Both the position numbers and the translations under genes were made by a program. Under the pieces are notes generated by a model. It saw only the letters and a program-made list of their open reading frames with translations, had not been told where the DNA came from and ran no database searches. DNA of 64,000 bases from Chlorobiaceae bacterium (GTDB lineage: Bacteria; Bacteroidota; Ignavibacteria; UBA10030; SZUA-254), in NCBI GenBank assembly GCA_013824245.1, contig PNNN01000011.1, forward strand, positions 43,396 through 107,395. The letters are read 5' to 3'. This document shows, piece by piece, positions 1-64,000 of this stretch; position 1 is the stretch's first letter; each line of letters opens with the position of its first letter.

Positions 1-54
1 CGCGATCCGCATGAAAAAAGAATACACAGACCACATGAGTCGTCTCCCGCTTGA
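1..54 (+). CDS. 3' end of an upstream gene (partial; probably a cbb3 oxidase component such as ccoNO or ccoQ)
   Basis: Frame 1 is open from the window edge to a TGA at 52-54, directly upstream of ccoP. Identity is inferred from operon context only. Confidence 0.25.
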   Translation, partial: RDPHEKRIHRPHESSPA

Positions 55-84
55 TGAAATTCAGAATTCGGAAAGGATTTAATT

Positions 85-924
85 ATGCAAATAAAATTGC
101 TAAAAATATTTTTGATAATGTTTCTCCTCTCCCTTTTTTACAGTTCTGTTTTACTCGCTCAAACTCCCGATAGCGGTACCGAAACAGCTTTAATTGTTAC
201 CGGCATACTCACCGCATTTTTTGTGATAATTATTTTCTTTGTCATCTTTGTTCTTGAAGGAAACATAGAACCGATTGTAACATTATTCCATGCTGCCTGG
301 GCATATGTTGTACCGCAATCAACTGAAAAGGCAATCCAGATGGATGAAGACTTCGACGGTATAACCGAATTGGATAACAGGATTCCCCCGTGGTTTAATT
401 ATCTTTTTGGCGCGACGATAATCTTCGCGGTTGTTTATATGATCAGTTATCACGTTCTCAAAACAAGTCCATTGCCGCATGACGAATTTTCAGATGAACT
501 TGCCTCGGCTGATTTGATGCGGCGCGTCCGCATGGCATCGGAAGGTGAGATCAATGAAGATAAGTTGGTCGCGCTCAAAGATGATGCTTCGCTGAAGGAA
601 GGGATGGAAAAATTTAAAAAGAACTGCGTCAGTTGTCACGGCAGTGAAGGGGGTGGAATTGTGGGACCCAACCTTGCGGATCAACATTGGATCCACGGCG
701 GCAGTGTAAAAAATATTTTTGCCACGATTAAAAATGGAGTGCCCGAAAAAGGAATGATCAGTTGGAAACTCGTATTCACTCCTAAAGAAATCCAGCAGAT
801 CGCATCGTATATTCTTACATTGCAGGGAACAAACCCGCCGGGCGGAAAACCGCCGGAAGGCAATTTGTGGGTAGAACCGATAATTGAAGAAAGTGATTCT
901 GTAAAAATTGCTGTGAAATCGTGA
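85..924 (+). CDS. ccoP: cbb3-type cytochrome c oxidase subunit III (CcoP/FixP-like, monoheme variant with N-terminal membrane extension)
   Basis: N-terminal TM segments. The CcoP signature DEDFDGITELDNRIPPWFNYLFG is present. There is a single CVSCH haem-binding motif with downstream GPNL...WIHGG...ISW motifs typical of CcoP c-domains. Confidence 0.8.
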   Translation: MQIKLLKIFLIMFLLSLFYSSVLLAQTPDSGTETALIVTGILTAFFVIIIFFVIFVLEGNIEPIVTLFHAAWAYVVPQSTEKAIQMDEDFDGITELDNRIPPWFNYLFGATIIFAVVYMISYHVLKTSPLPHDEFSDELASADLMRRVRMASEGEINEDKLVALKDDASLKEGMEKFKKNCVSCHGSEGGGIVGPNLADQHWIHGGSVKNIFATIKNGVPEKGMISWKLVFTPKEIQQIASYILTLQGTNPPGGKPPEGNLWVEPIIEESDSVKIAVKS

Positions 925-2342
925 CAGAAACTGAAACAACAAATTCTCCGACATCCGAAACTTCTTTCCGCGACCAACTCGGAATAGTTTCAAAAGAAGG
1001 AAAGCGTAAATGGATTTACTCAAAAAAACCAAACGGCAAATTTCATACCGGGCGTATTCTCTTTAGCTGGTTCCTTCTCGCGATTCTTTTTGTTACTCCA
1101 TTTCTGCGTTTCAACGGTCATCCGATTATGCTTTTTGATATAACGGAGCGGAAATTTATTGTATTCGGTTTAATCTTCGGACCGCACGATTATATTCTTT
1201 TCGCGCTCGCAATGATCTCGGCAATCGTTTTCATTTTTTTATTTACCGTAGTGTTCGGTCGCTTATTCTGTGGATGGATATGTCCGCAAACCGTTTTTAT
1301 GGAAATGGTTTTCCGTAAAGTGGATTATTGGATTGAAGGAGGGCCGCCTCAACAAAAGCGGTTGAATGAATCTTCGATGACCATTAAAAAATTTTTCAAA
1401 AAGATTTTCAAGCATGGAATCTATTTTACGTTATCGTTTCTCATTGCCAATATGCTTCTTGCCTGGATTATTGGTTCCGACAAATTATTGAAAATCATTT
1501 CCGCGACTCCATCAGAACATTTAGGCGGATTTATTGCAATCGTTATATTCACCGGAGTTTTTCACTGGATTTTCGGCTGGTTCCGCGAACAAGCGTGCAT
1601 TCTCGTTTGTCCATACGGCAGATTGCAAGGAGTCTTGCTTGATAGAAATTCAATAGTGATAGCATATGATTTTATTCGGGGAGAACCGAGAGGAAAGTTC
1701 AAAAAAGGAGAAGAAAGAACAAACGGTGACTGCATCGATTGTCATCAATGCGTGGATGTTTGCCCGACGGGAATCGACATTCGGAACGGCACACAGCTTG
1801 AGTGTATAAACTGCACGGCTTGCATTGATGCTTGTGATTCGATTATGGATTCGGTTGAAAAACCGCGGGGACTTATCCGGTACGACTCTATCGAAGGGAT
1901 CGAAAAGAAAATCCGCACGCTTCTTACGCCGCGGAGTATCGGGTATTCGATTGTGCTGATAATTCTAATTTCGCTTCTCACATATCTTGTTGCCACCCGC
2001 TCTGATATCGATGTTACAATTCTCCGCACAGCGGGAATGTTTTATCAGGAACAACCGGACGATTATATAAGCAATCTTTATGATGTGAAGGCATTGAATA
2101 AAACTTTTGAATCTGTGCCGTTATCGTTTAAGTTGAAAAATGTTGACGGAATAATTTCCGTACTCGGAGATTCTTTAAATGTAAAAACTCAAGAATCGGT
2201 TTCGGCAAAATTGTTCATTATACTGAAACGCGATCAAATAAAATCGATGAATACACCGCTACAAATTGAAATACTACGAAATGGTGAGACTGCACAAATT
2301 GTTGAAACATCTTTTTTAGGACCGGTTGGGAAAAAGGAATAG
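921..2342 (+). CDS. ccoG: cytochrome c oxidase accessory protein CcoG/FixG (4Fe-4S ferredoxin-type)
   Basis: GTG start overlaps the ccoP stop (coupling). The conserved N-terminus is RKWIYSKKP...FHTGR. Two ferredoxin cysteine clusters (CIDCHQCVDVCP, CINCTACIDAC) and TM helices are present. Confidence 0.9.
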   Translation: MTETETTNSPTSETSFRDQLGIVSKEGKRKWIYSKKPNGKFHTGRILFSWFLLAILFVTPFLRFNGHPIMLFDITERKFIVFGLIFGPHDYILFALAMISAIVFIFLFTVVFGRLFCGWICPQTVFMEMVFRKVDYWIEGGPPQQKRLNESSMTIKKFFKKIFKHGIYFTLSFLIANMLLAWIIGSDKLLKIISATPSEHLGGFIAIVIFTGVFHWIFGWFREQACILVCPYGRLQGVLLDRNSIVIAYDFIRGEPRGKFKKGEERTNGDCIDCHQCVDVCPTGIDIRNGTQLECINCTACIDACDSIMDSVEKPRGLIRYDSIEGIEKKIRTLLTPRSIGYSIVLIILISLLTYLVATRSDIDVTILRTAGMFYQEQPDDYISNLYDVKALNKTFESVPLSFKLKNVDGIISVLGDSLNVKTQESVSAKLFIILKRDQIKSMNTPLQIEILRNGETAQIVETSFLGPVGKKE

Positions 2343-2345
2343 TTG

Positions 2346-2789
2346 ATGAAATTTAATTGGGGTTTCGGAATTGCATTAGTTGTTGTAATATTTGCGATTG
2401 GTATCGGGTTTCTGGTTTATATTGCCGCAAGTCAGAAGGTCGATCTGGTTGCCGACGATTATTACGAACAGGAATTGAAGCATCAGGATCGTATCGATGA
2501 ATCGAGACGGTCGGCTGATCTCAAAGAAAAAATCGTACTACACACCGCAGATTCGGAACTGCAAATTATCTTTCCTGCTTTTTTTGCCAACAAAAAAATT
2601 ACAGGTTCGCTAACTCTCTATCGTCCATCCGATAGAAAGCGGGACATTATGATTCCGTTAGTTCTCGACTCGGCGAATTCTCAAACAATTCTTACCTCGT
2701 CGTTTGATAAAGGTTTGTGGCGACTGAAAACCGCATGGGAGTTTGAGGGAGAAAAATATTATTATGAAGAAGTAGTTGTAATTCAATGA
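2346..2789 (+). CDS. FixH/CcoH-like protein
   Basis: About 148 aa with a single N-terminal TM helix. It lies immediately after ccoG at a tightly packed junction. The call rests on position plus architecture, and sequence similarity is weak. Confidence 0.6.
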   Translation: MKFNWGFGIALVVVIFAIGIGFLVYIAASQKVDLVADDYYEQELKHQDRIDESRRSADLKEKIVLHTADSELQIIFPAFFANKKITGSLTLYRPSDRKRDIMIPLVLDSANSQTILTSSFDKGLWRLKTAWEFEGEKYYYEEVVVIQ

Positions 2790-2799
2790 TGAGATTTCG

Positions 2800-3507
2800 A
2801 TGGAGTTAATCACAGGTTTCATATTCGGGATTTTGGGAAGTTTGCACTGCATAGGCATGTGCGGACCAATTGTTTTGGCGTTGCCTGTAGGTGAGCAATC
2901 GACCTTAAAATTCACATTTGGAAGAACATTGTATCATCTTGGCAGAGTAATAAGTTACGCGCTCATGGGTATTGCTGTAGGATTGGTGGGAGGGAAACTG
3001 CTTCTCCCAATATTTCAACAAAATCTTTCGATAATCGTAGGGGCGCTTCTCGTTCTTACCGTATTGTTTCCGAAAGTGGTTAGATCAACAAAGTATCTTC
3101 AAAAAATATTCGATCCGGTTACTCAAAAACTTACAGTGATGATCGGCAAACTATTGCAAAGTAAAAATATTGCTTCCATGCTCACGCTTGGATTTTTAAA
3201 CGGATTTCTTCCGTGCGGGTTTGTTTATATGGCAATATCAACGGCGGCAGTTACAGGTGGTTTGCTTGCCGGAATGCTGTTCATGATCGGTTTCGGTTTT
3301 GGAACAATTCCATCGATGCTTACTGTATCCTTTTTCCCCAAACTTATTTCCGCAAATTTCAGATTGAAAATTGTAAAATTTCTTCCCGCACTTCAGGTTA
3401 TCATCGGATTATTGTTAATTATTCGGGGACTGAATTTGGGGATACCATATCTAAGCCCAAAACTTGCGAAGATGATTCCCACAGATGGCGGAGGGTGCTG
3501 CCATTAG
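2800..3507 (+). CDS. DsbD_2 / sulfite-exporter TauE-SafE-like polytopic membrane protein with HCxxMCGP and C-terminal GGGCCH metal-binding motifs
   Basis: HCIGMCGP near the N-terminus, LPCG mid-protein and about six TM helices. This family sits downstream of fixH in Bacteroidetes cco clusters. Confidence 0.6.
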   Translation: MELITGFIFGILGSLHCIGMCGPIVLALPVGEQSTLKFTFGRTLYHLGRVISYALMGIAVGLVGGKLLLPIFQQNLSIIVGALLVLTVLFPKVVRSTKYLQKIFDPVTQKLTVMIGKLLQSKNIASMLTLGFLNGFLPCGFVYMAISTAAVTGGLLAGMLFMIGFGFGTIPSMLTVSFFPKLISANFRLKIVKFLPALQVIIGLLLIIRGLNLGIPYLSPKLAKMIPTDGGGCCH

Positions 3508-3797
3508 TTTGAATTGTGATTTATAGGATTATGGATTACCTTGATTATATAATCGTTGTCATCCTTTAATCATGAGAATCATGGTTAGATAAAAAAAGAG
3601 TGCTCGCGGAACTCATTATTCCAAATAATCGTTATTGTTCTTGAATTTGGGTTGCTTACGAGTTATTTTTTTCGTAATATCCTTAATCTAAAATCACCCT
3701 TTTAAGTCCGATAATTGTTTCTTCTGTAACATATGCAGAGGAATATTTTGATAAAGATGTTTCTGTTGATGATAAGTTGAGATAAACTCCGCATGAT

Positions 3798-4367
3798 ATG
3801 AAGAAATCGCTTTTAGATTATACGCTCCGCATTCGGCTTCCAATCGTACTGTTTGTCGCTGTAGCCGTATCGGTGATTACGTACTTTGTTTCGCGAGCCG
3901 AGCGTGATGGTGTTGGTTACGCGCCGGTTCAGCCGATTGCCTTCTCGCATAAACTCCATGCGGGTACGATGCGGATTGATTGTAAATATTGCCATACCGG
4001 AGTAACATCTTCTCCCAACGCTATGGTGCCGCCCGCGAGCACCTGCATGAACTGCCACAGCGTTGCGCGCAAGAACAAACCCGAAATTATAAAGCTTACG
4101 AAATTTTATCAGGACAGCACCGCAATTCCATGGAAACGAGTTCATAAAGTTCCCGATTATGCTTACTTCAACCACAGCGCGCATGTGAATAAGGGAATAG
4201 ATTGCGCTAACTGTCATGGAAAAGTTGAGAACATGGATGTCGTTCAGCAAGTGTCTGAATTTACTATGGCGGCGTGTTTGAATTGCCACCGCAACGCCAC
4301 GACTCAATTAACGAATGTCCTGAATATTAAAAATGGTCCCACAAACTGTTCAGCGTGTCATCGATGA
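3798..4367 (+). CDS. actA: alternative complex III subunit ActA (pentahaem cytochrome c)
   Basis: N-terminal TM anchor plus five CxxCH motifs (CKYCH, CMNCH, CANCH, CLNCH, CSACH). First gene of the actABCDEF-order cluster. Confidence 0.9.
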   Translation: MKKSLLDYTLRIRLPIVLFVAVAVSVITYFVSRAERDGVGYAPVQPIAFSHKLHAGTMRIDCKYCHTGVTSSPNAMVPPASTCMNCHSVARKNKPEIIKLTKFYQDSTAIPWKRVHKVPDYAYFNHSAHVNKGIDCANCHGKVENMDVVQQVSEFTMAACLNCHRNATTQLTNVLNIKNGPTNCSACHR

Positions 4368-4555
4368 TTATGAAGAATGAAATAAAGCGGCGTAAATTTT
4401 TCGGATACATCCTTGGCGGATTAGCCGGCGGGATATTTTCGGCGAATGCAACTTCACTGATCGCTAAAACAAAGAAGATTTTTAAATCGGAAGAGAAAAT
4501 TGTCGTGAAGCAAAATCCTTTAGCGGTTCCGCGAAAGAAAGATGAAGCACGTTAA
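4364..4555 (+). CDS. small ORF encoding a canonical twin-arginine (Tat) signal-like peptide / single-TM micro-protein
   Basis: Its ATG overlaps the actA stop (ATGA), and its 3' end overlaps the actB start by 14 nt. The encoded peptide is MIMKNEIKRRKFFGYILGGLAGGIFSANATSLIAKTKK...: an n-region, an RRKFF motif, a hydrophobic h-region and a charged tail. Confidence 0.35.
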   Translation: MIMKNEIKRRKFFGYILGGLAGGIFSANATSLIAKTKKIFKSEEKIVVKQNPLAVPRKKDEAR

Positions 4556-7500
4556 GATGCCTAACGATAAAAAATACTGGAAGAGTTTAAGCGAATATCA
4601 GGATGAGGGCGCATCACGCCCGATGAAAGAGAATGAATTCATCGATGGTGCTACAGAGGAGTTCGGACTTTCGAATCTTTCGCCGATCTCGCGCAAAAAG
4701 TTTATTGCGCTTCTTTCCGCATCTACCGCTTTTGCCATGGCGGGATGCAGCAATTATAAAGACCGCGGAGAGATAGTTCCTTACAGTAAAAAGCCGGAAA
4801 ATGTTACGCCCGGTGTCGCGAACTACTATGCTTCAACTTGCAATGGATGCAGTCAGTCGTGTGGAATCTTGATCAAAACCCGAGAAGGCAGACCAATCAA
4901 AGTTGATGGAAATCCTGATCATCCTATCAATCGTGGAAAAATTTGCGCAAAAGGACAAGCGGGTATCCTGAATTTATACGACCCGTACAGATTACGCGCA
5001 CCGCAATATGGGACAGCTTCGGGGCGATTGGAAGACCTATCATGGCAAATTGCGGACGCTGAAGTGATTAAGAAATTAGAGGAATCAGTCAAGAGTGGAA
5101 AAGAGATAGCCATCGTTGCTCATTCAATTTACTCACCGACAACAAAAAAAGTTTTAGATGATTTTTCGGCTAAATATCCGACTACAAAAATTTATACTTA
5201 CGATATTTTGAATGACGAAAACCGAAAGCACGCATGGAGTAAAAGTTACGGAACAACTAACTTGCCTGTGATAGAATGGGAGAAAGCAAAAGTTATATTA
5301 GCACTTGAAGCAGACTTCCTCGGAACCGATGGCATGACAGTTGAGCAAACACGAAAGTATGCCGATGGGCGAGACATCATGAAGTCGAAAGAGTTCAATC
5401 GACTTTATTCTGTTGAAGGAACAATGTCGTTAACCGGCGCGAATGCTGACTATCGATTGTGTCTCAGTCCCGATGCTCAACTTGAATTTGTTCTCGTCCT
5501 GATTGATGAAATCTCTAAAAAGATTGGTATCATCAACGCTCTTCCGCTAAGTGGTTCCCTCAAATCGTTCATGAATAAATATTTACTCGATGAAAATATC
5601 ATCAATCATCTCATCGAAGATTTACTGAAAAATCATGGTCAGTCTATCGTCTATGCCGGGAATATTTTATCCGAAGAGATTCACGTTGCGGTCAATTATC
5701 TGAATGAAATTCTCGGTAATGCGAAATTATATCACCCAAACCAAACTTTAACATCTTTAGTAACCTTAACAGAACCAAAGGAGTTTGAGAATCTTGTCGG
5801 TAAGATGAGATCGGGAAATGTCGGTGTTGTGATTCATTTTGATACAAATCCTGTCTATCATTTTCCGATAGATTTCGGTTACGAACAGGCAATGAAATTT
5901 GTTCCGCTGATTGTAAGTTTAGTCGAAACTGATAATGAGACATCGCGTTTATCTAATTTTGTTCTGCCAATCAATCACGCATTCGAATCTTGGGGTGATT
6001 ACCAAATACGAACGGGCATTTATTCGTTTCAACAACCGGTTATTGCTCCTCTATATAATACACGACAGAAGGAATCGATCCTATTAACATGGATTAGCGG
6101 TAAAGATTCTTATAAAGATACAATCTATCATGAATATTTGATGAACAGGTGGCAAAAGGAACTGTTCCCGTCGCTCGACAGAAAAGTAGATTTTAAATCG
6201 TTCTGGTATTCTTCTCTTCACGACGGAGTTGTGGAATATGACCGCGCGGCAAAAAATAATTACAGCTTCAACAAAGGATCGCTTTCTTCGATTGCACTAA
6301 TGCAAAGTACATCGGGGTTCACCGTTGCTTTGACCGAAAGTTATTTCATGGGTGATGGACGATTTACTAATAACGGATGGCTTCAGGAGCTTCCGCATCC
6401 TGTTTCAAAAATCGTCTGGGATAATTATGCGGCAATCTCACCTAAAAGTGCAAAAGATTTGAATATTGAAAACAACGATCTAGTTGAGATAAAAATTTCG
6501 GACAGGAAAGCAATGTTACCCATATTTTTACAACCCGGACAAGCAGATAATTTAATTTCAATCGCACTTGGCTATGGAAGAAGGAACGCCGGACCAATTG
6601 GGACAGATGTTGGTGTGAATGGAAATCTTTTGCTCTCTAAAGAATCCATTGCTGCATCTCGAATTCTCCAAGGCGCTGTAATTCGAAAAGTAGAAGGGAA
6701 GCATGAACTCGTTTCCACGCAGGAACATCATTCGCTTGATGATGAGTTTGTAAAAGATCTCCATCATAAACGGAAAATCATTCAAGAGGGAACGCTTGGA
6801 AAATACGAAAAGAATCCGAACTTCCTTCATGAAGAAAAACATGAATTGTTCAACATTGCCAAGACCGTCGAATATAACGGCGTTAAGTGGGCGATGGCAA
6901 TCGATCTTAACAAATGCACGGGCTGTAATGTTTGCGTTGCAGGATGTAACGTTGAGAACAATATTCCAGTCGTTGGAAAAGAGCAGGTAGGCAAAGGGCG
7001 CGAGATGCAGTGGATTCGCATCGACCGCTATTATTCCGGCACGAATGAAAATCCGTCGCTCAGTCATCAGCCGATGCTTTGCCAGCATTGCGATAATGCG
7101 CCGTGCGAAAATGTTTGCCCGGTTGTTGCCACAAACCACAGCCCCGACGGATTGAATCAAATGGTTTACAACCGTTGTGTCGGTACGAAATATTGTTCGA
7201 ATAACTGTCCGTATAAAGTACGCCGCTTCAACTTCTTTAACTGGCGCGATAATTTAGCAGATGGATATTACGAAGAAGAACCGATCAGCTTATCGCACAA
7301 TCCGGAAGTTACAATTAGGTCACGCGGCGTGATGGAAAAATGTACATTCTGCATTCAACGCATCATGGAGGCGCGTCAACATGCAACTGAACAGGGAAAA
7401 GTTTTAGTTGGAACCGATGTAAAAACTGCCTGCGAAGAAGCATGCCCTGCGTCGGCAATAATTTTTGGAGATATGAACGACCCGGGTTCAGAAATATCAA

Positions 7501-7610
7501 AATACCGGAAGCATGAACTTGGTTACCATGTATTAGAAGAAGTAAATGCCAAACCCAACGTAACATACCTTGCCCGGCTGAGGAATGTTAATGAGGAGAA
7601 AACTGCGTGA
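4542..7610 (+). CDS. actB: alternative complex III subunit ActB (fused B1/B2: molybdopterin-like domain plus 4Fe-4S ferredoxin domain)
   Basis: N-terminus [10 protein letters not shown]... is typical of Bacteroidetes ActB. An internal [20 protein letters not shown] Tat/lipobox-like segment is present. C-terminal FeS cysteine clusters are present ([46 protein letters not shown]). Confidence 0.9.
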
Positions 7611-8974
7611 GCACGACGGTGATTGATTATACGAAAGAACTACCTGTTGTTGAAGGACGACCCACTGCATCGCAGATTGAAGTTGTTGTCACCGCTCCAC
7701 TCGATCAATTCCCGCCGCGTAAATGGTGGTATGCTTTTGCGGTTACACTTTCGATGCTTTCGATTGGCGGATTTTGTATTGGTATGTCTCTTTATAAAGG
7801 ATTGGGACTCTGGGGAGTTAACCAACCTGTTGGCTGGGGATTCGATATAGTGAACTTTGTCTTCTGGGTGGGAATCGGTCATGCTGGAACATTGATATCA
7901 GCAATTTTATTTTTACTCCGACAAAGATGGCGGACAGGCATCGCACGTTTCGCAGAAGCTATGACCATCTTTGCAGTTATGTGCGCCGGATTATTTCCGC
8001 TAATGCACACAGGAAGACAATGGCTTCCGATGTATTTGACTCCATATCCCAACCAACACGGACTGTGGGTGAACTTTACATCGCCATTATTGTGGGATGT
8101 GTTTGCAGTCTCAACTTATTTTACTGTGTCGTTAGTGTTTTGGTATTTGGGATTGATTCCCGACTTGGCAACTTTGCGCGACAGAACAACGAGCAAGATC
8201 AAAAAAACAATCTATTCGATCTTCAGTTTGGGATGGCGCCATTCTAACCGGCATTGGCAGCATTACGAACGCGCATATCTGATACTCGCGGGCTTTGCAA
8301 CTCCGCTGGTTCTCTCAGTTCATACAATAGTGAGTTTCGATTTTGCAGTATCTGTGATACCGGGATGGCATACAACAATTTTTCCGCCATACTTTGTGGC
8401 AGGCGCGGTCTTCTCCGGCTTTGCGATGGTGCAAAATGTTTTAATTTTTGTCAGACAATATTTCAATCTCAAACATATCATCACGTTAGATCATCTTGAA
8501 AAGATGAACAAAGTCATGGTACTCACAGGTAGTATGGTTGGATATGCGTACGCGATGGAATTCTTCATCGCCTGGTACAGTGGAAGCCAATTTGAAACAT
8601 TCGTCTTTTTGAATCGCGCGCTCGGTCCATATTCGTGGGCATACTGGACAATGGTAAGTTGTAACGTAATTTTCCCACAACTTTTCTGGATCAAGAAAAT
8701 CAGGCGTTCTATTCCGGCTATGTTTCTTATCGGGATTACAGTCAATATCGGCATGTGGTTCGAAAGATTTGTCATTGTTGTAACATCGCTTTCAAGAGAT
8801 TTCCTGCCGTCGAGTTGGGGGCATTACACTCCGACGCTTTACGATGCCGGATTATTCCTCGGTAGTTTTGGTTTATTCTTCACACTGATTTTGATTTTTG
8901 TGAGAGTATTACCTGTTGTCTCAATATCGGAAGTAAAGGCGGTTGTCGAGGGAGCGCAGCCGAGTCATCATTAA
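7607..8974 (+). CDS. actC: alternative complex III subunit ActC (NrfD/PsrC-like polytopic quinol-interacting membrane subunit)
   Basis: About 455 aa and roughly 10 TM helices. It overlaps the actB stop and sits at the expected operon position. Confidence 0.85.
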
Positions 8975-8980
8975 AAAAGT

Positions 8981-10120
8981 ATGAGTACAAAACAATTATA
9001 TTCTATAACAGCGCTTTTCGATTCACCGGATGAAATTATCCATGCGGCGTCAGAGACGAGTAAAGCGGGTTACACTAAGTACGATGTGAATACGCCTTAT
9101 CCGGTTCACGGAATGGATGGAGCGATGCAGTTGAAGCCGTCGCGCCTCGGATTTTTTGCAATGGCGTTCGGGTTGCTTGGAGCGGTTTCAGCAATTGGTT
9201 TCATGACTTGGGTAACATTAATCGAGTATCCGCTTGTGATTGGTGGTAAACCGTTCTGGTCATGGCCCGCATTTGTGCCGGTTTCGTTTGAACTAACAGT
9301 ACTTCTTGCCTCGGTTCTGTCTGTTGTTGCGATGATCGTTATCTATTTTAAATTTCCGAACAACGCTCATCCGCTTCACGACACAAAATATATGAAGGCA
9401 GTTTCGTCCGATAAATTCGGCATAAATATTCAGGCAGAAGATCCGAAATTTGATGAGAAAGCTGTTACGGAGTTTTTCAAATCACTCGGCGGTAAAGAAA
9501 TTACCCCAGTTTATTTTGATGAAGATGAATTAAGCCACGGTCAAAAATTATTCGATCCTAAATTTATTGGGATATTGGCTGTAGTAGCTGTGATTGCATC
9601 CGGAACAACGTACTTTATATTCAATCAATTAATGTTCATGCCGCCGTTCAACTGGATGATGACGCAGGAGAAATTGAAGGCACAAAAACCGAGCGAGTTA
9701 TTTTCCGATGGTATCGGAATGCGTAATCCGGTTGATGGAACTGTTGCGCGTGGATTTTTACCGTACCCATTTAAGGGGCAGCTCGATTCTGTCGGAAAAT
9801 ATTTAGTGAATCCGTTGTTACCCACAAAAGAAGTTTTGGAAACCGGAAAACAGAAATATCTCACATTTTGCAGTCCATGCCACGGAAATTTTGCGCAAGG
9901 CGACAGTCGCCTTCGGGGACAATTCCCAAATCCGCCTACGCTTCATTCCGATAAAGTACGAAATTGGCACGACGGAAATATCTATCATGTTATCACAGAG
10001 GGACAGAACGTGATGCCGAGTTACGCGCCACAGATTGCACGCGACGACCGCTGGGCAATTATTCATTATCTCCGGGCATTACAACGCGCACAGAACGCAA
10101 AGGAATCCGATTTCAAGTGA
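8981..10120 (+). CDS. actDE: ActD (DUF3341-like) fused to ActE (monohaem cytochrome c)
   Basis: The N-terminal half is ActD-like with TM helices. The C-terminal half carries CSPCHG...MPSY, a class I c-type cytochrome. Confidence 0.75.
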   Translation: MSTKQLYSITALFDSPDEIIHAASETSKAGYTKYDVNTPYPVHGMDGAMQLKPSRLGFFAMAFGLLGAVSAIGFMTWVTLIEYPLVIGGKPFWSWPAFVPVSFELTVLLASVLSVVAMIVIYFKFPNNAHPLHDTKYMKAVSSDKFGINIQAEDPKFDEKAVTEFFKSLGGKEITPVYFDEDELSHGQKLFDPKFIGILAVVAVIASGTTYFIFNQLMFMPPFNWMMTQEKLKAQKPSELFSDGIGMRNPVDGTVARGFLPYPFKGQLDSVGKYLVNPLLPTKEVLETGKQKYLTFCSPCHGNFAQGDSRLRGQFPNPPTLHSDKVRNWHDGNIYHVITEGQNVMPSYAPQIARDDRWAIIHYLRALQRAQNAKESDFK

Positions 10121-10146
10121 TTGAAACTAATTTCCATATCGAACCA

Positions 10147-11301
10147 ATGAAAAAAGAACTTCCCTCCAAAGTTAAAAACATCGGATGGGCATTATTATTT
10201 GTTGGTATAGTTATTTATGTAATCGGATATACGGTGAATCCAAGGGAAGCGGCTTTCAACAACGTAATTGGATTCTTATTCATCACAAGCATTGCAGTCG
10301 GATCAATATTTTTGATTGCGCTCGAATATATAGCGGGTGCGGTCTGGAGTGTTCCGATGCGGAGAGTGAATGAGTTCCTCGGTGGACTTGTACTGGTTGC
10401 TCCTCTCGTTGCGCTCCCGATGTTTTTCCATTTGCACGATATTTTTCATTGGACAGATTTAGGAGCGGTTGGAACTGATGAACTACTTAAAGGCAAACAA
10501 CCGTACCTCAATTTGAATTTCTTTATCATCCGCTTCGTTGTTGTGTTCGCTCTTTGGAATTTGTTTTACTGGCTGTTCGTGCGCAATTCTCTCAAGCAGG
10601 ATTTATCAAAAGATCAAAAGCTAACAACACAAAACATTCGGTTGGCAGCAGTGTTCCTGCCGGTATTCGCAATAACTCTTACAGTTACAGCCGTGGATTG
10701 GGCGATGAGTTTGGAACCGCACTGGTTCTCAACTATTCTTGGTGTTTACTATTTTTCGGGAACCGTTCTTGCTGCTGTTGCAACTGCAACATATATAATT
10801 GTGAAATTTCATGAGAACGGTTATCTGCAAAATCTGAAGCGCGATCATTTCTATAGTCTCGGCGCACTTCTATTTGCATTCATAAACTTTTGGGCGTATA
10901 TCGCTTTCAGTCAGTTTCTTTTGATTTGGTATGCTAATCTTCCTGAAGAAACAATTTGGTTTATGAAACGCTGGGAAGGCGGAATGCAATTCGTTTCCGT
11001 TCTTCTCATCATCGTTCATTTTGCTGTGCCGTACTTTTTACTTCTTCCGCAGGAAGCGAAAATGAATTTGAAGAGATTGAAGTTCATGTCGATATGGATT
11101 TTATTTGCACACCTTCTCGATTTGTATTGGTTGGTTATGCCGACTTACGCAAACGGTGTAACTATTGGATGGATGGAAATCGGCTTCCCGGTTTTAATAG
11201 TTGGATTAATCATAGTAATGCTTGGATATAAAATGAAGCGACACAATCTGGTTCCGGTTGGAGATCCGAAATTGGAGCGGGGATTAAAATTCAGATTATG
11301 A
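10147..11301 (+). CDS. actF: alternative complex III subunit ActF (ActC-like membrane subunit)
   Basis: Polytopic membrane protein starting MKKELPSKVKNIGWALLFVG. The six-frame ORF starts earlier at 9964 but overlaps actDE, so the ATG at 10147 is preferred. Confidence 0.8.
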   Translation: MKKELPSKVKNIGWALLFVGIVIYVIGYTVNPREAAFNNVIGFLFITSIAVGSIFLIALEYIAGAVWSVPMRRVNEFLGGLVLVAPLVALPMFFHLHDIFHWTDLGAVGTDELLKGKQPYLNLNFFIIRFVVVFALWNLFYWLFVRNSLKQDLSKDQKLTTQNIRLAAVFLPVFAITLTVTAVDWAMSLEPHWFSTILGVYYFSGTVLAAVATATYIIVKFHENGYLQNLKRDHFYSLGALLFAFINFWAYIAFSQFLLIWYANLPEETIWFMKRWEGGMQFVSVLLIIVHFAVPYFLLLPQEAKMNLKRLKFMSIWILFAHLLDLYWLVMPTYANGVTIGWMEIGFPVLIVGLIIVMLGYKMKRHNLVPVGDPKLERGLKFRL

Positions 11302-12248
11302 CAGAGAATAATCCCAAATATAAAGCCGAGATGGATTGGAGCGATCTGCTGAAAAAGCCGGCGATGCTTTTCGGTTATTCTTATTTTTACTTCGTTATTA
11401 TTCTTGGCACGCTAGGTTATCTTTATATTTCGAATCTCACTAACATTGGAAAGAACTCGGTTGCACCTGCTGTGCTTAGCGATTCAACAGCTTTCGTTCA
11501 GGATATTCCGATGCAAAGTGCGAGAGTCATACCGCCAGTTGATGTTATGAAAGTCGGAATTTCATCTCCTGAGCTTGTTACAAAAGGAAAAGATTTATTC
11601 AAAGCGAATTGTGCATCATGTCATGGCGATAACGGGCAAGGTGACGGACAGACAGCGCCAACGTTAAATCCGAAGCCGAGAAATTTTCATACACTCGATG
11701 GATGGAAAAATGGCTCAAAAGTCAATCAAACATATAAAACCCTTCAGGAAGGGATTGCCGGAAGCGGTATGGCATCTTACAATTATCTCTCACCCGAAGA
11801 CCGATTCGGATTGATTCATTATGTGAGATCATTTGCGACAGGGCATCCGATTGATTCGCCGGAAGAGCTTAAACAGCTCGATGTTAATTACCAGCTCTCA
11901 AAGGGGATGAATGTTGCAGGACAGATTCCTGTTAAGAAAGCAATGCAAATCATTGCAGGTGAAACAAAAATAGGTGAAGTGAAAATCTCGGATAAACTAA
12001 AATTGGCGTTGGCTGAAGAAAGTTCTGGCGCAGACATATTCTGGCGGGTTGTGCGGAATGCATCAAAGGTATTTACAGGTTTCAGCAATAGCCGGAATCT
12101 TCCAGTGGCGATCGACCAATTTATTAAAACCGTAACTGCCGATCCGATTCAATTCGGATTCAAGGCGAATGTTGTACAGCTTTCTGCCGCCGAATGGCAG
12201 CAAATGTATAAATATATTGTAACTGTTGTTGAACAGAAGGAAAAATAA
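11298..12248 (+). CDS. membrane-anchored monohaem cytochrome c (probable electron carrier between ACIII and aa3 oxidase)
   Basis: N-terminal TM helix and a CASCHGDNGQG haem motif. The start overlaps the actF stop. Confidence 0.75.
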   Translation: MTENNPKYKAEMDWSDLLKKPAMLFGYSYFYFVIILGTLGYLYISNLTNIGKNSVAPAVLSDSTAFVQDIPMQSARVIPPVDVMKVGISSPELVTKGKDLFKANCASCHGDNGQGDGQTAPTLNPKPRNFHTLDGWKNGSKVNQTYKTLQEGIAGSGMASYNYLSPEDRFGLIHYVRSFATGHPIDSPEELKQLDVNYQLSKGMNVAGQIPVKKAMQIIAGETKIGEVKISDKLKLALAEESSGADIFWRVVRNASKVFTGFSNSRNLPVAIDQFIKTVTADPIQFGFKANVVQLSAAEWQQMYKYIVTVVEQKEK

Positions 12249-13038
12249 TTTGAAAAATCTCATCGTTATATTTTTCTTCCTAACCGTTGCATCGGGGTTA
12301 GGATATTCAAATCAGGAACAACCAAAGCCGCCTGTCGGGATAGTTGAAAAGTTGGGACAAACTATTTCCATGGATGAAGAATTTTATGATGAAAACGGGA
12401 ATCTTGTATCGATAAAATCGATAATCAACAAACCGACTATTGTAACTTTTGTCTATTATAAGTGTGCGGGTATCTGCAATCCGCTTCTCAAAGAAATGAC
12501 TGGTATTGTAAGCAAGATGGATTTAACATTGGGCAAAGATTATCAGATACTTTCATTAAGTTTTGATCATAATGAGAAACCTGAGTTAGGGAAAGAGAAA
12601 AAAGAAAATTACTTAGCCGAAATAAAAAAACCGGTCGATCCCAGCGGATGGAAATTCTTCACCGGCGATAGCGCTAATATTTACCGCTTGACTGATGCTG
12701 CCGGTTTCTACTTTCAACGCAGCGGAAGAGACTGGATTCACGCGGCTTCGTTGATTGTTCTTTCTCCGCAAGGAAAAATTACCCGTTATCTTTACGGTAT
12801 TCAGCATTTGCCGTTCGATGTGAAGATGGCAGTTATCGAAGCGTCTGAAGGAAAAGCAACACCCACGATTGCGAAGGTGTTAAAATTCTGTTATAGTTAC
12901 GATCCGGACGGAAAGAGGTATGCTTTTAACTACACGCGGATAGGATTCGCGGTAACGATTTTATTTGTTCTAATTTTCATCGGCATATTTCTTATTAAAC
13001 CAAAGAAGAAGGATTCCGGAAAGGCATCAAAGATATGA
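12226..13038 (+). CDS. SCO1/SenC family copper chaperone (thioredoxin-like, CxxxC)
   Basis: Signal/TM segment followed by YYKCAGICNPLL (CxxxC) and a downstream His. The start is uncertain: TTG at 12226 or TTG at about 12250. Confidence 0.8.
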   Translation: MLNRRKNNLKNLIVIFFFLTVASGLGYSNQEQPKPPVGIVEKLGQTISMDEEFYDENGNLVSIKSIINKPTIVTFVYYKCAGICNPLLKEMTGIVSKMDLTLGKDYQILSLSFDHNEKPELGKEKKENYLAEIKKPVDPSGWKFFTGDSANIYRLTDAAGFYFQRSGRDWIHAASLIVLSPQGKITRYLYGIQHLPFDVKMAVIEASEGKATPTIAKVLKFCYSYDPDGKRYAFNYTRIGFAVTILFVLIFIGIFLIKPKKKDSGKASKI

Positions 13039-14672
13039 CGACAGTTGTACGAACGTCAGAACCTGATTATTTACACGCACAAACAAACCGCAAAGGAATT
13101 AGCGCATGGATATTCAGTACCGACCATAAGCGAATCGGTATACTCTATATGGTATCGATGCTGGTATTCTTCCTAACAGCAGTTGTTCTCGGTGTACTCA
13201 TGCGTCTGGAAATGTTGACTCCGGGGAAAACGATAATGGAACCCCAAACGTATAATACATTTTTTACACTGCACGGTATAATGATGATTTTCCTTTTCAT
13301 TATACCGGGATTACCTGCCGTGTTCGGTAATTTTTTGCTGCCGCTCATGATTGGAGCGAAGGATGTATTTTTCCCGCGGCTAAATCTTCTTTCATGGTGG
13401 TTGTTCATTATTGGAGGTTTGTTAGCGTTGGTTTCATTATTCTTACCCGGCGGTCCTGCAGATACCGGCTGGACATTTTATGTTCCGTACAGCATACGCA
13501 CAACAACGAATGTTATACCTGCATTATTTGCGGCGTTCATTCTCGGATTCTCATCTATATTAACCGGATTAAATTTCATAACTACAATTCACCGGATGAG
13601 AGCGCCGGGGATGACGTGGTTTAAGATGCCGCTATTCACATGGGCGTTATATTCAACTGCCTGGATACAGGTTCTTGCAACTCCTGTCATCGGAATCACT
13701 TTGCTACTTGTGGTTGTTGAGCGTTTGTTCGGTGTTGGTATTTTCGATCCGAACTTAGGCGGTGACCCTGTTCTCTATCAGCATTTATTCTGGATATATT
13801 CACATCCCGCAGTTTATATCATGATTCTTCCCGGACTTGGTGTTGTTTCTGAAGTTCTACCGGTGTTTGCGCGAAGAACTATTTTCGGATACAAAGTTAT
13901 CGCCTACTCAAGTTTAGCAATAGCTTTTATCGGCTCGCTTGTATGGGCGCACCATATGTTCACTGTAGGTATGAGCAATACAGGGATGTTTATCTTTTCA
14001 TTACTGACGTTCCTTGTTTCAATTCCAAGCGCGATAAAAGTTTTTAACTGGATTGCAACACTGTATAAGGGATCGATTAAAATTGAAGTCCCGCTTCTTT
14101 TTGTTTTATCGTTCATCTTCCAGTTTTCAATCGGCGGATTGACAGGTTTAATGCTTGGAGTCCTTTCAGTGAACATCCACGTGCAAGATACATATTTTGT
14201 AGTCGGACATTTTCATTATGTCATGTTCGGCGGAACCGGATTCGGATTGATGGCAGCAATGCACTTCTGGTTCCCGAAAATGTTTGGGAAAATGTTTAAA
14301 AAAACTCCGGCAATCATCGGTTGGTTACTGATGACAGTTGGTTTTAACGTGCTATATTTCCCGATGTTCTTCCTTGGATATTTAGGCATGCCGCGCAGGT
14401 ATTATGATTTTTTACCTCAGTATCAATCGTATCATATAATTTCTACCGTCGGTTCTTGGATCCTTTTTATAGGAATTTTAATCATCTTCATCAATCTTAT
14501 TATCTCTCTGAAAAAAGGGATGAAAGCGCCTGCAAATCCGTGGGGTGGAAAAACGCTCGAATGGACAATTCCATCGCCGCCGCCTGTCGAGAATTTTCAA
14601 GAAATACCCATTGTGGAAAAAGGTCCCTATGATTATTCCGAGTATGAAATCAAACCGGAGATAGCAAAGTGA
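13035..14672 (+). CDS. ctaD: cytochrome c oxidase subunit I (haem-copper oxidase catalytic subunit)
   Basis: WIFSTDHKRIGILYM, 12 TM helices, conserved His ligands (HHMF, HFHYVM) and GMPRRY. Confidence 0.95.
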   Translation: MTTVVRTSEPDYLHAQTNRKGISAWIFSTDHKRIGILYMVSMLVFFLTAVVLGVLMRLEMLTPGKTIMEPQTYNTFFTLHGIMMIFLFIIPGLPAVFGNFLLPLMIGAKDVFFPRLNLLSWWLFIIGGLLALVSLFLPGGPADTGWTFYVPYSIRTTTNVIPALFAAFILGFSSILTGLNFITTIHRMRAPGMTWFKMPLFTWALYSTAWIQVLATPVIGITLLLVVVERLFGVGIFDPNLGGDPVLYQHLFWIYSHPAVYIMILPGLGVVSEVLPVFARRTIFGYKVIAYSSLAIAFIGSLVWAHHMFTVGMSNTGMFIFSLLTFLVSIPSAIKVFNWIATLYKGSIKIEVPLLFVLSFIFQFSIGGLTGLMLGVLSVNIHVQDTYFVVGHFHYVMFGGTGFGLMAAMHFWFPKMFGKMFKKTPAIIGWLLMTVGFNVLYFPMFFLGYLGMPRRYYDFLPQYQSYHIISTVGSWILFIGILIIFINLIISLKKGMKAPANPWGGKTLEWTIPSPPPVENFQEIPIVEKGPYDYSEYEIKPEIAK

Positions 14673-15283
14673 CCACGGCAGCAGCGACACATACGCACCG
14701 CGACGATGTGGGATCGAGAATGGGAATGTGGCTTTTCCTGTTCACCGAGCTTATTCTTTTCGGTGGGTTGTTCATTGTTTATGCTGTATATCGTTTTAAA
14801 TTCCCGGAACAATTCCAGCTTGCGGCAAGAGAATTAGATACGTTAGTCGGCACGGTGAACACGATTATACTGCTTACGAGCAGTTTAACCGTTGCGATGT
14901 CGATTACTGCGATTCAGCAAGGGAAAAAACATCTGTCGATGATGTTGATCGGGATGACGATAATTTTCGCCTTGGCTTTCTTAGTGAATAAATATTTTGA
15001 GTGGAGTCATAAAATTTCTATCGGCATCTATCCGCAATCACCTGAGCTTCTTAATAAACCTCAGGGCGAGATTCTCTACTTCGGTTTGTATTATGTGATG
15101 ACCGGGCTTCATGCGCTTCATGTTATAATCGGTATGGTAGTGCTTTTGTTCAGTATGGTCTTCATTGCAACCGGGAAAATTAATCAGCAATCGTATGTAA
15201 AGCTTGAAGCCGGCGGACTTTACTGGCACCTTGTCGATATAATCTGGATTTTCTTGTTCCCATTATTTTATTTGATTAGTTAA
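14669..15283 (+). CDS. ctaE: cytochrome c oxidase subunit III
   Basis: About 204 aa and 5 TM helices. It carries WLFLFTELILFGGLF and YWHLVDIIWIFLFP motifs typical of CoxIII. Confidence 0.85.
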   Translation: MTTAAATHTHRDDVGSRMGMWLFLFTELILFGGLFIVYAVYRFKFPEQFQLAARELDTLVGTVNTIILLTSSLTVAMSITAIQQGKKHLSMMLIGMTIIFALAFLVNKYFEWSHKISIGIYPQSPELLNKPQGEILYFGLYYVMTGLHALHVIIGMVVLLFSMVFIATGKINQQSYVKLEAGGLYWHLVDIIWIFLFPLFYLIS

Positions 15284-15286
15284 TTT

Positions 15287-15583
15287 ATGTCGCAACACGA
15301 AGAACAACATACGCAGCATTCAGTCGGTTACGGCAGATATATTTTAATCTGGCTCGGTCTGCTCGCGTTTACCGGCATAACGGTAACGCTCGCCGGTATC
15401 GATTTGGGTAGATGGGTTATTATCACTTCACTTGTTATTGCTTCAATAAAATCTATTTTGGTGCTGAATGTTTTCATGCACTTAAAATTTGAAGACAAAA
15501 TGTTCAAAATATTTGTTCTCGTTGCTGTTGCAACGCTTGTGATATTTATTTCACTGACATTTTTCGACTACGCGTTCTATTAG
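15287..15583 (+). CDS. cytochrome c oxidase subunit IV (prokaryotic CoxD-type small subunit)
   Basis: 98 aa with three TM helices, immediately after subunit III. Confidence 0.6.
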   Translation: MSQHEEQHTQHSVGYGRYILIWLGLLAFTGITVTLAGIDLGRWVIITSLVIASIKSILVLNVFMHLKFEDKMFKIFVLVAVATLVIFISLTFFDYAFY

Positions 15584-15591
15584 GATTTGAT

Positions 15592-16251
15592 ATGTTAAAA
15601 GATGCTTCGCCATTTTCGGAATATGTTGATACAACGTTCCTAATCATTGTTGGAATCTCATCTCTCGTGTTATTGGGATTGATGATTGCGATGGTGTATT
15701 TCATCATTCGTTACAGCCGTAAAAGAAATCCGAATCCAACGAACATCGAAGGAAACGTACCGCTTGAAATTACCTGGACGGTAATTCCATTAGTGCTCTT
15801 TATGGGGATGTTCTATCTTGGCTGGCACGGTTATCTAAAAGAAATCACCATTCCTGAAGGAGCGCACGTAATCAAAGTTACCGCGCGGATGTGGGCATGG
15901 TCGTTCGAGTATCCCAACGGCGTCAAAACCGATACGCTTTATGTCCCGGTCAACACGCCCATCAAGTTATCGCTTCATTCGTTGGATGTAAACCATTCTC
16001 TTTACATCCCTGATTTCCGTATTAAGAAAGATGTAATTCCTAACCGCGAAAACGTCATGTGGTTTCAAACACCAAAAGTGGCATCGTACGATATTGCATG
16101 TGCCGAATACTGCGGGTTGCAGCATTCCTACATGTACACGAAAGTCGTTGCAAAAGATTCATCCGATTTTGAGCAGTGGTATAAAGAAGTTTCACTGAAA
16201 CAATCGAAGCCGTACCTGCCGATGCTGACGGAAGAAAAGGTGAAGGAGTAG
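15592..16251 (+). CDS. ctaC: cytochrome c oxidase subunit II (CuA; no fused cytochrome c domain)
   Basis: Two N-terminal TM helices. The CuA ligand pattern is H(SLYIP)...CAEYCGLQHSYM. Confidence 0.85.
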   Translation: MLKDASPFSEYVDTTFLIIVGISSLVLLGLMIAMVYFIIRYSRKRNPNPTNIEGNVPLEITWTVIPLVLFMGMFYLGWHGYLKEITIPEGAHVIKVTARMWAWSFEYPNGVKTDTLYVPVNTPIKLSLHSLDVNHSLYIPDFRIKKDVIPNRENVMWFQTPKVASYDIACAEYCGLQHSYMYTKVVAKDSSDFEQWYKEVSLKQSKPYLPMLTEEKVKE

Positions 16252-16253
16252 GT

Positions 16254-17600
16254 ATGGATTTCCTAAAGGATGCGGCTCTTCCGCAATCGTTAGAACACTT
16301 TCATCTCATCGTGCTGATCGCGGTCATCAATTCACTTATGTTCGTGCCATTTCTGACCTTCTTGCTTGGCTCATCTGTTCTTTCTAACCTTTTCGATAGG
16401 AAAGGGAGAAGGGAAAACAATCCGTCATACAATAAAATAGCAAAGGAAGTAATTGATGTTGCCTTATACAACAAAAGCGCACTTACGTTTCTTGGAATAA
16501 TTCCCGGCATATCGCTCGTTTTTGTTTACGCGCAAATGCTTCAGTCCACAGACGCTATATCTGTCGGGCTGGCTGGATTCGGTTTTTTATCTCTCGTGAT
16601 CGCTCTCGTTCTTCTGTACACTTATAAATATACATTCAGGGTTCAGGGATTGCTCGATGTCGTAGAAGATAACAAGGCAAACAGCGATGTTAACGATTAC
16701 CGCAGAACAAATACCAGTGTTCATGTGCGTTCGGGGAAGTGGGGATTGTTCTTCCTTTTTGTTGCCGCCTTTCTTTACGCATCGGCGATGAGTGTAACAA
16801 CGAATCCATCAAGCTGGACCGATATCGGTTCGATATTCGATGTTTTGATCTCGGCTGATGTTTGGTTGAAGTTTTTGATTTTCCTCATATTCTCTCTCGG
16901 TATTACCGGAGTTGGTATTTTATATTTCTTCTTCGCATATCAGGGGCATAAGCCGGATACGGATGAACAGTTAAAAGAACTCGTTCATAAAATTACCAGA
17001 CGATTCATAGTCATTTCGATGCTTGTACTGCCAACGCTGGTTCTCCTGAACGTTTTCACGCTTTCTATTGATGTCCTTTCCGGAACGATTTATCTTCTTA
17101 CCGGGTTAACGCTTTTGTTTTTATTTCTTGCAGCACATTTCCTTTACGGTTATTTCAAACAAGGAGAGTTAAAAGCCGTCGGATACGGGTTTTTCTTCTT
17201 CCTTTGTGCGGCAGCATCGCTCATCATCAACGATCATGTGATGATCGGAAATGCAACTAAAGAGCATGCCGCTCTGCTTGGTTTGAAATATGAGAAAACA
17301 ACTGAGGAATTAAAATTGAAATTGGGTGTTGCGATGGTGGTTATGACTGGGGAGGATATTTACAATGCGAAGTGTTCTGCGTGTCATGTGTTCGATCAAA
17401 AAAAAGTTGGTCCGCCTTACAACGAAACAATTCCAAAATATAAAGGAGATAAAGCGAAGATCATCGCCTTTGTTTTGAACCCATCCAAGATAAATCCTGC
17501 TTATCCTCCGATGCCAAATCAGGGATTGAAACCCGCTGAAGCCGATTCGATTGTGAGTTATTTGCTGAGTAAGATTGCAGGTAATACACAGCAGAAATGA
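16254..17600 (+). CDS. polytopic membrane protein with C-terminal monohaem cytochrome c domain
   Basis: About 8 TM helices in the first 330 aa, then CSACHVFDQKKVGPPY...PPMP (class I cytochrome c fold). It is followed by a terminator. Confidence 0.6.
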   Translation: MDFLKDAALPQSLEHFHLIVLIAVINSLMFVPFLTFLLGSSVLSNLFDRKGRRENNPSYNKIAKEVIDVALYNKSALTFLGIIPGISLVFVYAQMLQSTDAISVGLAGFGFLSLVIALVLLYTYKYTFRVQGLLDVVEDNKANSDVNDYRRTNTSVHVRSGKWGLFFLFVAAFLYASAMSVTTNPSSWTDIGSIFDVLISADVWLKFLIFLIFSLGITGVGILYFFFAYQGHKPDTDEQLKELVHKITRRFIVISMLVLPTLVLLNVFTLSIDVLSGTIYLLTGLTLLFLFLAAHFLYGYFKQGELKAVGYGFFFFLCAAASLIINDHVMIGNATKEHAALLGLKYEKTTEELKLKLGVAMVVMTGEDIYNAKCSACHVFDQKKVGPPYNETIPKYKGDKAKIIAFVLNPSKINPAYPPMPNQGLKPAEADSIVSYLLSKIAGNTQQK

Positions 17601-17623
17601 AACAACAAAGTTATCATAAATTG

Positions 17624-17651
17624 CCACGACCTTTAGGCCGTGGTTTAATAT
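17624..17651 (+). terminator. Rho-independent terminator after the oxidase cluster
   Basis: CCACGaCC-TTTA-GGcCGTGG hairpin followed by TTTAATAT. Two further small hairpins follow at 17696-17745. Confidence 0.6.
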
Positions 17652-17764
17652 AAATTGTATATCCGGACTTCAGTCCGATACTTCATTTGTGTTGAAACCC
17701 CTTTAGGTTTTATTTTTGGTTTCCCCGACATGAATGTCGGGACTATAAAGCTGAACAATAAATA

Positions 17765-18628
17765 ATGACAAACAAACTTTCCAATTACATCGCCCTCACC
17801 AAACCGGGGTTAACATTTGTCTCAGTAAGTACCGCAGTTGGTAGTGCATACCTTGCATTGGTTGGAACGGATAATTTGTATTTGCTGTGGCATGTTTTCA
17901 TCGGTGCGTTCATCGCGGGCGGCGGAGCAGGCGCGCTAAATCAGTATCTTGAACGCAACTATGATGCACGGATGACAAGAACAGGCCTGAGACCGCTTCC
18001 GGCAAATAGATTACCTGCCAACAATGTTCTTTTGTTTGGGATTATACTCTCTCTTATTGGTTGCATTTATCTGGCGGTTTTTACAACCATAGTTGCGGCG
18101 GTTCTAACTGCGGCAACGTTAATTATCTATTTACTTTTATACACGCCGATGAAACGCCGCACTCCGTTTGCAACTGTTATCGGCGGCATCGCGGGCGCGC
18201 TTCCGCCGCTTATCGGGTGGACTGCAATGACGGGAAGTATTTCATTAGCCGGGTTATCCCTTTTTTTCATATTGTTTTTCTGGCAAACGCCGCATTTTCT
18301 CGCACTCGCCTGGATTCACCGCGAAGATTATGAACGAGCAGGTTACAAAGTTATCACCGTTGTTGACCCTACCGGAATTTCTGCAACCCGGCAAGTTATA
18401 ATTTATTGCATAGCTCTTGTTCCCGCTTCACTCATGCCTGCGTTAGTTGGACTTGCAGGCACGATCTATTTTATCGGTGCCTTGATCTTTTCTCTAGGAT
18501 ATTTATCGGTTGGATTGATCCTCTTCCGTGATCGCACGAATTCAAAAGCACGATTGCTGTTCACTGCTTCGATAATATATCTTCCGATCTTGTTTATTCT
18601 TATGATTTTGGATAGATTGTTGCATTAA
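17765..18628 (+). CDS. ctaB: protohaem IX farnesyltransferase (haem O synthase)
   Basis: UbiA-family polytopic protein with the conserved NQYLERNYDARMTRTGLRPLP region. Confidence 0.9.
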   Translation: MTNKLSNYIALTKPGLTFVSVSTAVGSAYLALVGTDNLYLLWHVFIGAFIAGGGAGALNQYLERNYDARMTRTGLRPLPANRLPANNVLLFGIILSLIGCIYLAVFTTIVAAVLTAATLIIYLLLYTPMKRRTPFATVIGGIAGALPPLIGWTAMTGSISLAGLSLFFILFFWQTPHFLALAWIHREDYERAGYKVITVVDPTGISATRQVIIYCIALVPASLMPALVGLAGTIYFIGALIFSLGYLSVGLILFRDRTNSKARLLFTASIIYLPILFILMILDRLLH

Positions 18629-18653
18629 ACCGGTTCAAATCTAACGAGGTTTT

Positions 18654-20150
18654 ATGTATAGATACTCAATATCATTTCTGCTGACTTTCTTTGTAATTAC
18701 TAGTGTTTCACTATCCCAGACATCGCCTTCAACAGGGTTAGTGCGAGAATCTCAGGATTCGAATTTCCAGCAATTCATTAACCGTGTGAATGCCGCCGCC
18801 TCGCAGGATCGAAGCGCAATTGTCGATAGCTTCATGCTGGCGGTTCCTGCGTTCCCGTTCATTGAAGATCCGGTAGCGCATTTTATTTATCGCGGAAATG
18901 TAACAAGCGTAAATGTTCCCGGCGATGCTAACGGATGGAGCAGCAGCGGATATCCGATGACAAAACTCTCCACTACAGATTTCTGGTATACTTCTCAGGT
19001 GTTCGAGAGCGATGCACGTCTCGATTATAAATTTATTCTCAACAGTTCATCATGGATTCTCGATCCGCGCAATCCGCATACTGTATCGGGCGGATTCGGT
19101 CCGAACTCCGAGCTTGCCATGCCGCAATATGTTCAGCCGTGGGAGATTCAATACGATTCCACCGTCCCGCACGGTCGCATCGAGTCAAGAACTATTTTCA
19201 GTAATTATCGTTCGGCAACGTACAGTCTGAATGTTTATTTGCCGCCTGATTATCGTAGCGTTGGTCAGCCTTATCCAGTTGTTTATTTTCAGGACGGTTC
19301 GGAATATATCAACTTAGGAAAAACGAAAAACGTTATCGATAACCTCATCGGATATTTTTATATTCAAGATATAATTGCGGTTTTTGTCACACCGCTCAAC
19401 CGCAACGAAGAATATGCCGGTTCATTGCGTGATCAGTATATGCAATTTTTCGTTTATGAACTTGTGCCGTTCATCGACACTCTTTATAACACGAATAAAG
19501 CCCGGCATGCAAGAGCAGTTATAGGAGATTCGTACGGCGGGAATATTTCGGCTCTTATATCTTATAATCATCCCGGTATATTCGGTAATTGCGGATTACA
19601 TTCCGGTGCATTTCAACCTAACAATTACGAAGCATTCAACCTCATTGTAAACGGTGTGAATAAAAAAGATTCGATCAGATATTTTTCTGTCTGGGGAACT
19701 TATGAAAATCCCCTAACTCAAAATATGCGTGCGTTCAAGGATTCTCTTTTAAAAAAAGGATACGTTTTCGGTTGGCAGGAAAGACATGAGGGTCATAGCT
19801 GGGGCCTCTGGCGCGCGACAACCGATTTGATACTGCGACATTTTTTCGGATATCCTTCCGGTGTTTCTGAAATAAATAATCATCCGGTTGAGATTAAGCT
19901 CGATCAGAATTATCCAAATCCGTTTAATCCGTCGACTAATTTCGGATTTCGGATTGTTGATTTCGGATTTGTAACGCTAAAGATATTTGATCTGCTGGGA
20001 CGTGAAGTGGCAACTTTAGTTAACGAAACGAAACAGCCCGGTGAATACAAGGTGAAGTGGAATGCAGAAGGAGTGTCGAGCGGAGTGTATTTGTACCGAC
20101 TGCAGGTGGGAGGTTTCTCGGTGACGAAGAAGTTGTTGATGGTGAGATAA
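18654..20150 (+). CDS. secreted esterase (alpha/beta hydrolase, GDSYGG serine motif) with T9SS C-terminal sorting domain
   Basis: Signal peptide, esterase-like core with GxSxG (IGDSYGGN), and a C-terminal Por/T9SS CTD (NYPNPFNPST...GVYLYRLQVGGFSVTKKLLMVR). Confidence 0.7.
   Translation: MYRYSISFLLTFFVITSVSLSQTSPSTGLVRESQDSNFQQFINRVNAAASQDRSAIVDSFMLAVPAFPFIEDPVAHFIYRGNVTSVNVPGDANGWSSSGYPMTKLSTTDFWYTSQVFESDARLDYKFILNSSSWILDPRNPHTVSGGFGPNSELAMPQYVQPWEIQYDSTVPHGRIESRTIFSNYRSATYSLNVYLPPDYRSVGQPYPVVYFQDGSEYINLGKTKNVIDNLIGYFYIQDIIAVFVTPLNRNEEYAGSLRDQYMQFFVYELVPFIDTLYNTNKARHARAVIGDSYGGNISALISYNHPGIFGNCGLHSGAFQPNNYEAFNLIVNGVNKKDSIRYFSVWGTYENPLTQNMRAFKDSLLKKGYVFGWQERHEGHSWGLWRATTDLILRHFFGYPSGVSEINNHPVEIKLDQNYPNPFNPSTNFGFRIVDFGFVTLKIFDLLGREVATLVNETKQPGEYKVKWNAEGVSSGVYLYRLQVGGFSVTKKLLMVR
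20078..20150 (+). repeat. direct repeat copy 1 (T9SS CTD-coding 3' end)
   Basis: 73 bp, about 94% identical to 20817-20889 (4 mismatches). Confidence 0.85.
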
Positions 20151-20200
20151 TCTCACAGTTGACTTTCTCAGTTAAATGATATTATATTGATAGTAATAAA

Positions 20201-20485
20201 TTGGAGCATCTAATGCCAGTAATAAGACCCATTTCCGATTTGAGGAATAAAGCCAACAAAATCTCTGAGCTTGCCCACAAATCGGGTGAGCCGATTTTCA
20301 TCACGAAAAATGGTGAAGGAGATATGGTCGTAATGTCCATGGCTCAATACAGCAAAATTCAACTCAAGCTTGACCTGTTTAGCAAACTTGCAGTCGCTCA
20401 AGTTCAGCGTGCGAGCGGCGACAAAGGTCGAAGTTTATCAGCCGTTATGAAAGACATCCGCCGGCGGATACATGAGTCGGAATAA
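20201..20485 (+). CDS. Phd/YefM family antitoxin
   Basis: MPVIRPISDLRNKANKISELAHKSGEPIFITKNGEGDMVVMSMAQY is the classical Phd/YefM N-terminal fold sequence. It overlaps the downstream toxin gene. Confidence 0.8.
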   Translation: MEHLMPVIRPISDLRNKANKISELAHKSGEPIFITKNGEGDMVVMSMAQYSKIQLKLDLFSKLAVAQVQRASGDKGRSLSAVMKDIRRRIHESE

Positions 20486-20780
20486 GTATACTGTTCGATT
20501 TCTCCGGATTGCCGAGGACGATTTTGCGGAAATCATAACTTATATCTCAGCCGACCGTCCGTCAGCAGCAGAAGTTCTTGGCACAAAGATTGAAAAAAAT
20601 CTTCAACTCCTTTCCCAAAATCCACATTTAGGTCGGGTACCGAAAGAAGATGAGCTTGCTCAACTCCATTATCGATACCTCGTTGTGGAGAATTATCTCA
20701 TCTTTTATACCGTAGAAGGGCAATCGATTTACATCCATCGAATACTCCACGGTGCACGCGACTATCTAAGTTTATTCTAA
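20472..20780 (+). CDS. parE: ParE/RelE family toxin
   Basis: About 100 aa, overlaps the antitoxin gene. C-terminal IHRILHGARD is characteristic of ParE. Confidence 0.8.
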   Translation: MSRNKYTVRFLRIAEDDFAEIITYISADRPSAAEVLGTKIEKNLQLLSQNPHLGRVPKEDELAQLHYRYLVVENYLIFYTVEGQSIYIHRILHGARDYLSLF

Positions 20781-20781
20781 C

Positions 20782-20889
20782 TACTCCACCGAAGACGAAG
20801 ATGGCTCAAAGTTGACGAGCGGAGTGTATTTGTATCGACTGCAAGTGGGAGGCTTCTCGGTGACGAAGAAATTGTTGATGGTGAGATAA
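20782..20889 (+). pseudogene. orphan 3' fragment of a T9SS CTD-coding gene (contains direct repeat copy 2, 20817-20889)
   Basis: An open frame without a start encodes ...EDEDGSKLTSGVYLYRLQVGGFSVTKKLLMVR*. The last 73 bp are near-identical to the 3' end of the esterase gene 670 bp upstream. Confidence 0.7.
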
Positions 20890-20975
20890 CAGTGCAGGTA
20901 TTGTCAAAGGCGGGGTTATTGAATCACTTATCTGTAAAGTTAATGCTAACGTTAGTTTATCTTTCTACAAACGTT

Positions 20976-22127
20976 TTATTTTTTATGAAGATTTTTTTGT
21001 AGCTCGATTACTATAGAATGACAAATTATAAGTTTATTTATTAGTTCTTCCAATTTGGCTTCAACATTTCTTCTCGCTTGATTTAATTCTTTTGCCATTC
21101 TGGGTAAATTGCTGATTGTATCAAGGAAAGATTTCGTGCCACTCAAACTGCTTTCAATACCTGACATCAATCCTTCAAGAGAGTTAATTGCTCCCCGTAT
21201 GTCTTCTTCGTTAGATATGCTAAAGTCTGAACGGTAGATTGTCACTAAATGAAAGAGTGCATCTGAACCTTTTTCAAAGCTCTTTATGAAGATAGGTATG
21301 TCGGGCTCAATTCTGCTTGCAAAGTTATTCATTATATCAGCAGTCCGCCCAAAAAAATCACGAAGAACTTTCTTACTAATATCTTGTTTGCTTGATGTCA
21401 AAGAATTGAGTTCGGTTGTCTTTTTGTTTATCTCACTCCCTACCCATTTTGTGGCATCAGTTATTCGCAATAAAGCCTGTGTTGAGTCGTTAAATGATTC
21501 TTCTATTATTTCTTGATAATCAATGACGCCAAGCTCTTCTTCTAAGGGCGTCTCAATTGAAGCAATTTTTGATTTAGTATTCGCAGATGGTTCTCCCAAT
21601 TCATCTAATCTTTTAGGGATATGCATTCTAAGAAATTTTTGTAGTTCCTCATTTGTATTATATTCCCAATAGTAAACGCCTTTATCGCCGATTTCATTTT
21701 TAAACTCATTAACCTTTTTAAGTTCATGTGGTTCAATGTCAGAAAGAGACATTGGGGAAGCAGTTTTAAAATAGAACAATATTTGAAGTGATTTCGGATC
21801 TCTTTTAAATCTTGAATAAGCATTTCGAAATTCTTGCTCAGTCCCAGATTCACATTCTTTTGTTGGGGTTCCAAATTTTTTCCATAGAATTCCAATAAAA
21901 AGATCATAATCTGTTCCAAGGTCTTTGTCTATTATATCTTGAGGGCTTGCTTCACTAACTGCAGGTGCCGAATGTGTTTCCCATTTAATGAGTTCAATAA
22001 TTTTATTGGCTTTATTTCCATACGTGATGTTGAGTTCATCAATTACCTCATCCATCGATTCTCTTTCATCTCGTACATCCGATGGAGAAGCAACTAATAT
22101 TCTGTATTTGTTAATAGTTTGAGGCAT
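20976..22127 (-). CDS. DUF4062-like N-terminal domain protein with long alpha-helical C-terminal region (candidate single-gene defence/conflict protein)
   Basis: N-terminus YRILVASPSDVRDERESMDEVIDEL...IKWETHSAP...DYDLFIGILWKKFGTPT...SGTEQEFRNA matches the DUF4062 pattern (FISST..DL..ER / mE / D.f..il..rYG / SiTelEyreA). Residues about 180-383 are predicted helical/coiled-coil with no recognisable enzymatic motif. Confidence 0.55.
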   Translation of the reverse strand: MPQTINKYRILVASPSDVRDERESMDEVIDELNITYGNKANKIIELIKWETHSAPAVSEASPQDIIDKDLGTDYDLFIGILWKKFGTPTKECESGTEQEFRNAYSRFKRDPKSLQILFYFKTASPMSLSDIEPHELKKVNEFKNEIGDKGVYYWEYNTNEELQKFLRMHIPKRLDELGEPSANTKSKIASIETPLEEELGVIDYQEIIEESFNDSTQALLRITDATKWVGSEINKKTTELNSLTSSKQDISKKVLRDFFGRTADIMNNFASRIEPDIPIFIKSFEKGSDALFHLVTIYRSDFSISNEEDIRGAINSLEGLMSGIESSLSGTKSFLDTISNLPRMAKELNQARRNVEAKLEELINKLIICHSIVIELQKNLHKK

Positions 22128-22249
22128 ATCATAAAATGTTTGTTAGCGCTCGTAGTTTAAACAGTTTTATCTTTCATTGTCAAGAATTTACGCAATCTTA
22201 AGTGAAGTGTCAAGTTTTGCCGGGCGGAGAGAACTCAATAATCAATCTA

Positions 22250-22304
22250 AACTTCCCGAAAGTTGCTGTGTTTGTTCCATCTGGAACTTTCGGGAAGTTT
22301 TTCA
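22250..22304 (+). terminator. long perfect inverted repeat (15-bp arms, 20-nt spacer) plus T-tract; terminator-like hairpin or dimeric operator
   Basis: AACTTCCCGAAAGTT-N20-AACTTTCGGGAAGTT followed by TTTTTCAT. Confidence 0.5.
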
Positions 22305-22740
22305 TAGTGATCACTTTTTTGAGTATTGCTGAGTTGTGTTATTTCTCATTCAAAATTCAAACTTACAACTCTACGTTTATTTTTCTTAATATATCAATCT
22401 TGCAATAAATATCAAACAGAAGAATCCTTTCCTTTTATACTTATGGTTTTTTAAAGGCGTTACTAACATATTTGTGAAATGTATAACGAAATTCCCCGAC
22501 GGTGTCCTCGGGATATTTCGTTTTCTGCAAAATATTTAACGAACTGAAGTTCGTTCTACAATGAATTCACCGGCATTAAAATCTCCACCTCGATGAGGGG
22601 GAGATTACAGAGGGGGTTATTTCGGGTTTCCTTTAAATTCAATCAAAACAACAAATAACACGCCCCCAAAATCCATCCTGCCCAACTTCTGTGTCCCTGA
22701 ATCGCAAGAACAAATTGGGCACTTTGAAGAGTTTGATTAT

Positions 22741-23274
22741 ATGTACCAATTTCTGTATTATTGTATAGTGTTGAAAGGTTTGAATATGAAAAGAATATTG
22801 TATCCCGGAATCTTATCGTTGTTAATTGTTGCGTTAAGCTTAGCCCAATTTAAATCTCAGAGTGAGCAGACAAGCGTTGCCAGCTCTCTCGTAAAACCGA
22901 TGTCGGGCGTTGGAAGTTTGTTGGGTTTGATAAATCCCGATAATCTTTTTATGCGACATAGTCTTTCTCTTAATTATATGTCGATGGGGAATATGGGGGT
23001 TTCGGTTGCTTCGTACACAAACAGTTTGTTCTATAAAATATCTGATCCGCTGAATGTGCGTTTCGATGTAACTTTGCAAGGATCGCCGTTCGGACAAACA
23101 CAGTTTCAAAATTCACTTAACGGAGTTTTCCTGAGCCGCGCCGAGTTGAACTATCGTCCATGGGAAAATTTTTTCGTCAAGTTCGAATATAACAGGATGC
23201 CTATGAATTATTACGGAAGATTCAACCCGTGGTACAGTCCGTATTCAAATTCATTTTTTGATGAAGGTGAATAA
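22741..23274 (+). CDS. hypothetical secreted protein (signal peptide; probable true start MKRIL at about 22786)
   Basis: N-terminal signal peptide followed by an Asn/Ser/Tyr-rich sequence (possibly a beta-rich OM-associated fold). No recognised domain. Confidence 0.4.
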   Translation: MYQFLYYCIVLKGLNMKRILYPGILSLLIVALSLAQFKSQSEQTSVASSLVKPMSGVGSLLGLINPDNLFMRHSLSLNYMSMGNMGVSVASYTNSLFYKISDPLNVRFDVTLQGSPFGQTQFQNSLNGVFLSRAELNYRPWENFFVKFEYNRMPMNYYGRFNPWYSPYSNSFFDEGE

Positions 23275-23362
23275 GCGGCGTTGGAAACTTTCTTCACTGC
23301 AGTTCTCATTTTTTTCCCGAGGGGGTATTTCCATTTAAAAAGCTTACCCGGTTTTATGTCAA

Positions 23363-23857
23363 ATGATGAATCTTGAATTTGACGGTATAGAAGAGCGAAC
23401 GGTTAAACCTGCGCCCAAGCTTCCAGTGAAAAGTAAATTACCTAAGTTTATTATTTCTGGATCGATAGGTATTTTGCTTATCGCGGCAATCTATTTTGGT
23501 TACCCATATCTTTCAGGAAATATTGAACAGCCCAAAGAGAAACAGCAATTACAACCGCCACGAATTATTCAACTCGATGTTCTAAACGGCTGCGGGGCGA
23601 AAGGCGTTGGATCTCGCTTCACCGATTTCCTGCGGGCAAATGGTTTTGATGTAGTTGAGATGAAGAACTATAAAAGTTTTCTCGTCAACCAAACGCTTGT
23701 TGTTGACAGGATAGGGGATTTATCTTTAGCCCGGCGTATTGCCGCCGCGTTAGGAGTGAGTGAAAAAAATATTATACAGCAAATAAATCCCGATTACTTC
23801 GTTGACGTTTCGGTAATCATTGGGAAAGATTTTTCAGAATTAAAAGTAACGCACTAA
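23363..23857 (+). CDS. LytR_C (LytR cell-envelope-related attenuator C-terminal) domain protein
   Basis: TM anchor then QLDVLNGCGAKGVGSRFTDFLRANGFDVVEMKNY...VVDRIGDLSLARRIAAALGV, typical of the LytR_C domain. Confidence 0.65.
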   Translation: MMNLEFDGIEERTVKPAPKLPVKSKLPKFIISGSIGILLIAAIYFGYPYLSGNIEQPKEKQQLQPPRIIQLDVLNGCGAKGVGSRFTDFLRANGFDVVEMKNYKSFLVNQTLVVDRIGDLSLARRIAAALGVSEKNIIQQINPDYFVDVSVIIGKDFSELKVTH

Positions 23858-23874
23858 CAATTATTGGAGAAATA

Positions 23875-24273
23875 TTGACACCTAAAACACTTTCTAAAAA
23901 AATCGCAGATCTGGCGCTTTCAAAAAAAGCGAACAATGTATTAATTTTAGATCTACGAAAACTGACCGATATGGCAGACTTTTTTGTTGTTTGTTCCGCC
24001 GATTCCGATGTGCAGGTTAAAGCAATTGCCGATGCTATTGTTGATGGAATGGAAGATGTCGGCTCATCGCCTTGGCATCAGGAAGGTTTAACAAACCGGC
24101 AATGGGTTTTGCTCGATTATGTTGATGTTGTGGTCCATATTTTTCATAAAGAGATGAGAAAATTTTACGGACTTGAAAAACTATGGGGCGATGCAAAAAT
24201 TGAAGAGGTTATCGATAAACCCGCGCCGAAGAAAACCACACGCAAACCACGCACCACAAAAAAGAAAAAGTGA
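23875..24273 (+). CDS. rsfS: ribosomal silencing factor RsfS (Iojap)
   Basis: ADFFVVCSADSDVQVKAIADAI...VLLDYVDVVVHIFHKEMRKFYGLEKLW matches the conserved RsfS core. The start may be TTG. Confidence 0.85.
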   Translation: MTPKTLSKKIADLALSKKANNVLILDLRKLTDMADFFVVCSADSDVQVKAIADAIVDGMEDVGSSPWHQEGLTNRQWVLLDYVDVVVHIFHKEMRKFYGLEKLWGDAKIEEVIDKPAPKKTTRKPRTTKKKK

Positions 24274-25901
24274 AAAAGTACCTCTCATTACAACTCTCAC
24301 CTGTGCTGCAAGCGCTTGGTGTTCCTGAATCTATTGCACCGATATTTGAAAAACCGCGAACCGAATCTCACGGCGATTTGACTACAAATATTGCGATGAT
24401 CGCGGCTAAGCATCTGAAAACAAATCCGCGTCAGCTTGCACAGCAAATTTTGGAAAAACTGAATCTTGATAAAACTCTGGTCGACAAGATAGAAATTGCC
24501 GGTCCCGGTTTTATAAATTTCAGGTTTTCGGATAAATATTATCATGCTCAATTAGCTGATATTCTGGAAAAAGAAAATCAGTTTGGAAGGTCCGGCACAG
24601 GTAACAAATTAAAAACACAAGTCGAGTTTGTCAGCGCAAACCCAACCGGACCTTTAACTGTAGGTCACGGGAGAGGAGCGGTGTACGGAGATACTGTCGC
24701 GCGACTTCTTGAATGGACAGGTTACGATGTAACGCGCGAGTATTATTTCAACAACGCGGGCAGACAAATGCGTGTTTTGGGCGATTCGGTTCGATTGCGC
24801 TATCTTGAACTGTTGGGAGAAAAAATAGATTTTCCCGAAGATTATTATCAGGGCGAGTATATCAAAGAGATTGCGCAGCATCTTATTGATCTTCATGGAA
24901 AGAATTTGAAGGATGAGCCGGCTGAAGGTAAATTCAAACAGCAAGCCGAGACGGAAATATTTGACGACATCAAAAAAACTTTGGCAAGGATTGGAGTGAA
25001 ACATGATGTTTTCTTCAATGAGAACACACTCTACGAAACCGGGCAGGTGAAGGAAGTAATAGAGGAATTACGCAAGAAAGATTTAGCTTACGATCAGGAT
25101 GGAGCGGTATGGTTTAAGGCAACTGCTTTCGGGGGTGAGAAAGATAAAGTGATTGTGAAAGCAACCGGTGAGCCAACATATCGATTGCCCGATATCGCGT
25201 ATCACCGCGATAAACTTCGACGCGGTTATGAGTTGATAATTGACGTGCTTGGTGCCGATCATGTTGCAACATATCCAGATGTACTTGCGGGAATTAAAGC
25301 GCTCGGTTACGATGAATCTAAAATAAAAGTTCCGATTCATCAGTTCGTTACAATCCTGCAGGAGGGCGCGGTTGTGAAGATGTCCACCCGCAAGGCAAAC
25401 TTCATCACGCTCGATGAACTGATAGATGAAGTCGGAGCCGATGTCGTGCGATATTTCTTTTTGATGCGCGGGATTGGAAGTCATTTGAATTTTGATCTCA
25501 AACTTGCGAAGGAACAGTCGGAGGAAAATCCTGTTTACTATTTGCAATATGCTCACGCGCGGATAGCGAGCATCATCCGGCTCGCTGAAAGTAAAGGTGT
25601 AGATGTGAGCAAGTCGTATGATTTATCGCTGTTGAATCAGCCTGAAGAGATTTCTTTGATGAAACTCCTGTCGCAATTCCCGGATATGGTTGAATCATGT
25701 GCCGCAACATATGAGCCGCACCGGCTTGCAGAATATTTACATGATGTCGCGGGAAGTTACCACAAGTTTTACCATGAGCATCGGGTTGTGGGAGATGATT
25801 TAAATATCACCGCTTCACGCATCGCACTTTGTCTTGCAACCAAAACAGTACTTGCCAACGGATTTTCAATTCTCGGCATCCACGCGCCGGAGAAGATGTA
25901 A
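24270..25901 (+). CDS. argS: arginine--tRNA ligase
   Basis: Arg_tRNA_synt_N region (GPGFINF), SANPTGPLTVGHGRGAVYGD (HIGH-type), a class I catalytic core and a DALR anticodon-binding C-terminus. Confidence 0.95.
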   Translation: MKKYLSLQLSPVLQALGVPESIAPIFEKPRTESHGDLTTNIAMIAAKHLKTNPRQLAQQILEKLNLDKTLVDKIEIAGPGFINFRFSDKYYHAQLADILEKENQFGRSGTGNKLKTQVEFVSANPTGPLTVGHGRGAVYGDTVARLLEWTGYDVTREYYFNNAGRQMRVLGDSVRLRYLELLGEKIDFPEDYYQGEYIKEIAQHLIDLHGKNLKDEPAEGKFKQQAETEIFDDIKKTLARIGVKHDVFFNENTLYETGQVKEVIEELRKKDLAYDQDGAVWFKATAFGGEKDKVIVKATGEPTYRLPDIAYHRDKLRRGYELIIDVLGADHVATYPDVLAGIKALGYDESKIKVPIHQFVTILQEGAVVKMSTRKANFITLDELIDEVGADVVRYFFLMRGIGSHLNFDLKLAKEQSEENPVYYLQYAHARIASIIRLAESKGVDVSKSYDLSLLNQPEEISLMKLLSQFPDMVESCAATYEPHRLAEYLHDVAGSYHKFYHEHRVVGDDLNITASRIALCLATKTVLANGFSILGIHAPEKM

Positions 25902-25968
25902 CCTGCTAAACGTCCGACTTCTTTCTGTGTAAAAACAAAGTCAGAAGTCGGACGTTTGTCCAAGATTT

Positions 25969-26862
25969 TTACTTCACAAGCAACATCTTCTTAACCTGCG
26001 TAAAAGTTTTACTTGGATCGCTCACGCTTACCGCCTCTAACTTGTAGAAATATACTCCACTTGCAGCATCATTCGCATTCCAAGTTGCCGACTTGATTCC
26101 TGCTTGTTGAATTTCATCTGTGAGTAAAGCAACTTGCTGGCCAAGCACGGTATAGATTTTTAATTTCACTTGGCTGTTGAACGGTAATTGATATTTAATT
26201 GATGTTGTTGGGTTAAATGGGTTGGGATAGTTTTGGTGAAGAGAGAAATTAGTTGGAGCTGAAGAATATACCGATTCGATATCATCGATGATTTTACAAC
26301 CATATTTATATATATAGAATGCTCCAAAATATGGATGGCTATCAATTGGAATATTTAATTCCAAGCTGTCGGTTTTAAACATATTAATATTTGTCCCTTG
26401 CAAATTGCCTGCCCCAACAAGAAACATGCTGTCACAACGCTCCCTTAAATAACTAGAATCCGGCCACCGAAATACCCATTTTGAATACTCAGGGGTGAAG
26501 GGAGTTTCTCCAAATCCTAAGAAGAATGTATCTTTCTGAGCATTATTGGGCGGTATACTTCGGATATCGTAGTACATTAAACCACCACCAAAACAATTAA
26601 TTCGTCCGGGAATATTTTTCCAGACAAAATCGCATATATCGGGCGGACATTCTCTTTCTATAAATGTCGGATTCAAACTATCAATACAAAAAGTTGCATT
26701 GATATGATTACCGAACACCATCCTGTGTAGTAATGCACTTGTAGCATAGTATCCAGTTCCGGTCAGCCGAATTTCTGATGTTAATTGCGCTCGTGTCATG
26801 AATGTAGTTAACGTAATGGCTGCAAACGCCAACCATAGCCAATGATAAAATCGGATATTCAT
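25969..26862 (-). CDS. secreted T9SS substrate of unknown function (paralog 1)
   Basis: Signal peptide. C-terminal Por CTD: QNYPNPFNPTTSIKYQL...GVYFYKLEAVSVSDPSKTFTQVKKMLLVK. Confidence 0.6.
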   Translation of the reverse strand: MNIRFYHWLWLAFAAITLTTFMTRAQLTSEIRLTGTGYYATSALLHRMVFGNHINATFCIDSLNPTFIERECPPDICDFVWKNIPGRINCFGGGLMYYDIRSIPPNNAQKDTFFLGFGETPFTPEYSKWVFRWPDSSYLRERCDSMFLVGAGNLQGTNINMFKTDSLELNIPIDSHPYFGAFYIYKYGCKIIDDIESVYSSAPTNFSLHQNYPNPFNPTTSIKYQLPFNSQVKLKIYTVLGQQVALLTDEIQQAGIKSATWNANDAASGVYFYKLEAVSVSDPSKTFTQVKKMLLVK

Positions 26863-26876
26863 AATTTATTTCCTCC

Positions 26877-27803
26877 TTATTTTATTAAAATCATCTTACG
26901 TACCTGTGAAAATATCTTGCTCGGATCGCTCACACTCACAGCTTCTAACTTGTAGAAATATACTCCGCTTGCTGCATCGTTCGCATACCATGTTGCCGAC
27001 TTGAATCCGGCTTGTTGAATTTCATCTGTAAGCAAAGCTATTTGCTCGCCAAGCACATTATAGATTTTTAATTTCACTTGGCTATTGAACGGCAATTGAT
27101 ATTTTATTGATGTTGTTGGGTTGAATGGGTTGGGATAGTTTTGATATAAGCCAATTATCAATGGTGTATTCAGAAAGTTTTCTTTTACACCACTTTCACA
27201 ATCTATTATTGAATAAGCTCCTTGTTTAATAATATGGAGTATGCTCATTCCGGAATCTCCTGCAGCATGAACAATAAATTGCTGTTGTTTGAACATATCG
27301 ATTTTGGGAATGTGACCTGAAGTATCGACAAGAAACATGCTATCGCATCGGCATCCTAAATAAACACTATTGGGCCATGAAAAAATCACATCGGCATCAG
27401 GTGCTTGCTGATTCACGAAATTCAATACAAATGTATCGCGTTGCGTGAAATCATTTAATGGTCTGAAGTCATAAGTTAATAATCCGTTGCCCCAGTTTGC
27501 TCCAGTCCATGGGGGTCTCCAAACAACAAATAAATCTGGTGGAGGCGGTGGAGATTCGCGTTCGATTATGGTTGAATTTATGGAATCTAATTGACTTAAA
27601 TTGAAACCGTTTGTGGCGCCAATTGCATTACCGAAGATATTTGTGTAGGGACGGGATCCTTGGTTATCCTCAACTTTTATCCAAAATTCTATCGGTACTT
27701 GAGTAAATGAAGTTTCTATATTCAGAATAGTACAAAATGCTATCCACATCATTAATTTTACAGATAAAACTTTCATACTACCTCCATTTGAAAAAGTTAT
27801 CAA
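26877..27803 (-). CDS. secreted T9SS substrate of unknown function (paralog 2; probable true start MKVLS at about 27776)
   Basis: Same architecture as 25969-26862. The last roughly 85 codons are near-identical at the DNA level, while the N-terminal domains have diverged (shared RCDSMFLV motif). Confidence 0.6.
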   Translation of the reverse strand: MITFSNGGSMKVLSVKLMMWIAFCTILNIETSFTQVPIEFWIKVEDNQGSRPYTNIFGNAIGATNGFNLSQLDSINSTIIERESPPPPPDLFVVWRPPWTGANWGNGLLTYDFRPLNDFTQRDTFVLNFVNQQAPDADVIFSWPNSVYLGCRCDSMFLVDTSGHIPKIDMFKQQQFIVHAAGDSGMSILHIIKQGAYSIIDCESGVKENFLNTPLIIGLYQNYPNPFNPTTSIKYQLPFNSQVKLKIYNVLGEQIALLTDEIQQAGFKSATWYANDAASGVYFYKLEAVSVSDPSKIFSQVRKMILIK

Positions 27804-28077
27804 TGATTACTATGTTACAAGAAGTTACTAAGTGAAAGCATTAAAAACAAATCAATGGAATTGGATTTTTGAGGAAATTTTCATACATTTTAACCACTAA
27901 ATTATGTTCCCCATCGAGGTAAATAACCTGCAAAATTGATACTATTTTAGAAAAAACGCTAAAATAATAATTATCAACGTCAACCGTACAACGGATTTGT
28001 TCATCTAATGAATTTATAACCGCTGTATCATCCAATATTTCAATAAGAAGTTTTTATTCACAATTATCGAGTGAGAA

Positions 28078-29064
<987 letters not shown>

Positions 29065-29104
29065 ATCGTCATTAGTTAATAGTCATTAGTCAATCGTCAT
29101 TTGG
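29065..29104 (+). repeat. heptad tandem array (GTCATTn)x5 = inverted copy of the nAnTGAC heptad family
   Basis: ATCGTCATTAGTTAATAGTCATTAGTCAATCGTCATTTGG forms an imperfect inverted repeat with 29502-29536. Confidence 0.7.
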
Positions 29105-29129
29105 AAAATAATTAAAGGAGGAAAAATTT

Positions 29130-29507
29130 ATGACAGTTGAATTGGAAAAACTTGAAGTGTATCAGCTTGCGGAATCGTTGGCAGATTTGGTGTGGGATAT
29201 TTGTATCGGCTGGGAATGGTTTGCGAAAGATACAATCGGTAAGCAGTTGGTAAAAGCGGCAGATTCTGTAGGTGCAAACATTGCAGAAGGTTATGGGCGT
29301 TATGCCTTTAAAGAGAATATCCATTTTTGCTGCTATGCCCGTGGATCTTTAATGGAAGTAAAACATTTTTTAAGAAGAGCGATGCAAAGAAAATTATTGA
29401 GTACCGAGCAAACAAAAAGTATTAAAAATATTTTACAACCTTTGGCTCCGAAATTGAACGCGTACATCCGTTCTATTAAAGCTGAACTCAGCAAATCCCC
29501 AAAATGA
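29130..29507 (+). CDS. four-helix-bundle protein (23S rRNA intervening-sequence-type protein)
   Basis: MTVELEKLEVYQLAESLADLVWDI...QLVKAADSVGANIAEGYGRY...ARGSLMEVKHFLRRA is the signature of the four-helix-bundle (IVS) family. It has a strong GGAGG RBS. Confidence 0.8.
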   Translation: MTVELEKLEVYQLAESLADLVWDICIGWEWFAKDTIGKQLVKAADSVGANIAEGYGRYAFKENIHFCCYARGSLMEVKHFLRRAMQRKLLSTEQTKSIKNILQPLAPKLNAYIRSIKAELSKSPK

Positions 29508-29536
29508 CAACTGACAATTAACAAATGACATTTTAC
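29502..29536 (+). repeat. heptad tandem array (nAnTGAC)x5
   Basis: AAATGAC AACTGAC AATTAAC AAATGAC ATTTTAC. The first unit contains the stop codon of the four-helix-bundle gene. Confidence 0.7.
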
Positions 29537-29584
29537 TTAAATAACCAAAACTCAAAATTTAACATCTAAGCAGTATTAATCAAC

Positions 29585-30460
29585 TTGGATACCACTGAGC
29601 TAATAAAAAAAGTCCGAAAGATCGAGATCCGAACAAAAGGTTTGGTAAATCAAATCTTTTCAGGTGAATACCATAGCGTGTTCAAAGGAAGAGGTATGTC
29701 TTTCAGCGAAGTGCGAGAATATCAGTTCGGTGATGATATACGCACAATTGACTGGAACGTGTCGGCTCGTTTCAATCATCCATATGTGAAGATATACGAA
29801 GAAGAGCGCGAACTTACCGTCATGCTAGTGGTCGATGTCAGCGGTTCGGGTGAGTTTGGCACTGTCCGTCAGATGAAGAAAGATATTGCCGCTGAGCTTT
29901 GTGCTGTGCTTGCGTTTTCTGCGCTTCAAAACAACGATAAGGTAGGAGTAATTTTCTTCAGCGATATCATTGAAAAATTTATTCCCCCTAAAAAAGGGAG
30001 AACCCATGTGCTTCGAATCGTACGCGAGCTTCTTGATTTTCAACCTTCTAATCGCGGGACCAAAATCTCCGAGGGCTTACGTTATCTCACAAGCGCGATT
30101 AAGAAAAGAAGTATTGCATTCTTAATTTCCGATTTTCTTGACGAAGGATATGATGACGCGCTCAAAATCGCCGCGCGCAAACACGATCTTATCGGTATCA
30201 GACTGTTCGATCCTCGTGAATCAAATATGGCGCGCGTTGGATTGATGAGAGTTGTTGACGCTGAGACTGGCGAGTCGGTTTGGGTAGATACATCTGACCG
30301 CAGGGTTATTCAGAGATATGAAAGATGGTGGAGTGATCGTCAGGTAGAACGCATTAAACTATTTCGCCGCAGCGGAGTGGATGGAATAGATATTCGTATC
30401 GATCAATCTTATATAAATCCATTGATGAATTTCTTCAAAGCGAGGGAGAAGAGATGGTAG
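29585..30460 (+). CDS. DUF58 domain protein (Bat operon)
   Basis: EYHSVFKGRGMSFSEVREYQFGDDIRTIDWNVSAR is the DUF58 signature, followed by a vWA-like fold. Confidence 0.85.
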   Translation: MDTTELIKKVRKIEIRTKGLVNQIFSGEYHSVFKGRGMSFSEVREYQFGDDIRTIDWNVSARFNHPYVKIYEEERELTVMLVVDVSGSGEFGTVRQMKKDIAAELCAVLAFSALQNNDKVGVIFFSDIIEKFIPPKKGRTHVLRIVRELLDFQPSNRGTKISEGLRYLTSAIKKRSIAFLISDFLDEGYDDALKIAARKHDLIGIRLFDPRESNMARVGLMRVVDAETGESVWVDTSDRRVIQRYERWWSDRQVERIKLFRRSGVDGIDIRIDQSYINPLMNFFKAREKRW

Positions 30461-31518
30461 ATAAAATGAAATCCGAAATCCGAAATCCGAAATCCGAAAT
30501 CAAAACTTCGGTTAGAATTTGGAATTATAAAAATTCCGATTTATTTCGGAATTCGATATTCGTATTTAGGGTTTTATTAGTTGTTAGTTTCATAATTCTA
30601 TCAAATCTGTTCTGTTATTCTCAGGATGTAAGAGCTACTGCGAAGGTCGATTCCAACCATATCATGATCGGTGATTGGTTCAAACTTCATATTGAAGTTG
30701 AGCATCCAAGTAATGTTACTCTGTCGATCCCGCCATTGCCCGATTCATTGAACGGTTTTGAAATTGTTAAGCGCGAAGAACCTGTAATAAAACAAATCGA
30801 TCAGCGAACACAAAAGATTCAGGATTTTATCGTTACATCATTTGATTCTGGAATTCATATTATTCCCGCAATCGTTGTTCACTATACACGGGCAGGTGAT
30901 ACTACCAAATATTTGATCGAAACATCACCCATCATTATGAATGTTGGAACCGTTGCCGTCGATACTTCTCAAGATATAAAAGACGTTAAGCCGCCTCTAT
31001 CGGTTCCAATTACGTTTGCCGATATACTTCCATATCTGCTTGTACTCATTGGAGTTGGAGGAGTAATATGGCTTACACGATATGTTATAAGAAAACGTAA
31101 ACGAGGTGAACCATTAATTCCCGAAGCGCCATCACGACCCGCAAACGAGTTAGCTATTGAAGCATTACGCTCTCTCGAATCTGAAAAACTTTGGCAGCGT
31201 GGTAAATTGAAAGACTTTCATTCTCAACTTACAGATATTGTTCGTTTGTACATTGAAAGGCGATTCAAGATACTCGCGATGGAATCGACAACTGATGAAA
31301 TATTGGATGCTTTCGGAAAAGAGACTATTAAGAACAATTCCAAAGATGAATTAAAAGAAATATTGATACGTGCCGATCTTGTCAAGTTCGCAAAGTTTCA
31401 ACCGGTTGCCGAGGAGAACGAGAAAAGTTTAGCGCTGGGATATAAATTTGTTGAAGATACCTGGCAAGAAAAAGTAGAACCTATTCAAATGAAATCAACG
31501 GAAGAGGTAACAGCGTGA
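30454..31518 (+). CDS. hypothetical membrane protein of the Bat operon
   Basis: It sits at the conserved position between the DUF58 gene and batA. It has a signal/TM segment and a second TM helix mid-protein. The 5' end contains the (GAAATCC)n heptad array. Confidence 0.5.
   Translation: MVDKMKSEIRNPKSEIKTSVRIWNYKNSDLFRNSIFVFRVLLVVSFIILSNLFCYSQDVRATAKVDSNHIMIGDWFKLHIEVEHPSNVTLSIPPLPDSLNGFEIVKREEPVIKQIDQRTQKIQDFIVTSFDSGIHIIPAIVVHYTRAGDTTKYLIETSPIIMNVGTVAVDTSQDIKDVKPPLSVPITFADILPYLLVLIGVGGVIWLTRYVIRKRKRGEPLIPEAPSRPANELAIEALRSLESEKLWQRGKLKDFHSQLTDIVRLYIERRFKILAMESTTDEILDAFGKETIKNNSKDELKEILIRADLVKFAKFQPVAEENEKSLALGYKFVEDTWQEKVEPIQMKSTEEVTA
30468..30501 (+). repeat. (GAAATCC) x about 4.9 tandem heptanucleotide repeat
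   Basis: Perfect tandem copies immediately after the DUF58 stop and inside the annotated 5' end of the next ORF. Confidence 0.9.
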
Positions 31519-32498
31519 CTTTTGCCAATCCTGAATATTTCTACTTGCTTCTTTTCTTGCCGCTGATGATATACTGGTATTGGAAGAAACAAGAGCAGCA
31601 AATTGTAGAATTACAGGTATCTACGATAAAAGTATTCCAAACCGTACCAAGGAGCTGGCGCCAGCGTTTTCGCCATCTTTTATTTTTATTCAGAGTTTTG
31701 ACTATTGTCTTTCTAACGGTCGCCCTTGCGAGACCTCAATCGACATCGAAAGGTGAAAATGTTTCGACGGAAGGAATTGATATCGTATTGGTCAACGATA
31801 TATCGGGAAGTATGCTTGCAGAAGATTTTAGACCCAATCGAATTGAAGCGGCAAAGAAAACAGCTATCGATTTTATAGATGGACGCCTTACAGATAGAAT
31901 TGCTCTCGTGGTTTTTTCAGGGGAAAGTTTTACTCAATGCCCGTTAACGCTTGACCATGCAGTTCTTAAAAGTTTACTTTCTGAAATTAAAAGCGGAATG
32001 ATTGAAGATGGCACCGCGATAGGAATGGGATTAGCCACGGCTGTCAGTCGGCTTAAAGACAGCAAAGCAAAAAGCAAAGTGATCGTTCTTCTGACCGACG
32101 GAATAAATAACAAAGGTTTTATTGATCCGATGACCGCTGCGGGAATTGCACAAGAGTTCTGCATCCGCGTTTACACAATCGGTGTTGGGACAATCGGAAT
32201 GGCGCCGTATCCGGTACAAACACCTTTCGGAACACAGTATCAAAACGTTCCGGTCGAAATTGATGAAAAATTACTGCAGCAGATTGCCGATCAGACAGGT
32301 GGAAAATACTATCGCGCAACAGATAATAAAAAATTAAAAGCCATTTACGATGAAATTGATCGGCTTGAAAAAACGAAGATTGAAGTAACTCAATTCCGGC
32401 GGCATAAAGAAGAATATTATACCGCTGCATTTTTTGCAATATTGTTTTTATTTTTAGAATTAATTTTTTCACAAACTATTTTTAGAAAGATACCTTGA
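31515..32498 (+). CDS. batA: BatA (vWA domain membrane protein)
   Basis: N-terminal TM helices. The vWA MIDAS motif is DISGSM...TAIG...LLTDG. Confidence 0.8.
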   Translation: MTFANPEYFYLLLFLPLMIYWYWKKQEQQIVELQVSTIKVFQTVPRSWRQRFRHLLFLFRVLTIVFLTVALARPQSTSKGENVSTEGIDIVLVNDISGSMLAEDFRPNRIEAAKKTAIDFIDGRLTDRIALVVFSGESFTQCPLTLDHAVLKSLLSEIKSGMIEDGTAIGMGLATAVSRLKDSKAKSKVIVLLTDGINNKGFIDPMTAAGIAQEFCIRVYTIGVGTIGMAPYPVQTPFGTQYQNVPVEIDEKLLQQIADQTGGKYYRATDNKKLKAIYDEIDRLEKTKIEVTQFRRHKEEYYTAAFFAILFLFLELIFSQTIFRKIP

Positions 32499-32666
32499 CA
32501 CCATCCCTGGGGCTGACTAAAATGTTCTCTCGATGCACGATTTCTCTGAAATCGTACTTGAGAACCGGCATACGTAGCTGGTTTTCGAGTGTTCTTCGAC
32601 GACAAGTCGAAGAATGTAACGAGAAAACAAACTTATTGGTCAACCCCAGCCGGAGGTGAGGTCATT

Positions 32667-33704
32667 ATGATTCGTTTCGCACATACCGGATACCTGTACG
32701 CGCTCGCACTTTTACCTGTGATTCTTGTTATATTCTACTGGTCGCTGAGAATGCGGAAGAAAAATTTAGAACGATTCGGCAATCTTTCGTTGCTGGATAA
32801 TCTGATGCCGGCAATCAGTAAGTACAAAAAATCGACAAAATTCTTTACAGCTTTTATCGCGTTCGCATTTATTATTTTTGGCATCGCTAATCCTCAAATC
32901 GGAACCAAGATGGAAGAAGTTAAACGCGCGGGTGTGGATATCATGATTGCGTTGGACGTTTCCAACAGCATGAAAGCGGAAGACATCAAACCAAACCGAC
33001 TTGAAAGCGCGAAGCAAGAAATATCGCACATGCTTGATAAATTTCAGAACGATCGTCTCGGATTGATTGTCTTTGCTGGAGACAGTTATCTTCAATTACC
33101 TCTTACTACCGATTACTCAGCCGCACGTCTCATACTTAGCACTATCGATGTGGATGTTGTTCCCATTCCGGGAACAGCCATCGGATCGGCGATTAAGCTT
33201 GCGATGAAATCGTTCGCTTCGGGTGAGAAGAAGCATAAAGTGATTATCATTATTTCCGACGGCGAAAATCATGAAGACGATGCCATAACAGCCGCGAAAG
33301 ATGCGTTGGAGGATGGAGTTGTTGTTCACACTGTCGGCATGGGATCGCCCGATGGAGTGCCGATTCCGGTTTACCAGAACGGAATTCAGGTAGGGTTTAG
33401 AAAAGATCAGGATGGGAATACAGTTGTAACCAAACTTGATGAGCAGGCGTTAAGGCAAATAGCCGAAGCCGGTGGCGGAATGTATATCAGGGCAACAAAT
33501 CAGCAAGATGAGCTTGACACGATTTTCAAAGATATACAAACGATGGAGAAGAAAGAGTTCGGCGCAAAAATTTTTACGGAATATGAAGACAGGTTCCAGT
33601 ATTTTCTTGGAATCGCTCTGCTATTATTGTTAATTGAATATTTTATATCGGAACGCAAAAACCGATGGTTCGCAAAATGGAAATTCTTCAAAGAACGAAA
33701 ATGA
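32667..33704 (+). CDS. batB: BatB (vWA domain membrane protein)
   Basis: MIRFAHTGYLYALALLPV start follows a GGAGGTGAGG RBS. MIDAS motif: DVSNSM...TAIG...IIISDGENH. Confidence 0.8.
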   Translation: MIRFAHTGYLYALALLPVILVIFYWSLRMRKKNLERFGNLSLLDNLMPAISKYKKSTKFFTAFIAFAFIIFGIANPQIGTKMEEVKRAGVDIMIALDVSNSMKAEDIKPNRLESAKQEISHMLDKFQNDRLGLIVFAGDSYLQLPLTTDYSAARLILSTIDVDVVPIPGTAIGSAIKLAMKSFASGEKKHKVIIIISDGENHEDDAITAAKDALEDGVVVHTVGMGSPDGVPIPVYQNGIQVGFRKDQDGNTVVTKLDEQALRQIAEAGGGMYIRATNQQDELDTIFKDIQTMEKKEFGAKIFTEYEDRFQYFLGIALLLLLIEYFISERKNRWFAKWKFFKERK

Positions 33705-34405
33705 AAATATTTATTACATTAATTATATTACTACTATCGATTGGTGGGATGAACGCCCAGTCGGAACGCTCCTTAATCCGCGAAGGGAACCAATTGTATA
33801 AAAAGGATAAATATTCCGATGCTGAGATAAGTTACCGAAAAGCGCTTGAGAAAAATAAAGAATTAAAGCAGGGAGCGTTCAATCTTGGAGACGCGTTATA
33901 CAAACAAGAAAGATATGGTGAAGCCGCGGAACAATACAGGATTGCCGCTCAAAATCATAAAGATGAAGAAACAAAAGCACAAGCGCTCCATAATCTTGGA
34001 AATGCTTTGGTAAAAGAACAAAAATTTCCCGACGGTATTGCGGCATATAAAGAAGCCCTCAAAATGAATCCAAAAGATATAGACACCAAGTACAACCTTG
34101 AGTATGCTAAGCGGATGCTTCAGCAGCAACAACAACAACAAAAACAACAAAAACAGGATCAAAAGAAAGATCAGAAGCAGGACAAAAAAGAGGAGCAGAA
34201 GCAAGATCAGCAAAATCAAGATCAACAACAACAAAAAGATAAACAAGATCAGCAGAAACAACAGCAAGCCCAGCAGAAAAAGCAACAGATATCAAAGCAG
34301 GATGCTGAAAGAATTCTCGAAGCTCTAAAAAACGAAGAAAAAGATGTTCAGAAAAAATTGAAAAAGAAAGCCCCAGCCAAAGTGCGAGTTGAAAAGGATT
34401 GGTAA
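33701..34405 (+). CDS. batC: BatC (TPR protein with Q/K-rich low-complexity tail)
   Basis: ATGA overlap with the batB stop. It has a signal peptide, TPR repeats, then a QQQQQQKQQKQDQKKDQK... region. Confidence 0.7.
   Translation: MKIFITLIILLLSIGGMNAQSERSLIREGNQLYKKDKYSDAEISYRKALEKNKELKQGAFNLGDALYKQERYGEAAEQYRIAAQNHKDEETKAQALHNLGNALVKEQKFPDGIAAYKEALKMNPKDIDTKYNLEYAKRMLQQQQQQQKQQKQDQKKDQKQDKKEEQKQDQQNQDQQQQKDKQDQQKQQQAQQKKQQISKQDAERILEALKNEEKDVQKKLKKKAPAKVRVEKDW
34121..34296 (+). repeat. coding simple-sequence region (CAA/CAG/AAA-rich) encoding a Gln/Lys/Asp-rich tract in BatC
   Basis: About 175 bp of cagcagcaacaacaacaacaaaaacaacaaaaacag... Confidence 0.8.
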
Positions 34406-34407
34406 TT

Positions 34408-34493
34408 TGAGATTTCGGATTTCAGATCGTAGATTTCGGATTATATAACAAGAGCCAAAAACAAATGACTAATAACAATTGACGAATGACATA
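34408..34493 (+). repeat. two adjacent heptad arrays: (GATTTCG-like)x5, then (nAnTGAC)x4 ending in the batD ATG
   Basis: GATTTCGGATTTCAGATCGTAGATTTCGGATT ... AAATGAC TAATAAC AATTGAC GAATGAC AT. Confidence 0.7.
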
Positions 34494-36330
34494 TTCTATT
34501 TACATAAAAAAGACTGTATTGTTTTTTATCATTTTATTCTCGATTGCCAAAGTTGCTATTGCCCAAGATGCTTCATTCAATGCTTCGGTGGATAGAAATA
34601 AAATTGGAATGGGAGAGCAGATTGAAGTGACGTTTACACTTAACGGTTCGAGCGGTGGTAGTAATTTTCGTCCGCCGTCGTTCAACGATTTCCAGACACT
34701 CTCGGGTCCTAATCAATCCACCAATATGCAGTTTATCAATGGTGCAATGTCGGCGTCGGTTTCATACAGTTATATATTGCAACCACGAGCTGAAGGTAAA
34801 TTTGTTATCGGTCCCGCATTTATCAATCACAACGGGAAACAACTTCAAACGCAACCTATCACTATTGAAGTAAGCAAAGGTGCGCCACAGTCCAAAACGC
34901 AATCTCAATCTAAACAATCCCAACAAGATTCTGATATCGGCAAACAGATTGGTGATAATCTGTTTCTCAAAGTATCCATCGATAAATCGCGGGTGTTTCA
35001 GGGAGAGCAGATTACCGCAATTTATAAAATATACACCCGCGTCAATATTGCTAATTATAATCTTTCAAAAGTCCCATCGCTTACCGGATTTTGGAGCGAG
35101 GAACTCGATGTCCCTAAGCAGGTTCAACTTTCTACGGAAGTTGTGAACGGCAAACAATACAGAGTCGGCATTTTAAAAAAGGTTGCTCTCTTTCCGCAAC
35201 GCAGCGGCACGCTTTCAATCGATCCGATGGAGATAGAGTGTGTGGTGCAAGTGCAGGGCAAGCGTCGCTCTAACGATATATTCGATCAGTTTTTCAATGA
35301 TCCTTTCTTCGGCGGTGTTTCTAACGTTAACTATAAGGTGAAAAACCAACCTGTGGCTATTACTGTACTGCCGCTGCCGAATGATAATGTGCCTCCGGGG
35401 TTTTCCGGCGGAGTGGGAAAGTTCACCATGGAAGCATGGCTCGATAAATCTCAAACTAAAACAAATGAACCTGTTACTCTTAAGGTGAAAATATCAGGTA
35501 GAGGAAATCTCAAGCTGCTTGACGCACCGATAATAAATGTATCGACAGATATAGAAAAATATGATCCGAAAAATTCCGACAACATAACCAAGCAAGGCGA
35601 TCAGATCACCGGCAGCCGCACATTTGAGTTTTTATTGATACCGAGACACCCGGGTGAACAAAAAATTCCATCATTCCCGTATACATATTTCGATATAGAA
35701 AAGAAAAATTATGTTACACTGAAAAGCCCTGAATTTACAATCGCGGTAGAAAAAGGGAATGATATTCAATCTGCTTATGCTGCCGGAGTGAGCAAAGAGG
35801 ATGTGAAACTTCTCGGTGAAGATATCAGGTTTATTAAGAGTGGTAATATTTCCATTCATCGAAAAGGAGAGACGTTTACCGGTAGTGTGCTCTTTTTTGT
35901 TCTGTTAGTAAGCCCGATTGTCATATTTACAGGATTTCTTATCTACCTTAAAAGACGCAAGAAAATTTTGGGAAATGTTACACTCGTTAGAAATAGAAAA
36001 GCACAAAAGATTGCACGTAAGCGGCTTGCCGACGCTAAAAAATTTCTTGATGAGAAAAAGAAAGAAGAATTTTATTCCGAAATATCGCGCGCGTTATGGG
36101 GTTATATTGCAGACAAACTCGGGATACCGCCGTCCGATTTGTCTATTGATCTTGTTCGATCATCCCTTGAAAATCATATCATCAACGTAGAAGTGATAAC
36201 GAGATTTGTTAATATAATCGAAATGTGTGAGTTCGCCCGATTTGCCCCTGCAACCGATTCTGTTCAGATGGATCAGGTGTACAAAGAGACCGTTGAATTG
36301 ATCTCAACAATAGAGGAGCAATTGCGATGA
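34486..36330 (+). CDS. batD: BatD (oxygen-tolerance protein)
   Basis: 614 aa with a signal peptide, a large periplasmic domain and a C-terminal TM helix plus cytoplasmic tail. This is the characteristic BatD architecture. Confidence 0.75.
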   Translation: MTYSIYIKKTVLFFIILFSIAKVAIAQDASFNASVDRNKIGMGEQIEVTFTLNGSSGGSNFRPPSFNDFQTLSGPNQSTNMQFINGAMSASVSYSYILQPRAEGKFVIGPAFINHNGKQLQTQPITIEVSKGAPQSKTQSQSKQSQQDSDIGKQIGDNLFLKVSIDKSRVFQGEQITAIYKIYTRVNIANYNLSKVPSLTGFWSEELDVPKQVQLSTEVVNGKQYRVGILKKVALFPQRSGTLSIDPMEIECVVQVQGKRRSNDIFDQFFNDPFFGGVSNVNYKVKNQPVAITVLPLPNDNVPPGFSGGVGKFTMEAWLDKSQTKTNEPVTLKVKISGRGNLKLLDAPIINVSTDIEKYDPKNSDNITKQGDQITGSRTFEFLLIPRHPGEQKIPSFPYTYFDIEKKNYVTLKSPEFTIAVEKGNDIQSAYAAGVSKEDVKLLGEDIRFIKSGNISIHRKGETFTGSVLFFVLLVSPIVIFTGFLIYLKRRKKILGNVTLVRNRKAQKIARKRLADAKKFLDEKKKEEFYSEISRALWGYIADKLGIPPSDLSIDLVRSSLENHIINVEVITRFVNIIEMCEFARFAPATDSVQMDQVYKETVELISTIEEQLR

Positions 36331-37079
36331 AAAAGTATTCAATCGTATTTTTACTTCTATTAAGTTGTGTCGTATTTGCGCAGGAAGCATCACGTCAATT
36401 CGAACAGGCAAATCAACTTTATCGTAACGGTGAATACGAAAAGGCATCACAGTTGTATCAGCAGGTTATTAAGAATGGATTTGAAAGCGCAAAGTTGTAT
36501 TACAATCTGGGCAACGCATATTTTAAGATGGGAGATATTCCCGCTTCCATCCTGAATTATGAACGCGCAAAAAAAATATCACCCAACGACGAAGATATAA
36601 ATTACAACCTGCGTCTTGTGAATCTCCGGGTTGTTGATAAGATTGAACCGATCCCACGATTATTTTTTCTGAATTGGTGGTTATCATTTATCAGTTTATA
36701 TTCTTCAAATGGTTGGTCAACAATCGGAATAATTTTGCTTTGGATATCTGCCGTAACCGGTATCATGATTTTCGTTGTAAAAGTGATCACCTTTCAACGA
36801 TTGCTATTTTTCTTAACTCTCGTCTTGATTGCTTTAACCGTTTCAGCTTTCACCGGGGCATACAAACAAAATGAAATTGAAAACAGCGATGAAATAGCGA
36901 TTGTTTTTACGCAAACTGTTTCAGTAAAAAGCGCACCTGATAATCAAAGCACCGATCTTTTCGTACTGCATGAAGGTGTAAAAGTAGAATTTCTCGATGC
37001 TGTTGGTGATTGGCGCAAAATCCGTCTTGCTGATGGTAAAATCGGCTGGCTGTTGCTGAAAGATGTTCAGATAATCTAA
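36327..37079 (+). CDS. batE: BatE (TPR plus SH3-like C-terminal domain)
   Basis: Signal peptide, TPR repeats, a TM segment and a C-terminal SH3b-like region (GDWRKIRLADGKIGWL). Confidence 0.65.
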   Translation: MKKYSIVFLLLLSCVVFAQEASRQFEQANQLYRNGEYEKASQLYQQVIKNGFESAKLYYNLGNAYFKMGDIPASILNYERAKKISPNDEDINYNLRLVNLRVVDKIEPIPRLFFLNWWLSFISLYSSNGWSTIGIILLWISAVTGIMIFVVKVITFQRLLFFLTLVLIALTVSAFTGAYKQNEIENSDEIAIVFTQTVSVKSAPDNQSTDLFVLHEGVKVEFLDAVGDWRKIRLADGKIGWLLLKDVQII

Positions 37080-37513
37080 TTTTTAGTTTTCTCGACCGAA
37101 TTATAATTGAAGATTCATTTCCGAAAGAATTTATTTACGCTCAGCATATAAAAGCGTATTTAGAGCTTTCTGAAAAATTAGCACAGAGTCACCCTGAACG
37201 TCTCGACTGAGCTTGACGAAGTCTTGTTTCAGGGTCTAAAATTGGATAGATTCCGAAACACCTGCCCGCCGCTTCGCTTTGGCAGGCGGGAGTTTGGAAT
37301 GACTCTAATCTTTTCTAAATATTTCGGATGTTTGATTTAATAAAGATTTTAAGATACTTTAGCCGACAAACTTCATTCTTTTGACTTTAGGGTCTCAATT
37401 TCGTAACTTAAATCCGTAATTCTATTGAAAAACAGTCGAATCGTTGTTGTTAATCCGTCAATTAAGAAAAATGTACCAAGAACAAACAACTAAGAACCAA
37501 TAACCAATAATAA

Positions 37514-38524
37514 ATGACCATATTAGTAACAGGCGGATGCGGATTCATCGGCAGTAATTTTGTTAAGTATATGCTCGAAACTTATCCCGAAGATATAATA
37601 GTGAATTTCGATAAGCTGACATATGCCGGGAATCTTGAGAATTTACAGGATATTGAAAAAAATCCCAAATATCATTTCGTTAAGGGTGATATCTGCAATC
37701 GACTTGAAGTTGAAGATTGTATCAAGAAATTTAATACCGATGTTATCGTCAATTTCGCCGCGGAATCGCATGTTGATCGAAGTATTTTAGGACCTGCGGT
37801 TTTTATTGAAACAAATATTGCCGGAACAGGAATTCTTTTACAGGTTGCCAAAGAAATCGGCATTAAGAAATTCGTGCAGATTTCAACGGATGAAGTTTAC
37901 GGATCACTCGGCAACGATGGAAAATTCACCGAAACAACACCGCTTCATCCTAACAGTCCGTATTCTGCATCCAAAACATCCGCCGATTTGTTGGCGCTTG
38001 CGTACGAACATACATTTGGATTGCCTGTTGTAATTACACGCTGTTCTAATAATTACGGACCTTATCAATTTCCCGAAAAACTTTTACCGTTGATGATTGC
38101 CAACGCTTTCGATAATAAACCATTGCCTGTTTACGGTGACGGGATGAATATACGAGATTGGCTTTATGTAAAAGATCATTGCATCGCGATCGACGTAGCG
38201 CTTCGCGAAGGGAAAGTTGGAGAAGTTTATAATATCGGCGGTAATAACGAGTGGGCGAATATCAATATCATAAAATTATTATTGAAAATTATTAATAAGC
38301 CCGAGTCGCTTATTAAATATGTGAAAGACCGCCCAGGGCACGATCGTCGGTATGCGATTGATGCTTCGAAGATTGAAAAGGAACTCGGTTGGAAGCCGAG
38401 CGTAACTTTTGAAATCGGTTTGGAAAAAACTATAAAGTGGTACCTTGAAAACGAAAACTGGTGGCGACGAATAATCAGCGGAGAATATCAACAATATTAT
38501 CAGAAATTGTATGGGAACAGATAA
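37514..38524 (+). CDS. rfbB: dTDP-glucose 4,6-dehydratase
   Basis: MTILVTGGCGFIGSNF, YSASK, and an extended SDR with the RfbB signature. Confidence 0.95.
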   Translation: MTILVTGGCGFIGSNFVKYMLETYPEDIIVNFDKLTYAGNLENLQDIEKNPKYHFVKGDICNRLEVEDCIKKFNTDVIVNFAAESHVDRSILGPAVFIETNIAGTGILLQVAKEIGIKKFVQISTDEVYGSLGNDGKFTETTPLHPNSPYSASKTSADLLALAYEHTFGLPVVITRCSNNYGPYQFPEKLLPLMIANAFDNKPLPVYGDGMNIRDWLYVKDHCIAIDVALREGKVGEVYNIGGNNEWANINIIKLLLKIINKPESLIKYVKDRPGHDRRYAIDASKIEKELGWKPSVTFEIGLEKTIKWYLENENWWRRIISGEYQQYYQKLYGNR

Positions 38525-40175
38525 AAACGTTATGTATTTCAAATCTATGATTAAGGTCGTTTCACTTTTGTTCTTTATTACATTCATTTCTATTTCACAA
38601 GATAAACAAAAGACAGATGAATTCGGATTACAACTGCAGGATAAAACAGCGCAAGCAATTGTGCAGCCCGCAGGTGTTCCTCTCGAATCCACAGTCGATC
38701 CGGAAAAATATTTTATTGGACCTTCGGATGTTATAGCTGTAAATATCTGGATGAGTCCGCCATTCAATTTCTCTCTGACGGTTACTCCGGAGGGAACACT
38801 AATAATTCCAACTATCGGTGAAGTGATGGTAGCAGACCTCACGCTTGCGAAAGCCAAGGAGTTGATATTTCGAGAGGCACGAAAAAAATATTTATCTGCC
38901 GAGATAACCGCCACATTGATAAAGCCGCGACCGATTATTGTTACCGTAACCGGTAATGTGTTAAATGAAGGACTTTATACGTTGAGTGCAATTGATCGTG
39001 CCACTAAAGCTATTGAAGAAGCGAACAAGCCAACCCGTTTGCAGAAGCAGGATGATCTGAATTATATATTGCAGCAAATGTCAACTCGTAATATTGTTCT
39101 TAAGCATAAAAACGGCGCAGAAGATAAAGTGGATATAACAAAATATTTAGCCACAAAGAAAGATTGTTGGAATCCTTACCTTCGCGAAGGTGATGTAATT
39201 ATTGTGCCGAGGAAAAATCCGCTAAAAAATGTTTTTGGTATTTACGGAGAGGTCAATTCTCCGGGTAGATATGAGTTTGTTGATGGTGATAGTCTTTTAG
39301 ATGCATTCAAGATCGGAATGGGATGTACCCGGCTTGCAATGAAAGACAGCGTTGAGTTTACGCGGCTCTCGCTTGACGGTACGATCCTAACAAGTCATAT
39401 AATCGATATTCAGTCAATAATGAATGGGAATCAACCGAATTTCCCTCTCGAATCTGGCGATAGAATTGTTGTGAAAGCAAAGAAGGAATCTCGCGAAGAT
39501 TACAGGGTGAATATTCAAGGCGAATTAATGTACCCCGGAATGTATCCGATCACAAAAGATAGGACGAAGCTCTCGGAGGTTATTAAACAGGCAGGAGGAT
39601 TTACCGAATTTTCCGCTCTTAAATCTGCGACTTTGAACAGAAGGTCTGTCCAGCCGCGTGAAGTTGAAATCGAACGGCTCCTCAGCGCTCGTGGAGGCGT
39701 CTCTGCCGAAGATAGTTCCGATTATTTTCTTGAGACTGAACTTCGACTTAAGAAAGAAATTGTTAGTATTGATTTCGAAAAATTATTTATCGATGGAGAT
39801 AGTTCACAAGATGTGATTCTTCAAGATGAAGATTACATAATTGTCCCGTCGGTTAAAAAAACTATTTATGTGTTTGGGCAGGCGGTTACACCCGGGCATG
39901 TACCGTTTATAAAAGGAATGAATAGTGAATATTACATCGCCAAAGCCGGCGGGTTCACAGACCGGGCTCGAACGGGCGACGTGCAAATTATTAAAAACAA
40001 AACTAAACAATGGCTCGATCCAGATGAAACAACAATTGAAGAAGGTGATTACATCTGGATACCAAAAGACCCCGATCGTCCGTTCTCATATTATATGACA
40101 ATCGCCAGCCAGGCGGCAAGTGTGCTGAGTGTGGTGGTGGGAATTATGGTTGTGATAGCGCAGGTAACGAAATAA
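38511..40175 (+). CDS. wza: polysaccharide export outer-membrane protein (Wza-like, multiple SLBB domains)
   Basis: Signal peptide, a polysaccharide-export N-terminal motif (PGDVI...), repeated SLBB-like units and a C-terminal TM helix. Confidence 0.75.
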   Translation: MGTDKNVMYFKSMIKVVSLLFFITFISISQDKQKTDEFGLQLQDKTAQAIVQPAGVPLESTVDPEKYFIGPSDVIAVNIWMSPPFNFSLTVTPEGTLIIPTIGEVMVADLTLAKAKELIFREARKKYLSAEITATLIKPRPIIVTVTGNVLNEGLYTLSAIDRATKAIEEANKPTRLQKQDDLNYILQQMSTRNIVLKHKNGAEDKVDITKYLATKKDCWNPYLREGDVIIVPRKNPLKNVFGIYGEVNSPGRYEFVDGDSLLDAFKIGMGCTRLAMKDSVEFTRLSLDGTILTSHIIDIQSIMNGNQPNFPLESGDRIVVKAKKESREDYRVNIQGELMYPGMYPITKDRTKLSEVIKQAGGFTEFSALKSATLNRRSVQPREVEIERLLSARGGVSAEDSSDYFLETELRLKKEIVSIDFEKLFIDGDSSQDVILQDEDYIIVPSVKKTIYVFGQAVTPGHVPFIKGMNSEYYIAKAGGFTDRARTGDVQIIKNKTKQWLDPDETTIEEGDYIWIPKDPDRPFSYYMTIASQAASVLSVVVGIMVVIAQVTK

Positions 40176-40275
40176 AAGTGATAGGATGTCCGATGGATCG
40201 ATTTATTGAAAATTACATAAAAAGATGATTTTATCACGCAATACACATTGAGTTAGTAAATAGAAGGCGGTAACA

Positions 40276-41469
40276 ATGTTTGATAAAGATGGGTTTCATT
40301 TACTAGACTATTTAGATTTTCTTGTTAAGAGGAAACAATTATTTATTATTATTTTTTTCTCTTCTCTTATCCTAAGTTATGTAGCAATCTTTATTCTTGT
40401 AGAAGAACAGTATGAAGCAACCGCTACAATTATCCCTAGCGAGGATGAAACATCCAGTTTAACGGGTGGCCTTTTAGCTAGTATGAAAAAAATGCCATTT
40501 AATTTAGGCACAAAATCTCTCAACTCTGAGGTTGATATTTATAAGACAATAATTTTTAGCAGAACAATGTTGGAAGATGTGATCAAGAGGTTTGGTCTCA
40601 TTCAAATTTACAAATTAGACACAATGGATGCTGCCCACATGGAGAAGGCGGTGAAACGGCTTCAGGGTGAGATTAGGACTAAGGAAACGGAGGAGTCTGC
40701 CTTCATTGTATCTGTGCGGGCTAATATGCGCGAGACGGCAGCCGAGATGACAAATTACATCGTCAGCAGTATGAACGAAAGAATTATACATTTAAAAACC
40801 AGTCGTTCAAGAGACAGCAAAGAATTTTTACAAAAACGGGTTAAAGAAATTACAACTCAATTAAGGAATTCTGAAGATTCACTTCGCGCCTTCCAAGAAC
40901 GATCGGGTCTTTTAGATGTGAAGTCGCAACTACAGGGAATTATTTCTGCCCATACCATACTGGAGACGGAGATTACCGGAAAGCGAGTACAACTTGGCAT
41001 ACTCGAACGTATCTACGATAAAAACTCTTCGCAAGTAAAAGAATTGAATATGCAGATTCAGGAATATGAAAAAAGACTTATGCGTTTAAGGTCACAGGGG
41101 GACCCGGGTAGTCCTTTGCTTGCCCTGAAGAAACTTCCTCGTGCTAGTGTCGATTTCCTTCGATTATATCGTGAAGTTGAACTTAACAATATGCTTCTGG
41201 AGTTTGTTGTCCCGCTTTATGAACAATCAAAAATTGAAGAAAAAAAAGATTACCCAGTATTACAAGTAATAGATTATGCAGTACCACCGGCAAAGAAAAG
41301 CTTTCCACCACGCACTTTGTTTGCACTCATTGGGGCATTATCCATTACTCTGCTTGTCCTTATATCTACCATGATTCGTAAATCTATGATAAATATTACA
41401 GACCCACGATGGCTTTCTATTCTTAAAGATATGAAGCATTGGAGTTGGAATATCCATAAGTTAAAATGA
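40276..41469 (+). CDS. wzz: polysaccharide chain-length determinant (Wzz/PCP family)
   Basis: N-terminal FHLLDYLDFLVKRKQLFIII TM, a central coiled-coil periplasmic region and a C-terminal TM. This is the Wzz topology. Confidence 0.7.
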   Translation: MFDKDGFHLLDYLDFLVKRKQLFIIIFFSSLILSYVAIFILVEEQYEATATIIPSEDETSSLTGGLLASMKKMPFNLGTKSLNSEVDIYKTIIFSRTMLEDVIKRFGLIQIYKLDTMDAAHMEKAVKRLQGEIRTKETEESAFIVSVRANMRETAAEMTNYIVSSMNERIIHLKTSRSRDSKEFLQKRVKEITTQLRNSEDSLRAFQERSGLLDVKSQLQGIISAHTILETEITGKRVQLGILERIYDKNSSQVKELNMQIQEYEKRLMRLRSQGDPGSPLLALKKLPRASVDFLRLYREVELNNMLLEFVVPLYEQSKIEEKKDYPVLQVIDYAVPPAKKSFPPRTLFALIGALSITLLVLISTMIRKSMINITDPRWLSILKDMKHWSWNIHKLK

Positions 41470-42884
41470 TGAATCTACTGGCGATAGGAGAAAAATCGTT
41501 ATTATCAAAAGAATATCGATTTGCCTTACAATTAACAATAGGTCTAACAATCATATTTACGATTGTTGTTTTACTTTCGGCAGGAAATATATCAGCTATC
41601 ATGTTGTTTCCTCTTATCGCTGTTCAGCTGGCCTTAATATTTAATTTCGAGTTATCGTTATTGACAATTGTGGTTTTGTTGTTTGCCAATTTTCCTTTTA
41701 TATATACATCTGCAGTATTGTTTTCCATACCACTGGGAGTATCGTTCATCATTAGGCATAGAGATATTGAATGGAAAGAATTCGCCAATCCAATAACAAT
41801 ACCAATTATTGTATATGGTTTTTGTATTCTCCCTTCATTTTTAAACTCAGTTAAACCCTTGACCAGTTTTCTGATGTTATTTAATGTTGTCGCCTTTCTT
41901 ATAGTAACATATTCAATTATTGCGGGAGTTCGCACCTATAAAGAGATAAATAAAATTGTTGCGGTTTTTCTCGTCATGGTGCTTCTTAATTCTTTGGATG
42001 TTTTTCGACTTTCAGTACAAGGTGCGAATCGACCATTTGGATTTGCTGGAATAATGTTTGTCGATTATTCAGCGTTGGGAATTTGTCTTGCCATCACTAT
42101 CGCACTGATTTCACATGGTTTGAAACGTATCTTTTTTCTTCTTCTATCGTTTATACCAACAGTTGCGTTGATATTAACTCAGACACGAAATACTTGGCTT
42201 TCAGCCGTGATTACCATCGTTGTTCTTATCGGTTATTTAATTATATATCCAAATCTTGCAGGGTTTTCGCGCAAACAATTATTGTTGCTTATTATGATGG
42301 GTTTGCTTGTAATGGTTGGAGTTGTGATGGTTACTCTGACCTATAATCCAAGAATTGAAAAACGTGCGACCGAGTTGACTCTGAATAATGAATATAGTGT
42401 TGATGAAAGTGGCAAAGCAGAAAATTCGATGGTTACACGATTGTTTATATGGGACACAGCCCTAAATGCTTTCCGAGCACATCCAATAGTTGGTATTGGT
42501 GTTTATGGTTTTGGATATTCGTCTCATCAATATTATCAAATTCCCAAAATTCTTTATACTCGTTATGTAGCCAATGCCTCACCTCATCAAACTCATATAG
42601 CCGTTCTCGCTGAGACCGGAATTATTGGTTTTATCGGATTTATCGTTTTTATATTTTCGATACTAAAATATACTTTCAGAACGGTCAGGGAGGCGGTAGA
42701 CAATAGAGGAAAACGCTATGCTTTAGTTGGATTAATTGGTGTTGTATATTGCGTTGTTTCCATGTTATTCACCGATGCTTGGCTTTGGGGGCAAGGAATA
42801 GTTCTACTTGGGTTAGTTGTTGGATTGATGTTGGTAAACAGAAAAATAAGCTGCAAACCGATCCAGAATATTGTAAATGTATGA
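41466..42884 (+). CDS. wzy: O-antigen polymerase/ligase family membrane protein (Wzy-like)
   Basis: About 12 TM helices with a large periplasmic loop. The typical Wzy_C region is present (TQTRNTWLS...). Confidence 0.6.
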   Translation: MMNLLAIGEKSLLSKEYRFALQLTIGLTIIFTIVVLLSAGNISAIMLFPLIAVQLALIFNFELSLLTIVVLLFANFPFIYTSAVLFSIPLGVSFIIRHRDIEWKEFANPITIPIIVYGFCILPSFLNSVKPLTSFLMLFNVVAFLIVTYSIIAGVRTYKEINKIVAVFLVMVLLNSLDVFRLSVQGANRPFGFAGIMFVDYSALGICLAITIALISHGLKRIFFLLLSFIPTVALILTQTRNTWLSAVITIVVLIGYLIIYPNLAGFSRKQLLLLIMMGLLVMVGVVMVTLTYNPRIEKRATELTLNNEYSVDESGKAENSMVTRLFIWDTALNAFRAHPIVGIGVYGFGYSSHQYYQIPKILYTRYVANASPHQTHIAVLAETGIIGFIGFIVFIFSILKYTFRTVREAVDNRGKRYALVGLIGVVYCVVSMLFTDAWLWGQGIVLLGLVVGLMLVNRKISCKPIQNIVNV

Positions 42885-43104
42885 AACAAAAAACAACCAT
42901 ACTTGGGTCTTCTCTCCACATGCTAAATCTAACCGCAAATAAAATACTATCTTTCCGATTCGAGATATTTAGAGATGACCAAGTTTATCTACGTCGGGCA
43001 AATCACAACCAGTGTTATCGTTTTATCGCAACTGATTTTCAGTTTAAGCATTAAGTCACACGTATGTTTAGAACATTTGAAGAATACCAAGAATTTTAAA
43101 ACCA

Positions 43105-44628
43105 ATGAAAGGTTCTCTCGGTAAAAGTTCGTTAACTGGCATCGCTCAATTTATTATTAGTACTCTGTTGGTATTTATTGCAATACCGATTTTCGTAAGA
43201 ATTCTAGGAACAGAAGCGTATGGAATATTTTCTCTCGTAGCTATAGTAGGTAGTGTTAACACGTTTGCAAATTTTGGACTCAATTCTTCTCTTGTTCGTT
43301 TTCTAGCTGAACAAGGGAAAACCAAAGAATCAGATCACGATATTATTATTACATTCATTATCTCAATAGTAATTCTTTGTCCTCTGACACTTGGTGGAAT
43401 TTTATTTCATAATAGCATTCTTGTTCATATTCTGAGTGTACCTATACAATTGCTCGGGGATGCAAGGTGGTTGTTTTTCTCGATGCTAATTGGAAATATT
43501 TTCATTCTTTTAGGGCAGGTATTCACTGCTATCTTGGACTCGCAGCAAAAGGTTTATTTAACGAACTTTTATCAAATGATTTATAATATCATATACTGGA
43601 GTACGATTTTAATAGCAATATCGTTTGGCTATTCGTTAAAGGGTGTTGCAATGGCTATGCTTATAGCTACGATAATATGGTTTAGCATAGTGACTATCAG
43701 CGCACTTCGATCATGGGGAAAGCTTTCGTTCCGGGGTTTAAGAAATGACGCAATGCGAATAATTGGCAAACAATTGTCCTATGGGTTGAAAATCTATACA
43801 GCTGGTATTCTTGGTTTTTTTCATGAACCCATTGCAAAGATACTGGTATCTCATTTCATCGGTGTAACGGAAGTTGGATTTTTTGATATAGGATTGCGAG
43901 TAAAGAATCAAGTTGTCGGTTTGTTTAACAAGCTACTAACCCCCCTATATCCAGCAATATCTAAACTTACACAAACCGATAATTTTAAATTTTTGGTACA
44001 TGATATAGAACAAAAAATTTTTCTTGCGGTGATACCTATAACCGGAATAATAATATTGACGGCAGATCCAATAATCAATCTCATTTTTTATTCACAGGCA
44101 GATATTATCTCTATAACTGTCATTTATATTGTTTCAGCATATTTATTGGGTAGCACAACTGTGATTCCGATGTATTTATTTTTAATGGCTAAGGGACATC
44201 CGTCTAAGATTATAATCGTCCAAGGACTGAACGCAGTCGTCAATGCGATCTTTTTCTTTCTCTTTCTACCTTGGCTTGGATATTATGCTATTGTTGTTTC
44301 AACCGTAGCTTCCATATCTTCATCGTTCGGTTTGCTAATATCTTATCAGAAGCGATATTTGGATAGTCTTATTTTCGACTCTAAGAAGCAACTAGCGGCA
44401 GTCATTGTATCTTTTATTATTGCATTTTCGCTCGGTTACTATACTACCATAATTATCGAATCTATTATGTGGAAGATCATTACTCCATCAATAATTGTTG
44501 TGCTAATGACGATTATTACATATAGATACTTTGCATTACTAAATCACGCTGATATCAATCGATATTTTGGAGAAAATACCGCGCTTTCTAAATTATCTGT
44601 ACGGATTTTGTGTAAATATTATAGATAA
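43105..44628 (+). CDS. wzx: oligosaccharide flippase (Wzx, MOP superfamily)
   Basis: MKGSLGKSSLTGIAQFIISTLL...IPIFVRILGTEAYGIF is the conserved Wzx N-terminus. There are about 12-14 TM helices. Confidence 0.75.
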   Translation: MKGSLGKSSLTGIAQFIISTLLVFIAIPIFVRILGTEAYGIFSLVAIVGSVNTFANFGLNSSLVRFLAEQGKTKESDHDIIITFIISIVILCPLTLGGILFHNSILVHILSVPIQLLGDARWLFFSMLIGNIFILLGQVFTAILDSQQKVYLTNFYQMIYNIIYWSTILIAISFGYSLKGVAMAMLIATIIWFSIVTISALRSWGKLSFRGLRNDAMRIIGKQLSYGLKIYTAGILGFFHEPIAKILVSHFIGVTEVGFFDIGLRVKNQVVGLFNKLLTPLYPAISKLTQTDNFKFLVHDIEQKIFLAVIPITGIIILTADPIINLIFYSQADIISITVIYIVSAYLLGSTTVIPMYLFLMAKGHPSKIIIVQGLNAVVNAIFFFLFLPWLGYYAIVVSTVASISSSFGLLISYQKRYLDSLIFDSKKQLAAVIVSFIIAFSLGYYTTIIIESIMWKIITPSIIVVLMTIITYRYFALLNHADINRYFGENTALSKLSVRILCKYYR

Positions 44629-44707
44629 AATAAATTACATAATACCCTTATTGTCATTCAATTGAAATTCTATCATAATTGTCTACATAAATTAGCAACA
44701 TCATGGA

Positions 44708-44732
44708 GATGACTTAATTGACTATTAACTAC
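44708..44732 (+). repeat. heptad array (TGAC-core) upstream of gene 44778
   Basis: GATGACT TAATTGA CTATTAA CTAC is related to the arrays at 29065, 29502 and 34463. Confidence 0.5.
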
Positions 44733-44777
44733 ATCTTATCATTATCACGATAATCTGAATTTGGAGAAGATTTATTC

Positions 44778-45773
44778 TTGAGATTGATCATAAATAAAAA
44801 TACAGATTATCATGTATCTTTAGATGCCGTTGCCGAATTCGAGAATGCAATATTATCTGATACTCAGATTAGAGCTATTTATATTAAAAATAAAATCATA
44901 TCAAAGATTTGCACATACTGTTGGTTGGGATTAAAAAGTCTCAGCCGTGGTACAAATCATTTTATTAAACCGAAGTTGTTTATAGGCATTAAAAATAAAG
45001 GCGCCCGAGACTATTTCGCAGTCCTCATGGGACTTGATGTCAATAAAGTTTTACCATATTTCCTGTTTTCCGGGAGAAAAAATATATATTTATTTGATGC
45101 CTGGCCCAACACTCACGAAAGACTAAAAGACATAGTTAAATATTGGAATATCAATCACGTGTTTTTGAGTTCTTCTCAGGCGGTAGAACAATTATGTTCG
45201 GCCAGTCATAAGTGTAATTACTCATGGATACCGGAAGGCATAAATCCAGATCTCTACATGTCTTATTCTTACAATGATAAAAATATTGATGTTGTACAAG
45301 TTGGACGAAAGTACGAAACCCATCATCGGCTAATAGTAGAACCTTTAGAAAAAGAGCGGAAAGTTTATTTGTATGAGAAAGTAAAAGGAGAAATTATCTT
45401 CCCGGGCAGGGGAAAATTCATTGAGGGTATAGCGCGGGCAAAAATTTCGATTTGTGTTCCTTCCAGTATAACACATCCCGTGCGAGCAGGTGGTATAGAA
45501 ACAATGACTATTAGATATCTGCAATCGATGGTTTCGAAGTGCCTTTTGTTGGGGCATGCCCCGCAAGAAATGATTCGTCTGTTCGGTTATAATCCTGTTA
45601 TTGAAATTGACAGCCAAGACCCAGTGAAGCAAATATTTTTTCTCCTTGAACATATTAAAGACTATATTCCACTGATAGAAAAAAACTATAAGACAGTAGT
45701 AGAACATCATACATGGCGTCATCGATGGGAAAGCATTTCAAATGTTCTCCGTCAAGATTTAAGAGCTAACTGA
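44778..45773 (+). CDS. hypothetical protein in polysaccharide locus (possible glycosyltransferase-like)
   Basis: Good coding potential and embedded in the locus. No confident motif. Confidence 0.35.
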   Translation: MRLIINKNTDYHVSLDAVAEFENAILSDTQIRAIYIKNKIISKICTYCWLGLKSLSRGTNHFIKPKLFIGIKNKGARDYFAVLMGLDVNKVLPYFLFSGRKNIYLFDAWPNTHERLKDIVKYWNINHVFLSSSQAVEQLCSASHKCNYSWIPEGINPDLYMSYSYNDKNIDVVQVGRKYETHHRLIVEPLEKERKVYLYEKVKGEIIFPGRGKFIEGIARAKISICVPSSITHPVRAGGIETMTIRYLQSMVSKCLLLGHAPQEMIRLFGYNPVIEIDSQDPVKQIFFLLEHIKDYIPLIEKNYKTVVEHHTWRHRWESISNVLRQDLRAN

Positions 45774-45782
45774 GATAAGGTA

Positions 45783-46556
45783 ATGAGAATATCAATAATA
45801 ACACCTTCATATAATCAAGGCGAATTTATTGAGGATACAATCAAATCTGTGATCAACCAAGACCATAAGGATATTGAGCATATCATTATGGATGGAGGAT
45901 CAACAGATCAAACAGTATCGATCTTAAAAAAGTACGATCATTTAAAATGGGTGTCCGAACGAGATTCTGGGCAGAGCAATGCCATAAACATGGGCTTTCG
46001 AAAAGTATCTGGGAATATCATAGCGTGGTTAAATTCTGATGATTATTATGAGGATCACATATTTGGTGATATTGTTAAATATTTTGAGCAAAATCCTGAA
46101 TGTATGCTCCTATATGGTGATATTACGTTTGTTAACAAAGAAGGACATTCTCTCTATAAGGTTTCCGGTGATACAATTGACTACGGCAAGCTCATTGAGT
46201 GTCCTGATATTGTTCGCCAACCGAGTTTTTTCTGGAGGCGAGAAGTGATAGAAATAATTGGCGGCGTGGATGAGGACTTACATCTCGTTATGGATTTTGA
46301 TTTTTTTCTCCGCATTGCACGCAGATATAAGTTCCATTATATTAATAGAAATTTGAGTTACTACCGAACGTATGAAGTAAATAAAACCAGTGCATTGCCC
46401 CGACGACAAGTATATGAAATCTACAAGGTTTTCAGAAAACAACATATTCCGATGACGATTCCTCGTGCGAATTATTTAATTCGGAAGTATTTCAACTCAA
46501 TCGGTGCGGTAAAAGGTTTAGCGGCAATCATTCGACATCTAAGAAAACGTGGTTGA
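45783..46556 (+). CDS. glycosyltransferase family 2
   Basis: ISIITPSYNQGEFIEDTIKSVINQ...IIMDGGSTD...DD, the GT-A fold signature. Confidence 0.8.
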   Translation: MRISIITPSYNQGEFIEDTIKSVINQDHKDIEHIIMDGGSTDQTVSILKKYDHLKWVSERDSGQSNAINMGFRKVSGNIIAWLNSDDYYEDHIFGDIVKYFEQNPECMLLYGDITFVNKEGHSLYKVSGDTIDYGKLIECPDIVRQPSFFWRREVIEIIGGVDEDLHLVMDFDFFLRIARRYKFHYINRNLSYYRTYEVNKTSALPRRQVYEIYKVFRKQHIPMTIPRANYLIRKYFNSIGAVKGLAAIIRHLRKRG

Positions 46557-47778
46557 AAGATTGAAAAATAAACGAATTTTATTTGTCGATCATGATGAAG
46601 GACGATCTGGTTCGACTATCAGTCTTGAATACCTGCTCAGAGCATTTATTGCTAAGAAGTACGATTGTTATGTTCTAACATCAAAGGATGCGATGGAGTC
46701 GCAACCGTTTTTGGAAGCGGGTGCAACACTTATCGATTTACGAAAATGGTATTCGGGTACATTAATGCTGGGTTTTCACTTCACAACGACGAGTTCGTTT
46801 TTCTCGTGGAGAGGTATGCGGATGATGGTGTCTAGTATTATTAGGTTTTTTTTGGGATTTATTATCACACGACAAGTTATAAAAAAGATTAAACCTGACT
46901 TGGTATACGTTAATGAATATATCATGGTACAAGCATCGGTAGCGGCGTACTTCAGTGGGGTGCCATCGGTAATTCATATACGTAGCCCGTTCTTAAAAGG
47001 TGATTTTGGCGTACGCAGACGGATCATTTCACGACTTATTCTGGCTTATAATCGGTTCATCATAGCAATTACTCGAATTGAAGCAGAACAGTTGAATCCG
47101 TATAAAGAAGAACTTGAAAAAATTTTAATTGTCGGTGAATTTTTTTCCCCATGTTATGTAAGTAATGATGAAAAGAGTGTGTATCGCGAATTATTCGGTT
47201 TACCAAAGAATAAAAAGATTATATTGATGTTAGGGGGAATTGAACTTGTAAAAGGCACTATCGACTTTTTACGTGCAGCTCAACTGGTTATTTCAGAGCG
47301 AAACGATGTCATTTTTGTTATTGCAGGGAAAATTAAAAAAGTTGGAAACTCAGAAGATCAAGCATATTTTATGCAATGCATGCAGATAGCAGATTCATTA
47401 AAGGAAAATGAAGGAATCAGGGTTCTGGGTGAAGTTGCGGATTCATTAAAATTAATTGCGGCTTCAGATATTGTAATTTCACCATCAATTCAAACTCATT
47501 TTTCCAGACCAGTTATAGAGGCGTGGGGACTAGGTATACCTGTTATTGCCGCAAAGACAGAACATATGAAAGATCTAATCACACATGGAGTTGACGGTTT
47601 TTTGGTGGATGTTCATGATTACCATTCTCTCTCTCGATACATTCTATTACTACTTGACAATGAAGAATTAAGCAAAAGACTTAGGATCGAAGGAGCAAAG
47701 AAAGCAATTACAAACTTCAATGCAGAAAGAAATACATGTGTGATAATTGATAAATGTAACTCTCTATTTTTATCCTGA
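46549..47778 (+). CDS. glycosyltransferase family 4 (GT1/GT4, GT-B fold)
   Basis: C-terminal E..G.P conserved block (EAWGLGIPVIA) and the typical GT4 nucleotide-binding region. Confidence 0.8.
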   Translation: MVERLKNKRILFVDHDEGRSGSTISLEYLLRAFIAKKYDCYVLTSKDAMESQPFLEAGATLIDLRKWYSGTLMLGFHFTTTSSFFSWRGMRMMVSSIIRFFLGFIITRQVIKKIKPDLVYVNEYIMVQASVAAYFSGVPSVIHIRSPFLKGDFGVRRRIISRLILAYNRFIIAITRIEAEQLNPYKEELEKILIVGEFFSPCYVSNDEKSVYRELFGLPKNKKIILMLGGIELVKGTIDFLRAAQLVISERNDVIFVIAGKIKKVGNSEDQAYFMQCMQIADSLKENEGIRVLGEVADSLKLIAASDIVISPSIQTHFSRPVIEAWGLGIPVIAAKTEHMKDLITHGVDGFLVDVHDYHSLSRYILLLLDNEELSKRLRIEGAKKAITNFNAERNTCVIIDKCNSLFLS

Positions 47779-47919
47779 ACTTTAATTGATAAATTTTTTT
47801 AAATGCCTCCGAATGAGAAAAATACAAGCAATTCAGGTTTTGGTTAATAAGAATCGATCCTGCGATAAATATATAAAATATTCAGTAGTACTAATAAAAC
47901 CAAATTTAGTCGGCTAATT

Positions 47920-48777
47920 ATGATTCGGATAGCGGGTGTTGTAGTTTTGTATAATCCCCCAGAAGACGTCTTACAAAATATAAATTCTTATAGGGGACAA
48001 ATCGAAACTTTATTTATAGTTGATAATTCTGAAAAACAAAATCAAACGTGGATAAATAATATTATCTTGGCGAAAAATGTTATTTATAAATGGAATGGCG
48101 GTAATTTAGGAGTTGCCACAGCTTTGAATATTGGTGCTAAGCTTGCAATAGATCATGATTACGATTTTCTTTTAACGATGGATCAAGATAGCTTCACTTC
48201 GGAAAATTTGTTACGTGAATATTCGCAGTTTATACAAACCTATTCTTCAAACGATATTGGAATTCTTGCGCCATATCATGTATACAAGAATTACGAGAGA
48301 CCTGCTGAGTTAGCAATGGCGAAAGAAATATCAATGACTATTACATCGGGGGCGCTACTAAATCTTGCAGCATATAAACAAGCAGGTCCTTTTATGGACG
48401 ATTTGTTTATTGACTATGTTGACTTTGAATATTGCTTGCGCCTACGTATAAGTGGATTCAAAGTGATTCAACTTAGTCTTGCAACCTTGAATCATCAATT
48501 GGGAGCAATTGAGGCAAGAAGGTTTATTTTTCGGCGGGTCGCTGTATATAATTATCCACCTATCAGAGTGTATTATAAATTCCGAAATAGATTGTTCGTG
48601 GTTAACAAGTTTTTTTTTGCGTACCCTATGTGGGCATTTAGAGAGTTAATTACATCGATGAATGAATTAATTAAAATAATCTGCTTTGAAAAAAATAAAT
48701 ATATCAAATGTAAAATGGCTTTTTTAGGAATGAGAGATTGCGTCATTGGCCGGATGGGGAAATATCGGCATGTGTAA
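47920..48777 (+). CDS. glycosyltransferase family 2 (rhamnosyltransferase-like)
   Basis: MIRIAGVVVLYNP...DNS...DQD motifs of GT2. Confidence 0.75.
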   Translation: MIRIAGVVVLYNPPEDVLQNINSYRGQIETLFIVDNSEKQNQTWINNIILAKNVIYKWNGGNLGVATALNIGAKLAIDHDYDFLLTMDQDSFTSENLLREYSQFIQTYSSNDIGILAPYHVYKNYERPAELAMAKEISMTITSGALLNLAAYKQAGPFMDDLFIDYVDFEYCLRLRISGFKVIQLSLATLNHQLGAIEARRFIFRRVAVYNYPPIRVYYKFRNRLFVVNKFFFAYPMWAFRELITSMNELIKIICFEKNKYIKCKMAFLGMRDCVIGRMGKYRHV

Positions 48778-48909
48778 ACGAGAATTATCGCTGAAAATTA
48801 TTAAATTAAATAAAGTGTTTTTCAACTTGTTAATTTTCATCTAAAAACAACCTATGAATGCTTTTCAGGTTCTTATAAATATTTCAACATCATTGATCAT
48901 TTCATTTAT

Positions 48910-49869
48910 TTGCGGTCTATGATAGATAATCCTATAGTTTCAATCATTGTAGTTAGTTATAATAATCTTGATGTGTTACGTGGTACCCTTGCGAGTTTAT
49001 TACATCATGTTACCGGGGTTTCTTCGGAAATAATTCTTGTTGATAATGCCTCTCATGAACCTATTGTTGAATCGATACAAAAGGAGTTTCCGCAAATACT
49101 AATCGTCGCGAACAAGCATAATTTGGGTTTTGGTGCAGCTAATAATATAGGAGCACGAATTGCCCGAGGTGAATATTTGCTCTTTGTTAATAGTGACGTT
49201 ATTCTCAAGGGTAATCCTGTGCAGGATATGATAAAAATTTTCGTACAAAATCCACACGCAGGTATTGTTGGATGTCAATTATTTAATATGGATGGCACAT
49301 TACAGCCTTCATATTTCAGATTTCCGAGCATAAGAATGAGGTTTATCCAATTAAGCGGATTGAAAACTCTTATTCTAAAAATATATCCAAGATTACGGTT
49401 TAAATACTCAGAAACATTGGAATTGGATTTTGTCTCCGGCGCTTTCTTTATGATAAATAGATTGTTCTTTTACGACATCCACTGTTTTGATGACCGTTAT
49501 TTTATGTATCTTGAAGATGCAGATCTTGGTTATCAGGTTAAACGCAAGGGGAAACGTTCACTCCTTTTTCAGACTAGAGATGTCATCCACATTGGCATGA
49601 ACTACGAAGCAATGAACAACCCTTTTGTGCTTTTTCATATGAACGATGGGTACTTAAAGTTTTTTTCCAAAAATTACGGTGCTTGGAAGTATTTTACAAT
49701 GATCACAATGAGTCTCTTGTTGTTTTCGGTGAAAATGATTTTCACAGTATTACATGAAAATGGCACGCGGGAACGTCAACAAATAAAAAGATTACTCTCG
49801 ATTTATTATCGAGCGCTTTTCAATCGTTCTTATGGCTCTGTTAGTACCTTAAAGAGATCTGCGAATTAG
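48910..49869 (+). CDS. glycosyltransferase family 2
   Basis: IVSIIVVSYNNLDVL...LVDNAS...GFGAANN...NSD, typical GT2. Confidence 0.8.
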   Translation: MRSMIDNPIVSIIVVSYNNLDVLRGTLASLLHHVTGVSSEIILVDNASHEPIVESIQKEFPQILIVANKHNLGFGAANNIGARIARGEYLLFVNSDVILKGNPVQDMIKIFVQNPHAGIVGCQLFNMDGTLQPSYFRFPSIRMRFIQLSGLKTLILKIYPRLRFKYSETLELDFVSGAFFMINRLFFYDIHCFDDRYFMYLEDADLGYQVKRKGKRSLLFQTRDVIHIGMNYEAMNNPFVLFHMNDGYLKFFSKNYGAWKYFTMITMSLLLFSVKMIFTVLHENGTRERQQIKRLLSIYYRALFNRSYGSVSTLKRSAN

Positions 49870-49871
49870 AT

Positions 49872-51101
49872 TTGAAGACAATAATGAAAAAACGACTTTG
49901 GATTATTTCCGAATTTTACTATCCCGATGAAAACGCAACTGGTCATTTAATCACCGAGATGGCTGAAAGGCTATCTATTGATGATGAAGTTCATGTTCTG
50001 TCTGGTCCTCGTATGAATCAATCAGCTAAAATAAAGGAATATTCTTACGTGCGGAATGGCGTAGTTGTTGAACGACTTCGAGCATCCACCTATAATAAAA
50101 ATATTCTTGTGCTTCGATTAATAAATATTATTACGTTGAGCATACAACTATTATTTCGACTTCTTCAAGTATTGTATCAAGGCGATCATATCCTTGTTGT
50201 TACTAATCCACCATCTTTTCCATTTATCGTTGCTATTGTTAGTAGATTGAAAAAAACATTCTATTCGGTGTTGTTGTTTGATGTCTATCCTGACGTACTT
50301 ATTGCCACGGGATTATTGAAAGATAAAAATCCATTGGTGGGTTTGATGAATAAAGCGGCAAGCTTTATTTTAATAGGAGCAGAGCATGTTATTGTATTAG
50401 GACGCGATGTGCGCAAACTTGTAAAGGATAAATATAAAAAAACTGAAAACCTTGAAATAATACCTCTTTGGGGAGATGTTCAACATATTGTGCCGATGGA
50501 TAAAAAATGTAATCCAATTTTAAAAGAGCATTCTTTTGAAAACAACTTCGTTGTTTTGTATGTTGGCAACATCGGTCGAACTCATAATGTTGAACTTCTT
50601 GTTCAATGCGCCCAATTGCTTATAAATAAATCTGATATTTCATTCTTGTTCATTGGCGATGGTGCGAAAAAAAAATGGTTGGATAACCGTATTGCAGAAC
50701 TCGGTCTTTGCAATATCAAAACACACACATTTTATTCTCGAACTAGACAGTCTGATGTTCATTCGGCAGGAGATATAGCCGTCGTATCTTTTATTCCCGG
50801 TATGGCTGGTATATCGGTCCCAAGTAGGATGTATAATATTATGGCGGGGGGGAAGCCGATTCTGGCTATTGCAGATGAGAAATCTGAATTGGCAATGGTA
50901 GTACGCGAAGAAAACATCGGCTGGGTGATATCTTCTTATAATGCTCAAGATGTAGTAGATGTGATTTTAACTGCAAAAAATAAGGAAACGGAGTTGCTTG
51001 AAATGGGTGCTCGAGCAAGAAAGGTAGTTGAAGAAAAATATACTCTCGAAAGAATTATATTGAGGTATAAAAATTTAATCCTATATGATAATAACAGGTA
51101 A
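49872..51101 (+). CDS. glycosyltransferase family 4 (WbuB-like)
   Basis: KKRLWIISEFYYPDENATGH N-terminus typical of WbuB-like GT4. C-terminal GT-B domain. Confidence 0.8.
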   Translation: MKTIMKKRLWIISEFYYPDENATGHLITEMAERLSIDDEVHVLSGPRMNQSAKIKEYSYVRNGVVVERLRASTYNKNILVLRLINIITLSIQLLFRLLQVLYQGDHILVVTNPPSFPFIVAIVSRLKKTFYSVLLFDVYPDVLIATGLLKDKNPLVGLMNKAASFILIGAEHVIVLGRDVRKLVKDKYKKTENLEIIPLWGDVQHIVPMDKKCNPILKEHSFENNFVVLYVGNIGRTHNVELLVQCAQLLINKSDISFLFIGDGAKKKWLDNRIAELGLCNIKTHTFYSRTRQSDVHSAGDIAVVSFIPGMAGISVPSRMYNIMAGGKPILAIADEKSELAMVVREENIGWVISSYNAQDVVDVILTAKNKETELLEMGARARKVVEEKYTLERIILRYKNLILYDNNR

Positions 51102-51236
51102 TATGAAAACCACCCTCGGTTTTGCCAATATGTGGCCGGAGATCATTAAGACCACCGTGGTTATTTTAGATGGATTATTAATGATAAGCCCTTATAATTT
51201 TTTATAAAATATAAAAATAATGAATTTATTTAAGAA

Positions 51237-52637
51237 ATGAAGATAGAACAAAAAGATTCCAAAGTAGTTTTCTTTATTGATCTTTTTATGATCAATGCTG
51301 GGTGGTTGCTCTACTACCTCCTCCGTATCCGTAGCGGTTGGCTGACATATTCTACAGAACCCGATTTTATCATTCCAATGATCGCGGTTGGTATATTTTG
51401 GCTTATCATATTTTTCTTCTTCGGACTTTACCGCCCGTGGTATGCAAAATCTCGTTTCGATGAATTCGCTACCATTTTTAAAGCGACAACCTTTGGCGTG
51501 TTGTTTTTATTTTTCGCAATATTCATAGACGACGGAGGTGTTGGCTCGCCACTCAAATCGCGGTTGCTTATTCTGTTATATTGGGTGTTAATGCTGACTT
51601 TTGTTGGCTCGGGTCGTTTTTTGATGCATACTTTTCAGCGCCGTTTGCTGATGGCTGGCATCGGTTTACGCAACACTCTGATTGTCGGCTGGTCTGATAA
51701 GGCGAGAGAACTTTTTAACTCTGTAAAAAATTCTCCCGCGCTCGGTTATAAGATTATTGGTTTTGTTCCGGTTATCAACGGAGAAAATGATACTGAGTAT
51801 GACGGCATCCCAATAAAAGGTTCTGTTGATGATCTTCCAAAGCTTGTCGATGAAAATAATGTGAGAGAGATCCTTATAGCTCTTGATTCTTCGGAACATG
51901 ATAACCTGCTTCGCATTATTGCCACTTGCAATACAAAGCCGGTTGGACTAAAAATTATTCCTGACCTGTATGATATCATCAGCGGTCAGGCACGGACAAA
52001 CCAAATCTATGGTTTTCCTCTTATTGAGATTATGCCTGAGATAATGCAGCCATGGGAGCGGGCGATCAAGAGAACGATTGATATTATGTTCTCAGCAATA
52101 GTACTTTTGATTGGATTGCCAATTTGGATTATTGTTGCAATTGCAATCAAGCTTGATACAAAAGGTCCGGTGTTTTACACTCAAGATCGTGTAGGAAAAG
52201 ATGAAAAACATTTCCCGATAATAAAATTCCGCACTATGTTTGCGAACGCCGAAAGTGAATCGGGACCTGTGTGGGCAAACAAGCAAGACCCGCGTGTTAC
52301 TCGTGTTGGTAAAATTTTAAGAAAGCTCCGCATCGATGAAATTCCACAGCTTATTAACATTTTAGACGGAAACATGAGTTTGGTAGGTCCTCGTCCCGAG
52401 AGACCATTTTTTGTTGAACAGCTTTCTAAGGAAATTCCGCTTTACAAACGCCGACTTAAAGTGCGCCCCGGAATCACCGGCTGGGCGCAGGTTAAACACA
52501 AATACGATGAAAATATAGAGGATGTAAAAAAGAAAGTTCAATATGATCTCTTTTATATTGAAAATATGTCGCTCAGAATGGATTTTAAAATTCTTCTCAA
52601 CACTATTTCGGTAGTATTATTAGGAAAAGGACACTGA
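51237..52637 (+). CDS. wbaP: undecaprenyl-phosphate sugar phosphotransferase (WbaP/exopolysaccharide polyprenyl glycosylphosphotransferase family)
   Basis: N-terminal TM helices, a central CoA-binding-like domain, and a C-terminal bacterial sugar transferase domain (KRTIDIMFSAIVLLIGLPIWIIVAIAIKLDTKGPVFYTQDRVGKDEKHFPIIKFRTM...PQLINILDGNMSLVGPRPE). Confidence 0.85.
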   Translation: MKIEQKDSKVVFFIDLFMINAGWLLYYLLRIRSGWLTYSTEPDFIIPMIAVGIFWLIIFFFFGLYRPWYAKSRFDEFATIFKATTFGVLFLFFAIFIDDGGVGSPLKSRLLILLYWVLMLTFVGSGRFLMHTFQRRLLMAGIGLRNTLIVGWSDKARELFNSVKNSPALGYKIIGFVPVINGENDTEYDGIPIKGSVDDLPKLVDENNVREILIALDSSEHDNLLRIIATCNTKPVGLKIIPDLYDIISGQARTNQIYGFPLIEIMPEIMQPWERAIKRTIDIMFSAIVLLIGLPIWIIVAIAIKLDTKGPVFYTQDRVGKDEKHFPIIKFRTMFANAESESGPVWANKQDPRVTRVGKILRKLRIDEIPQLINILDGNMSLVGPRPERPFFVEQLSKEIPLYKRRLKVRPGITGWAQVKHKYDENIEDVKKKVQYDLFYIENMSLRMDFKILLNTISVVLLGKGH

Positions 52638-54301
52638 TGAATATTCGATATTCGATATTCGATGTTCGATTTTTGAGCAGGTTAACAGTATGGTTATGGT
52701 TGGTGATTATCTCGATTAGTACCGTTTCGTTATCCCAGATCGAAAACGTTCCTGTGAATAATCAGGTGTATGAATTTCTTGACAGAATGGGAGTGAAGGG
52801 AATTCTCCCACTCTATAGCAACACGATGATTCCGATATCTCGAAAAGAAGTCGCGGAATTATTGATGAGTATCGATCATAAGCGTAATGGACTGAATAAT
52901 ATCGAGATTGAATTTATCGATAAGTTTAAGATCGAATTCATGCACGAGATTGATCCTGCCAAAGAAAATCCGGCTGTTCTTTTTCGCGGAAGTTCTTTCG
53001 GCGATCTTCTTTCCGAGAAAGAAAAATATCTTTACGATTTCAGAGATTCAACAATATCTTTTTATATGGAATTTATTGGTTCGCTGGAACAGCGGCAAAT
53101 TTCGGGTGATAGTTACGGTTCGGCACATTCCACATTCGAGGAACATGGAGGCAGAATTCGCGGAACTATCAAGAATCGGTTAGGATATTATTTGCAAGCG
53201 ACAAATGGAACGATGTATGGCAACAGAGAATTTGCGTTATCGGATCCACGATTGAAAGGGAATGTGAAGCTCAACGATCTTGATTCGCCATATTTCGATT
53301 TTACAGAGGCATATCTTCGTGCCGATCTTGATTGGTTCAATCTCGAGTTCGGTCGAGAGCATAATATGATTGGAACCGGATATTCCGACCGCCTGCTTCT
53401 TTCGGCTAATGCGCCTGTATTCGACTTTTTGAAATTAGATTTCCAGTACAAATCGTTTAGATTTTTGTTCATGCAGGGCTCGCTTGTCGATCCAATGTCG
53501 TCATCGAATAAATATCTCGCACTTCATCGCGCTCAGTTTTCCCTTTTTGATATAATGAATGTCGGAATTTCGGAAATGATAATATACCAGCGTAATTCGG
53601 TTGATTTTGCTTATATGAATCCGATTAATTTCTATAAATCATCGGAACATTCGCTTCGCGACAAGGATAATGCTTTCTTAAATTTCGATCTTGAAATATT
53701 TCCGTTCCCCGGATATAAATGTTACGGTACATGGCTCATCGATGATATGGATTTTAAAAAAATGGGAACCGGTTGGTGGGGAAACGAGTTTGGCTGGCAG
53801 GGCGGTCTTATGGTAGCTGATCTTGCCGGCTTTGAAAATATCGATGGCTATGTTGAGTACACTCGTTTAGAACCGTATGTATACAGTAACCGACTCAATG
53901 GCAATTCTTTTACGAATAACTCCATTGGCTTGGGTCATCATCTGCAACCAAATTCCAATGAACTGGTAGTGCAATTTGCTTACCGCCCGATGAAACAACT
54001 GCGTACCTGGGTTAGTTTTGGAACATCGCGCCACGGAGAAAACAAAGTTATTGATGGAGTGGTTTTAGAAAATTACGGTGGCGATATAGTTCAAGGTCAC
54101 CGTCAGTTTGATTCAGAAACAGCAAAGTTTTTAGACGGCGATTTGGTAACAGCAAATCGTTTACAATTGAAAGCAATTTATGAACCGATAACGAATATTT
54201 TCATTTCAGGTCTGTATGAATTTCAACGGATTAAGAAAGATGTTCTCAGTATTACAGAAAACAATCATTACGGTTCAATAAGATTATCGGTAGAATATTA
54301 A
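52637..54301 (+). CDS. wzi: capsule assembly Wzi-like outer-membrane protein
   Basis: Signal peptide, then the NQVYEFLDRMGVKGIL motif characteristic of the Wzi N-terminus. The body is large, beta-rich and rich in Tyr/Gly/Asn. The ATG overlaps the wbaP stop (ATGA). Confidence 0.55.
   Translation: MNIRYSIFDVRFLSRLTVWLWLVIISISTVSLSQIENVPVNNQVYEFLDRMGVKGILPLYSNTMIPISRKEVAELLMSIDHKRNGLNNIEIEFIDKFKIEFMHEIDPAKENPAVLFRGSSFGDLLSEKEKYLYDFRDSTISFYMEFIGSLEQRQISGDSYGSAHSTFEEHGGRIRGTIKNRLGYYLQATNGTMYGNREFALSDPRLKGNVKLNDLDSPYFDFTEAYLRADLDWFNLEFGREHNMIGTGYSDRLLLSANAPVFDFLKLDFQYKSFRFLFMQGSLVDPMSSSNKYLALHRAQFSLFDIMNVGISEMIIYQRNSVDFAYMNPINFYKSSEHSLRDKDNAFLNFDLEIFPFPGYKCYGTWLIDDMDFKKMGTGWWGNEFGWQGGLMVADLAGFENIDGYVEYTRLEPYVYSNRLNGNSFTNNSIGLGHHLQPNSNELVVQFAYRPMKQLRTWVSFGTSRHGENKVIDGVVLENYGGDIVQGHRQFDSETAKFLDGDLVTANRLQLKAIYEPITNIFISGLYEFQRIKKDVLSITENNHYGSIRLSVEY
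52641..52675 (+). repeat. (ATATTCG)-like x5 heptanucleotide tandem array at the wbaP/wzi junction
   Basis: ATATTCG ATATTCG ATATTCG ATGTTCG ATTTTTG sits inside the first codons of wzi. Confidence 0.8.
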
Positions 54302-54331
54302 TTCAAATAATCATTAAGTGAAATCTTCTTT

Positions 54332-55048
54332 ATGCCAAAAACACTTGTAGTAACTCCAACTTATGATGAAGCGGAAAACATCGAAAAATTTATCGGACAG
54401 GTTCTCGGCGAATCTCCCGATATCGAAATCCTTGTTGTGGATGATAACTCGCCGGATGGAACGGGAAATATCGTCGAGAAAATGCAATCGCAAAATCCGC
54501 GGATCCATTTGATTCGTCGTGCCGGAAAAATGGGGCTTGGAACGGCTTACGTTGCAGGGTTCAAATATGCGATAGAAAATAAATTCGATTTCGTTTGTGA
54601 AATGGACGCCGATTTTTCGCATAGTCCCGACGAGCTTCCAAACTTTATCGAAAAAATTAAGAGCTGTGATCTCGTGATAGGTTCGCGTTACACAAATGGT
54701 GTACGTGTTATCAATTGGCCCATCCGACGTTTAATTCTTAGCTATGGAGCAAATGTTTACACTCGTGTGATTACGGGAATGCCGGTCAAAGATGCAACAG
54801 GCGGTTTTAAATGTTTTCGCAGGCAGGTTTTAGAGGCGATTGATTTAGATAAAATACATTCCAACGGTTATGCTTTTCAGATTGAGATGAATTATAAAGC
54901 ATGGAATAAAGGTTTCAAGTTGTTGGAACATCCGATAATATTCATGGACAGACAATCGGGAGTTTCCAAAATGTCGAAGAAGATAGTTTACGAAGCGGTT
55001 TTTATGGTTTGGAAATTAAAGTTTCAACAAATTTTTGGCAAGCTTTAA
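54332..55048 (+). CDS. polyprenyl-phosphate mannose/glycose synthase (Dpm1-like GT2)
   Basis: TLVVTPTYDEAENI...ILVVDDNSPDGTG...GTAYVAGF is the dolichyl-phosphate mannosyltransferase-like GT2 signature. Confidence 0.8.
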   Translation: MPKTLVVTPTYDEAENIEKFIGQVLGESPDIEILVVDDNSPDGTGNIVEKMQSQNPRIHLIRRAGKMGLGTAYVAGFKYAIENKFDFVCEMDADFSHSPDELPNFIEKIKSCDLVIGSRYTNGVRVINWPIRRLILSYGANVYTRVITGMPVKDATGGFKCFRRQVLEAIDLDKIHSNGYAFQIEMNYKAWNKGFKLLEHPIIFMDRQSGVSKMSKKIVYEAVFMVWKLKFQQIFGKL

Positions 55049-55056
55049 TATCAGCG

Positions 55057-57069
55057 ATGCAAGTTTCTGTAATCATAGTAAATTATAATGTCCGGGCGTT
55101 CTTAGAAAATTCTCTGAACTCCGTTATGAAGGCGCTTGCCGGCATCGATGGCGAAATAATCGTTGTCGATAACGCATCCGACGACGGCAGTATAGAGATG
55201 GTGAGACAAAAATTTCCTCAAGTCAAATTAATTGTAAATGATAATAATGTAGGATTTGCAGCAGCGAATAATGCAGGTATTCGTATAGCCAAAGGAGATT
55301 ATCTTCTATTATTAAATCCTGATACGATTCTTCAAGAGAACACGATTACGATAATGTTGAATTTTCTTGAAAGCAATAAAGATGTTGGATTGGCTGGCTG
55401 CAAGATATTAAATCCTGATGGTACTCTGCAGCTTGCGTGTCGTCGCAGTTTCCCAACGCCATGGGTTGCATTTACAAAAATAATTGGGTTGAGCGCGCTC
55501 TTCCCAAAAATTCCTCTTTTCGGAAAATACAATCTTGAATATCTCGCTCCCGATAAATCTTACGAAGTAGATGCCGTCAGCGGCTCTTTTATGTTTCTCC
55601 AGCGCAAAGTTGCTGAAGAAGTTGGCGGACTTGACGAGCAGTTCTTTATGTACGGTGAAGACCTCGACTGGTGCTACCGTATTAAAAAAGCAGGTTGGAA
55701 AATATTTTATGTTCACAAAACTCAAGTGATCCATTACAAAGGAGAAAGCGTACGCCGCAGTAATATTGATGAGGTGAAATTGTTTTACGAAGCGATGCGG
55801 CTATTTGTGAAAAAGCATTTCTCGAAGGGATTAATCTCGACAGGTTTATTGAGTTTCGGAATTGCCGCCAGAGAATTTGCCGCTTCGATAAGCAAATCGA
55901 TCCGTCAATTGCAAGCTCCGATATTGGATTTTATCTTTGTAAACTTATCTTTATTAATCGGAGAATATCTTTGGTTCGGTGAAATATTGCACTTTCCTTC
56001 TCATGCGTATCCGATTATTTTTATCATTCCCGCTTTTATCATAATTGGATCGATGTATTTTTTCGGTATCTACACAAAGCGGAAATTATCGGCAACACAT
56101 GCGAGCGGCTCGGTGATATTTGGATATATTATTCTTTCAGCGCTGACGTTTTTTTTCAAACAATATGGCTTCAGCAGAATGGTTGTCGTAATATCGGGTG
56201 TTCTTAATTTTTTCTTATTGCCCGGATGGAGATTGATGGCGCGCGCCATTTTGAAATCTCCTGAACATCAAAAAAGAAGTTTATTCGGGCGCAGAACTCT
56301 TATCGTCGGAGTCGATAGAAAAGGAGAGGAACTGTTGCGTAAACTCCGAACCCGAGTCGACGACGGCTACGAAGTATTGGGGTTCATCGATTTGTCTCGA
56401 AAAAATATCGGGGATAAAATAAGCGGAGTTGAAATTCTCGGAAGTATTGATAATATTGGTAAGGTTATTGAAGAAAAAAGAGTTTCAGAAGTGATATTTT
56501 CAACAGATTCACTTCCTTATGCCGATATCCTAACGGTTATTGCGCGAGGCACAAACAGGGCGGTGAACTTCAGAATGGTTCCGAGTAGTCTTGATGTTAT
56601 TATCGGCAAAACGCATATCGATGAACTGGATGATATACCGTTGGTCGATATCGACTATAATATCAATAAAACATCCAGGCGAATTCTGAAAAGAATATTC
56701 GATATGACAATTGCCGGTATTTTATTGTTGTTTGTTTATCCGTTTGTAATAATAAAAAATAAATCGTCGGCCCGGTTAGGAAGATTCGGAAAAAAAATTA
56801 TATTAATTCCAGATGTTATGAAAGGTGTATTGAGTTTGGTTGGACCTCCTAGTTATTTATCCAGATCGGATGATAATAAGGTGCACGAATATTGCGGAAA
56901 ATATGGACTGACCGGACTAGTTCAACTGAATTATCGAAACGATCTTACAAACGAGGAGATTGAAAAATATAATTTGTATTATGCAAAGAATCAATCGTTG
57001 GTTCTCGATTTAGAGATTTTGATAAAGACAATAATTATGATCATGAAGAAGGAAAATATTGATGGCTAA
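55057..57069 (+). CDS. fusion protein: N-terminal GT2 glycosyltransferase + multi-TM region + C-terminal degenerate WbaP-like sugar-transferase domain
   Basis: [12 protein letters not shown]...[10 protein letters not shown]...LLNPD (GT2), then TM helices. A WbaP-like linker follows ([12 protein letters not shown]...EVLGFID...VSEVIFS), then [22 protein letters not shown]...LSLVGPP, which resembles the sugar-transferase domain but lacks the KFRTM and PQL motifs. Confidence 0.7.
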
Positions 57070-58012
57070 AACGGTACTCGAATTTGAAAAGCCGATAATT
57101 GAATTGGAAAAGAAGATAGCGGAAATGAAAAAATATTCCGAGTCGCTTGATCTCGGTGAAGAAATAACTACGTTGGAAGAAAAAGTCAATCAACTCCGGA
57201 AATCAGTTTATGAAGGATTAACTCGCTGGCAAAAAGTACAACTTGCTCGTCATCCTGATAGACCATACACACTCGACTATATAAATATGATGACAACCGA
57301 TTTTATTGAACTTCACGGTGATCGTTCGTTTCGTGATGATAAAGCGGTGGTGGGCGGACTTGCTTTCTTGGATAGTGAACCTGTGATGATAATCGGTCAG
57401 CAGAAAGGGCGAGATACAAAATCGAATGTCTACCGAAATTTTGGGATGATGAATCCGGAAGGTTATCGCAAAGCGCTCAGGTTAATGAAGCTCGCGGCAA
57501 AATTTAAACGACCGGTGATTACGCTTATCGATACACCAGGAGCTTTTCCCGGATTAGAAGCGGAAGAACGTGGACAAGCCGAAGCTATTGCCAGAAATTT
57601 ATTTGAAATGTCGCATCTTCCCACTCCAATTGTTATCGTCATTATTGGTGAAGGAGCGTCAGGCGGCGCGCTCGGTCTTGGTGTTGGCGATCGAGTTTTG
57701 ATGATGGAAAATACATGGTACTCGGTAATTTCTCCTGAGTCGTGCTCTAGCATTCTCTGGAGAAGTTGGAGTTTTAAAGAGCAAGCCGCCGAAGCACTGA
57801 AGTTAACCGCGCCTGATTTACTTGCTCAGGGGATTATTGATCGAATAATACCGGAACCTCTCGGCGGTGCACACCGTAATCCTCCTCAAGCCGCGGAAAT
57901 ATTAAAGGGAATTCTTTTAGAAGAAATATCAAAACTTAAGAAACTTAAAACTGAAAAATTAATTGAGAAACGCATCGATAAATTTTCGAAGATGGGAGAG
58001 TATGAAGAGTAA
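57062..58012 (+). CDS. accA: acetyl-CoA carboxylase carboxyltransferase alpha subunit
   Basis: [14 protein letters not shown]...[12 protein letters not shown]...[10 protein letters not shown] is conserved AccA throughout. Confidence 0.95.
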
Positions 58013-58065
58013 ATGCAAAAGTCAAAATTAAAAATTAAAAAAGATAAACCTATTTACTTACCGAT

Positions 58066-58533
58066 TTGTTCGCATATCGAATATCTCACATCTCATTGCC
58101 AAATATGATTTTCAGCAAGACTAAAATCCGTGTGCGTTATGCAGATACCGATCAGATGAAGATGGTGTATCATTCCAAATATCTTGAGTATTTCGAACAG
58201 GGGCGTTCCGATTTGTTGCGTGAAATCGGGATTCCCTATCCTAAAATTGAAGAAATGGGAATTTATTTACCTGTTATTGAAGCTCATGCAAAATTTATTA
58301 AAGCGGCACGATACGATGATCTTCTTATTGTAACAACCATGCTGACGGAAGAACCGCAAGCGCGTATCACAATCGAATATGCAATACTCAATTCGGAATC
58401 TACTGAATTACTTGTTGCGGGATATACAAAACATGGTTTCGTGAATGCCTCGACCGGAAAGCCGACCCGCGCCCCGAAAATATTTCTCGATATTGTATCT
58501 AAATTATTTACCGATTCACATAAAAAGGAATAA
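58066..58533 (+). CDS. acyl-CoA thioesterase (hotdog fold, YbgC/4HBT-like; probable true start MIFSKTK at about 58105)
   Basis: IRVRYADTDQMKMVYHSKYLEYFEQGRSDLLREIG is the 4HBT thioesterase motif with the catalytic Asp. Confidence 0.75.
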   Translation: MFAYRISHISLPNMIFSKTKIRVRYADTDQMKMVYHSKYLEYFEQGRSDLLREIGIPYPKIEEMGIYLPVIEAHAKFIKAARYDDLLIVTTMLTEEPQARITIEYAILNSESTELLVAGYTKHGFVNASTGKPTRAPKIFLDIVSKLFTDSHKKE

Positions 58534-58545
58534 GGAGACGATTGG

Positions 58546-58734
58546 ATGCTATCGAACGAATTGTTGAAAATAATCTGTTGTCCGAAATGTCTTGGAGAAT
58601 TGGATTATAACCAAAAAGAAAACCAACTAAGATGTATAAAATGCAATATGATTTATAGAATCGAAAATGATATTCCAATATTAATAATTGATGATGATAT
58701 TTCGGAGGGAAATGATGGATCAGTATTACGATAA
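58546..58734 (+). CDS. Trm112 family protein
   Basis: 62 aa, LKIICCPKC...LRCIKCNMIYRIENDIPILIIDD, a zinc-ribbon-like Trm112/YcaR signature. Confidence 0.7.
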   Translation: MLSNELLKIICCPKCLGELDYNQKENQLRCIKCNMIYRIENDIPILIIDDDISEGNDGSVLR

Positions 58735-59587
58735 CGGACATCTTAATCAAATAATTCAAGAAGCCATAGTTGAAGATGTTGGACTTGGAGATATAACCAC
58801 CGAGTCGATTGTATCTCACGATTTATTAGGGCACGGTGAAATGCGCGCTAAGGAACAGGGGATTGTAGCAGGAGTTGCGATCGCTGAAAAAATATTTCAT
58901 TTTATCGATCCGGAATTGCAGTTCAAACGATTCATAACCGATGGATCGGTTGTAGACACTAATACGATTATCAATGCGGTTGATGGTTCATTCGGATCTA
59001 TCTTAAAAGCTGAGCGCACGGTACTAAATATTGTTCAGCGCATGAGCGGCATAGCAACCATGACCGCAAAATTTGTGGATGCGGTTCGTGGAACGCACGC
59101 AAAAATAACCGATACACGTAAAACTGCGCCTGGGTTACGGTATTTAGATAAATTATCTGTAAAATTAGGCGGCGGCACAAACCATAGATTCGGATTAGAC
59201 GATATGGTTCTGATTAAAGACAATCATATTGCAGCCGCGGGCGGAATATCTCAGGCGATTGAACTCTGTCTAAATTACTTGCACACAAAAAAATATAAAA
59301 TAAAAATCGAAGTTGAAACTAAAAATCTTGATGAAGTGAAAGAGGTTTTAAAGTTTGAAGAAATCCGCCGTATCATGCTCGATAACTATTCAATTGATGA
59401 AATGAAAAAAGCGGTTGAATTTATCAGTCAGCGTGTGGAGGTAGAAGCTTCCGGCAATGTAACATTGCAAAATGTTCGAACAGTTGCGGAAACAGGCGTC
59501 GATTTTATTTCTGTCGGAGCTCTGACACATTCTCCAAAAGCGCTCGATATTTCTTTAAAGGTTATTCACTTACCAAAATCTTCCTGA
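58712..59587 (+). CDS. nadC: nicotinate-nucleotide diphosphorylase (quinolinate phosphoribosyltransferase)
   Basis: GDITTESIV...TRKTAPGLR...GGGTNHRFGLDDMVLIKDNH are conserved NadC motifs. GGAGGGA RBS. Confidence 0.9.
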   Translation: MMDQYYDNGHLNQIIQEAIVEDVGLGDITTESIVSHDLLGHGEMRAKEQGIVAGVAIAEKIFHFIDPELQFKRFITDGSVVDTNTIINAVDGSFGSILKAERTVLNIVQRMSGIATMTAKFVDAVRGTHAKITDTRKTAPGLRYLDKLSVKLGGGTNHRFGLDDMVLIKDNHIAAAGGISQAIELCLNYLHTKKYKIKIEVETKNLDEVKEVLKFEEIRRIMLDNYSIDEMKKAVEFISQRVEVEASGNVTLQNVRTVAETGVDFISVGALTHSPKALDISLKVIHLPKSS

Positions 59588-61096
59588 ATGTTTCATCAAA
59601 TTAAGCGGCTCGGAACCGAGACGGCAATTTACGGCATCAGCACGATTCTCGGTCGATTTCTTAATTTTCTCCTCGTTCCATTCTATACGAATGTCCTCGC
59701 TCCCGGCGATTACGGCATCGTGGCATACCTTTACTCACTGATCGCGTTCGTCAATGTCTTTTATTCGTACGGGATGGAATCCGCGTACTTTAAGTACTCA
59801 TCTACGCTGGAGATAGGTACTGCAAAGCAAAATTTCAGCACACCGTTCATATCGTTATTCGGTACATCGGTTATATTTTCAATCATCCTCGTGATTCTTG
59901 CTTCACCGATAGCGAGAATGATAAACGTTCCGATAGATTATGAATCAATTTTACTTTACACTGTCGGTATTTTAGCATTCGATGCGATTGCAATCATTCC
60001 ATTTGCAGCGTTGCGGATGGAGCACAAAGCAAAACTCTTTGCAACAATAAAATTTCTGAACATCGTTGTTAATGTCGGAATGAATCTCATATTGCTCCTT
60101 GTCTTTAAGATGGGTGTGATTGGAGTATTTATCAGCGGACTTGCCGCTTCGGTGCTGACGGTTGTTATGCTGTTGCCGACAATATTCCGCTATCTCACGA
60201 AGGAATTCAATCTGCCGCTCTGGAAAGCGCTGATGAATTTCGGCTTACCTTATATCCCATCGGGACTTGCGGCAATGGCAATTCAGGTGATCGACCGACC
60301 GATACTTCGCGCACTAACGGATGACGCAACAGTTGGCATCTATCAGGCGAATTACCGGCTCGGGATTTTCATGATGTTAATTGTCTCGATGTACGATTAC
60401 GCGTGGCGACCGTTTTATTTTTCTACAGCCAAAGAAACGAATGCAAAAGAAATCTTCGCGCGCGTGTTGACTTACCTTGTCCTATTTATGTCGGCAATCT
60501 TTTTGGTACTGACGTTCTTCATCGGAGATATCGCAAAGATCAGTATTCTCGGCAGGCATGTAATCGGTCCGAGTTACTGGAGCGGATTGAATATTGTTCC
60601 TATAGTTCTCCTCGGATATGTTTTCCTCGGCATTTCCACGAATCTTTCGGCGGGAATATTTATTGAGAAGAAAACCAAATTCTCGCCGCTTGTTACAGGT
60701 GTTGGCGCGGTGGTGAATGTCGTCGCCAATCTCCTCCTGATCCCACCGTTCGGGATGTTAGGTGCGGCGTGGGCGACGTTTATTGCTTATTTCATTATGA
60801 CTGTGACGATGTACATCGTTGTCCAGCGCATTTATCCGGTGAGCTACGAGTTTAGCCGCTTATTCAAAGTTGCCGGCTCAGCAGCGGTAGTAATAATGCT
60901 GTATTATTTCATCCCGGTTGAGGCGTTGTCCGGCTCAGCGACAATTGTTTTTCTTTGGAAGATATTTTTGATTGTACTTTTCTTGATGCTGATGTATGGG
61001 ATGAAGTTTTTTAGAGCAGGAGAGATTTCTGTTATTAAAAGACTTTGGAAGAATAAGGAAGATAAAGGGATTAGTGATATTTCTGAGAGTATATAA
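59588..61096 (+). CDS. polysaccharide biosynthesis protein / oligosaccharide flippase family (MOP superfamily)
   Basis: About 14 TM helices with a Wzx/MurJ-like N-terminal pattern (LGRFLNFLLVPFYTNVLAPGDYG). Confidence 0.7.
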   Translation: MFHQIKRLGTETAIYGISTILGRFLNFLLVPFYTNVLAPGDYGIVAYLYSLIAFVNVFYSYGMESAYFKYSSTLEIGTAKQNFSTPFISLFGTSVIFSIILVILASPIARMINVPIDYESILLYTVGILAFDAIAIIPFAALRMEHKAKLFATIKFLNIVVNVGMNLILLLVFKMGVIGVFISGLAASVLTVVMLLPTIFRYLTKEFNLPLWKALMNFGLPYIPSGLAAMAIQVIDRPILRALTDDATVGIYQANYRLGIFMMLIVSMYDYAWRPFYFSTAKETNAKEIFARVLTYLVLFMSAIFLVLTFFIGDIAKISILGRHVIGPSYWSGLNIVPIVLLGYVFLGISTNLSAGIFIEKKTKFSPLVTGVGAVVNVVANLLLIPPFGMLGAAWATFIAYFIMTVTMYIVVQRIYPVSYEFSRLFKVAGSAAVVIMLYYFIPVEALSGSATIVFLWKIFLIVLFLMLMYGMKFFRAGEISVIKRLWKNKEDKGISDISESI

Positions 61097-61131
61097 GTGA
61101 ATAAGAATTGATTAACGTGCATAATAAAACT

Positions 61132-61728
61132 TCATTGCCTTGCAAATTCAATGAGAGATTGATAATCGTTTTCATCGGCTTTACGCAGAGCTTTCAGATA
61201 CGCCGACCTTGCGGCACCTTGTGCCGTCAAATTGATACTACCCCATGAAAAGGTGGGACGACCAAATCCATGGCTTACGAGAATATCTGCTATGAGGCGG
61301 GAATGTCTTCCGTTCCCGTTTGAGAATGGATGAATCATAACAATCCGGTGGCTGAATCTCACGCCAATCTCGTCCTCATCAAACACTTTGTTGTCGATCC
61401 AGTATCGGCAATCGTCTAAGAGCTTCTTTATTTCGGTACGGATTTGATTTTTATCTACACCAAGATTCTTATTCGAGATTCGGAATTGTCCAGCCCACTT
61501 CCAAATATCCTCAAACATCTTTTTGTGCAGCTCTCTCACAAACTCCTCGGTAAGTATCTGCTGGAAACCAAATTTTCTTTTCCTTGTCCATTCTATGGCT
61601 TTCTCCACTCCAAGCTGTTCAAATTCGTCAAGCTCGCCCCGCGTCGTAATCGTCGGTATGAGTAAGCCATCTTTCTCGTCTTCATCAATTGGAGTTTGAC
61701 CGTTCGTGTAATCGAGATCTAATCCCAT
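61132..61728 (-). CDS. Fic family protein (mobile mystery protein B type)
   Basis: The Fic motif HPFSNGNGRHSR is present. Short Fic with the context typical of mobile mystery protein B. Confidence 0.8.
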   Translation of the reverse strand: MGLDLDYTNGQTPIDEDEKDGLLIPTITTRGELDEFEQLGVEKAIEWTRKRKFGFQQILTEEFVRELHKKMFEDIWKWAGQFRISNKNLGVDKNQIRTEIKKLLDDCRYWIDNKVFDEDEIGVRFSHRIVMIHPFSNGNGRHSRLIADILVSHGFGRPTFSWGSINLTAQGAARSAYLKALRKADENDYQSLIEFARQ

Positions 61729-62183
61729 AGATGTTTCGGCATCTCTTGTTTCAGCATATCTGCCCTGTCTTTGATTGCCCGCCGTAATCTATCTTCTCTG
61801 TTTTCCTGTTCCTCAAGCTTCATAGTATGGGAGGTTCTCATTACAACATCACGAGCAACTTGTTGAGCACGCTTGTCGATCATCTTTTCAATGGAAGATT
61901 CCTTCGGTAAGAATCCGTACACAAACTGAAGATCGAGTGCCTCGCCAACTTCAATCAATTTGTTGAGAGTGATAGTCTTGTTCTGCTCTCGTTCTTCAAT
62001 TTCTTTCACGCTTACCGATGTCTTGTTGAGCCGTTTTGCAAGCTGCACTAACGACATGTTGAGTGTTGTTCTAATAGCGTTTATCCATCCTTTTGAGGGT
62101 ACCTCAACTTCACTTAAAACATGCAGTTTCGCCAACTTCCTGTCAAGTTGTTCTACCATGAGCTTTTTGTTGAGTTTATCCAT
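61719..62183 (-). CDS. HTH-domain partner of Fic (mobile mystery protein A type)
   Basis: XRE-like HTH (SLVQLAKRLNKTSVSVKEIEE) immediately upstream of and overlapping the Fic gene. Confidence 0.7.
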   Translation of the reverse strand: MDKLNKKLMVEQLDRKLAKLHVLSEVEVPSKGWINAIRTTLNMSLVQLAKRLNKTSVSVKEIEEREQNKTITLNKLIEVGEALDLQFVYGFLPKESSIEKMIDKRAQQVARDVVMRTSHTMKLEEQENREDRLRRAIKDRADMLKQEMPKHLWD

Positions 62184-62471
62184 TAGGGTATATCCTTGTT
62201 TGTGATGCCATAATATAAGGTTATACCCTTATTATTGCAAATGGATTATTAGGGAATACCCTTTGTTAGGAGATGATTTTTCTTGGGAACAGCTTGAGCG
62301 AGGATTAGATATAGGATATCTTTTTCTCTATTTGAGCTTGCAAAATCCAGCCGCATCCTGAGCTTTGTCGAAGGATGGAGGGTAACTTTGCTTGTCCCGA
62401 ATTCTTTTTTCGGGGTACATATTATTATAGATCGTGAGCCGATTGCTCTCCACATTGGCAGGAGAGTCGCT

Positions 62472-62496
62472 AACTATAGTATGTAGACTTAAAGTA
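62472..62496 (+). promoter_or_regulatory. putative C-box operator pair upstream of the controller gene
   Basis: AACTATAGTA-TGTA-GACTTAAAGTA is a degenerate form of the GACTnnnAGTC-TGTA-GACTnnnAGTC C-box architecture. It lies about 23 bp upstream of the ATG. Confidence 0.5.
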
Positions 62497-62518
62497 GGCA
62501 GGATTGTATATTAAACAC

Positions 62519-62728
62519 ATGAAAAATTCAATAATTATCAGATTTGGTAAGCGTGTTCGTCAAGAAAGAACAAAAAGGGATCTGTCGCAAGAGCAACTTG
62601 CCGAATTAGCAAATGTGCACAGGACATACGTTGGCATGGTAGAAAGAGGAGAAAAAAACATCACCTTGTTCAATATCGAGAGAATCGCCAAGGCGTTGAA
62701 GATATCGGTCAGTGAGTTGCTCTCCTAG
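62519..62728 (+). CDS. restriction-modification controller (C) protein, XRE-family HTH
   Basis: About 70 aa. LSQEQLAELANVHRTYVGMVERGEKNITLFNIERIAKALKISVSEL matches the C-protein family pattern (L.QE.LA...YIS..ERG..NP.L..L.KIA.AL). Confidence 0.75.
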   Translation: MKNSIIIRFGKRVRQERTKRDLSQEQLAELANVHRTYVGMVERGEKNITLFNIERIAKALKISVSELLS

Positions 62729-62749
62729 CATGAAGGAAATTAAGAGACA

Positions 62750-63778
62750 ATGACACCACACATCTCAGAGCTACTAGCAGGTCGAATTACAGAACTGAAT
62801 TATCCGGATTTGTTGGTGCGATACCCTTGGATAATGCAGAGAAACAAAAAATGCATATTAAGTCCGGATAGTGACGGACTCCTATGTGGATTGTTCATGT
62901 CTATGTATTTCGGATGGAAAGTGGTGGGTTACTATGATGGAAAGGTAATGTTGCTGAAAGAAGGGGTCTCAACGCATGATGATGACTGCGTTTTTTTAGA
63001 CATGGAGATTTACAGATCTCATGTAAAGAGCGTCGGTCATCACATGGTGTTGCTCAACAAAAATAGGATCACCAGTGACTGGACGAACTTCACAAATTGT
63101 CTGCAACCAAACAATCTACGATCTTATGACGGTAAACATGATTTCCGACTAAAATATCCTCTAGCGACAATACATTTTTTAATCGGAATAGTAGGCACAC
63201 AACATCCGATTGATATTCCTGTCAGTGCGATAGCACCTCTCTTTTTTACTGATGGCACGTTCAACGTATTGTATAAATACCCTGAAAATGTCTTGAATTG
63301 GTTAAACTACCTTGGAATTGAAAAAGAGGGTAGCCCATTACGGAAAATTTTTATGCATGATCATTTTACTGTCTACGACCAGATGAAGATAATGGACGAC
63401 TTCTTCCGAAAGCGGGACAAACTCAATGAGCAGGGTGAAAGAGGAGACAAGTTCGGAATCTCTGAATCGGATGGACAATTTAAGAACATCGAAGATCAAT
63501 CGCATAGAAAGGTAAAAGTTTCAGACGCAGAACAATGCAAAGTGAAGGGTTTTATCAAGCTGCTTGCAGAAACGACAGGGTGGCGGTTTGATGAAGATGC
63601 ATGGACGTTTGAGAATCTGAAGTGCTACAAGTTCAGCAAAGGGTCTTTCGAGGGAAGGAAGTGGACTGTATCTGACAGAGATTTTGACAAGTTAATGCGT
63701 TTGAACCCATTGTCGTGGGCAATGACAAGCGGTCAAAATATCGAGTTCACTTTAGAGGAGCCCGATTCTCTTCCTTAA
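62750..63778 (+). CDS. uncharacterised 342-aa protein under C-protein control; putative restriction endonuclease or other effector
   Basis: It lies 22 bp downstream of the C gene on the same strand and converges, with 3' overlap, on a DNA methyltransferase gene. No recognisable family motif. A possible but unconvincing PD-(D/E)xK-like segment is ...[17 protein letters not shown]. Confidence 0.3.
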
Positions 63779-64000
63779 GGGAGATTTGAGTAACCTCCTG
63801 AATAGAGATTTGGTATTCCTCAATAAATGGGAGATTACTGTCCTCTTCAGAGGAGACGATGTTGGTTTTGGAAAAAAGAGGCGACTCATTCTCAGTGTCC
63901 CGCAAACGCCTTTCTGCAATCTCACAGTATTCTTTGCTGATATCAAAACCGATGTAGTGCCTTCCTATTTTCTTTGCGCTCACCGCTGTTGATCCACTCC
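63747..64000 (-). CDS. DNA methyltransferase (N6/N4 MTase family), C-terminal portion; gene continues beyond the window end
   Basis: The C-terminal motifs [33 protein letters not shown] are typical of the N6_N4_Mtase domain end. The ORF is open to the window edge. Confidence 0.7.

Follow-up and report, generated by a model that had tools for sequence, protein, structure and literature searches.

A candidate superfamily of restriction enzymes encoded beside a DNA methyltransferase in a mobile and probably controller-regulated restriction-modification locus

What is the function of a 342-residue protein whose gene lies between those of a small helix-turn-helix regulator and a DNA methyltransferase (MTase)? 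The question is raised by the last part of the window, the whole 64,000-nucleotide stretch of DNA that was analysed. The original prediction took the protein, here called X, for either a new restriction endonuclease (REase) or some other toxin held in check by methylation. Our comparisons supported this proposal and favoured the REase, on the basis of an unbroken linkage to the MTase, a gene fusion, remotely related gene pairs and avoidance of the word AGSCT. We conclude that the locus is very probably a mobile, C-regulated Type II restriction-modification (R-M) system with X as its REase and AGSCT as the predicted target.

The gene for X, a candidate Type II restriction endonuclease, occupies positions 62750..63778 of the forward strand. 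It starts 21 nt downstream of the regulator gene, and co-transcription of the two is therefore likely. X had been described as lacking any recognisable nuclease or other motif, and this was borne out: it matched no Pfam, NCBIfam or PADLOC profile at E<=1, including the Pfam models with the RE_ prefix, PADLOC REase_II and the NCBIfam models. When 59 diverse relatives were scanned against Pfam at E<=10, no recurring match emerged. Noise was all that came from sequence searches of the PDB, made by phmmer with X as well as with the profiles A1 and A3, and tblastn of X against plasmid and phage collections produced no match. X nevertheless has a large family. We found 826 homologues, spread over bacteria, CPR and archaea, and clustering at 50% identity gave 550 representatives. 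Conserved positions of the superfamily are D40, D42, G60, D84 (E86), S94, G96, H97/H98, N121, K135-Y-P137, D168, N180 and W184. The X of this locus is intact and full length, and retains every superfamily-invariant residue.

The MTase gene runs convergently to X on the reverse strand. Only its 3' part (63747..64000, the C-terminal 84 aa) is present, as the window edge at 64000 cuts the gene, and this fragment matched the beta-class N4/N6 DNA MTase family PF01555 with E=3.9e-7. Since the MTase gene ends at 63747 and X at 63778, their 3' ends overlap by 32 nt; an overlap with a convergent N6/N4 MTase gene had been noted along with the REase position of X. L177, another assembly of this genome (99.97% identical), carries the full MTase, intact and 315 aa long; SPPY lies at its residue 38 and FMGSGST at its residue 230. 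Its identity is 84% with the MTase of locus L001 and about 72% with orthologues from archaea and CPR, and the MTases of X loci stay about 72% identical across domains of life. Judging from the SPPY motif and the likeness to N4 MTases in the PDB, the enzyme is most likely an N4-cytosine MTase.

X adjoined an orthologous SPPY MTase (E<=1e-116) in all 90 of the loci examined, in convergent arrangement in 73 and in tandem, MTase before X, in 17. These loci belong to Ignavibacteriota, Bacteroidota, Planctomycetota, Firmicutes, CPR and DPANN/methanogen archaea. One 33-kb NCBI contig encodes both in a single ORF of 623 aa, in which a PF01555 MTase is fused to an X-like domain (P0205). Three remote relatives of X (P0215, P0196 and P0262, 22-26% identity) each lie beside a PF01555 MTase; two of these MTases have just 25-27% identity to the type found in the window, and one carries DPPF. 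X and MTase are thus co-inherited in both gene orders, in bacteria, CPR and archaea, as a fusion and as remote pairs. The regulator varies. Elsewhere the same R-M pair is accompanied by a different XRE protein, by a LexA-MTase fusion or by none, and about half of the loci have no regulator.

We searched for a target among 4-mers, 5-mers and 6-mers. In 83 system-bearing sequences, AGSCT was observed 179 times against 512 expected (O/E 0.35), which made it by far the most depleted of the 512 5-mers obtained after collapsing reverse complements; the next word had an O/E of 0.67. No subgroup lacked the depletion (O/E 0.29-0.47), the flanks by themselves showed it too (0.33), and it was strongest in this host, with 6 sites observed and 37 expected in the window (O/E 0.16). 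No site occurred in the 15.5 kb of L177. In contrast, 80 lineage-matched control loci anchored on AccA gave an O/E of 0.94 (Mann-Whitney p=9e-16). Depletion of AGSCT in system-bearing DNA points to active restriction and provides the predicted target: this 5-bp quasi-palindrome is probably what X recognises, although avoidance is a correlation, and a superset or a relative of this word could be the real site. Locus L096, with a very divergent X and a 64%-identical MTase, showed no depletion (6 observed, 6.6 expected). Flank preferences at the residual sites gave no clear extension of the motif.

Other words were considered as targets. CTAG, GGCC and GATC were depleted, but equally so in controls or generally, and were therefore attributed to other R-M systems; GGCC, for example, occurred 16 times in the window against 93 expected and was also low in many controls. 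CTCGAG and GAGCTC were low, with counts too small to judge. The word AGSCT had no occurrence in a literature search, and to our knowledge no REase cutting it has been described. MaeIII was ruled out as an identity for X because the MaeIII MTase is a CamA-like m6A enzyme (PMC10113651).

Directly upstream of X and co-oriented with it lies a gene at 62519..62728 (forward strand) for a protein with an XRE-type helix-turn-helix, an arrangement found likewise in L001, L012, L013, L044, L051, L053, L054 and L058-L062. The product matched PADLOC Control_protein (E=6.5e-25) and Pfam HTH_3 (E=2.3e-16), and the closest solved structures in the PDB were C.BclI (2b5a, 2.6e-15) and C.AhdI (1y7y, 1.6e-14). 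Sequence comparison thus confirmed its identity as an R-M controller (C) protein, as first suggested. The length given at that time, 70 aa, has to be corrected to 69 aa. The start codon, the ATG at 62519, was fixed by alignment to the L001 orthologue, which begins MKETILIKFG.

A degenerate double C-box, reminiscent of the operators of PvuII/Esp1396I-type systems, had been proposed upstream of this gene, in the form AACTATAGTA-TGTA-GACTTAAAGTA, which we located at 62472-62496. The double operator stood up to examination, and is slightly larger, covering 31 nt at 62469..62499 on the forward strand (GCTAACTATAGTATGTAGACTTAAAGTAGGC). It consists of a well-conserved distal box, GCTAACTATAGTA, a TGT spacer and a weaker proximal box, AGACTTAAAGTAGGC. 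It is more than a degenerate pair of GACTnnnAGTC elements, being a conserved motif of its own, GCTAAC(T/C)(A/T)TAGTATG, followed by the weaker proximal box. The 18-nt core occurred once in the window, where 0.01 occurrences were expected by chance. At least 11 unrelated loci, with flanks that do not align, have it ahead of their C genes, and L001, L012, L013, L051, L053, L054, L058-L060 and L062 are among the loci sharing it.

A consensus scan placed a promoter-like site at 62484..62512 of the same strand, with a -35 hexamer TAGACT (62484-62489), which falls within the proximal C-box, and a -10 hexamer TATATT (62507-62512). From the end of the operator to the C start codon the distance is 19 nt. 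In leaderless C genes it is typically 18 nt (PMC2632904), and the architecture seen here, a double box close to the start, agrees with the description in that work. From this spacing, and by analogy, the C-X mRNA is probably leaderless, with transcription starting at or next to the C ATG. Ahead of the MTase gene, neither this genome nor L001 was found to have a C-box; one does occur at that place in Flavobacteria-type loci.

To which fold does X belong? AF2 models were confident (pLDDT 94-95; 93.9 for the X of the window). With the full-length model, Foldseek returned nothing from the PDB better than E=0.08, the top entries being glutamate dehydrogenases at a TM of about 0.18, and no significant match from BFVD, where about 10 of the top 25 matches, all sub-threshold, were RecJ, NrnB or DHH proteins. 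The N-domain alone gave 7bhi_B from the PDB (E=0.034, prob 0.69, TM 0.33), and further RecJ/DHH entries were 6tvv_A and 7yor_A (TM 0.39) and also 8y30, 5yh1 and 5f56. RecJ/DHH proteins were the top or recurrent neighbours in three Foldseek searches, in all cases at E>=0.03 and TM<0.4. The matches included no solved REase and no half-pipe or HhH-GPD protein. The fold check suggested with the original prediction thus left X unconnected to the REase families, profiles and solved folds that are known, so that the claim of novelty stands as judged against Pfam, NCBIfam, PADLOC and the PDB. On the same four resources, and at the level of sequence, the favoured view is that X founds an uncharacterised REase superfamily.

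The DHH/RecJ neighbours gain interest from the order of the conserved residues. D40-x-D42, D84, G96-H97-H98 (H97 being sometimes N or Q) and D168 vary little or not at all and follow one another as the DHH motifs do, a resemblance in sequence that may extend to three dimensions. In an order and kind resembling those of RecJ, archaeal RecJ/Cdc45-GAN and NrnA/NrnB, X has a DxD after beta-1 and then a helix, a D behind a later strand (FLD), HH behind the next one (GHH) and a D further on (TDG), and like NrnA, X has two domains and a size of about 320-340 aa. Unlike these proteins, X has G-(H/N)-H as motif III, without the Asp of DHH, lacks the GGGH/DHHA1 motif, and has strands beta-2 and beta-3 that form a hairpin. 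The Pfam models DHH (PF01368) and DHHA1 (PF02272) matched neither X nor the 59 relatives at E<=10. HHalign of X against an alignment of Bacillaceae NrnA gave a probability of 0.2% (E 0.3), a weak negative because that alignment is shallow (Neff 2.3); DHH proteins sought in the fetched loci to broaden it were not found. The REase X may be DHH-like, and we put forward only tentatively the full proposal of a new REase superfamily whose N-domain is a highly derived DHH/RecJ-like two-metal phosphoesterase, the type in the window cutting AGSCT. Readings of the X motifs as PD-(D/E)XK, HNH, Toprim, HAD or calcineurin-like were considered by hand and dropped, the strand/helix context or the motif order being judged unfit.

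X could restrict DNA by a chemistry other than phosphodiester cleavage, as a DNA glycosylase/AP lyase in the manner of R.PabI and R.CcoLI, or as another DNA-damaging enzyme blocked by methylation. Linkage and site avoidance would then look identical, no known nuclease fold or motif was detected in X, and restriction enzymes that act by base excision are known beside ordinary MTases (PMC10273834). However, four or five invariant carboxylates and a histidine at strand ends typify metal-dependent phosphoesterases and not glycosylases, the best structural neighbours, though sub-threshold, are the RecJ/DHH phosphoesterases, and half-pipe and HhH-GPD proteins are missing from the Foldseek matches. 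We consider such a chemistry improbable. The MTase-X fusion P0205, the lack of a recognisable nuclease signature and the many loci without a regulator would also suit an accessory, specificity or DNA-binding subunit that needs the MTase, as in Type IIG/IIB-like systems, or a repair or regulatory partner, outside restriction, of a solitary MTase. Here the MTases themselves speak to the contrary: at 270-315 aa, and each with a TRD region of its own, they are complete enzymes that stand alone. Furthermore, being controlled by a C protein marks out the gene of a toxic REase (PMC2632904), strong and system-specific avoidance of a palindromic site indicates selection by cleavage and not by methylation alone, and the invariant acidic and histidine cluster argues for catalysis. 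An accessory or non-restriction role of X thus has little probability.

The linkage might also be a relic, with X inactive or decaying beside an orphan MTase in this particular genome. The window represents the MTase by its C-terminus alone, and expression of X is a presumption. Yet X is intact with all of its superfamily-invariant residues, the C gene and its operator are intact, the full MTase is intact in L177, and the host DNA shows the strongest AGSCT depletion seen (6 sites against 37 in 64 kb and 0 in L177), which makes decay of the system highly improbable. An active restriction endonuclease is the reading of X that we prefer.

In the mechanism that we propose for this endonuclease, the MTase would protect host DNA, with methylation predicted, from the avoidance of the site, at the conserved C of AGSCT (AGS-m4C-T). 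The C protein would bind the double C-box, which overlaps the -35 element of the promoter shared by C and X. If PvuII, AhdI and Esp1396I are a guide, a weak, probably leaderless C-X transcript would be activated once the distal box is occupied, and repressed when the proximal box is filled later. Through this C-dependent activation followed by repression, X would appear only after the MTase had had time to act. As a restriction endonuclease of two domains, X would use D40, D42, D84, E86, H98 and D168, which are predicted to cluster at the C-terminal ends of the beta-strands of the N-domain; these Asp, His and Glu side chains may bind a divalent metal and hydrolyse the DNA backbone. Profile and fold searches gave no significant tie of X to any known nuclease. 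Distant members of the superfamily would pair with other beta-class MTases, presumably of other specificities.

The genetic layout resembles that of C-controlled Type IIP systems such as PvuII, AhdI, Esp1396I and BclI. C and then R are co-oriented and closely spaced, the MTase, which like that of PvuII belongs to the beta-class PF01555 type, has a separate gene, and the C protein comes closest to C.BclI and C.AhdI. Similar too are the strong distal and weak proximal boxes with a short conserved spacer, the overlap with the -35 element, and the distance of about 18-19 nt from operator to start codon, as in leaderless C genes. In contrast to these systems, the operator is built on GCTAAC(T/C)(A/T)TAGTATG and not on GACTnnnAGTC, X is unrelated to the REases of PvuII, AhdI, Esp1396I and BclI or to any profiled REase family, and the same X-MTase pair occurs elsewhere under other regulation. 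One R-M pair thus swaps control between lineages, the regulation being by a classical C protein, by an XRE protein of a second family, by a LexA-MTase fusion or through an M->R operon. With the known REase classes (PD-(D/E)XK, HNH, GIY-YIG, PLD and half-pipe) X shares its genomic role, its MTase partner and a patchy, horizontally transferred distribution, whereas its conserved residues do not fit PD...(D/E)xK, HNH or GIY-YIG in their secondary-structure context. Its sequence also behaves like that of an ORFan, as is typical of REases (PMC2441816).

The family, with its 550 clusters at 50% identity, is large and was nonetheless unseen by every annotation library tried, and it occurs in uncultured CPR, DPANN and Ignavibacteriota, where little is known of the defence repertoires. 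It is rare for a restriction enzyme to reveal a new catalytic architecture, and each such case has altered views on the evolution of site-specific cleavage. The DHH enzymes that are known act as exonucleases or nucleotide phosphodiesterases and not as site-specific endonucleases of double-stranded DNA; our literature searches turned up no DHH-type REase, and we know of no report of the DHH/RecJ fold class for any restriction enzyme. If the DHH-like kinship is true, X would add an architecture to PD-(D/E)XK, HNH, GIY-YIG, PLD and half-pipe, in which sequence-specific cleavage of both strands arose by recruitment of an exonuclease/phosphodiesterase scaffold; if it is false, the N-domain would be a new fold for a nuclease. 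The specificity of X is potentially new and a possible reagent, and D40, D42, D84, H98 and D168 provide a catalytic hypothesis.

The R-M genes are part of an island inserted in a variable slot. Synteny with the sister genome L098 stops at 61096, and L098 has other cargo between the same flanking genes. Ahead of the R-M genes, on the reverse strand, lie genes for mobile mystery protein B, a Fic protein (61132-61728; NCBIfam TIGR02613, E=8.9e-71), and mobile mystery protein A, a helix-turn-helix protein (61719-62183; TIGR02612, E=8.6e-39). These two (61132..62183) are cargo of the same variable island and lie outside the R-M system.

The small HTH gene of the locus runs from an ATG at 62519 to 62728 (+) and encodes a protein of 69 aa, which matched PADLOC Control_protein (E=6.5e-25) and Pfam HTH_3 (E=2.3e-16), with C.BclI (2b5a, 2.6e-15) and C.AhdI (1y7y, 1.6e-14) as its closest solved relatives. 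By these matches it is a bona fide R-M controller (C) protein, which bears out the likeness proposed in the original prediction; the C-box string claimed there was also found, at 62472-62496. The ORF at 62750-63778 (+) encodes the 342-aa protein X, and its 3' end overlaps, as had been claimed, that of a convergent N6/N4 methyltransferase (MTase) gene, which matches PF01555 (N6_N4_Mtase), has its stop codon at 63747 (-) and runs off the window; the overlap is 32 nt. A second assembly of the window genome, L177 (99.97% identical to the window over 9.25 kb), gives the complete 315-aa MTase, with SPPY (motif IV) at residue 38 and FMGSGST (motif I) at residue 230, a motif order that assigns it to the beta-class. 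SPPY is typical of N4-cytosine MTases, and N4-cytosine enzymes are among the nearest solved relatives of this one. X is recorded for the MAG (labelled 'Chlorobiaceae bacterium') as hypothetical protein MBA4311503.1, and the statement that it contains no recognisable motif held up: no match at E<=1 was obtained in Pfam, NCBIfam or PADLOC, and no PDB match by sequence. As far as sequence comparison goes, the C protein and the MTase are of known families, and X is in no family tested.

X homologues numbered 826 in a 90%-clustered database, all named 'hypothetical' and 50-87% identical to X. Their hosts are Ignavibacteriota, Bacteroidota, Planctomycetota, Firmicutes and Chloroflexota, as well as many CPR/Patescibacteria and DPANN or methanogenic archaea; no homologue was found in the plasmid and phage collections searched. 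A gene-neighbourhood survey of 90 loci (83 non-redundant) revealed that X adjoins an orthologue of the window MTase in every one (90/90, phmmer E<=1e-116). The two genes are convergent in 73 of the 90, with 3' ends touching or overlapping, and stand in tandem (M->X) in 17, and the MTases are ~72% identical between Ignavibacteriota, archaea and CPR. An exhaustive profile search, clustered at 50% identity, yielded 550 X representatives. For many relatives, 300-325 aa in length, the confident alignment is limited to the first ~190 residues, but a short C-terminal hairpin motif, FS(Y/W)A...YT, is kept. All three relatives looked up at 22-26% identity adjoin PF01555 MTases, two of which (one SPPY, one DPPF) share just 25-27% identity with the window type, and in P0205 (L091 4001-5872; NCBI contig of 33 kb) one ORF of 623 aa joins a PF01555 MTase to an X-like domain. 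That X and the MTase are strictly inherited together despite rearrangement, fusion and transfer between domains, and under C-protein control, is as expected for a REase; we consider it very probable that X acts as the REase in a functional R-M system. In its mode of action the candidate system would be a conventional Type IIP R-M system under C-protein control, and its layout comes closest to those of PvuII, AhdI, Esp1396I and BclI. Another homologue, the 272-aa P0175, is an HTH-X N-terminal fusion, but could alternatively be a read-through or a truncated gene call.

We then compared k-mer counts with maximal-order Markov expectations for all 512 reverse-complement-collapsed 5-mers in 83 system-bearing sequences (594 kb). 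AGCCT/AGGCT (AGSCT) was a clear outlier, with 179 occurrences against 512 expected (observed/expected, O/E, 0.35); the next most depleted 5-mer had an O/E of 0.67, and all ten of the most depleted were quasi-palindromes. The window contains 6 AGSCT sites where 37 are expected (O/E 0.16), the 15.5 kb of L177 contain none, and 26 of the 83 sequences have zero sites. The O/E was 0.29 in tandem loci, 0.36 in archaea, 0.31 in CPR and 0.47 in classic C-protein loci, and 0.33 in the flanks alone and 0.23 in the R-M genes alone. The control set consisted of 80 loci (842 kb) of the same lineage, anchored on housekeeping accA irrespective of R-M system, and X was encoded in none of them. Here AGSCT ranked 71st with an O/E of 0.94, and the median per-locus ratio was 0.25 in system loci versus 0.93 in controls (Mann-Whitney p=9e-16). 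AGWCT was not depleted (O/E 0.79), and no flank preference around AGSCT was evident. Since the depletion accompanies the system and is nearly absent from the accA controls, AGSCT is the probable target, and we predict methylation at its conserved C on both strands. The word 'AGSCT' did not occur in the searchable literature, and we know of no REase described with this specificity. GGCC was also scarce in the window (16 observed vs 93 expected, O/E 0.17), and it was equally depleted in many control loci, so its depletion was attributed to other R-M systems; together with the shortage of CCWGG (15 vs 46 expected in the 64 kb), it points to HaeIII-like and EcoRII/BstNI-like systems acting on the organism. 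One contig, L096, was inconsistent with the rest and showed no AGSCT depletion (6 sites vs 6.6 expected). It carries, at 3501-5256, P0262, a very divergent X relative (~24% identity) without the YDGK motif, in the gene order X->M; the MTase paired with it shares 64% identity with the window type. The system may be decaying or may have changed its specificity.

In the AlphaFold2 models of X, both of high confidence (full length pLDDT 93.9, pTM 0.93; N-domain, residues 1-228, pLDDT 94.9), the N-domain forms a small beta-sheet (strands 34-37, 57-62, 66-70, 80-83 and 93-95) followed by a helical region (109-225), and the C-domain, about 240-342, is mixed alpha/beta. Among 59 diverse superfamily members, D42, G60, D84, H98, K135, P137 and N180 are invariant and D40, Y62, S94, G96, N121, Y136, T140, D168, Y177, W184 and S322 near-invariant; an N-domain alignment of the superfamily gave a very similar conserved set. 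D40 and D42 follow strand 1, D84 (and E86) strand 4, and G96-H97-H98 strand 5. Going by the predicted secondary structure, these carboxylates and histidines would cluster along the sheet's C-terminal edge, an arrangement known from metal-dependent phosphoesterases.

Every profile and fold test failed to match X to a known REase family, and Foldseek of the full model against the PDB returned nothing significant, so that the proposed novelty stands among the tests run. The conserved residues, running DxD ... D ... HH ... D, parallel DHH-superfamily motifs I-IV in their order, and the evidence on such a relationship is mixed. Against BFVD, about 10 of the top 25 Foldseek matches of X were RecJ, NrnB or DHH proteins, all at E>=0.07. 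When the N-domain alone was searched against the PDB, the best match was 7bhi_B (archaeal RecJ-Cdc45; E=0.034, prob 0.69, TM 0.33), and the top 21 included M. jannaschii RecJ (6tvv_A and 7yor_A, TM 0.39), S. aureus RecJ (8y30), the PF0399 DHH domain (5yh1) and D. radiodurans RecJ (5f56). Unlike the DHH superfamily, however, X has no Asp in motif III and no GGGH motif; Pfam DHH and DHHA1 matched none of the 59 superfamily members scanned, and HHalign against an NrnA alignment gave a probability of 0.2%. We consider a derived DHH-like catalytic domain about as likely as not, and membership of X in the DHH superfamily is unproven; if a DHH-like origin is wrong, X has a fold without a detectable solved relative. 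A literature search found no report of a DHH-type restriction enzyme.

Almost the sole element shared upstream of the closest C genes, which lie on unrelated contigs, is GCTAAC(T/C)(A/T)TAGTATG(T/A)G. It lies at 62469-62486 and occurs once in the window against 0.01 expected, with <=3 mismatches allowed. A weaker second box, AGA(C/T/A)TTAAAGTAGGC, follows directly in the window, where it ends at 62499, and in L001, L012 and L013; Flavobacteria-type loci have their second copy as an inverted repeat at a distance of 10-25 nt. A sigma-70-like consensus match has its -35 hexamer, TAGACT, at 62484-89, within the proximal box; its -10 hexamer, TATATT, at 62507-12, is separated from the ATG of the C gene by six nt. 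This layout agrees with that of published C.PvuII-like operators (PMC2632904), in which the distal box is strong and the proximal one weak, the spacer is short and conserved, the start codon follows after ~18 nt and the mRNA is leaderless. By analogy, the C protein would act here as a switch, with activation followed by repression. Three Flavobacteria-type loci have a further C-box core copy (GCTAATTATAGTATGC) directly ahead of the MTase gene (L051 ~4847, L059 ~4841, L062 ~4254), implying that the C protein would control the methylase promoter too, as in Esp1396I; no copy was found upstream of the MTase gene in the window genome or in L001.

Ahead of X, about half of the convergent loci encode a regulator, either a classical C protein or an unrelated XRE protein (CPR, Planctomycetota); no tandem locus has one there. 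In L003/L004/L005 (6009-7460, -) and ~17 other CPR loci, the orthologous MTase carries a full-length LexA as an N-terminal fusion (TIGR00498, E=3.8e-51, spanning the DNA-binding and S24 peptidase domains), which suggests SOS-linked or autoregulated methylase control replacing the C protein in CPR. The second XRE-family HTH protein (...SQSYISKIESGQRRIDV...YKK..F), unrelated in sequence to classical C proteins, takes the place of the C protein in loci of CPR, Planctomycetota and Chloroflexota, and lies just upstream of X in L003, L019, L022, L032, L036, L039, L042, L043, L049, L056, L061, L067, L071, L073, L081, L082, L086 and L087.

Synteny with the sister genome L098 (AccA 91% identical) holds to the end of a polysaccharide-flippase gene at 61096 and resumes beyond the window end at a 384-aa ORF (96% identical). 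Between these anchors the window genome has ~3.9 kb holding a Fic-type 'mobile mystery protein' B/A pair and C-X-M, and L098 has, in the same slot (13959-20951), an AAA_14/DUF4143 ATPase, a DUF4440 protein, a 208-aa ORF and an Eco57I/TaqI-like gamma-class MTase. This difference in cargo indicates that the system sits in a variable defence/R-M hotspot. A 101-nt copy of the flippase gene 3' end (86% identical) at L098 15449-15549 looks like the footprint of a site-specific insertion. The mobile mystery proteins B (Fic/DOC, HPFxxGNGR) and A (HTH), at 61132-62183 (-), directly adjoin the R-M system, and a 16-nt inverted repeat (62182-62197 / 62217-62232, 88% complementary) just upstream of the pair could be its operator. 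The 335-nt spacer from the mobile-mystery-A gene to the C-box contains a terminator-like hairpin (62393-62417) with a 9-bp stem and a T-rich tail, and the small ORFs at 62249-62455 (-) are probably spurious.
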